In this document: piece after piece, positions 1 to 35,682 of the stretch | How the letters are laid out: each line of letters begins with the position of its first letter | Numbering within the stretch: the stretch's first letter is position 1 | Source: Nemertoderma westbladi | Taxonomy: Eukaryota; Animalia; Xenacoelomorpha | DNA: 35,682 nucleotides | Direction: 5' to 3' | Assembly (NCBI GenBank): GCA_032718475.1 | Contig: JAUCBJ010008803.1 | Coordinates: forward strand, 1-35,682 | The notes under the pieces: generated by a model | What the model saw: only the letters and a program-made list of their open reading frames with translations | Database searches by the model: none | What the model was told of the DNA's origin: nothing | Program-made: the position numbers and the translations under genes

Positions 1-3000
1 CTCCTTGACCAGGATGATTCTCTATTTAGTTTTATTGTCTGTTCTCCTTGACCAGGATGATTCTCTATTTAGTTTTATTGTCTGTTCTCCTTGACCAGGA
101 TGATTCTCTATTTAGTTTTATTGTCTGTTCTCCTTGACCAGGATGATTCTCTATTTAGTTTTATTGTCTGTTCTCCTTGACCAGGATGATTCTCTATTTA
201 GTTTTATTGTCTGTTCTCCTTGACCAGGATGATTCTCTATTTAGTTTTATTGTCTGTTCTCCTTGACCAGGATGCTTCTCTATTTAGTTTTATTTTCTGT
301 TTTCCTTGGCCAGGATGATTCTCTATTTAGTTTTATTGTCTGTTCTCAGGGCCAGGATGATTCTCTATTTAGTTTTATTGTCTGTTCTCAGGGCCAGGAT
401 GATTCTCTATTTAGTTTTATTGTCTGTTTTCCTTGGCCAGGATGATTCTCTATTTAGTTTTATTGTCTGTTCTCAGGGCCAGGATGATTCTCTATTTAGT
501 TTTATTGTCTGTTCTCCTTTACCAGGAAGATTCTCTATTTAGTTTTATTGTCTGTTCTCCTTGACCAGGATGATTCTCTATTTAGTTTTATTGTCTGTTC
601 TCCTTGACCAGGATGATTCTCTATTTAGTTTTATTGTCTGTTCTCAGGGCCAGGATGATTCTCTATTTAGTTTTATTGTCTGTTCTCAGGGCCAGGATGA
701 TTCTCTATTTAGTTTTATTGTCTGTTCTCAGGGCCAGGATGATTCTCTATTTAGTTTTATTGTCTGTTCTCCTTGACCAGGATGATTCTCTATTTAGTTT
801 TATTGTCTGTTCTCCTTGACCAGGATGATTCTCTATTTAGTTTTATTGTCTGTTCTCCTTGACCAGGATGATTCTCTATTTAGTTTTATTGTCTGTTCTC
901 CTTGGCCAGGATGATTCTCTATTTAGTTTTATTGTCTGTTCTCCTTGACCAGGATGATTCTCTATTTAGTTTTATTGTCTGTTCTCAGGGCCAGGATGAT
1001 TCTCTATTTAGTTTTATTGTCTGTTCTCCTTGACCAGGATGATTCTCTATTTAGTTTTATTGTCTGTTCTCCTTGGCCAGGATGATTCTCTATTTAGTTT
1101 TATTGTCTGTTCTCCTTGACCAGGATGATTCTCTATTTAGTTTTATTGTCTGTTCTCAGGGCCAGGATGATTCTCTATTTAGTTTTATTGTCTGTTCTCC
1201 TTGACCAGGATGATTCTCTATTTAGTTTGATTGTCAGTTCTCAGGACCAGGATGATTCTCTATTTAGTTTTATTGTCTGTTCTCCTTGACCAGGATGATT
1301 CTCTATTTAGTTTTATTGTCTGTTCTCAGGGCCAGGATGATTCTCTATTTAGTTTTATTGTCTGTTCTCCTTGACCAGGATGATTCTCTATTTAGTTTTA
1401 TTGTCTGTTCTCCTTGACCAGGATGATTCTCTATTTAGTTTTATTGTCTGTTCTCCTTGACCAGGATGATTCTCTATTTAGTTTTATTGTCTGTTCTCCT
1501 TGACCAGGATGATTCTCTATTTAGTTTTATTGTCTGTTCTCCTTGACCAGGATGATTCTCTATTTAGTTTTATTGTCTGTTCTCCTTGACCAGGATGATT
1601 CTCTATTTAGTTTTATTGTCTGTACTCCTTGACCAGGATGATTCTCTATTTAGTTTTATTGTCTGTTCTCCTTTACCAGGATGATTCTCTATTTAGTTTT
1701 GTTGTCTGTTCTCCTTGACCAGGATGATTCTCTATTTAGTTTTATTGTCTGTTCTCCTTGACCAGGATGATTCTCTATTTAGTTTTATTGTCTGTTCTCA
1801 GGGCCAGGATGATTCTCTATTTCGTTTTATTGTCTGTTCTCCTTGGCCAGGATGATTCTCTATTTAGTTTTATTGTCTGTTCTCCTTGACCAGAATGATT
1901 CTCTATTTAGTTTTATTGTCTGTTCTCCTTGACCAGGATGATTCTCTATTTAGTTTTATTGTCTGTTCTCCTTGGCCAGGATGATTCTCTATTTAGTTTT
2001 ATTGTCTGTTCTCCTTGACCAGGATGATTCTCTATTTAGTTTTATTGTCTGTTCTCCTTGACCAGGATGATTCTCTATTTAGTTTTATTGTCTGTTCTCC
2101 TTGACCAGGATGATTCTCTATTTAGTTTTATTGTCTGTTCTCCTTGACCAGGATGATTCTCTATTTAGTTTTATTGTCTGTTCTCCTTGACCAGGATGAT
2201 TCTCTATTTAGTTTTATTGTCTGTTCTCCTTGACCAGGATGATTCTCTATTTAGTTTTATTGTCTGTTCTCCTTGACCAGGATGATTCTCTATTTAGTTT
2301 TATTGTCTGTTCTCCTTGACCAGGATGATTCTCTATTTAGTTTTATTGTCTGTTCTCCTTTACCAGGATGATTCTCTATTTAGTTTTATTGTCTGTTCTC
2401 AGGACCAGGATGATTCTCTATTTAGTTTTATTGTCTGTTCTCAGGGCCAGGATGATTCTCTATTTAGTTTTATTGTCTGTTCTCCTTGGCCAGGATGATT
2501 CTCTATTTAGTTTTATTGTCTGTTCTCCTTGACCAGGATGATTCTCTATTTAGTTTTATTGTCTGTTCTCCTTGACCAGGATGATTCTCTATTTAGTTTT
2601 ATTGTCTGTTCTCCTTGACCAGGATGATTCTCTATTTAGTTTTATTGTCTGTTCTCCTTGACCAGGATGATTCTCTATTTAGTTTTATTGTCTGTTCTCC
2701 TTGACCAGGATGATTCTCTATTTAGTTTTATTGTCTGTTCTCCTTGACCAGGATGATTCTCTATTTAGTTTTATTGTCTGTTCTCCTTGACCAGGATGAT
2801 TCTCTATTTAGTTTTATTGTCTGTTCTCCTTGACCAGGATGATTCTCTATTTAGTTTTATTGTCTGTTCTCCTTGACCAGGATGATTCTCTATTTAGTTT
2901 TATTGTCTGTTCTCCTTGACCAGGATGATTCTCTATTTAGTTTTATTGTCTGTTCTCCTTGACCAGGATGATTCTCTATTTAGTTTTATTGTCTGTTCTC

Positions 3001-6000
3001 CTTGACCAGGATGATTCTCTATTTAGTTTTATTGTCTGTTCTCCTTGACCAGGATGATTCTCTATTTAGTTTTATTGTCTGTTCTCCTTGACCAGGATGC
3101 TTCTCTATTTAGTTTTATTGTCTGTTTTCCTTGGCCAGGATGATTCTCTATTTAGTTTTATTGTCTGTTCTCAGGGCCAGGATGATTCTCTATTTAGTTT
3201 TATTGTCTGTTCTCAGGGCCAGGATGATTCTCTATTTAGTTTTATTGTCTGTTTTCCTTGGCCAGGATGATTCTCTATTTAGTTTTATTGTCTGTTCTCA
3301 GGGCCAGGATGATTCTCTATTTAGTTTTATTGTCTGTTCTCCTTGGCCAGGATGATTCTCTATTTAGTTTTATTGTCTGTTCTCCTTGGCCAGGAGGATT
3401 CTCTATTTAGTTTTATTGTCTGTTCTCAGGGCCAGGATGATTCTCTATTTAGTTTTATTGTCTGTTCTCCTTGACCAGGATGATTCTCTATTTAGTTTTA
3501 TTGTCTGTTCTCCTTGACCAGGATGATTCTCTATTTAGTTTTATTGTCTGTTCTCAGGGCCAGGATGATTCTCTATTTAGTTTTATTGTCTGTTCTCCTT
3601 GACCAGGCCAGGATGATTCTCTATTTAGTTTTATTGTCTGTTCTCAGGACCAGGATGATTCTCTATTTAGTTTTATTGTCTGTTCTCCTTGACCAGGATG
3701 ATTCTCTATTTAGTTTTATTGTCTGTTCTCAGGACCAGGATGATTCTCTATTTAGTTTTATTGTCTGTTCTCCTTGACCAGGATGATTCTCTATTTAGTT
3801 TTATTGTCTGTTCTCCTTGACCAGGATGATTCTCTATTTAGTTTTATTGTCTGTTCTCCTTGACCAGGATGATTCTCTATTTAGTTTTATTGTCTGTTCT
3901 CCTTGACCAGGAAGATTCTCTATTTAGTTTTATTGTCTGTTCTCCTTGACCAGGATGATTCTCTATTTAGTTTTATTGTCTGTTCTCCTTGACCAGGATG
4001 ATTCTCTATTTAGTTTTATTGTCTGTTCTCAGGGCCAGGATGATTCTCTATTTAGTTTTATTGTCTGTTCTCCTTGACCAGGATGATTCTCTATTTAGTT
4101 TTATTGTCTGTTCTCCTTTACCAGGATGATTCTCTATTTAGTTTTATTGTCTGTTCTCCTTGGCCAGGATGATTCTCTATTTAGTTTTATTGTCTGTTCT
4201 CAGGACCAGGATGATTCTCTATTTAGTTTTATTGTCTGTTCTCCTTGACCAGGATGATTCTCTATTTAGTTTGATTGTCTGTTCTCCTTTACCAGGATGA
4301 TTCTCTATTTAGTTTTATTGTCTGTTCTCCTTTACCAGGATGATTCTCTATTTAGTTTTATTGTCTGTTCTCAGGACCAGGATGATTCTCTATTTAGTTT
4401 TATTGTCTGTTCTCCTTTACCAGGATGATTCTCTATTTAGTTTTATTGTCTGTTCTCCTTTACCAGGATGATTCTCTATTTAGTTTTATTGTCTGTTCTC
4501 CTTGACCAGGATGATTCTCTATTTAGTTTGATTGTCTGTTCTCCTTTACCAGGATGATTCTCTATTTAGTTTTATTGTCTGTTCTCAGGACCAGGATGAT
4601 TCTCTATTTAGTTTTATTGTCTGTTCTCCTTTACCAGGATGATTCTCTATTTAGTTTTATTGTTTGTTCTCAGGACCAGGATGATTCTCTATTTAGTTTT
4701 ATTGTCTGTTCTCCTTTACCAGGATGATTCTCTATTTAGTTTTATTGTCTGTTCTCAGGGCCAGGATGATTCTCAATTTAGTTTTATTGTCTGTTCTCCT
4801 TGGCCAGGATGATTCTCTATTTAGTTTTATTGTCTGTTCTCCTTGACCAGGATGATTCTCTATTTAGTTTTATTGTCTGTTCTCCTTGACCAGGATGATT
4901 CTCTATTTAGTTTTATTGTCTGTTCTCAGGGCCAGGATGATTCTCTATTTAGTTGTATTGTCTGTTCTCCTTTACCAGGATGATTCTCTATTTAGTTTTA
5001 TTGTCTGTTCTCCTTGACCAGGATGATTCTCTATTTAGTTTTATTGTCTGTTCTCCTTGACCAGGATGATTCTCTATTTAGTTTTATTGTCTGTTCTCCT
5101 TTACCAGGATGATTCTCTATTTAGTTTTATTGTCTGTTCTCAGGGCCAGGATGATTCTCTATTTAGTTTTATTGTCTGTTCTCCTTGACCAGGATGATTC
5201 TCTATTTAGTTTTATTGTCTGTTCTCCTTGACCAGGATGATTCTCTATTTAGTTTTATTGTCTGTTCTCCTTGACCAGGATGATTCTCTATTTAGTTTTA
5301 TTGTCTGTTCTCCTTGACCAGGATGATTCTCTATTTAGTTTTATTGTCTGTTCTCCTTGACCAGGATGATTCTCTATTTAGTTTTATTGTCTGTTCTCCT
5401 TGACCAGGAAGATTCTCTATTTAGTTTTATTGTCTTTTCTCAGGGCCAGGATGATTCTCTATTTAGTTTTATTGTCTGTTCTCCTTGACCAGGATGATTC
5501 TCTATTTAGTTTTATTGTCTGTTCTCCTTGACCAGGATGATTCTCTATTTAGTTTTATTGTCTGTTCTCAGGACCAGGATGATTCTCTATTTAGTTTTAT
5601 TGTCTGTTCTCCTTGACCAGGATGATTCTCTATTTAGTTTTATTGTCTGTTCTCAGGGCCAGGATGATTCTCTATTTAGTTTTATTGTCTGTTCTCCTTT
5701 ACCAGGATGATTCTCTATTTAGTTTTATTGTCTGTTCTCCTTGACCAGGATGATTCTCTATTTAGTTTTATTGTCTGTTCTCCTTGACCAGGATGATTCT
5801 CTATTTAGTTTTATTGTCTTTTCTCAGGGCCAGGATGATTCTCTATTTAGTTTTATTGTCTGTTCTCCTTGACCAGGATGATTCTCTATTTAGTTTTATT
5901 GTCTGTTCTCCTTGACCAGGATGATTCTCTATTTAGTTTTATTGTCTGTTCTCAGGACCAGGATGATTCTCTATTTAGTTTTATTGTCTGTTCTCCTTGA

Positions 6001-9000
6001 CCAGGATGATTCTCTATTTAGTTTTATTGTCTGTTCTCAGGGCCAGGATGATTCTCTATTTAGTTTTATTGTCTGTTCTCCTTTACCAGGATGATTCTCT
6101 ATTTAGTTTTATTGTCTGTTCTCCTTGACCAGGATGATTCTCTATTTAGTTTTATTGTCTGTTCTCCTTGACCAGGATGATTCTCTATTTAGTTTTATTG
6201 TCTGTTCTCCTTGACCAGGATGATTCTCTATTTAGTTTTATTGTCTGTTCTCCTTGACCAGGATGATTCTCTATCTAGTTTTATTGTCTGTTCTCCTTGA
6301 CCAGGATGATTCTCTATTTAGTTTTATTGTCTGTTCTCCTTGACCAGGATGATTCTCTATTTAGTTTTATTGTCTGTTCTCCTTGACCAGGATGATTCTC
6401 TATTTAGTTTTATTGTCTGTTCTCCTTGACCAGGATGATTCTCTATTTAGTTTTATTGTCTGTTCTCCTTGACCAGGATGATTCTCTATTTAGTTTTATT
6501 GTCTGTTCTCCTTGACCAGGATGATTCTCTATTTAGTTTTATTGTCTGTTCTCCTTGACCAGGATGCTTCTCTATTTAGTTTTATTGTCTGTTCTCCTTG
6601 GCCAGGATGATTCTCTATTTAGTTTTATTGTCTGTTCTCAGGGCCAGGATGATTCTCTATTTAGTTTTATTGTCTGTTCTCAGGGCCAGGATGATTCTCT
6701 ATTTAGTTTTATTGTCTGTTTTCCTTGGCCAGGATGATTCTCTATTTAGTTTTATTGTCTGTTCTCGGGGCCAGGATGATTCTCTATTTAGTTTTATTGT
6801 CTGTTCTCCTTGGCCAGGATGATTCTCTATTTAGTTTTATTGTCTGTTCTCCTTGGCCAGGATGATTCTCTATTTAGTTTTATTGTCTGTTCTCAGGGCC
6901 AGGATGATTCTCTATTTAGTTTTATTGTCTGTTCTCCTTGACCAGGATGATTCTCTATTTAGTTTTATTGTCTGTTCTCCTTGACCAGGATGATTCTCTA
7001 TTTAGTTTTATTGTCTGTTCTCAGGGCCAGGATGATTCTCTATTTAGTTTTATTGTCTGTTCTCCTTGACCAGGCCAGGATGATTCTCTATTTAGTTTTA
7101 TTGTCTGTTCTCCTTGACCAGGATGATTCTCTATTTAGTTTTATTGTCTGTTCTCAGGACCAGGATGATTCTCTATTTAGTTTTATTGTCTGTTCTCCTT
7201 GACCAGGATGATTCTCTATTTAGTTTTATTGTCTGTTCTCCTTGACCAGGATGATTCTCTATTTAGTTTTATTGTCTGTTCTCAGGACCAGGATGATTCT
7301 CTATTTAGTTTTATTGTCTGTTCTCCTTGACCAGGATGATTCTCTATTTAGTTTTATTGTCTGTTCTCCTTGACCAGGATGATTCTCTATTTAGTTTTAT
7401 TGTCTGTTCTCCTTGACCAGGATGATTCTCTATTTAGTTTTATTGTCTGTTCTCAGGACCAGGATGATTTTCTATTTAGTTTTATTGTCTGTTCTCCTTG
7501 ACCAGGATGATTCTCTATTTAGTTTGATTGTCTGTTCTCCTTTACCAGGATGATTCTCTATTTAGTTTTATTGTCTGTTCTCCTTTACCAGGATGATTCT
7601 CTATTTAGTTTCATTGTCTGTTCTCAGGACCAGGATGATTCTCTATTTAGTTTTATTGTCTGTTCTCCTTTACCAGGATGATTCTCTATTTAGTTTTATT
7701 GTCTGTTCTCCTTTACCAGGATGATTCTCTATTTAGTTTTATTGTCTGTTCTCCTTGACCAGGATGATTCTCTATTTAGTTTGATTGTCTGTTCTCCTTT
7801 ACCAGGATGATTCTCTATTTAGTTTTATTGTCTGTTCTCCTTTACCAGGATGATTCTCTATTTAGTTTTATTGTCTGTTCTCCTTTACCAGGATGATTCT
7901 CTATTTAGTTTTATTGTCTGTTCTCAGGACCAGGATGATTCTCTATTTAGTTTTATTGTCTGTTCTCCTTTACCAGGATGATTCTCTATTTAGTTTTATT
8001 GTCTGTTCTCCTTTACCAGGATGATTCTCTATTTAGTTTTATTGTCTGTTCTCAGGACCAGGATGATTCTCTATTTAGTTTTATTGTCTGTTCTCCTTTA
8101 CCAGGATGATTCTCTATTTAGTTTTATTGTCTGTTCTCCTTTACCAGGATGATTCTCTATTTAGTTTTATTGTCTGTTCTCAGGACCAGGATGATTCTCT
8201 ATTTAGTTTTATTGTCTGTTCTCCTTTACCAGGATGATTCTCTATTTAGTTTTATTGTCTGTTCTCCTTTACCAGGATGATTCTCTATTTAGTTTTATTG
8301 TCTGTTCTCAGGACCAGGATGATTCTCTATTTAGTTTTATTGTCTGTTCTCCTTTACCAGGATGATTCTCTATTTAGTTTTATTGTTTGTTCTCAGGACC
8401 AGGATGATTCTCTATTTAGTTTTATTGTCTGTTCTCCTTTACCAGGATGATTCTCTATTTAGTTTTATTGTCTGTTCTCAGGGCCAGGATGATTCTCAAT
8501 TTAGTTTTATTGTCTGTTCTCCTTGGCCAGGATGATTCTCTATTTAGTTTTATTGTCTGTTCTCCTTGACCAGGATGATTCTCTATTTAGTTTTATTGTC
8601 TGTTCTCCTTGACCAGGATGATTCTCTATTTAGTTTTATTGTCTGTTCTCAGGGCCAGGATGATTCTCTATTTAGTTTTATTGTCTGTTCTCCTTTACCA
8701 GGATGATTCTCTATTTAGTTTTATTGTCTGTTCTCCTTGACCAGGATGATTCTCTATTTAGTTTTATTGTCTGTTCTCCTTGACCAGGATGATTCTCTAT
8801 TTAGTTTTATTGTCTGTTCTCCTTTACCAGGATGATTCTCTATTTAGTTTTATTGTCTGTTCTCAGGGCCAGGATGATTCTCTATTTAGTTTTATTATCT
8901 GTTCTCCTTGACCAGGATGAGTCTCTATTTAGTTTTATTGTCTGTTCTCCTTGACCAGGATGATTCTCTATTTAGTTTTATTGTCTGTTCTCCTTGACCA

Positions 9001-12000
9001 GGATGATTCTCTATTTAGTTTTATTGTCTGTTCTCCTTGACCAGGATGATTCTCTATTTAGTTTTATTGTCTGTTCTCCTTGACCAGGAAGATTCTCTAT
9101 TTAGTTTTATTGTCTTTTCTCAGGGCCAGGATGATTCTCTATTTAGTTTTATTGTCTGTTCTCCTTGACCAGGATGATTCTCTATTTAGTTTTATTGTCT
9201 GTTCTCCTTGACCAGGATGATTCTCTATTTAGTTTTATTGTCTGTTCTCAGGACCAGGATGATTCTCTATTTAGTTTTATTGTCTGTTCTCCTTGACCAG
9301 GATGATTCTCTATTTAGTTTTATTGTCTGTTCTCAGGGCCAGGATGATTCTCTATTTAGTTTTATTGTCTGTTCTCCTTTACCAGGATGATTCTCTATTT
9401 AGTTTTATTGTCTGTTCTGCTTGACCAGGATGATTCTCTATTTAGTTTTATTGTCTGTTCTCCTTGACCAGGATGATTCTCTATTTAGTTTTATTGTCTG
9501 TTCTCCTTGACCAGGATGATTCTCTATTTAGTTTTATTGTCTGTTCTCCTTGACCAGGATGATTCTCTATCTAGTTTTATTGTCTGTTCTCCTTGACCAG
9601 GATGATTCTCTATTTAGTTTTATTGTCTGTTCTCCTTGACCAGGATGATTCTCTATTTAGTTTTATTGTCTGTTCTCCTTGACCAGGATGATTCTCTATT
9701 TAGTTTTATTGTCTGTTCTCCTTGACCAGGATGATTCTCTATTTAGTTTTATTGTCTGTTCTCCTTGACCAGGAAGATTCTCTATTTAGTTTTATTGTCT
9801 GTTCTCAGGGCCAGGATGATTCTCTATTTAGTTTTATTGTCTGTTCTCCTTGACCAGGATGATTCTCTATTTAGTTTTATTATCTGTTCTCCTTGGCCAG
9901 GATGATTCTCTATTTAGTTTTATTGTCTGTTCTCAGGGCCAGGATGATTCTCTATTTAGTTTTATTGTCTGTTCTCCTTGGCCAGGATGATTCTCTATTT
10001 AGTTTTATTGTCTGTTCTCCTTGGCCAGGATGATTCTCTATTTAGTTTTATTGTCTGTTCTCAGGGCCAGGATAATTCTCTATTTAGTTTTATTGTCTGT
10101 TCTCCTTGACCAGGATGATTCTCTATTTAGTTTTATTGTCTGTTCTCCTTGACCAGGATGATTCTCTATTTAGTTTTATTGTCTGTTCTCAGGGCCAGGA
10201 TGATTCTCTATTTAGTTTTATTGTCTGTTCTCCTTGACCAGGATGATTCTCTATTTAGTTTTATTGTCTGTTCTCAGGACCAGGATGATTCTCTATTTAA
10301 TTTTATTGTCTGTTCTCCTTGACCAGGATGATTCTCTATTTAGTTTTATTGTCTGTTCTCAGGACCAGGATGATTCTCTATTTAGTTTTATTGTCTGTTC
10401 TCCTTGACCAGGATGATTCTCTATTTAGTTTTATTGTCTGTTCTCCTTGACCAGGATGATTCTCTATTTAGTTTTATTGTCTGTTCTCCTTGACCAGGAT
10501 GATTCTCTATTTAGTTTTATTGTCTGTTCTCCTTGACCAGAAAGATTCTCTATTTAGTTTTATTGTCTGTTCTCCTTGACCAGGATGATTCTCTATTTAG
10601 TTTTATTGTCTGTTCTCCTTGACCAGAATGATTCTCTATTTAGTTTTATTGTCTGTTCTCAGGGCCAGGATGATTCTCTATTTAGTTTTATTGTCTGTTC
10701 TCCTTGACCAGGATGATTCTCTATTTAGTTTTATTGTCTGTTCTCCTTTACCAGGATGATTCTCTATTTAGTTTTATTGTCTGTTCTCCTTGGCCAGGAT
10801 GATTCTCTATTTAGTTTTATTGTCTGTTCTCAGGACCAGGATGATTCTCTATTTAGTTTTATTGTCTGTTCTCCTTGACCAGGATGATTCTCTATTTAGT
10901 TTGATTGTCTGTTCTCCTTTACCAGGATGATTCTCTATTTAGTTTTATTGTCTGTTCTCCTTTACCAGGATGATTCTCTATTTAGTTTTATTGTCTGTTC
11001 TCAGGACCAGGATGATTCTCTATTTAGTTTTATTGTCTGTTCTCCTTTACCAGGATGATTCTCTATTTAGTTTTATTGTCTGTTCTCAGGGCCAGGATGA
11101 TTCTCTATTTAGTTTTATTGTCTGTTCTCCTTGACCAGGATGATTCTCTATTTAGTTTTATTGTCTGTTCTCCTTGACCAGGATGATTCTCTATTTAGTT
11201 TTATTGTCTGTTCTCCTTGACCAGGATGATTCTCTATTTAGTTTTATTGTCTGTTCTCCTTGACCAGGATGATTCTCTATTTAGTTTTATTGTCTGTTCT
11301 CCTTGACCAGGATGATTCTCTATTTAGTTTTATTGTCTGTTCTCCTTGACCAGGAAGATTCTCTATTTAGTTTTATTGTCTTTTCTCAGGGCCAGGATGA
11401 TTCTCTATTTAGTTTTATTGTCTGTTCTCCTTGACCAGGATGATTCTCTATTTAGTTTTATTGTCTGTTCTCCTTGACCAGGATGATTCTCTATTTAGTT
11501 TTATTGTCTGTTCTCAGGGCCAGGATGATTCTCTATTTAGTTTTATTGTCTGTTCTCCTTTACCAGGATGATTCTCTATTTAGTTTTATTGTCTGTTCTC
11601 CTTGACCAGGATGATTCTCTATTTAGTTTTATTGTCTGTTCTCCTTGACCAGGATGATTCTCTATTTAGTTTTATTGTCTGTTCTCCTTGACCAGGATGA
11701 TTCTCTATTTAGTTTTATTGTCTGTTCTCCTTGACCAGGATGATTCTCTATCTAGTTTTATTGTCTGTTCTCCTTGACCAGGATGATTCTCTATTTAGTT
11801 TTATTGTCTGTTCTCCTTGACCAGGATGATTCTCTATTTAGTTTTATTGTCTGTTCTCCTTGACCAGGATGATTCTCTATTTAGTTTTATTGTCTGTTCT
11901 CCTTGACCAGGATGATTCTCTATTTAGTTTTATTGTCTGTTCTCCTTGACCAGGATGATTCTCTATTTAGTTTTATTGTCTGTTCTCCTTGACCAGGATG

Positions 12001-14941
12001 ATTCTCTATTTAGTTTTATTGTCTGTTCTCCTTGACCAGGATGATTCTCTATTTAGTTTTATTGTCTGTTCTCCTTGACCAGGATGCTTCTCTATTTAGT
12101 TTTATTGTCTGTTTTCCTTGGCCAGGATGATTCTCTATTTAGTTTTATTGTCTGTTCTCAGGGCCAGGATGATTCTCTATTTAGTTTTATTGTCTGTTCT
12201 CAGGGCCAGGATGATTCTCTATTTAGTTTTATTGTCTGTTTTCCTTGGCCAGGATGATTCTCTATTTAGTTTTATTGTCTGTTCTCAGGGCCAGGATGAT
12301 TCTCTATTTAGTTTTATTGTATGATCTCCTTGGCCAGGATGATTCTCTATTTAGTTTTATTGTCTGTTCTCCTTGGCCAGGATGATTCTCTATTTAGTTT
12401 TATTGTCTGTTCTCAGGGCCAGGATGATTCTCTATTTAGTTTTATTGTCTGTTCTCCTTGACCAGGATGATTCTCTATTTAGTTTTATTGTCTGTTCTCC
12501 TTGACCAGGATGATTCTCTATTTAGTTTTATTGTCTGTTCTCAGGGCCAGGATGATTCTCTATTTAGTTTTATTGTCTGTTCTCCTTGACCAGGCCAGGA
12601 TGATTCTCTATTTAGTTTTATTGTCTGTTCTCAGGACCAGGATGATTCTCTATTTAGTTTTATTGTCTGTTCTCCTTGACCAGGATGATTCTCTATTTAG
12701 TTTTATTGTCTGTTCTCAGGACCAGGATGATTCTCTATTTAGTTTTATTGTCTGTTCTCCTTGACCAGGATGATTCTCTATTTAGTTTTATTGTCTGTTC
12801 TCCTTGACCAGGATGATTCTCTATTTAGTTTTATTGTCTGTTCTCAGGACCAGGATGATTCTCTATTTAGTTTTATTGTCTGTTCTCAGGGCCAGGATGA
12901 TTCTCTATTTAGTTTTATTGTCTGTTCTCAGGACCAGGATGATTCTCTATTTAGTTTTATTGTCTGTTCTCCTTGACCAGGATGATTCTCTATTTAGTTT
13001 TATTGTCTGTTCTCCTTTACCAGGATGATTCTCTATTTAGTTTTATTGTCTGTTCTCAGGACCAGGATGATTCTCTATTTAGTTTTATTGTCTGCTCTCA
13101 GGGCCAGGATGATTCTCTATTTAGTTTTATTGTCTGTTCTCAGGACCAGGATGATTCTCTATTTAGTTTTATTGTCTGTTCTCCTTTACCAGGATGATTC
13201 TCTATTTAGTTTGATTGTCTGTTCTCCTTTACCAGGATGATTCTCTATTTAGTTTTATTGTCTGTTCTCCTTTACCAGGATGATTCTCTATTTAGTTTTA
13301 TTGTCTGTTCTCAGGACCAGGATGATTCTCTATTTAGTTTTATTGTCTGTTCTCTTTGACCAGGATGATTCTCTATTTAGTTTTATTGTCTGTTCTCAGG
13401 ACCAGGATGATTCTCTATTTAGTTTTATTGTCTGTTCTCCTTTACCAGGATGATTCTCTATTTAGTTTTATTGTCTGTTCTCAGGACCAGGATGATTCTC
13501 TATTTAGTTTTATTGTCTGTTCTCAGGGCCAGGATGATTCTCAATTTAGTTTTATTGTCTGTTCTCCTTGGCCAGGATGATTCTCTATTTAGTTTTATTG
13601 TCTGTTCTCCTTGACCAGGATGATTCTCTATTTAGTTTTATTGTCTGTTCTCCTTGACCAGGATGATTCTCTATTTAGTTTTATTGTCTGTTCTCAGGAC
13701 CAGGATGATTCTCTATTTAGTTTTATTGTCTGTTCTCCTTTACCAGGATGATTCTCTATTTAGTTTTATTGTCTGTTCTCCTTTACCAGGATGATTCTCT
13801 ATTTAGTTTTATTGTCTGTTCTCAGGACCAGGATGATTCTCTATTTAGTTTTATTGTCTGTTCTCCTTTACCAGGATGATTCTCTATTTAGTTTTATTGT
13901 CTGTTCTCCTTTACCAGGATGATTCTCTATTTAGTTTTATTGTCTGTTCTCAGGACCAGGATGATTCTCTATTTAGTTTTATTGTCTGTTCTCCTTTACC
14001 AGGATGATTCTCTATTTAGTTTTATTGTCTGTTCTCAGGACCAGGATGATTCTCTATTTAGTTTTATTGTCTGTTCTCCTTTACCAGGATGATTCTCTAT
14101 TTAGTTTTATTGTCTGTTCTCAGGACCAGGATGATTCTCTATTTAGTTTTATTGTCTGTTCTCAGGGCCAGGATGATTCTCAATTTAGTTTTATTGTCTG
14201 TTCTCCTTGGCCAGGATGATTCTCTATTTAGTTTTATTGTCTGTTCTCCTTGACCAGGATGATTCTCTATTTAGTTTTATTGTCTGTTCTCCTTGACCAG
14301 GATGATTCTCTATTTAGTTTTATTGTCTGTTCTCAGGGCCAGGATGATTCTCTATTTAGTTTTATTGTCTGTTCTCCTTTACCAGGATGATTCTCTATTT
14401 AGTTTTATTGTCTGTTCTCCTTGACCAGGATGATTCTCTATTTAGTTTTATTGTCTGTTCTCCTTGACCAGGATGATTCTCTATTTAGTTTTATTGTCTG
14501 TTCTCCTTGGCCAGGATGATTCTCTATTTAGTTTTATTGTCTGTTCTCCTTGACCAGGATGATTCTCTATTTAGTTTTATTGTCTGTTCTCCTTTACCAG
14601 GATGATTCTCTATTTAGTTTTATTGTCTGTTCTCAGGGCCAGGATGATTCTCTATTTAGTTTTATTGTCTGTTCTCCTTGACCAGGATGATTCTCTATTT
14701 AGTTTTATTGTCTGTTCTCCTTGACCAGGATGATTCTCTATTTAGTTTTATTGTCTGTTCTCAGGGCCAGGATGATTCTCTATTTAGTTTTATTGTCTGT
14801 TCTCCTTGACCAGGATGATTCTCTATTTAGTTTTATTGTCTGTTCTCCTTGACCAGGATGATTCTCTAATTAGTTTTATTGTCTGTTCTCCTTTACCAGG
14901 ATGATTCTCTATTTAGTTTTATTGTCTGTTCTCAGGGCCAG
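1..14941 (+). repeat. Intronic 42/43-bp tandem array (~350 units, runs off the left edge); unit equals the 3' splice site region of the downstream exon
   Basis: Consensus CTCCTTGACCAGGATGATTCTCTATTTAGTTTTATTGTCTGTT (43 bp). Variants differ almost only at one spot: CTCCTTGACC, CTCCTTTACC, CTCCTTGGCC (43 bp) and CTCAGGGCC, CTCAGGACC (42 bp). The last unit reads TGTTCTCAG|GGCCAGGACGAC directly into coding sequence. Confidence 0.98.
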
Positions 14942-15139
14942 GACGACACCGGTAGATTCAGTTGGAACCGTGGCGCCGTTCTCATATTTCTCCCCGGGAT
15001 CCATGAGATCGAGTTTATGAATGAGTTGCTAACTGATATCAGATCCATCTACAAACTCTGGGTACTCCGATTGCATTCTTCCTTGCCGATAGACGAACAA
15101 CGTAAAGTGTTCCGTAAGCCGGATATTGGAAAGAGAAAG
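14936..15139 (+). CDS. TDRD9: Internal exon A of TDRD9/spindle-E DExH-box RNA helicase (RecA2 domain, motif IV region)
   Basis: Translates GQDDTGRFSWNRGAVLIFLPGIHEIEFMNELL...LRLHSSLPIDEQRKVFRKPDIGKRK, with the LIFLPG and LHSS motifs of DEAH/RHA helicases. Acceptor TTCTCAG| at 14935, donor AAG|GTTTGT at 15140, 204 nt, phase 0-0. In-frame alternative acceptors at 14899 and 14941 make the start slightly uncertain. Confidence 0.9.
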
Positions 15140-15365
15140 GTTTGTTATATAGATTGCATGTAGAACATGGATAATTAAACATATCGGTACGGTGCAGAAA
15201 CAACCCCCTTGAACTACGTCCCAGAGGATACTGGTAATCATTTAGATAATTTTTTTAGATTTCCGGTCCATAAATGAATATCTAAATGGAATTATCCAGT
15301 CAGACACCTACACTGGCCTAGTTAGATTTTGATTAGTTGAGTTCGATTATCACAAGTTACGGAAG

Positions 15366-16437
15366 ATGCCATCGCTAGCTGATAAATTCTCGGAAGTACA
15401 TGCCCTCACAGTCACTTCAATAAGGAATGTTAAATCGAAGAAAAGTATGTCTGTCGAGGACGAGAAAAATCTGTTAGAATCAATCGAAGAACTCAACACT
15501 TTTGGCATCCCTTAGCGATCTCGCTGAATCGAGAGAATAAACTATTGAGAGTAAAAACACTGTAATACAGGTTAAAGATGAACTCTTGGGACTAACACGG
15601 CAGGGAAAAGAGGATTTAGGACGCGGATCGTGAACCTGGGATTACTGGATGTTCTACTCGAGGTAGACAGGATAAGCAGGCTGGGAGGACTGCTTCACGC
15701 AACTTAACCCAACAGCGACGAGGTTGTTCCGGTTCCGCAAACTGGGAGGACTGCTTCACGCAACTTAACCCAACAGCGACGAGGTTGTTCCGGTTCCGCA
15801 AACTGGGAGGACTGCTTCACGCAACTTAACCCAACAGCGACGAGGTTGTTCCGGTTCCGCAAACTCAAGGGAACAGTCGGTGGACTCCCTCCTAGCTCCA
15901 AGATATCCTCCTACCAGTACCCATGCAGGCTACCATGCAGATCATCGAGAGGATGCAGAAACTCCGGCATTGCAGGATGGTCTCAGTAAGGGAAACGAGT
16001 GGAAAACGGTTCCGGAACGGCGGAAGCCACAGCGCTCAACTGCAACGGTTGTTATAAGAATAGGAACTGGCCTTGTTGTCGCCCCAAGGACAGATCGCGT
16101 ACAACTGGCGCATATTTACGTTGGCCGCTTCGCAAAAAATGTCACATCAAATGACGTTAAAGATTATCTCACAACGGAAAAACTTCCGTTTACTGATGTC
16201 ATCCGCATCAATAGCGAACACGACTCTGAATCACATGCTTTCCATATCACCTGCCTGCAAGATGATCGTGAGAAACTGATAGATCCCAACAACTTGGAAG
16301 ATGGGTTACTCATCCAGAACTACCTTCTATCTGAACAGGAACGTACAGCTCTAGGGTTGAAACCAAGATTCCGGAATGGATCAGACTTGGGAAACAGACC
16401 AAACCCTACCAGACCCAACATCCAAGATAATAATTGA
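15366..16437 (+). pseudogene. LINE ORF1 (disrupted N-terminal part; open C-terminal 15880-16437 with RRM-like domain)
   Basis: ATG at 15366 opens MPSLADKFSEVHAL...EDEKNLLESIEELN (coiled-coil-like), then the frame breaks. C-terminal HIYVGRFAKNVTSNDVKDYL...AFHIT...KLIDP resembles RRM-like LINE ORF1 domains. It lies directly upstream of the APE domain. Confidence 0.6.
15681..15863 (+). repeat. Three perfect 61-bp tandem copies within the LINE ORF1 region
   Basis: CTGGGAGGACTGCTTCACGCAACTTAACCCAACAGCGACGAGGTTGTTCCGGTTCCGCAAA at 15681, 15742 and 15803. Confidence 0.95.
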
Positions 16438-18541
16438 CAACAAAATAATTTAGCTTCCGAGCTACAAACAACTAAGGACACTATTATCACACTGTGGAAC
16501 ATCGAAAGCTTTAACTATGTTCGAGAAAATTTAACAGACGATGAACTCTATATTAACAGCGATATCCTACTTTTTAATGAAACATTTTTAACCGCTTCGA
16601 CTGCTCAAAATCAGGGCTACTACACCTATGTGGAACCAGCACAACAATCACAGAATGGCAGGCCATCGGGTGGATTGATGACCCTAATACGACCACATCT
16701 AGACCCTTCTCTCATTGCAAAAACAAATAATTATATTATAAAAATAATTATATACGACTTTGTGGTATATTCTTTTATTTTACTTTACACCTGAAACAAC
16801 TGTCGCCGAAATAGTGCTCACTATCTCGGAAGCACTAACTCACACCGAACAAGGTAATATTATAATCATTGCAGGGGACTTTAATTGCAGGATAGACAAA
16901 GGAACCCTGGGCGACCGTCTTACATAAAGCATGTCGGAAGTGGGATTCGTGAGAGTCGACTACTACGAAAAATCGTCAAAGACTTACATATCGCCGCAAG
17001 GAGAAAGTGCAATAGATCTATTTTTCGTAAAATACCCAAAGTCGTTCCCAGAAACGTTAACCTCGGCATTTGTAGTAAACCACCCTATACGAAAACACCA
17101 ACGGGTTACATTGACAATGAATTCTAAAGTTACTCCACCATGTGAGATTGCCCCGAGAAGCCAGCCACACAGCAGGAATCTAAACCTTGAAGTTCTTCAA
17201 CATCATCCGTCTCTTGCGTCTATTGAACAGCTTGGAGCTCAAAGTGATGTTAATCTTCCAACAAATAATCTAAATGTTGCTCTACTAGAATCTACAATCC
17301 AGCGCTACAACGTTAAACAACATGGTAAGAAATGGTTTGACTCTGAGTGCCAGTCTATGAAACTCGAAGTTTTGGAAGCGATGAAACATCGAAATTACTC
17401 CAAGGGGAATCTTCTGCATTTTGGACCCTCCGACGGCGGTATAAACGACTTCTCAAAAGAAAAAGACGGGCATACGAAGAATCGCAGTAGTTAGACCAAA
17501 TTAATGACTCTGAAATTGATCCCTGGACTCTATTTAGCGTTAAAAAAGGCAATAAACTCTACTCGCACTTCCAGACTCTTCTTGGGGAGGAGAATAAACC
17601 TTTAGGCTGCCCAGATGCCCCGGAAATCAGTGAAGGAGAACGACTAACTACGGAATGGTATAATAATCCAATTGAAAATGAAGAAATAATTGAGACGGTT
17701 TACCATGCTTCCACCAAAATAGCATCCGGACTCGATGGGGTCTTCTATGAACACTTAAAGCAGGCTGTTCCGTTCATACTAGTTTATCTTACTATTTAAT
17801 CTCTGTTTGAATACCGGCAAGATTCCCGAAGCTTGGCGAACTAGTGTAATCAAGGTTATTTACAAGGGAAAAGGAAAAATTACTGATCCAGACAACTACC
17901 GGGGAATTGCGTTAATTTCGGTAATGTTAAAAGTTCTCACGTCCATCATAAGTAAACGCGTTCGATCGTTTCTCCATAAAGAAATCCCACTGGAACAATT
18001 CGGCTTTCAAGCTGGAAAATCGAGAATACAAGCGATAAACAAACTTTTAATCGACATCAGCGACACGATACACTCAGACAACCATAGGGAACGAGTAGTC
18101 TATGCTCTATTTATAGATTTTAGAAAAGCTTTCGACATGGTCAGCCGTTCCAAGCTCCTTTGCAAAATTTACAAGCTAGGAATTAAAGGGAAAACGTTTG
18201 TCTTGATTAAGAAATCTGTTTAATAATTCTATTAGAATTTTCGACGGTTTGCGTTTATCAGAACCCATTGGACAACTACGAGGAATATTACAGGGAGATT
18301 GTTTATCGCCTCTTCTTTTCATCCTCTTTATAGCTGACCTAGCTACGGCGCTAAGAAATGTCTGCCACCTGATCAAATTTATATTCTTTGCCGACGATTT
18401 GGTAATCTATTCGCGGAATAGGGAAACTATTCAACTACATTGTATGCTTAAACACTCTCCACCAATGGTGGAGATCAATGGTTGAATTAAATGGTATGGA
18501 GTTAAATATTATTAAAACGAAAATAGTCAAGTTTAGAAAAG
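16438..18541 (+). pseudogene. Host LINE ORF2, 5' part (AP endonuclease + reverse transcriptase), frameshifted
   Basis: APE and RT motifs in the correct order over ORF pieces 16438-16794, 16931-17494, 17807-18223 and 18249-18485. Ends at KTKIVKFRK where the nested insertion begins. Confidence 0.9.
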
Positions 18542-19362
18542 TTCTACCTGTCAGACAGAGGTCGAACTGTAGTCATTAGCAAATCGCAGTCTACTGTACA
18601 AGAGATTACCTGTGGTGTACCGCAAGGTAGTATATTAGGTCCTCTGCTTTTTGTATGCTATGTAAATGATATGATAAGTAGTATAGATCCCGATTTTAAA
18701 CTCATTTTATATGCCGACGACAGTGCTCTTATTTTCTCTCATAAAGATCCTATCCATATTTCCCAAAAGTTAAGTGCAGTTCTAGAATCCTGTAATGAGT
18801 GGTTGGTTGATAATAAGCTATCCATTCACTACGGTAAGACTGAAAGTATTTTGTTTGGTTCCAAAAGAAAGTTAAAGAAGGTAACTAAGTTTGAAGTCAC
18901 TAGTAATGGACATAAGATTGAAAATAAAAAGGAAGTTAAATATTTAGGCGCCACATTGGATAACTGCTTATCAGGAGAAAGTACAGTGAAAAATATTTTC
19001 TCGAAAGTTAACAGTAGGCTTAGGTTTCTATACAGAAATGAAAATAGTTTAAACACCGACTCCCGCAAGTTACTTTGCTCTTCTTTAATACAGTGTCACA
19101 TGGACTATGCATGCCCTTCTTGGTATGAAGGCTTAACCAAACAGCTTAAATGTAAATTACAAGTAGCTCAGAATAAAGTAGTACGATTTATTAAAGACTA
19201 CAAACCTAGGCACCACCTAACTCCAGATGACTTTTCTGAATCTGGACTACTTAACTTAGATAGTAGAGTTAAGCAGCTACGACTTAACCATGTGCATAAA
19301 GTGTATAATGGTAAATGTCCCAATTACTAAAACAAAAATTCAACAGAGTTCGCGATACACAC
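18542..19362 (+). mobile_element. Nested fragment of a second LINE family (CR1/L2-group-like RT C-terminal half)
   Basis: A second, non-identical set of RT motifs: ITCGVPQGSILGPLLFVCYVND, LYADDS, NKLSIHYGKT, KYLGATLD, LIQCHMDYACPSW, KLQVAQNKVVRFI. These repeat motifs already present in the host at about 18280-18410. Confidence 0.88.
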
Positions 19363-20288
<926 letters not shown>

Positions 20289-20320
20289 AAGTAGTTTGCT
20301 TGCTGACATCCGATAGAAAT

Positions 20321-20815
20321 AAGATAAATAAAACGATATGTTAGCCAGTTTTCATTTATTATCTATACCTATAAAAATCAAATTCTGTCTGTCTCTCTCT
20401 GTGTTCGAACTCCTCCAAAAACGGGCGGAGGGATTGTGCTGGGACTTGACATGTGTGTATAACTTTAACCAGCGGTCGTTATAGGCCACTTTTCGAAAAG
20501 TATAATTCACTTTCGGTACCGGTACTGGGTACCGGTACGTCAGTAGGCCTATGCCGGTAGCGGGAAATACAGGGTATCATGCCTCGGGTATTGCCTGCTA
20601 GTATTATATAAAAAATGGTTTAATTATGTTTATTAGATATTACAGATAAATAAATAATATATATATACAGTAAAAATAGTAAAAATACAGTAAAAAAGGT
20701 TTTTTACTGTATATATATATTATTTATTTATCTGTAATATCTAATAAACATAATTAAACCATTTTTATATAATATAATAAATGAAAACTGGCTAACATAT
20801 CGTTTTATTTATCTT
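20321..20815. repeat. AT-rich foldback inverted repeat (arms about 115 bp), left arm interrupted by a Helitron
   Basis: 20321-20361 plus 20602-20676 is the reverse complement of 20701-20815. The centre is TACAGTAAAAAA-GG-TTTTTTACTGTA at 20686-20711. Confidence 0.93.
20362..20601 (+). mobile_element. Non-autonomous Helitron (240 bp)
   Basis: Starts TCTATACCTATAAAA and ends CTAG, inserted between A and T with no target duplication. There is an imperfect GC-rich hairpin just before the 3' end. The other palindrome arm preserves the empty site CATTTATTA|TATTATATA. Confidence 0.85.
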
Positions 20816-21332
20816 TATTAATCTACAATACATTGTCAATTTCATATATTTTTAACATTGATTGATTTTTATCATGAATCTGAATATTATATTTATACTT
20901 TTAACATTTCCGACGGTTCGGTCTAATTTTAACAGGTATATAATTCACAAGTTACAGGGCGATCCATAGTCTTGGACACCCTGTGTATGTATGTGTTATA
21001 TTATTGTGCTATTATATTACTTATAATTAATTAATATAGTTTACCCCGATCTGGGGTGTTTATTCTAAAAAAAATGTAATTAAGATTGTATTATTATAGT
21101 CACAGTATTGAAACCATTTTTTTAAACTACCAGTACCTGTATTAGCATAATATAATTGTTACACTTCCAAGTTTCAGTTTAATGGCATTCCAATTCAAAC
21201 TGTTAGAAATACATCGCAAATATGAATTTGTAGTTATGGTTTTCATATCAGTATAGATAGTCCTGACCACTAAACTTATCCTAAAGAAACTGTTTATCTC
21301 GGTTGGTTTACGGCTATTTATCGTCTCTCTAG

Positions 21333-21532
21333 GTTATTATCTCCAGCAACGTGGCCGAGAGTTCCATCACAGTTGCCGACATCGTTTACGTTATCGATTT
21401 CTGTTTAACTAAAGAGATGAGTTGCGACCCCGAGACCAACTTCCAGTGTCTCAAACTGTCCTGGGCTAGTAAAGCGAACGCCACCCAGCGGAAGGGTAGG
21501 GCTGGTCGGGTCGCATGTGGCAAGGTTTATAG
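21333..21532 (+). CDS. TDRD9: Internal exon B of TDRD9/spindle-E (helicase motifs V and VI)
   Basis: Translates VIISSNVAESSITVADIVYVIDFCLTKEMSCDPETNFQCLKLSWASKANATQRKGRAGRVACGKVYR. AESSxTV, VIDFCLT and LSWASK are characteristic of TDRD9/Spn-E rather than other DHX proteins. Acceptor TCTCTCTAG| at 21332, donor TAG|GTAGGT at 21533, 200 nt, phase 0-2. Confidence 0.95.
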
Positions 21533-22777
21533 GTAGGTGTGTACGCCATCTAGCGGAAGGGTAGGGCTGGTTGGGTCGCATGTGGCAAGGTTTATAGGTA
21601 GGTGTGTACGCCATCTAGCGGAAGGGTAGGGCTGGTTGGGTCGCATGTGGCAAGGTTTATAGGTAGGTGTGTACGCCATCTAGCGGAAGGGTAGGGCTGG
21701 TCGGGTCGCATGTAGCAAGGTTTATAGGTAGGTGTGTACGCCATCTAGCGGAAGGGTAGGGCTGGTCGGGTCGCATGTGGCAAGGTTTATAGGTCGGTGT
21801 GTACACCATCTAGCGGTAGCAAGGTTTATAGGTAGGTGTGTACGCCATCTAGCGGTAGCAAGGTTTATAGGTAGGTGTGTACGCCATCTAGCGGTAGCAA
21901 GGTTTATAGGTAGGTGTGTACGCCATCTAGCGGTAGCAAGGTTTCTAGGTAGGTGTGTACGCCATCTAGCGGTAGCAAGGTTTCTAGGTAGGTGTGTACG
22001 CCATCTAGCGGTAGCAAGGTTTCTAGGTAGGTGTGTACGCCATCTAGCGGTGGAAAGGTTTATAGGTAGGTGTGTACGCCATCCAGCGGAAGGGTAGGGC
22101 TGGTCGGGTCGCATGTGGCAAGGTTTATAGGTAGGTGTGTTCGCCATCTAGCGGAAGGGTAGGGCTGGTAGGGTCGCATATGGCAAGGTTTATAGGTGGG
22201 TGTGTATGTACGCCATCTAGCGGTAGCAAAGTTTATAGGTAGGTGTCTACGCCATCTAGCGGTAGCAAGGTTTATAGGTAGGTGTATACGCCATCTAGCG
22301 GTAGCAAGGTGTAAAGGTAGGTGTGTACACCATCTAGCGGTAGCAAGGTTTATAGGTATGTGTGTACGCCATCTAGCGGTAGCAAGGTTTATAGGTAGGT
22401 GTGTACGCCATCTAGCGGTAGCAAGGTGTAAACGTAGGTGTGTACACCATCTAGCGGTAGCAAGGTTTATAGGTAGGTGTGTACGCCATCTAGCGGTAGC
22501 AATGTTTATAGGTAGGTGTGTACGCCATCTAGCGGTAGCAAGGTTTATAGGTGGGTGTGTGTGTACGCCATCTAGCGGTAGCAAGGTTTATAGGTATGTG
22601 TGTACGCCATCTAGCGGTAGCAAGGTTTATAGGTGGGTGTGTGTGTACGCCATCTAGCGGTAGCAAGGTTTATAGGTAGGTGTGTACGCCATCTGGCGGT
22701 AGCAAGGTTTATAGGTAGGTGTGTACGCCATCTGGCGGTAGCAAGGTTTATAGGTAGGTGTGTACGCCATCTAGCGG
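21478..22777 (+). repeat. 65-bp / 39-bp tandem array derived from the 3' end of exon B and its splice donor (~28 units)
   Basis: The 65-bp unit is the last 55 nt of the exon plus GTAGGTGTGT (five units from 21478, two more at about 22076-22210). The 39-bp unit ACGCCATCTAGCGGTAGCAAGGTTTATAGGTAGGTGTGT is an internal 26-bp deletion derivative. Confidence 0.97.
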
Positions 22778-22934
22778 ACTCTACGTTGCCTTTCGTACGT
22801 CAGAATCCGCTAACATAAACAAAAAACTATTTCATTGAAAATTTACTTCATTATTTTTGTGACGTGTTGTTTCAGGGGTTTGGGGTGTGGTGTGAAATCC
22901 GCGACAGTTTTACCACATAGGTTTATGATTTCAG

Positions 22935-23044
22935 GTTAGTGCCGCGACAGTTTTACCACGGAGTTTTATCAGAGTTTGCTACCCCAGAGATGCAGCGAGC
23001 TGCTTTGTCCAACGTTGTCCTGAAGACAAAGGAACTGGATATTG
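22935..23044 (+). CDS. TDRD9: Internal exon C of TDRD9/spindle-E (end of RecA2 into winged-helix/HA2 region)
   Basis: Not in the ORF track. AG from exon B plus G completes Arg, then LVPRQFYHGVLSEFATPEMQRAALSNVVLKTKELDI(G), matching the YRL...PEMxR..L...LKxKxLDxG pattern of the family. Acceptor ATTTCAG| at 22934, donor G|GTGAGT at 23045, 110 nt, phase 2-1. Confidence 0.92.
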
Positions 23045-23545
23045 GTGAGTTACGATATGTGGAGTGGTCCTAAGGGACTCGATATCGGTGAGTCTCTACA
23101 GGTACAAGCTCTCTACTGATGATAATCCACAACATGGCCTATGTCCACAGGGTCTTCAGTCCTGGTTCCCATGATCACAGTTGCTCGTGGAGCATTGTCT
23201 GATTTATGGCTCAGTAAGGTACTGGAAATACTGTGGGTGATATCGGTAGAGTTTCTTCATGCAAAACCTTTTCTGAGTTTATTTTTAACACATTCATACG
23301 CATTGCATCCACTTCGTCAGCCATTGCATTAAAAATATTTTCCTCTTATAGAAGGTCATTCTCATCGACAATCTGGATGTGCTCCAGTAAAGACTCTTTT
23401 AATTTTATGTAAGCCTCCTCAGCGCCAGCTTTAAGAGAATTAACTCAGAAAGTGAATGGGCTGTCTGCTCTTCAACTGCTTGATTTGTTAAAATATTAAT
23501 TAATTTATAGCAGTATTTCATTTTCCTTGTAACTTGACATTTAAA

Positions 23546-23626
23546 TGCACCATGGCGGCGTTGCACCATGGCGGCGTTGCACCATGGCGGCGTTGCACCA
23601 TGGCGGCGTTGCACCATGGCGGCGTT
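23546..23626. repeat. Five 16-bp GC-rich tandem copies
   Basis: GCACCATGGCGGCGTT at 23547, 23563, 23579, 23595 and 23611. Confidence 0.95.
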
Positions 23627-25249
23627 TTGCGGTACATATCTCCTCTGCTGACGACATTTTATAAATGTTTGGGCACAAATTTTTGAAAACAAAGGGGGAA
23701 TATCTGATTCCTATCCTCTTAAATATCGTAGACTGCACCTATACTGCAGTTGGTACCGGTTACCGTTCGACCTTGTACCGGTACTTTGTTTTTGTACCTG
23801 ACCCAAATCTATAGGCATATAGCCTACGAATGAAGTTAAATTCCGTAGCGAATTTAATTTACACTGCGGCTACACACTGCGGCTACACGCTGCGCCATGC
23901 TGTATTTGTGTCCTACCTCGGTATTTAACCAGGTATTGATTGCAGAAATAGAAAGGAACAATCAGGTTCCGCGTACCAGTCAGCAGTCAAGCAAATAATA
24001 ATAATCAGACAGCAGTCAACAGGCAGATGCAAAAGCGAGTATCTGAATCATATTACTCCAGTAGACGCTCAATAGAGCTCAAGGGAGGACCGTGAACTTG
24101 GGTCATCACGCAATTTTATTTTCTCAATGTCTTCCCTGATAATAATAATGTAAATAATATTCACCGGGTGCCAGTTGGGATACCTTGGGGAATTTTTTTT
24201 ACAGCATAAAATACAAGTACAAATTAGTCAACCTATTCCATAAATTACATTAAATTATAAACGTTTGTTATTGGAGTAATTAAATTAAGTGTTCTAGAAC
24301 AGAGATAAACATCTACGTATATCTGTATATGTTTAGATCTGAATTTACTGTAATTGCAGTATACTTAGCTATGATATGAAAGCTTTGATTACCCATATTT
24401 TGCAAATCTTTTAACGGTATGTGGGCCTACGCCTATGCTCTTTTGTTTTATTTATTGTTCACCGCCGTTTCGTTAACCGCTTCGTTTATATATTGCCTAC
24501 CGCCTCGTAATTTAACTTGGTTTACACACACACTTTATTGGTCATTAGTCTTATTTATTGAAATTGATATAGCTAGTATTTTTTATTAGTTTATTAGTTT
24601 TTTTTACTAGTATTTAAATGTGCCGCTGTGGCACATTTATTCATAAAATCAAAAAATAATATTACGTAACTTGTTTTGTATTTTACATAGCTAGTGTTTT
24701 TTATGGTTGGTAGCAGCTTTAGTTGTGTTGAATATGAATTTAGCTAAATTTAAATTTCTAAAATATTCCAGAATAATATACAAAAAGTGTAAATAAAATA
24801 TTTTGGTTTTTTAGTTAAATTTTTTTAGTGTTTTGATAAATTGAAGCTAGAATAAAAAATATTATAGAATGTTAACTATGTTCTAGAAAATAATATATAA
24901 AAATCAAAGAAGCTTTAGCTCGTGGAAAACAATTGGATGGGGGTTTCGACACGACGAACTAGTACCCTATTTACGTTTCAAAAGACGAAATATTTATCAT
25001 AATAGGACGATCGAAGGTGAAACATCCCAACATCATTTACTGTTATTTAATCGGCGCTAAATGATGGATGAGTCGTGTCTGTTTTGCAGAAAAACATCTG
25101 GAACACTAATCACTGGAGGACCTATTTGCCAGAAATTATTCGCAAGAACTTGTCAGAAATTACAAGAGACCGAGCAATAGAGTCCACTAGCAAAAATCTA
25201 CTAAGTCTAATTTCCAAATTAGTTTCTGATGGAGAAGAAACCAAACAAT

Positions 25250-28200
25250 CTGTATCCTTGACGCAGTCTATACAGGCATTAATGCAAAGTACAAACCTGT
25301 ATCCTTGGCGCAGTCTATACAGGCACTAATGCAAAGTACAAACCTGTATCCTTGGCGCAGTCTATACAGGCACTAATGCAAAGTACAAACCTGTATCCTT
25401 GGCGCAGTCTATACAGGCACTAATGCAAAGTACAAATCTGTATCCTTGACGCAGTCTATACAGGCACTAATGCAAAGTACAAACCTGTATCTTTGGCGCA
25501 GTCTATACAGGCACTAATGCAAAGTACAAACCTGTATCCGTGACGCAGTCTATACAGGCACTAATGCAAAGTACAAACCTGTATCCTTGGCGCAGTCTAC
25601 AGGCACTAATGCAAGGTACAAACCTGCATCCTTGGCGCAGTCTATACAGGCACTAATGCAAAGTACAAACCTGTATCCGTGACGCAGTCTATACAGGCAC
25701 TAATGCTTGGCGCAGTCTATACAGGCACTAATGCAAAGTACAAACCTGTATCCTTGGCGCAGTCTATACAGGCACTAATGCAAGGTACAAACCTGTATCC
25801 TTGACGCAGTCTATACAGGCACTAATGCAAGGTACAAACCTGTATCCTTGGCGCAGTCTACAGGCACTAATGCAAGGTACAAACCTGCATCCTTGGCGCA
25901 GTCTATACAGGCACTAATGCAAAGTACAAACCTGTATCCGTGACGCAGTCTATACAGGCACTAATGCAAAGTACAAACCTGTATCCTTGGCGCAGTCTAC
26001 AGGCACTAATGCAAGGTACAAACCTGCATCCTTGGCGCAGTCTATACAGGCACTAATGCAAAGTACAAACCTGTATCCGTGACGCAGTCTATACAGGCAC
26101 TAATGCAAAGTACAAACCTGTATCCTTGGCGCAGTCTATACAGGCACTAATGCAAAGTACAAACCTGTATCCGTGACGCAGTCTATACAGGCACTAATGC
26201 AAAGTACAAACCTGTATCCTTGGCGCAGTCTACAGGCACTAATGCAAGGTACAAACCTGTATCCTTGGCGCAGTCTATACAGGCACTAATGCAAAGTACA
26301 AACCTGTATCCTTGGCGCAGTCTATACAGGCACTAATGCAAAGTACAAACCTGTATCCTTGACGCAGTCTATACAGGCACTAATGCAAGGTACAAACCTG
26401 TATCCTTGGCGCAGTCTACAGGCACTAATGCAAGGTACAAACCTGCATCCTTGGCGCAGTCTATACAGGCACTAATGCAAAGTACAAACCTGTATCCGTG
26501 ACGCAGTCTATACAGGCACTAATGCAAAGTACAAACCTGTATCCTTGGCGCAGTCTACAGGCACTAATGCAAGGTACAAACCTGCATCCTTGGCGCAGTC
26601 TATACAGGCACTAATGCAAAGTACAAACCTGTATCCGTGACGCAGTCTATACAGGCACTAATGCAAAGTACAAACCTGTATCCTTGGCGCAGTCTATACA
26701 GGCACTAATGCAAAGTACAAACCTGTATCCTTGGTGCCTGTATCCTGTAACAAACCTGTATCCTTGGCGCAGTCTATACAGGCACTAATGCAAGGTACAA
26801 ACCTGTATCCTTGACGCAGTCTATACAGGCACTAATGCAAAGTACAAACCTGTATCCTTGGCGCAGTCTATACAGGCACTAATGCAAAGTACAAACCTGT
26901 ATCCTTGGCGCAGTCTATACAGGCACTAATGCAAAGTACAAACCTGTATCCTTGGCGCAGTCTATACAGGCACTAATGCAAAGTACAAACTTGTATCCTT
27001 GGCGCCTGTATCCTGTAACAAACCTGTATCCTTGGCGCAGTCTATACAGGCACTAATGCAAGGTACAAACCTGTATCCTTGGCGCAGTCTATACAGGCAC
27101 TAATAAGTACAAACCTGTATCCTTGACGCAGTCTATACAGGCACTAATGCAAAGTACAAACCTGTATCCTTGGCGCAGTCTATACAGGCACTAATGCAAA
27201 GTACAAACCTGTATCCTTGGCGCAGTCTATACAGGCACTAATGCAAAGTACAAACCTGTATCCTTGACGCAGTCTATACAGGCACTAATGCAAGGTACAA
27301 ACCTGTATCCTTGGCGCAGTCTACAGGCACTAATGCAAGGTACAAACCTGCATCCTTGGCGCAGTCTATACAGGCACTAATGCAAAGTACAAACCTGTAT
27401 CCGTGACGCAGTCTATACAGGCACTAATGCAAAGTACAAACCTGTATCCTTGGCGCAGTCTACAGGCACTAATGCAAGGTACAAACCTGCATCCTTGGCG
27501 CAGTCTATACAGGCACTAATGCAAAGTACAAACCTGTATCCGTGACGCAGTCTATACAGGCACTAATGCAAAGTACAAACCTGTATCCTTGGCGCAGTCT
27601 ATACAGGCACTAATGCAAAGTACAAACCTGTATCCTTGGCGCAGTCTATACAGGCACTAATGCAAGGTACAAACCTGTATCCTTGGCGCAGTCTACAGGC
27701 ACTAATGCAAGGTACAAACCTGCATCCTTGGCGCAGTCTATACAGGCACTAATGCAAAGTACAAACCTGTATCCGTGACGCAGTCTATACAGGCACTAAT
27801 GCAAAGTACAAACCTGTATCCTTGACGCAGTCTATACAGGCACTAATGCAAAGTACAAACCTGTATCCTTGGCGCAGTCTATACAGGCACTAATGCAAAG
27901 TACAAACCTGTATCCTTGGCGCAGTCTATACAGGCACTAATGCAAAGTACAAACCTGTATCCTTGGCGCAGTCTATACAGGCACTAATGCAAAGTACAAA
28001 CCTGTATCCGTGACGCAGTCTATACAGGCACTAATGCAAAGTACAAACCTGTATCCTTGGCGCAGTCTACAGGCACTAATGCAAGGTACAAACCTGCATC
28101 CTTGGCGCAGTCTATACAGGCACTAATGCAAAGTACAAACCTGTATCCGTGACGCAGTCTATACAGGCACTAATGCAAAGTACAAACCTGTATCCTTGGC

Positions 28201-31200
28201 GCAGTCTATACAGGCACTAATGCAAAGTACAAACCTGTATCCTTGGTGCCTGTATCCTGTAACAAACCTGTATCCTTGGCGCAGTCTATACAGGCACTAA
28301 TGCAAGGTACAAACCTGTATCCTTGACGCAGTCTATACAGGCACTAATGCAAAGTACAAACCTGTATCCTTGGCGCAGTCTATACAGGCACTAATGCAAA
28401 GTACAAACCTGTATCCTTGGCGCAGTCTATACAGGCACTAATGCAAAGTACAAACCTGTATCCTTGGCGCAGTCTATACAGGCACTAATGCAAAGTACAA
28501 ACTTGTATCCTTGGCGCCTGTATCCTGTAACAAACCTGTATCCTTGGCGCAGTCTATACAGGCACTAATGCAAGGTACAAACCTGTATCCTTGGCGCAGT
28601 CTATACAGGCACTAATAAGTACAAACCTGTATCCTTGACGCAGTCTATACAGGCACTAATGCAAAGTACAAACCTGTATCCTTGGCGCAGTCTATACAGG
28701 CACTAATGCAAAGTACAAACCTGTATCCTTGGCGCAGTCTATACAGGCACTAATGCAAAGTACAAACCTGTATCCTTGACGCAGTCTATACAGGCACTAA
28801 TGCAAGGTACAAACCTGTATCCTTGGCGCAGTCTACAGGCACTAATGCAAGGTACAAACCTGCATCCTTGGCGCAGTCTATACAGGCACTAATGCAAAGT
28901 ACAAACCTGTATCCGTGACGCAGTCTATACAGGCACTAATGCAAAGTACAAACCTGTATCCTTGGCGCAGTCTACAGGCACTAATGCAAGGTACAAACCT
29001 GCATCCTTGGCGCAGTCTATACAGGCACTAATGCAAAGTACAAACCTGTATCCGTGACGCAGTCTATACAGGCACTAATGCAAAGTACAAACCTGTATCC
29101 TTGGCGCAGTCTATACAGGCACTAATGCAAAGTACAAACCTGTATCCTTGGCGCAGTCTATACAGGCACTAATGCAAGGTACAAACCTGTATCCTTGGCG
29201 CAGTCTACAGGCACTAATGCAAGGTACAAACCTGCATCCTTGGCGCAGTCTATACAGGCACTAATGCAAAGTACAAACCTGTATCCGTGACGCAGTCTAT
29301 ACAGGCACTAATGCAAAGTACAAACCTGTATCCTTGACGCAGTCTATACAGGCACTAATGCAAAGTACAAACCTGTATCCTTGGCGCAGTCTATACAGGC
29401 ACTAATGCAAAGTACAAACCTGTATCCTTGGCGCAGTCTATACAGGCACTAATGCAAAGTACAAACCTGTATCCTTGGCGCAGTCTATACAGGCACTAAT
29501 GCAAAGTACAAACCTGTATCCTTGGTGCCTGTATCCTGTAACAAACCTGTATCCTTGGCGCAGTCTATACAGGCACTAATGCAAGGTACAAACCTGTATC
29601 CTTGACGCAGTCTATACAGGCACTAATGCAAAGTACAAACCTGTATCCTTGGCGCAGTCTATACAGGCACTAATGCAAAGTACAAACCTGTATCCTTGGC
29701 GCAGTCTATACAGGCACTAATGCAAAGTACAAACCTGTATCCTTGGCGCAGTCTATACAGGCACTAATGCAAAGTACAAACTTGTATCCTTGGCGCCTGT
29801 ATCCTGTAACAAACCTGTATCCTTGGCGCAGTCTATACAGGCACTAATGCAAGGTACAAACCTGTATCCTTGGCGCAGTCTATACAGGCACTAATAAGTA
29901 CAAACCTGTATCCTTGACGCAGTCTATACAGGCACTAATGCAAAGTACAAACCTGTATCCTTGGCGCAGTCTATACAGGCACTAATGCAAAGTACAAACC
30001 TGTATCCTTGGCGCAGTCTATACAGGCACTAATGCAAAGTACAAACCTGTATCCTTGGCGCCTGTATCCTGTAACAAACCTGTATCCTTGGCGCAGTCTA
30101 TACAGGCACTAATGCAAGGTACAAATCTGCATCCTTGGCGCAGTCTATACAGGCACTAATGCAAAGTACAAACCTGTATCCTTGACGCAGTCTATACAGG
30201 CACTAATGCAAAGTACAAACCTGTATCCTTGGCGTAGTCTATACAGGCACTAATGCAAAGTACAAACCTGTATCCTTGGCGCAGTATATACAGGCACTAA
30301 TGCAAAGTACAAACCTGCATCCTTGGCGCAGCATATACAGGCACTAATGCAAAGTACAAACCTGCATCCTTGGCGCAGTATATACAGGCACTAATGCAAA
30401 GTACAAACCTGTATCCTTGGCGCAGTCTATACAGGCACTAATGCAAAGTACAAACCTGTATCCTTGGCGCAGTATATACAGGCACTAATGCAAAGTACAA
30501 ACCTGTATCCTTGGCGCAGTCTATACAGGCACTAATGCAAAGTACAAACCTGTATCCTTGGCGCAGTATATACAGGCACTAATGCAAAGTACAAACCTGC
30601 ATCCTTGGCGCAGTATATACAGGCACTAATGCAAAGTACAAACCTGTATCCTTGGCGCCTGTATCCTGTAACAAACCTGTATCCTTGGCGCAGTCTATAC
30701 AGGCACTAATGCAAAGTACAAACCTGTATCCTTGGCGCAGTCTATACAGGCACTAATGCAAAGTACAAACCTGTATCCTTGGCGCAGTATATACAGGCAC
30801 TAATGCAAAGTACAAACCTGCATCCTTGGCGCAGTCTATACAGGCACTAATGCAAAGTACAAACCTGTATCCTTGGCGCAGTCTATACAGGCACTAATGC
30901 AAAGTACAAACCTGTATCCTTGACGCAGTCTATACAGGCACTAATGCAAGGTACAAACCTGTATCCTTGGCGCAGTCTACAGGCACTAATGCAAGGTACA
31001 AACCTGCATCCTTGGCGCAGTCTATACAGGCACTAATGCAAAGTACAAACCTGTATCCGTGACGCAGTCTATACAGGCACTAATGCAAAGTACAAACCTG
31101 TATCCTTGGCGCAGTCTACAGGCACTAATGCAAGGTACAAACCTGCATCCTTGGCGCAGTCTATACAGGCACTAATGCAAAGTACAAACCTGTATCCGTG

Positions 31201-34200
31201 ACGCAGTCTATACAGGCACTAATGCAAAGTACAAACCTGTATCCTTGGCGCAGTCTATACAGGCACTAATGCAAAGTACAAACCTGTATCCTTGGCGCAG
31301 TCTATACAGGCACTAATGCAAGGTACAAACCTGTATCCTTGGCGCAGTCTACAGGCACTAATGCAAGGTACAAACCTGCATCCTTGGCGCAGTCTATACA
31401 GGCACTAATGCAAAGTACAAACCTGTATCCTTGGCGCAGTCTATACAGGCACTAATGCAAAGTACAAACCTGTATCCTTGGCGCAGTCTATACAGGCACT
31501 AATGCAAAGTACAAACCTGTATCCTTGGCGCAGTCTATACAGGCACTAATGCAAAGTACAAACCTGTATCCTTGACGCAGTCTATACAGGCACTAATGCA
31601 AAGTACAAACCTGTATCCTTGGCGCAGTCTACAGGCACTAATGCAAAGTACAAACCTGTATCCTTGGCGCAGTCTACAGGCACTAATGCAAAGTACAAAC
31701 CTGTATCCGTGACGCAGTCTATACAGGCACTAATGCAAAGTACAAACCTGTATCCTTGGCGCAGTCTACAGGCACTAATGCAAGGTACAAACCTGCATCC
31801 TTGGCGCAGTCTATACAGGCACTAATGCAAAGTACAAACCTGTATCCGTGACGCAGTCTATACAGGCACTAATGCAAAGTACAAACCTGTATCCTTGGCG
31901 CAGTCTATACAGGCACTAATGCAAAGTACAAACCTGTATCCTTGGTGCCTGTATCCTGTAACAAACCTGTATCCTTGGCGCAGTCTATACAGGCACTAAT
32001 GCAAGGTACAAACCTGTATCCTTGACGCAGTCTATACAGGCACTAATGCAAAGTACAAACCTGTATCCTTGGCGCAGTCTATACAGGCACTAATGCAAAG
32101 TACAAACCTGTATCCTTGGCGCAGTCTATACAGGCACTAATGCAAAGTACAAACCTGTATCCTTGGCGCAGTCTATACAGGCACTAATGCAAAGTACAAA
32201 CTTGTATCCTTGGCGCCTGTATCCTGTAACAAACCTGTATCCTTGGCGCAGTCTATACAGGCACTAATGCAAGGTACAAACCTGTATCCTTGGCGCAGTC
32301 TATACAGGCACTAATAAGTACAAACCTGTATCCTTGACGCAGTCTATACAGGCACTAATGCAAAGTACAAACCTGTATCCTTGGCGCAGTCTATACAGGC
32401 ACTAATGCAAAGTACAAACCTGTATCCTTGGCGCAGTCTATACAGGCACTAATGCAAAGTACAAACCTGTATCCTTGACGCAGTCTATACAGGCACTAAT
32501 GCAAGGTACAAACCTGTATCCTTGGCGCAGTCTACAGGCACTAATGCAAGGTACAAACCTGCATCCTTGGCGCAGTCTATACAGGCACTAATGCAAAGTA
32601 CAAACCTGTATCCGTGACGCAGTCTATACAGGCACTAATGCAAAGTACAAACCTGTATCCTTGGCGCAGTCTACAGGCACTAATGCAAGGTACAAACCTG
32701 CATCCTTGGCGCAGTCTATACAGGCACTAATGCAAAGTACAAACCTGTATCCGTGACGCAGTCTATACAGGCACTAATGCAAAGTACAAACCTGTATCCT
32801 TGGCGCAGTCTATACAGGCACTAATGCAAAGTACAAACCTGTATCCTTGGCGCAGTCTATACAGGCACTAATGCAAGGTACAAACCTGTATCCTTGGCGC
32901 AGTCTACAGGCACTAATGCAAGGTACAAACCTGCATCCTTGGCGCAGTCTATACAGGCACTAATGCAAAGTACAAACCTGTATCCGTGACGCAGTCTATA
33001 CAGGCACTAATGCAAAGTACAAACCTGTATCCTTGACGCAGTCTATACAGGCACTAATGCAAAGTACAAACCTGTATCCTTGGCGCAGTCTATACAGGCA
33101 CTAATGCAAAGTACAAACCTGTATCCTTGGCGCAGTCTATACAGGCACTAATGCAAAGTACAAACCTGTATCCTTGGCGCAGTCTATACAGGCACTAATG
33201 CAAAGTACAAACCTGTATCCGTGACGCAGTCTATACAGGCACTAATGCAAAGTACAAACCTGTATCCTTGGCGCAGTCTACAGGCACTAATGCAAGGTAC
33301 AAACCTGCATCCTTGGCGCAGTCTATACAGGCACTAATGCAAAGTACAAACCTGTATCCGTGACGCAGTCTATACAGGCACTAATGCAAAGTACAAACCT
33401 GTATCCTTGGCGCAGTCTATACAGGCACTAATGCAAAGTACAAACCTGTATCCTTGGTGCCTGTATCCTGTAACAAACCTGTATCCTTGGCGCAGTCTAT
33501 ACAGGCACTAATGCAAGGTACAAACCTGTATCCTTGACGCAGTCTATACAGGCACTAATGCAAAGTACAAACCTGTATCCTTGGCGCAGTCTATACAGGC
33601 ACTAATGCAAAGTACAAACCTGTATCCTTGGCGCAGTCTATACAGGCACTAATGCAAAGTACAAACCTGTATCCTTGGCGCAGTCTATACAGGCACTAAT
33701 GCAAAGTACAAACTTGTATCCTTGGCGCCTGTATCCTGTAACAAACCTGTATCCTTGGCGCAGTCTATACAGGCACTAATGCAAGGTACAAACCTGTATC
33801 CTTGGCGCAGTCTATACAGGCACTAATAAGTACAAACCTGTATCCTTGACGCAGTCTATACAGGCACTAATGCAAAGTACAAACCTGTATCCTTGGCGCA
33901 GTCTATACAGGCACTAATGCAAAGTACAAACCTGTATCCTTGGCGCAGTCTATACAGGCACTAATGCAAAGTACAAACCTGTATCCTTGACGCAGTCTAT
34001 ACAGGCACTAATGCAAGGTACAAACCTGTATCCTTGGCGCAGTCTACAGGCACTAATGCAAGGTACAAACCTGCATCCTTGGCGCAGTCTATACAGGCAC
34101 TAATGCAAAGTACAAACCTGTATCCGTGACGCAGTCTATACAGGCACTAATGCAAAGTACAAACCTGTATCCTTGGCGCAGTCTACAGGCACTAATGCAA

Positions 34201-35682
34201 GGTACAAACCTGCATCCTTGGCGCAGTCTATACAGGCACTAATGCAAAGTACAAACCTGTATCCGTGACGCAGTCTATACAGGCACTAATGCAAAGTACA
34301 AACCTGTATCCTTGGCGCAGTCTATACAGGCACTAATGCAAAGTACAAACCTGTATCCTTGGCGCAGTCTATACAGGCACTAATGCAAGGTACAAACCTG
34401 TATCCTTGGCGCAGTCTACAGGCACTAATGCAAGGTACAAACCTGCATCCTTGGCGCAGTCTATACAGGCACTAATGCAAAGTACAAACCTGTATCCGTG
34501 ACGCAGTCTATACAGGCACTAATGCAAAGTACAAACCTGTATCCTTGACGCAGTCTATACAGGCACTAATGCAAAGTACAAACCTGTATCCTTGGCGCAG
34601 TCTATACAGGCACTAATGCAAAGTACAAACCTGTATCCTTGGCGCAGTCTATACAGGCACTAATGCAAAGTACAAACCTGTATCCTTGGCGCAGTCTATA
34701 CAGGCACTAATGCAAAGTACAAACCTGTATCCTTGGTGCCTGTATCCTGTAACAAACCTGTATCCTTGGCGCAGTCTATACAGGCACTAATGCAAGGTAC
34801 AAACCTGTATCCTTGACGCAGTCTATACAGGCACTAATGCAAAGTACAAACCTGTATCCTTGGCGCAGTCTATACAGGCACTAATGCAAAGTACAAACCT
34901 GTATCCTTGGCGCAGTCTATACAGGCACTAATGCAAAGTACAAACCTGTATCCTTGGCGCAGTCTATACAGGCACTAATGCAAAGTACAAACTTGTATCC
35001 TTGGCGCCTGTATCCTGTAACAAACCTGTATCCTTGGCGCAGTCTATACAGGCACTAATGCAAGGTACAAACCTGTATCCTTGGCGCAGTCTATACAGGC
35101 ACTAATAAGTACAAACCTGTATCCTTGACGCAGTCTATACAGGCACTAATGCAAAGTACAAACCTGTATCCTTGGCGCAGTCTATACAGGCACTAATGCA
35201 AAGTACAAACCTGTATCCTTGGCGCAGTCTATACAGGCACTAATGCAAAGTACAAACCTGTATCCTTGGCGCCTGTATCCTGTAACAAACCTGTATCCTT
35301 GGCGCAGTCTATACAGGCACTAATGCAAGGTACAAACCTGCATCCTTGGCGCAGTCTATACAGGCACTAATGCAAAGTACAAACCTGTATCCTTGACGCA
35401 GTCTATACAGGCACTAATGCAAAGTACAAACCTGTATCCTTGGCGCAGTCTATACAGGCACTAATGCAAAGTACAAACCTGTATCCTTGGCGCAGTCTAT
35501 ACAGGCACTAATGCAAAGTACAAACCTGCATCCTTGGCGCAGCATATACAGGCACTAATGCAAAGTACAAACCTGCATCCTTGGCGCAGTCTATACAGGC
35601 ACTAATGCAAAGTACAAACCTGTATCCTTGGCGCAGTCTATACAGGCACTAATGCAAAGTACAAACCTGTATCCTTGGCGCA
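25250..35682 (+). repeat. Intronic 45/47-bp tandem array (~220 units, runs off the right edge)
   Basis: Consensus CCTGTATCCTTGGCGCAGTCTATACAGGCACTAATGCAAAGTACAAA (47 bp), with a 45-bp variant lacking TA and shorter variants containing CCTGTATCCTGTAACAAA or ACTAATAAGTAC. Confidence 0.98.

Follow-up and report, generated by a model that had tools for sequence, protein, structure and literature searches.

Why do the intron–exon boundaries of a single gene recur as the units of tandem repeats, and is a special process that grows giant introns from splice sites needed to explain them? The question is raised by a 35,682-nt stretch of the Nemertoderma westbladi genome (contig JAUCBJ010008803.1 of assembly GCA_032718475.1), the whole of which was analysed and is referred to here as the window. 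The original prediction, made from the letters of this DNA, inferred a genome-wide mutational or splicing-coupled process, with survivorship of junction-spanning duplications as the main alternative. Our analysis suggests that the repeats are probably "mirage"-type minisatellites in TDRD9/spindle-E, that is, chance local duplications that were tolerated by selection and amplified by slippage or unequal exchange.

Three exons of the host gene are present in the window:
14936..15139, forward strand: exon A of TDRD9/spindle-E, 204 nt, with its acceptor in the last unit of array A.
21333..21532, forward strand: exon B, 200 nt, with its donor in the unit that opens array B.
22935..23044, forward strand: exon C, 110 nt.

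Joined together, these exons form one open frame of 171 residues, and exon B matches the Helicase_C domain. The best solved-structure match of exon B is Spindle-E (9nhs_G, E 1.4e-20), with DHX36 behind it at 4e-15, and among the 120 homologues listed of 241 found, those that are named are mostly TDRD9 or spindle-E. Judged by sequence, the host gene is TDRD9/spindle-E, a gene with a role in piRNA biology, and its helicase C-terminal domain is nearest to that of Spindle-E/TDRD9; the C-terminal Tudor domain expected of such a protein would fall beyond the window. Identity over the three exons is 54–62% among the best 20 homologues, none of which is close, and the homologues P0057, P0051, and P0083 align with exons A–C without a gap across all 171 residues.

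Copies of the splice junctions of this gene lie beside all three exons:
1..14935, forward strand: array A, a run of 349 or more 42/43-bp units, each holding about 31–34 nt of intron end and 8–11 nt of the start of exon A.
21478..22777, forward strand: array B, 28 units, of which the first is functional, with a further partial unit of 14 nt.
22868..22926, forward strand: single decayed copy of the region around the exon C acceptor, with an 18-nt exact core at 22899–22916 and an unused AG at 22874–22875.
23064..23093, forward strand: decayed copy of the exon C donor, with a 19/22 core, a 7-nt deletion, and GTGAGT kept, unused in the spliced contig of run X4.

Array A begins before base 1 of the window, and its 349 unit cores, close to the roughly 350 predicted, are a lower bound. 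The units are spaced at 43 bp (253 cases), 42 bp (92), or 48 bp (3) and are about 98.7% identical to their class consensus, and the last of them continues into exon A at 14936. The 42-bp type retains the native acceptor and the first exon bases. In the 43-bp type, pyrimidines occupy the place of the native acceptor and CAG/G (the slash marking the splice site) is kept six bases further on. The native acceptor AG is gone from 257 of the 349 units (74%) and kept in the other 92, the CAG/G lying 6 nt past the native site is retained in all 349, and 440 decoy YAG/G acceptors precede the real acceptor of exon A. A fixed 128-bp higher-order unit, which appeared as a row of the tandem repeat finder (TRF) output, was ruled out, the autocorrelation of the 42-bp units being flat beyond lag 1. 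The 42-bp units are rarely neighbours (13 adjacent pairs versus 24 expected, P ~0.001).

Array B consists of seven 65-bp units, each with 55 exon and 10 intron nucleotides, and 21 units of a 39-bp deletion type, a total of 28 that agrees with the number predicted. The native 9-nt donor is exact in 20 units including the real one, and thus in 19 of the 27 copies. The array contributes 1245 nt to intron B–C, whose 1402 nt would shrink to 157 without it and to about 100 if the exon C copy were also removed. The functional units of arrays A and B each differ from their copies at two positions in the exon part. A 14-nt imperfect direct repeat flanks array B at both ends, and could be a microhomology or just the partial last unit.

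The two copies at exon C diverge more than the array units do. The copy of the acceptor region, predicted to lie 43 bp upstream as an 18-bp repeat, was found as an 18-nt exact match (25/28 over a longer stretch) between 22899 and 22942. This match is wholly exonic, covering positions +8 to +25, and a junction-like TTTCAG/G, 59 nt upstream of exon C, is gained only in a gapped reading in which 22 GT-rich bases replace 6. The predicted 19/22 copy of the donor was recovered 43 nt downstream. The number 43 recurs, being the unit length of array A and the lag of each exon C copy (22899–22942 and 23029–23072); this may be chance, the gapped exon C readings giving 59 and 50.

The claim that four of the six visible junctions carry a tandem copy on their intronic side holds. 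Copies at the exon A acceptor, the exon B donor, and both exon C sites each beat 2000 of 2000 shuffles (P ~0.0005, which is the floor of 2000 shuffles), and in the same test the exon A donor (P 0.18) and the exon B acceptor (P 0.84) had no significant junction copy. The four cases had also been presented as several stages of one expansion. This part of the prediction is not borne out, the two-copy cases at exon C being the most decayed and therefore relics rather than young seeds.

The units were said to be the gene's own junctions, and the homologues agree. They have the same length between the exon A start and the conserved motif, and some (P0083 and P0077) have a G-x-D start similar to that of exon A. 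Since the homologues keep this length and align gaplessly from residue 1, copying went from gene to repeat. The first step of the preferred reading, the duplication of a 43–65 bp stretch across a junction, is shown by the sequence. The polarity of the copies follows from geometry, an intact exon being possible only at the exon-side end. The consistent polarity that had been reported, with acceptor copies upstream and donor copies downstream, is real as a pattern and carries no weight as evidence, because any tolerated junction-spanning duplication must show it.

The rest of the introns was filled by other means:
15769..20288, forward strand: broken non-LTR retrotransposon remnants, with an endonuclease-like piece and reverse transcriptase pieces.
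20321..20815, unstranded: presumptive MITE-like element with 42-nt perfect terminal inverted repeats.
23546..23626, unstranded: array of five 16-bp units inside a dispersed repeat, away from the junctions.
25250..35682, unstranded: 47-bp satellite of at least 10.4 kb in the intron after exon C.

Intron A–B (6193 nt) is filled with the retrotransposon remnants. A 61-bp repeat in three copies lies at their 5′ edge, and the second reverse transcriptase piece (~18527–19330) is apparently nested and ends in a (TCTA)49 tract resembling a 3′ tail. The MITE-like element also has a perfect internal 66-nt inverted repeat (20611–20676 and 20701–20766). Past exon C, high-depth dispersed repeats occur within 23104–23626, starting about 10 nt beyond the donor copy, and one of them is also found in X4. 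The 16-bp unit, present five times here, is single in the loose ends of other genomic copies, and the array therefore arose locally.

The 47-bp satellite gave no convincing match to exons A–C or to arrays A and B. A link between it and the TDRD9 exons or the two arrays was rejected at scores of 12–26 against shuffle means of 16–18, the top score of 26 being to exon A on the minus strand. The satellite contains a 3662-nt exact internal repeat at a lag of 5211 as well as 1.5-kb exact repeats, which reflect either very recent block duplication or assembly duplication. It starts at the end of an open frame of 85 residues (25072–25329) that has no Pfam match, a 72-residue frame ahead of it likewise gave no Pfam match, and the start of the exon following exon C was looked for and is absent from the window. 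The four introns seen whole or in part comprise two that grew by junction arrays and two that grew by other means. The broader proposal, which makes splice sites the main source of giant introns, is not supported: intron A–B is filled with retrotransposon remnants, and the 47-bp, 16-bp, and 61-bp arrays lie off the junctions.

Whether junctions are special can be judged against this background. A scan of 14946–25249 for matches of at least 19/22 found seven local-duplication clusters, three at junctions and four elsewhere, and none in 30 shuffles. By alignment, copies occur at 4 of 6 junctions and, elsewhere in the introns, at 4 of 106 tiles (Fisher P 1.6e-4), in a window that was chosen for the pattern and with a score cut that was fixed after the junction scores had been seen. 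With the TCTA tract left out and array A and the 47-bp array included, a binomial test covers eight events; its P is 1e-4 when all non-array intron is the reference and 0.003–0.03 when the old intron is assumed to be ~1.5 kb. The junction excess is real within the window, but it is ascertained.

An excess as large as this is a point against survivorship. It is also an argument for a splicing- or transcription-coupled bias, in which, for example, breaks or R-loops at exon-edge pauses are repaired with local duplication and so seed giant introns; the 43-nt lag of both exon C copies, equal to the array A unit, could be read in the same direction. We nevertheless consider such a bias unlikely. The window was selected for the pattern and polarity is uninformative, the unit lengths are unlike one another (42/43, 65/39, and 50 or 59 in gapped readings), and equally large arrays stand away from junctions in the same gene. 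Survivorship of duplications in a repeat-prone genome, as argued here, would fit best. Exon-internal duplications would have been purged, much of the intron is young transposon, and short ancestral introns would leave few placements that are free of a junction, so that most tolerated duplications would be expected to touch a junction and no special mutator would be needed.

The subsequent growth of array A is recorded in its variants. Exact blocks of 460–611 nt recur at lags of 3.7–9 kb, for which reason we infer that the array was enlarged by unequal exchange. Under the preferred reading, such exchange would have homogenised array A and enlarged it, likely to tens or hundreds of kilobases, while the exon C copies decayed. 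Sequencing runs give a lead on its true size. Seven runs share words with the window, three of them more than half, and contigs of five were compared. The single-copy contig of run X2 has a depth of 9.36, and three unit-variant contigs have depths of 5952, 2771, and 2734, or 636, 296, and 292 times single copy. The same three variants have mean 31-mer counts of at most 46, 34, and 20 in the window, where the contigs were assigned to variant classes from their mismatch counts. The X2 depth suggests 9–15 times the window content, or ~3,000–5,000 units (130–220 kb) in this intron or elsewhere, an estimate that halves with a one-allele baseline and falls to ~700–1,150 units with a baseline of 41.6.

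Run X1 points in the same direction, with summed unit depths of ~80,000–178,000 versus 27. Run X3, from the same sample as X1, contradicts the estimate, its 794 versus 12.9 (~61-fold) being under even the count in the window. Unit depth thus varies strongly among runs, even between two runs of one sample, and contig depth is not copy number; the size estimate is accordingly a lead only, and we regard the proposition that array A is well above 50 kb as evenly balanced. A more far-reaching version joins size and bias, with a junction-biased process that keeps duplicating exon edges and an acceptor copy that ran away to thousands of units, occupying at least 100 kb or other loci. We hold this to be improbable, the special mutational process being the unlikely part of it.

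How the gene is spliced through so many decoys is known from one contig of one run, which reports the dominant form, as contigs hide rare isoforms. This 957-nt contig belongs to X4, which is labelled "DNA?" and is read here as RNA because the contig is intronless; none of the runs listed is recorded as RNA. Exon A is matched at positions 692–901 of the record (14933–15142 of the window, with loose ends on both sides) and exon C at 383–496. Between the two matches lie 195 nt, exactly the length predicted if exon B is spliced at its first donor, and the loose ends agree with the neighbouring exon sequences. All six junctions use the exon-proximal site, including the acceptor that ends array A, the donor that opens array B, and both authentic sites at exon C, in agreement with the prediction that the functional exon is the terminal unit. 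A second in-frame AG lies six bases into exon A (14936–14941), forming a tandem acceptor of which the X4 contig takes the first. X4 has no contigs on the array A units, and this was not counted as evidence.

The consequences of using a decoy can be predicted. Of the 14 acceptor decoys that lie nearest, 13 lead to stops, and early stops follow the use of the second donor of exon B, at 21597, and of both alternatives at exon C, at 22876 and 23087; taken together, the tested alternatives at exons B and C and most decoys lead to stops or frameshifts. In the preferred reading, the proximal site would win, as it does in the dominant contig, and the rare products of splicing errors at decoys are likely degraded. 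The exception is the nearest decoy acceptor at 14899, which would lengthen the protein by 12 in-frame residues and bring in no stop, yet is unused in the X4 contig; because it is in frame and free of stops, decay does not explain its non-use. The motif CTAAT, which we take to be branch-point-like, occurs in the penultimate unit of array A alone (14863–14905), just upstream of 14899. Choice of the terminal acceptor is likely made by exon definition or by a local branch point; at donors, first-site choice has been demonstrated by experiment for the F7 VNTR (PMC1557585).

Purifying loss of decoys was ruled out, the units that lack the native AG keeping another CAG/G after a longer pyrimidine run. 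The opposite proposal is that the decoys are functional and tune TDRD9 dose or timing through leaky splicing or through slow transcription of a very long intron. The CAG/G in 349 of 349 units and the exact donor in 19 array B copies are compatible with this, as is the report that the length of the ABCA7 VNTR alters exon skipping (PMC5954066). Nonetheless, the sole spliced contig is canonical and the native AG has been lost from 74% of the array A units, and we consider a function of this kind very unlikely.

It is highly improbable that array A was a pre-existing dispersed satellite which inserted at the end of the intron and supplied exon A with its acceptor and first codons. Just 8–11 exon nucleotides are held in common, and the X1 and X2 unit depths, far beyond the window content, mean that copies might exist elsewhere. 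Against this, the start of exon A keeps the length found in homologues, resembles the G-x-D motif of P0083 and P0077, and is aligned without gaps, and array B, which shares 55 coding nucleotides, cannot fit such an origin.

That the arrays are assembly artefacts is hardly credible; in the read comparison, which covers array A and exon C, array A unit contigs were found in the DNA runs X1, X2, and X3, and the array A/exon A junction and the unit variants are present in X1 and X2, which come from two studies. Within array A, 1145 different 31-mers can be counted, and exact repeats reach 611 nt at most. Both X1 and X2 recover 22780–23133 with 0 differences, which confirms both exon C copies, either run possibly being itself the source of the window. 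Run X5 (word share 0.06) has 0 contigs on exon C and counts neither for nor against. For array A and for exon C, the artefact reading has largely been refuted.

Tandem repeats at exon edges have known relatives. In lancelets, "mirages" are tandem repeats across exon–intron boundaries that occur at both edges of exons and leave splicing normal, with instability reported and, as far as these accounts go, an unclear mechanism (PMC3087553, PMC3902484). They have a unit size of about 10–160 bp and are described in the amphioxus genes Adh3, the globins BflGb6 and BflGb9, PGBD5, and troponin C (PMC3087553, PMC3902484). The repeats described here share this anatomy. Arrays A and B and the exon C donor copy have units that span the exon–intron boundary, as does the exon C acceptor copy when gapped, and the array units measure 42/43 and 65/39 bp. 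As in the amphioxus accounts, both 5′ and 3′ edges are involved, AG or GT signals are kept in many copies, splicing is regular (in the X4 contig), and a homogenised interior is accompanied by a distinct boundary unit. The difference is one of number, the amphioxus mirages having 2–7 units of 60–160 bp (10–72 bp in Adh3) in these reports, against at least 349 in array A. The Branchiostoma homologue P0005 is 62% identical to the host gene here over 149 residues.

Human junction VNTRs, for which intact splicing and instability are likewise reported (PMC1557585, PMC5954066), resemble array B. They include F7 IVS7 (37 bp, 5–9 units), CBS IVS13 (15–20 units), 6-16 (with 25 pseudo-sites), lamin B2, and PDGF (PMC1557585). 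Their first unit spans the donor, and splicing takes the donor lying furthest upstream, as in array B; unlike the repeats here, those covered in that account are on the donor side only and have far fewer units (PMC1557585). CBS and 6-16 are also spliced at the next pseudo-sites (PMC1557585), a use that contigs such as ours could miss. The VNTR in ABCA7 intron 18 has a 25-bp unit in 12 to about 427 copies and reaches 10.7 kb (PMC5954066). It too is a multi-kilobase array that runs from a splice site, contains cryptic sites, and has much lengthened its intron, but in that account it stands on the donor side and its unit begins at the GT without exon bases (PMC5954066). Array A, by comparison, is on the acceptor side; 14.9 kb of it lies in the window, and its full length may be some ten times greater. 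In the literature searched (titles and abstracts, mostly without subscription journals, a weak basis for negatives), neither a genome-wide enrichment test nor an acceptor-side array as large as this was found. The type is already known; the acceptor-side array stands out for its size, possibly a record.

Array A is thus a clean and very large acceptor-side counterpart to the known donor-side VNTRs. With at least 440 YAG/G decoys, and with the nearest one ignored in the dominant contig although it is in frame and free of stops, it offers a natural test of 3′ splice site choice. For annotation, the locus is a warning that false exon edges abound in such introns. The finding would gain much greater weight if a genome-wide junction-biased mutation were true, or if the array exceeded 100 kb or were dispersed; were the runaway expansion real, the last acceptor would be reached by the spliceosome only after thousands of nearly identical decoys. 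The locus illustrates one route from a short duplication at a coding edge to satellite DNA.

Follow-up and report, generated by a model that had tools for sequence, protein, structure and literature searches.

A border-spanning acceptor repeat in TDRD9 of Nemertoderma westbladi and the predicted use of its last copy

In the genome of Nemertoderma westbladi, an exon of the helicase gene TDRD9/spindle-E is preceded by a long array in which the end of its own intron is repeated hundreds of times. This locus raises the questions of which of these acceptors would join the exon, how the spliceosome might pass all the others, and how such an array was formed. The whole stretch of DNA analyzed (hereafter the window) has a length of 35,682 nt. 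The preferred reading, to which we assign a probability of roughly 0.7, is that the array is a border-spanning repeat (“mirage”) of the TDRD9 exon, likely produced by one 42-bp duplication and subsequent unequal exchange, and that splicing is predicted to take place at the last copy, the sole one located before the real exon and its donor.

The TDRD9 copy and its acceptor array

Three exons of the gene were located, all on the + strand. Exon A (14936–15139, 204 nt, followed by a donor GT at 15140) is open and encodes part of the RecA2 helicase domain, with a weak Helicase_C match (E 0.014) and 117 tblastn matches. Exon B (21333–21532, 200 nt, donor GT at 21533) contains the helicase motifs V–VI and shows a stronger Pfam match to Helicase_C (E 7.9e-07); its best PDB match is Spindle-E (9nhs_G, E 2.7e-21), the next one being DHX36 (E 2.5e-15). 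Exon C (22935–23044) comprises 110 nt and its donor GT is found at 23045. Among the 120 protein matches listed, the top ones are named TDRD9/spindle-E or are unnamed RNA helicases, with identities of 60–78%. Protein, PDB, and tblastn matches agree on the gene that the original prediction had named. No further TDRD9 exons were detected in the window by tblastn of 120 proteins, and a homologue search with exon A returned 0 of 10 candidates.

The three exons join in frame to give 171 codons with neither stop nor frameshift, and their six splice sites are canonical with matching phases. The copy therefore looks intact, as far as can be judged from the DNA. The alternative is a young pseudogene or partial duplicate, in which the array would be free of splicing constraint. 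Upstream and downstream exons are indeed absent from the window, the surroundings are laden with repeats, and at the 52 columns with at least 90% conservation the exons differ at three positions (all conservative changes) against a median of one in 104 orthologues. However, the frame and the splice sites described above are preserved throughout, and at both other duplications of the gene (see below) the coding copy has remained intact, so that a pseudogene is considered very unlikely.

A quick tree was built from the three exons and 112 other rows. The N. westbladi copy belongs neither to the starred Branchiostoma clade nor to any other starred clade; its group, which has no star and carries a long-branch warning, also includes a barnacle, insects, and rotifers. 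The CpG observed/expected ratio ranges between 0.94 and 1.03, that is, there is no depletion, and undepleted CpG fits a weakly methylated genome.

The intron end before exon A is occupied by a 42/43-bp tandem array (1–14943, + strand), each unit of which consists of the intron end and the first 8 bases of exon A. The left edge of the window cuts the array and the upstream exon with its donor lies beyond it; thus, the length of 15 kb and the number of 349 units are minima. TRF reports 349 copies with a period of 43 (span 1–14933). Splitting at the CCAG anchor also results in 349 units, namely 253 of 43 bp, 93 of 42 bp, and three of 48 bp, and the 346 units of 42/43 bp are within the size range of minisatellites. 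The 42-bp unit is the real border sequence, with approximately 34 bases of the intron before the acceptor at 14935 and 8 bases of the exon after it.

According to the original prediction, the array ends exactly at the acceptor. The array does reach the border, but its end is not exact: the last unit straddles 14935 and matches 8 bases of the exon, to 14943 (or to 14946 with one mismatch). The remaining description of the units was confirmed. The 30-mer quoted as identical to the true acceptor except for one exonic base has 47 exact copies, and its sole difference from the real junction is exon base +9. The acceptor AG (CTCAG), expected in about a quarter of the units, is retained in 92 of the 349 (26%). 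The second CAG, within the CCAG thought to be kept essentially everywhere, is present in every unit, with no double-length unit among the 349. The lack of a strong GT donor was also verified, with 0 GTRAG, 0 GTRA, and 0 AGGT on the + strand of 1–14935.

The CTCAG units are of two kinds, 54 with the real exon side and 38 with a G>A change at +2. Nearly all units without the acceptor AG carry CTT in its place, and this form accounts for approximately 257 of the 349 units. Most of the decoy AGs are the second CAG. T makes up 48% of the array, and pyrimidines together make up 66%.

Some additional features of the units were observed. The 42-bp unit is an open frame of 14 codons, continuous with exon A, and therefore runs of 42-bp units beside the exon would lengthen the protein in frame. 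A frameshift results from each 43-bp unit, and the most frequent of these units introduces an in-frame TGA. By eye, the change from AG to CTT renders the junction nearly palindromic with the next bases, which might indicate a template switch. The opposite (−) strand of 1–14935 contains 339 AATAAA and 52 donor-like GTAAAG motifs, neither of which is found on the + strand.

Choice of the acceptor

We infer that the authentic acceptor of exon A is the AG at 14934–14935 (+ strand), with phase 0 assumed. Given this phase and the donor at 15140, the AGs which are in frame and open are those ending at 14899, 14935, and 14941, and a premature stop results from 799 of the 800 upstream AGs. The AG at 14940–14941 (+ strand) belongs to the second CAG, placed inside exon A and kept by every unit; it is in frame and its use would remove two codons. 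With 14935 as the acceptor, the spacing to the conserved R-G equals that of the G of the Q-G pair in the orthologues P0005, P0055, P0057, P0063, and P0072. MAFFT gaps this variable loop differently, and the first residue of the exon is not aligned to the conserved G. From the 17 fetched loci examined, 15 show the motif and one of these 15 (L024) has a phase-0 intron at approximately this position, one codon off. In two of the fetched loci introns are seemingly located a few codons further on (by eye), and most loci have no intron there. The orthologue spacing and the intron position give modest support to 14935 as the real acceptor.

The rival AG is located 36 nt upstream (14898–14899, + strand). 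It is the only upstream AG which is both in frame and stop-free, and it would add 12 codons. Before it, at a distance of 30 nt, a CTAAT is found (14866–14870, + strand), the only match in the 14,935 bases (14.9 kb) to CTRAY, which we take to be the branch-point motif. This CTAAT is a private change of the second-last full unit, a singleton at 14853. Under a second reading, which shares the same origin of the array, the private CTAAT would be the branch point and the AG at 14899 would be used, either alone or together with 14935, so that 12 repeat-coded residues would be added to the variable helicase loop. A scanning model would favor 14899, where the pyrimidine share is higher (0.80 vs. 0.75 at 14935) and the AG-free zone is longer (24 vs. 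17 nt), and the length of the loop varies among orthologues. On the other hand, the CTAAT was noticed post hoc in an array where 26 units bear private changes, the open frame of 14899 is an automatic consequence of the 42-bp length of the last unit, and the 12 extra residues are unlike the sequence of the orthologues at the same place. We consider such a slid acceptor unlikely and retain 14935 as the probable one.

The acceptor at 14935 can hardly be told apart from its copies. From −40 to +8, 45 decoys are identical to it, and six are identical from −65 to +8. With so many identical decoys, the signals of the acceptor itself cannot decide the choice. Folding gave an unpaired probability of 0.27 for the real AG, compared with 0.11–0.47 in the seven common decoy classes; it shows no mark on the real AG, and masking of the decoys by RNA structure was not supported. 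Only the downstream sequence differs, that is, the exon body and the donor 204 nt away.

Exon definition is an established splicing principle and, on the sequence evidence, it is most likely the selector of the last copy. Four of the 791 upstream YAGs are located within 300 nt of the donor at 15140. In the proposed mechanism, exon definition and exonic enhancers would select the AG at 14935, and the decoys of the array would have no donor in reach. The rare use of a decoy would nearly always yield a premature stop, leading to removal by nonsense-mediated decay (NMD). The original prediction that the last acceptor is picked through the donor at 15140 is supported in so far as the 45 identical decoys fit selection by the downstream exon and donor, whereas the use of the junction itself is only predicted.

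Recursive splicing uses AG-GT ratchet points. The saw-tooth passage through the array for which the original prediction suggested looking is not supported, as 1–14935 contains no AG-GT site and none of the donor motifs listed above on the + strand.

The 45 decoys identical to the real acceptor between −40 and +8 are also transcribed before it, which makes the locus a powerful natural test of how a 3′ splice site is chosen. The array could gauge how far downstream exon definition alone carries the choice of an acceptor, and how much leaks to NMD.

Origin of the array and the other repeats of the window

The units of the array are highly similar. The cores of 300 of the 349 units are identical and core divergence is 0.47%, with 40 distinct unit sequences in total, 26 of them singletons. 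In addition, the region 5574–8783 resembles 10965–14467 in the order of its variants (score 72 vs. at most 19.6 in 40 shuffles), and rare variants are common to both copies of this 3.2-kb block. Block copies, shared rare variants, and the low divergence are together what a recent amplification through unequal exchange would leave. The very high identity of the units could also be expected from an assembly artifact that inflated the copy number; yet the 40 distinct units, the 26 singletons, and the imperfect block duplications with shared rare variants look long-read-resolved, and we regard an artifact as extremely improbable.

The history of the array may be outlined as follows. A short duplication across the acceptor, probably between microhomologies, would have given the first extra copy, and it would have been tolerated since the last copy rebuilt the whole exon. 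Recent amplification and homogenization, with copying of kb-scale blocks, would have followed by unequal exchange; here the pattern is seen and the process is deduced from it. The CTT variant, presumably derived by replacement of the acceptor AG, now accounts for about three quarters of the units, and drift inside the array would be the simplest explanation for its rise.

The opposite direction is also conceivable, in which a pre-existing 43-bp satellite of the CTT form was inserted at the intron end and provided a new acceptor together with the first codons of the exon. The CTT form is the majority and the left end of the array lies beyond the window, as such an origin would allow. Nevertheless, the exon bases shared with the units encode residues that align with the orthologues, and two other borders of TDRD9 have been duplicated from their own sequence; a satellite origin is hardly credible in our view.

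A selective purge of decoy AGs near the exon was not seen in the distribution of the units. The AG-keeping units show no thinning toward the exon (11–14 per 50 units, with 19/49 in the last bin; rho 0.09, p 0.09). Moreover, units with CTT still have a second acceptor rich in pyrimidines; consequently, the spread of this variant does not clearly amount to a removal of decoys.

A further alternative is that the hundreds of pyrimidine-rich acceptors bind putative factors of the U2AF/PTB type and slow splicing or feed NMD, thereby setting the dose of a piRNA-pathway helicase. The 791 YAGs with 66% pyrimidine and the 799 of 800 decoys of NMD type would suit a functional or costly array, and a repeat of ABCA7 with up to ~427 units alters splicing by its length (PMC5954066). 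In contrast, the acceptor array is very young and homogeneous, its variants show no ordered placing, a 47-bp array of comparable size close by is unlinked to any TDRD9 border, so that large arrays are common in this gene region, and published mirages splice normally (PMC3087553, PMC3902484). The probability of a functional or costly array is judged to be very low, and the array is most likely a tolerated by-product rather than a control device. If it were true that the array alters TDRD9 dose, a repeat would hypothetically be linked to a transposon-silencing pathway.

Two more borders of the gene are duplicated. The first is the donor border of exon B, where a 65/39-bp array (21478–22777, + strand) copies the last 55 bases of the exon and the donor in 28 full units (one real and 27 copies) and one partial unit. 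An identical donor 9-mer is carried by 19 of the 27 copies; splicing at any of these would take in the stop that directly follows the real donor. The exon's own unit differs at two bases from most copies. Microhomology-mediated tandem duplication leaves short homology at the unit ends (PMC13167724); the ends of the donor array match at 13 of 15 bases, a match that may be a partial unit rather than the founding microhomology. The second is found at exon C, whose acceptor and start are present twice in a decayed duplication (22870–22969, + strand; 28 nt, 89% identity, spacing 43). The duplicate is located 43–59 nt upstream, with the outer AG (22875) out of frame and the inner AG (22934) open.

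In total, three of the six borders of the TDRD9 copy in the window are duplicated, and their repeats have reached 2, 28, and at least 349 copies. Without the index array, two of the four other duplications with units of at least 40 bp cover a splice site (p ~0.006 under random placement and 0.010 without the LINE block; post hoc and with small numbers). This excess hints at a bias toward splice sites, and plain slippage does not explain three of six. In the fetched orthologue loci (14 of 80 read), TRF found only repeats of 2–2.5 copies. The borders at 2, 28, and at least 349 copies present the life cycle of a border repeat side by side in one gene.

A broader scenario may be drawn from these findings, in which short duplications form preferentially at splice sites in this lineage, one of them became the largest acceptor-side array among those compared here, selection favored the new private branch point as a mark of the array's end, by which the choice of acceptor is shifted or secured, and the length of the array tunes the output of the piRNA-pathway helicase. 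We give this chain of events little credence.

On the − strand of 21544–22777, 24 exact matches to a 13-letter consensus were observed, presumably a CTCF-like motif, one per unit of the donor array, with the exon's own copy unmatched. Shuffles give 0.02 matches, but the copies of the donor array represent one amplified event.

Other repeats are located away from the borders. The intron after exon A contains pieces of a broken non-LTR retrotransposon (LINE; 15769–20288, + strand), that is, an endonuclease and two reverse-transcriptase pieces, probably of one element nested in another. Within the LINE region a (TCTA)49 repeat is found at 19363–19558, and a perfect 61-bp triple repeat is located at 15681–15865. 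A homologue search with the LINE frame at 19560–20189 gave 0 of 122. An AT-rich, MITE-like inverted repeat was noticed by eye around 20690 (20623–20760), and the intron after exon C includes small perfect tandem repeats at 23546–23626 (16 bp, five copies) and 23861–23894 (13 bp, 2.6 copies). Rfam showed 0 matches over 14500–25600.

The 47-bp array (25250–35682, no strand assigned) exceeds 10 kb and is cut by the right edge of the window. It was not counted among the border-spanning repeats, since no TDRD9 border was detected there by tblastn and it is at none of the exon borders found. This large array, more than 10 kb in length and away from the TDRD9 borders, demonstrates that large arrays also form in the region irrespective of borders. 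It begins inside an 85-codon frame (25072–25329), possibly a transposon remnant, for which neither a Pfam match, nor a TDRD9 tblastn match, nor a usable atlas match was obtained.

Comparison with known border repeats

The original prediction presented the array as unusual in kind. This does not hold, because repeats of this kind have already been described in lancelets and in the human genes F7, IFI6, CBS, LMNB2, PDGF, and ABCA7. The term “mirage” was introduced for tandem copies of an exon–intron border in the lancelet Adh3 gene, and mirages with units of 10–160 bp are reported for Adh3, the globins BflGb6 and BflGb9, troponin C, and PGBD5 (PMC3087553). In the lancelet globins both borders are affected, with 3–6 units in BflGb6, partial loss of the splice signals, and concerted evolution (PMC3087553). 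Normal splicing is left undisturbed (PMC3087553; PMC3902484), and the cause of the bias toward splice sites is called unclear (PMC3087553).

The N. westbladi array shows, by sequence, a border-spanning unit with an authentic end unit, minisatellite size, partial retention of the signal, and concerted evolution. As in lancelets, acceptor and donor borders are affected, the splice signal is retained in many of the units though not in every one, and the inner units are homogenized while the border unit stands apart (the exon copy in N. westbladi differs at +9). The differences are the host, which is not a lancelet, and the number of units, that is, 3–6 in BflGb6 versus at least 349 in TDRD9. Furthermore, normal splicing and length instability are shown for the lancelet mirages, whereas the N. 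westbladi array is known from the sequence of one haplotype.

In humans, minisatellites span the donors of F7 IVS7 (37 bp, 5–9 copies), IFI6 (25 pseudo-sites), CBS intron 13 (15–20), LMNB2, and PDGF; the copy of the real exon is used most, and IFI6 and CBS also use the two nearest copies (PMC1557585). These genes similarly have identical splice sites repeated into the intron, and they are a close match to the 28-unit donor array at 21478–22777. Their first-transcribed donor wins by 5′–3′ scanning, while the acceptor of TDRD9 must win as the last of hundreds. The CBS 844ins68 allele is a duplication of an intron-end/exon-start junction as well, in which the distal copy is strongly favored and normal mRNA is produced (PMC2630376), but it has only two copies and involves 68 bp.

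In size, the counterpart is the VNTR in intron 18 of ABCA7, whose unit holds the real donor and which reaches up to ~427 units and 10.7 kb. Exon skipping follows its length, some splicing occurs at the nearest copies, and a premature stop results when the next copy is used (PMC5954066). Both repeats contain hundreds of copies of a unit with a real splice site; the VNTR is on the donor side and its splicing changes with length, whereas the array of N. westbladi is on the acceptor side and spans at least 14.9 kb. The length effect in ABCA7 and the use of the nearest copies in IFI6, CBS, and ABCA7 imply that a large array need not be neutral. Border repeats have also been surveyed in human duplicated genes (PMC2812944).

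In the searched part of the literature, largely papers outside subscription journals, an acceptor-side array with hundreds of units was not found. The giant satellite-filled introns of the Drosophila Y chromosome (PMC6508621, PMC11207136) are likewise long repeat-filled introns in germline genes; however, they extend over megabases instead of 15 kb, and the unit of N. westbladi derives from the gene's own border. From introns with recursive splicing the array differs by having no AG-GT. Overall, on the evidence of its sequence the N. westbladi array belongs to the described class of mirages, within which it stands out by its size and by the three duplicated borders in one gene.

What the first reader, a model, noticed from the sequence alone, without database searches (positions are those of the whole stretch)
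21478..22777. Amplified 5' splice site carrying copies of helicase motif VI, later trimmed to a 39-bp unit that keeps the donor
Seen: the first unit is the exon end (encoding ATQRKGRAGRVACGKVYR) plus GTAGGTGTGT. Intronic copies mostly change ACCCAG to ATCTAG, and the 39-bp derivative drops exon sequence yet keeps TTTATAG|GTAGGT. Some donors are altered (GTCGGT, GTGGGT, GTATGT). Reading past the first donor hits TAG at 21534, so use of any downstream donor truncates the protein just after motif VI. Each unit contains a TAG|GT juxtaposition resembling a recursive splice site, though with a poor pyrimidine tract.
Basis: partly seen in the sequence, partly recalled or inferred. Interest (0 to 1): 0.75.

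Follow-up and report, generated by a model that had tools for sequence, protein, structure and literature searches.

The report
Repeated splice donor in TDRD9 intron
In an animal's TDRD9/spindle-E-like helicase gene, the end of one exon and its splice signal are repeated 27 times in the next intron; the cell likely uses only the first signal, which would make this an ordinary example of a repeat type already known from human and lancelet genes.

Summary
21478-22778 is a minisatellite of 28 units plus a 15-bp remnant. Unit 1 is the real end of a TDRD9/spindle-E-like exon (helicase motif VI) plus 10 intronic bases. All 27 intronic copies keep the GT and 19 keep the exact donor 9-mer. Only the first donor gives an open frame, gap-free against 85 of 85 homologs; all 48 downstream GT sites tested stop at 21534.

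The functional hints do not hold up. A random 26-bp deletion spares the donor 48% of the time. Donor columns vary like the rest (p=0.56). The stop follows from a phase-2 GTAG donor. Only 3 of 47 YAGGT sites meet a minimal recursive-site motif.

This is a 'mirage' (boundary-spanning minisatellite), known from lancelet genes and human F7, 6-16 and CBS, where the first donor is used alone or with the next two. No RNA run was listed, so usage is untested.

One is an array of at least 346 copies (15 kb) of the previous exon's acceptor, and three have a 43-bp step. Interest is low to modest.

The parts
14936..15139 (+). Exon A of a TDRD9/spindle-E-like gene (204 nt, phase 0/0; an in-frame alternative acceptor lies 6 nt downstream)
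   Evidence: tblastn E 1e-13
21333..21532 (+). Exon B (200 nt, phase 0/2), C-terminal part of Helicase_C including QRKGRAGR
   Evidence: PF00271 E 7.5e-7; best PDB hit Spindle-E 9nhs_G, E 1.4e-20
21478..21542 (+). Unit 1: last 55 nt of exon B, authentic donor (GT at 21533) and 10 intronic nt
   Evidence: junction gap-free in 85 of 85 full-length homologs
21543..21802 (+). Units 2-5: 65-bp intronic copies, each with a pseudo-donor
21803..22075 (+). Units 6-12: 39-bp derivative lacking a 26-bp G-rich exon segment
22076..22209 (+). Units 13-14: long units (65 and 69 bp) among the short ones
22210..22763 (+). Units 15-28: 39/43-bp units with locally shared variants
22764..22778 (+). 15-bp terminal remnant, 13/15 identical to the head of unit 1 and carrying the two differences fixed in the copies; candidate seed repeat (inferred)
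22935..23044 (+). Exon C (110 nt, phase 2/1)
1..14947 (+). 43/42-bp array (346 units counted, runs off the window edge) whose unit is the acceptor of exon A plus the first exon bases: an acceptor mirage of the same gene
22899..22916 (+). Exact 18-bp copy of the start of exon C (22942-22959), 43 bp upstream, behind a decoy acceptor at 22875
23072..23093 (+). Degenerate copy (19/22) of the exon C end and donor, 43 bp downstream (GTGAGT at 23088)

Best explanation
This is a minisatellite whose first unit is the real exon end and splice donor of a TDRD9/spindle-E-like gene; it likely arose by a chance tandem duplication across that boundary, and the 27 extra donors are likely tolerated passengers that are spliced out with the intron. 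Shown: the unit spans the boundary; only donor 1 gives an intact protein; the 39-bp unit is a 26-bp deletion derivative; neighbouring units share variants. Inferred steps: (1) birth by slippage or unequal crossing-over between a 15-bp stretch of the exon and a near-identical stretch 65 bp away in the intron, which would make 'ATCTAG' the intron's version rather than a mutation of the copies; (2) growth and turnover by ordinary minisatellite recombination in a region that is 76% tandem repeat; (3) the spliceosome picks the most upstream donor, as shown for human F7; (4) any leak to copy 2 or 3 meets the stop that a phase-2 GTAG donor supplies and would be cleared by nonsense-mediated decay, so the array costs little and persists.
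For: Junction through donor 1 is gap-free in 85 of 85 full-length homologs; 48 of 48 other GT sites give a stop. No sign of selection on the donor copies: 5 of 17 variant alleles in 9 of 39 columns, p=0.56; an invariant GT is expected by chance with P=0.41; a random deletion spares the donor in 48%. Copies are young and drifting: mean 3% from consensus, with shared variants in runs such as units 9-11 and 27-28. The long-unit consensus differs from the exon only at columns 7 and 9, both inside the 15-bp head that the terminal remnant repeats (P about 0.05), as the seed-repeat models summarised in PMC3389668 predict (passages). Other tandem arrays in the window start in sequence with no TDRD9 exon (61 bp x3, 16 bp x5, 47 bp x about 230). 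Precedents: F7 uses only the first donor and the copies are functional but silent; LMNB2 and PDGF use only the authentic donor (PMC1557585 introduction and discussion); lancelet mirages do not disturb splicing (PMC3087553 and PMC3902484 passages).
Against: No RNA evidence for this gene, so first-donor use rests on the reading frame and on analogy. In human 6-16 and CBS the two nearest pseudo-donors are used as well. The test of selection has little power (17 alleles). 4 of 6 boundaries in the window carry an adjacent copy against a 3.6-6.7% background, which pure chance does not readily explain; the background was imperfect (see full report). The seed-repeat birth is only weakly favoured over later truncation of a unit.
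Confidence: 0.8

Rival explanations
1. Leaky 'poison' donors: copies 2-3 (exon lengths 265 and 330 nt) would be used often enough that the array lowers or tunes the level of this helicase through nonsense-mediated decay, perhaps varying with copy number.
For: 19 of 27 copies have a donor identical to the authentic one; every use truncates after motif VI; 6-16 and CBS use the two nearest pseudo-donors; tandem repeats that alter splicing exist in humans (PMC10078293, listing and passages).
Against: F7, LMNB2 and PDGF use only the first donor. No sign of selection on the donor columns. The stop is a by-product of the phase-2 donor consensus. Copy number beyond the first few units should matter little under oriented scanning (inference).
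Confidence: 0.12
2. The TAG|GT junctions act as recursive splice sites, so the intron would be removed stepwise along the array.
For: 47 YAGGT pentamers in the intronic copies; a recursive cut at any TAG|GT would regenerate the same donor and give the normal mRNA; recursive splicing occurs in introns as short as 0.2 kb (PMC10156609 table passage).
Against: AG|GT is simply the donor consensus. Only 3 of 47 sites meet Y5+N0-4YAGGT, all at the +4 shifted site with an AG in the spacer. Pyrimidine share at -20..-5 is 0.38-0.44 in the 3 units scored against 0.50-0.75 at the 3 true acceptors, and an AG sits 8 nt upstream. No YTRAY in the array. The intron is only 1402 nt.
Confidence: 0.03
3. The array, or its length, is an assembly artefact.
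For: No genome or reads were available to check it; the window is 76% tandem repeat.
Against: Two unit lengths, a shared derived variant linking them, and runs of shared variants look like real turnover, not collapsed or stuttered reads; both flanks splice into a sound gene.
Confidence: 0.03
4. The spare donors are kept by selection as a backup against mutation of the authentic donor.
For: GT is intact in 27 of 27 copies; in F7 the second copy is activated when the first is mutated.
Against: Use of any spare includes the first donor's bases and, with the present sequence, a stop; the second copy adds 65 nt, a frameshift. GT invariance is expected by chance with P=0.41.
Confidence: 0.02

Closest known systems
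Human F7 intron 7 37-bp VNTR (Borensztajn et al. 2006, PMC1557585; read: abstract, introduction, discussion), with 6-16, CBS intron 13, LMNB2 and PDGF intron 4 as cited there
   Same: First monomer spans the exon-intron boundary, so the authentic donor is followed by identical pseudo-donors (4-8 in F7, 25 in 6-16, 15-20 monomers in CBS); 27 here.
   Different: Here the founding unit holds 55 exon bases with a conserved enzyme motif (F7: 4 exon bases), a shorter derived unit has taken over most of the array, and splicing is untested. In F7 usage was shown by experiment.
[quoted passage not shown]
   Same: Both 5' and 3' boundaries can be duplicated; many but not all copies keep splice signals; concerted evolution with edge units left out; PGBD5 has such repeats at two exons of one gene.
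   Different: Copy numbers in those passages are 2-7; here 28 units at the donor and at least 346 at the upstream acceptor. Length instability and normal mRNA were shown there and not here. The lineage of this animal was not determined.
Recursive splice sites (PMC10156609, passages read)
   Same: YAG|GT juxtaposition inside an intron.
   Different: The polypyrimidine tract is missing at the main TAG|GT of all 27 copies, there is no branch-point-like YTRAY, and the AG|GT is inherited from the donor consensus.
Intron gain by tandem duplication of an AG|GT proto-splice site (Rogers model, as described in PMC3087553 and PMC2812944 passages)
   Same: A tandem duplication containing AG|GT inside a gene.
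   Different: The unit already contains 10 intronic bases that do not match the start of exon C, and the acceptor lies 156 bp beyond the array, so the intron predates the array (inferred).

Membership tests
Boundary-spanning minisatellite ('mirage', F7-type VNTR) | Tandem repeat whose unit spans an exon-intron boundary | tested here: met
   Unit 1 = 55 exon nt + 10 intron nt; 28 units
Boundary-spanning minisatellite ('mirage', F7-type VNTR) | The edge unit is the authentic gene section and gives the intact protein | tested here: met
   Donor 1 junction gap-free in 85 of 85 homologs; 48 of 48 other GT sites stop
Boundary-spanning minisatellite ('mirage', F7-type VNTR) | Many but not all copies keep the splice signal | tested here: met
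   GT in 27 of 27, exact 9-mer in 19 of 27
Boundary-spanning minisatellite ('mirage', F7-type VNTR) | Concerted turnover: neighbours share variants, edge units differ | tested here: met
   Shared variants in units 9-11, 17/20, 18/24, 23/25, 27-28; unit 1 and the remnant differ from their neighbours
Boundary-spanning minisatellite ('mirage', F7-type VNTR) | mRNA uses the authentic site, alone or with the nearest copies | not testable with these tools
   No RNA run was listed, so no reads could be laid
Boundary-spanning minisatellite ('mirage', F7-type VNTR) | Copy number varies between alleles or cells | not testable with these tools
   One sequence only; no genome held
Recursive splice sites | YAG|GT juxtaposition | tested here: met
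   47 YAGGT in the intronic copies
Recursive splice sites | Polypyrimidine tract before the YAG (minimal motif Y5+N0-4YAGGT, PMC10156609) | tested here: not met
   3 of 47, none at the main TAG|GT, each with an AG in the spacer
Recursive splice sites | Branch-point-like sequence upstream (YTRAY, motif recalled) | tested here: not met
   No match in 21533-22790
Recursive splice sites | Recursive intermediates, lariats or saw-tooth coverage | not testable with these tools
   No RNA run listed
Intron gain by AG|GT duplication (Rogers model) | Donor and acceptor of the intron both come from copies of the duplicated unit | tested here: not met
   The acceptor at 22934 lies 156 bp past the array; the unit's intronic bases differ from the start of exon C
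TDRD9/Spindle-E (host gene) | DEAH-type helicase C-terminal domain closest to TDRD9/Spindle-E | tested here: met
   Best PDB hit Spindle-E, E 1.4e-20 against 4e-15 for DHX36; named hits are TDRD9/spindle-E or unnamed; 55-61% identity over the three exons in the four alignments shown
TDRD9/Spindle-E (host gene) | Tudor domain and a complete reading frame | not testable with these tools
   Only three exons lie in the window; no genome held

The most novel reading that the evidence does not exclude
Tandem duplications in this lineage are biased towards splice junctions and have a preferred step of about 43 bp. Four of six boundaries of this gene carry an adjacent copy, three of them at a 43-bp offset, and two have grown into arrays (27 extra donors; at least 346 acceptor units over 15 kb). 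Mirages would then come from a junction-linked mutational process, for example repair of breaks at sites where splicing and transcription meet, not from chance plus tolerance.
Probability: 0.15. Interest if true: 0.65.

Novelty: new member of a known kind. Interest (0 to 1): 0.24.

Why it matters
As found, it is one more natural case of a spliceosome choosing among many identical donors, a question already probed in human F7. The extra value lies in the gene as a whole: exon A sits behind 442 YAG|G candidates over 15 kb and exon B in front of 27 spare donors, a good test bed for exon definition against scanning. If the excess of duplications at splice boundaries and the 43-bp step held genome-wide, it would point to a mechanism for mirages, which PMC3087553 calls unclear. 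That the host is likely a piRNA-pathway helicase (function recalled, not tested) is suggestive, but nothing here links the array to that role.

Tried and rejected
Whole genome: none held, so no genome-wide count of boundary repeats. Sequencing runs for 20900-23400, kind rna: none was listed; this is no evidence on expression, and no reads could be laid. Earlier scan notes on this genome, by sequence and on TDRD9: nothing.

Orthologous introns: 80 metagenome loci were fetched. 42 of 80 could be parsed to the homologous Arg codon (33 lacked my motif pattern, 5 lacked the downstream pattern). None of the 42 shows an intron at this position: 4 have GT there but read on in frame, and on reading the printed translations the 7 my script flagged 'interrupted' also run on past that codon. 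None has a downstream copy (highest score 22). The comparison is therefore uninformative.

The 47-bp array (25250-35682) as a third mirage: it starts inside an open frame at 25072-25329 with no TDRD9 match, no Pfam hit and no homolog. Its minus strand has a donor-like CAG|GTTTGT per unit, but any source exon would lie beyond the window. Left undecided.

Selection on donor copies: not detected, low power. Recursive splicing, backup donors and intron gain: rejected above. G-quadruplex idea: the deleted 26-bp segment is G-rich (G4Hunter-type score 1.32 in unit 1, reached by 0.8% of non-array windows; 0.68 in the 39-mers); kept only as a lead, since the array went on expanding without it.

Literature: two searches for a genome-wide treatment of mirages found 0 papers and 1 listing not read (PMC12783039). 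The library lacks most subscription papers, and the Adh3 paper was not held. No supplements were read; those of PMC3087553 hold the mirage alignments and may bear on the comparison.

Full report
Setting. The window is 76% tandem repeat and holds three coding exons: A 14936-15139, B 21333-21532 and C 22935-23044. They splice at GT-AG sites into one open frame of 171 residues. Exon B hits Helicase_C, and its best solved-structure match is Spindle-E (E 1.4e-20; DHX36 4e-15). The named hits among the 120 homologs listed are TDRD9/spindle-E or unnamed proteins. Against the 85 of those 120 that are 1250-1650 residues long, the spliced peptide aligns without a gap within 6 residues of the B/C junction in 85 of 85 and of the A/B junction in 84 of 85. 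The host is a TDRD9/spindle-E-like animal gene. Its role in piRNA silencing is recalled, not tested, and the lineage was not determined.

The observation. The array runs 21478-22778: 28 full units and a 15-bp remnant. Unit 1 is the last 55 bases of exon B plus 10 intronic bases, with the authentic GT at 21533. Seven units are long (1-5, 13, 14) and 21 are short. The short unit lacks 26 exon bases, and 20 of 21 short units share a G>A variant with long unit 4, which fixes the direction long to short. GT is intact in 27 of 27 intronic copies and the donor 9-mer is exact in 19 of 27; ACCCAG reads ATCTAG in 24 of 27. All 48 downstream GT sites tested give a stop at 21534-21536.

Are the hints of function more than chance? 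Second, selection: of 17 distinct variant alleles in the 39 shared columns, 5 fall in the 9 donor columns (p=0.56), and an untouched GT has P=0.41. The test is weak but shows neither protection nor erosion. Third, the stop: in a phase-2 intron, GTAA, GTGA and GTAG all put a stop in the next codon, so it comes with the donor consensus. Fourth, recursion: AG|GT is the donor consensus itself (MAG|GURAGU, quoted). Of 47 YAGGT sites, 3 meet the minimal motif used in PMC10156609, all at the +4 shifted site of units 9-11 with an AG in the spacer. The 3 units scored have 0.38-0.44 pyrimidines at -20..-5 against 0.50-0.75 for the 3 true acceptors, and there is no YTRAY in the array.

How it likely arose (inferred). 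The consensus of the six intronic long units differs from the exon at only two columns, 7 and 9. The remnant after unit 28 matches the head of unit 1 at 13 of 15 bases and has the same two differences. The simplest reading is that the remnant is the original intron, a near-copy of an exon stretch 65 bases upstream, and that slippage or unequal crossing-over between the two made unit 2 as a chimera of intron head and exon body. An incomplete terminal unit and flanking direct repeats are the marks of the two birth models summarised in PMC3389668 (passages). The chance that both fixed differences fall in the 15-base head is about 0.05, so support is modest; truncation of a later unit is not excluded. 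The exon side looks unchanged: Gln in 74 of 74 homologs that matched the motif pattern (11 of 85 did not match), with Thr the commonest preceding residue (27 of 74). Later growth shows as runs of shared variants, at 3% mean distance from consensus.

How it likely behaves (inferred). In human F7 a 37-bp VNTR starts on the exon 7 boundary; the copies are functional donors but only the most upstream is used. LMNB2 and PDGF also use only the authentic site, while 6-16 (25 pseudo-sites) and CBS also use the two nearest copies (PMC1557585; abstract, introduction and discussion read). Lancelet mirages at 5' and 3' boundaries reportedly leave splicing normal (PMC3087553 and PMC3902484, passages). By analogy donor 1 dominates, and a small leak to copy 2 or 3 would carry a premature stop and be degraded. 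No RNA run was listed, so this was not tested. I put 0.8 on a tolerated passenger, 0.12 on a leak that matters, and the rest on recursion, artefact or backup.

The 43/42-bp array at 1-14947 (346 units counted, running off the window edge) is built from the acceptor of exon A and the first exon bases. It holds 442 YAG|G sites, 257 with five or more pyrimidines close upstream. Only the last three (14899, 14935, 14941) are in frame and stop-free through exon A, assuming phase 0. Exon C has an exact 18-bp copy of its start 43 bp upstream and a 19/22 copy of its end and donor 43 bp downstream; using either decoy site ends in a stop. So 4 of 6 boundaries carry an adjacent copy; the A donor and B acceptor do not (scores 19 and 14). 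The same test at 2076 intron positions gave 5.7-6.7%, or 3.6-4.7% at 1960 positions without the microsatellite and poly-C. That gives P about 2e-5 to 3e-4 for 4 of 6, and 5e-4 to 3e-3 for 3 of 5 when the index site is left out. Caveats: the thresholds (30 and 32) were set after seeing the scores; the three large arrays were left out of the background; much of the background is LINE-derived and likely younger than exon-flanking DNA; the positions overlap; and it is one gene chosen for having such an array. The three 43-bp offsets are a post hoc observation.

Comparison and novelty. The testable defining features of a boundary-spanning minisatellite are met; mRNA usage and length variation could not be tested. 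Recursive sites and AG|GT intron gain each fail a defining feature. Earlier notes of this scan list the same class in sea urchins, annelids, elephant shark and skate, including a 286-copy acceptor array. These are unchecked AI notes; they led me to the term 'mirage', whose source papers I then read in part. Two searches for a genome-wide account of mirages gave 0 papers and 1 unread listing; the library is incomplete, so this does not show that none exists. PMC2812944 (outline and passages) reports variable repeats at exon-intron boundaries in human paralogs. PMC10078293 (passages) added little.

Verdict. A real feature, correctly described, and a new member of a known kind, most likely neutral. 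Interest 0.24. The boldest reading left open is a junction-biased duplication process with a step near 43 bp (probability 0.15, interest 0.65 if true), which a genome-wide count would settle.

Noticed in passing
window 1-14947: At least 346 units (about 15 kb, cut by the window edge) of a 43/42-bp repeat made from the acceptor and first bases of exon A; 442 YAG|G candidates, only the last three in frame and stop-free. Larger and arguably more striking than the finding given.
   Followed up: partly
window 14899, 14935, 14941: Three in-frame acceptors for exon A (exon lengths 240, 204, 198 nt); using 14899 would add 12 residues without a stop.
   Followed up: partly
window 22876-22916 and 23072-23093: Two-copy duplications at both ends of exon C, each offset by exactly 43 bp, the same length as the main unit of the upstream array. 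Unexplained.
   Followed up: partly
window 25250-35682: 47-bp satellite (238 pieces when split at its anchor, running off the right edge) that starts inside an 85-codon open frame at 25072-25329 with no Pfam or homolog hit; each unit has a donor-like CAG|GTTTGT on the minus strand, so it could be a mirage of a gene outside the window.
   Followed up: partly
window 15769-20288: Broken LINE-like element(s) in the A/B intron on the + strand: endonuclease (PF03372) at 16438-16794 and two RVT_1 fragments at 17783-18223 and 18527-19330, the second followed by (TCTA)49 at 19363-19558; probably one insertion nested in another.
   Followed up: partly
window 15681-15865, 23546-23626, 23861-23894: Small perfect tandem repeats (61 bp x3, 16 bp x5, 13 bp x2.6) away from exons, showing a high local rate of tandem duplication.
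   Followed up: no
window 21487-21517: The exon segment lost in the 39-bp unit is G-rich with quadruplex-like potential (score 1.32, top 0.8% of non-array windows).
   Followed up: partly
window 20335-20366 and 20780-20811: An inverted-repeat-like pair read by eye, with an internal palindromic stretch near 20640-20760; possibly a small non-autonomous DNA element.
   Followed up: no
L011, L014, L018, L032, L033, L037, L039, L042, L044 (around the match): Helicase relatives with in-frame stops under the standard code, suggesting TAA/TAG-reassigned (ciliate-type) codes; several have the DFC motif seen in TDRD9.
   Followed up: no
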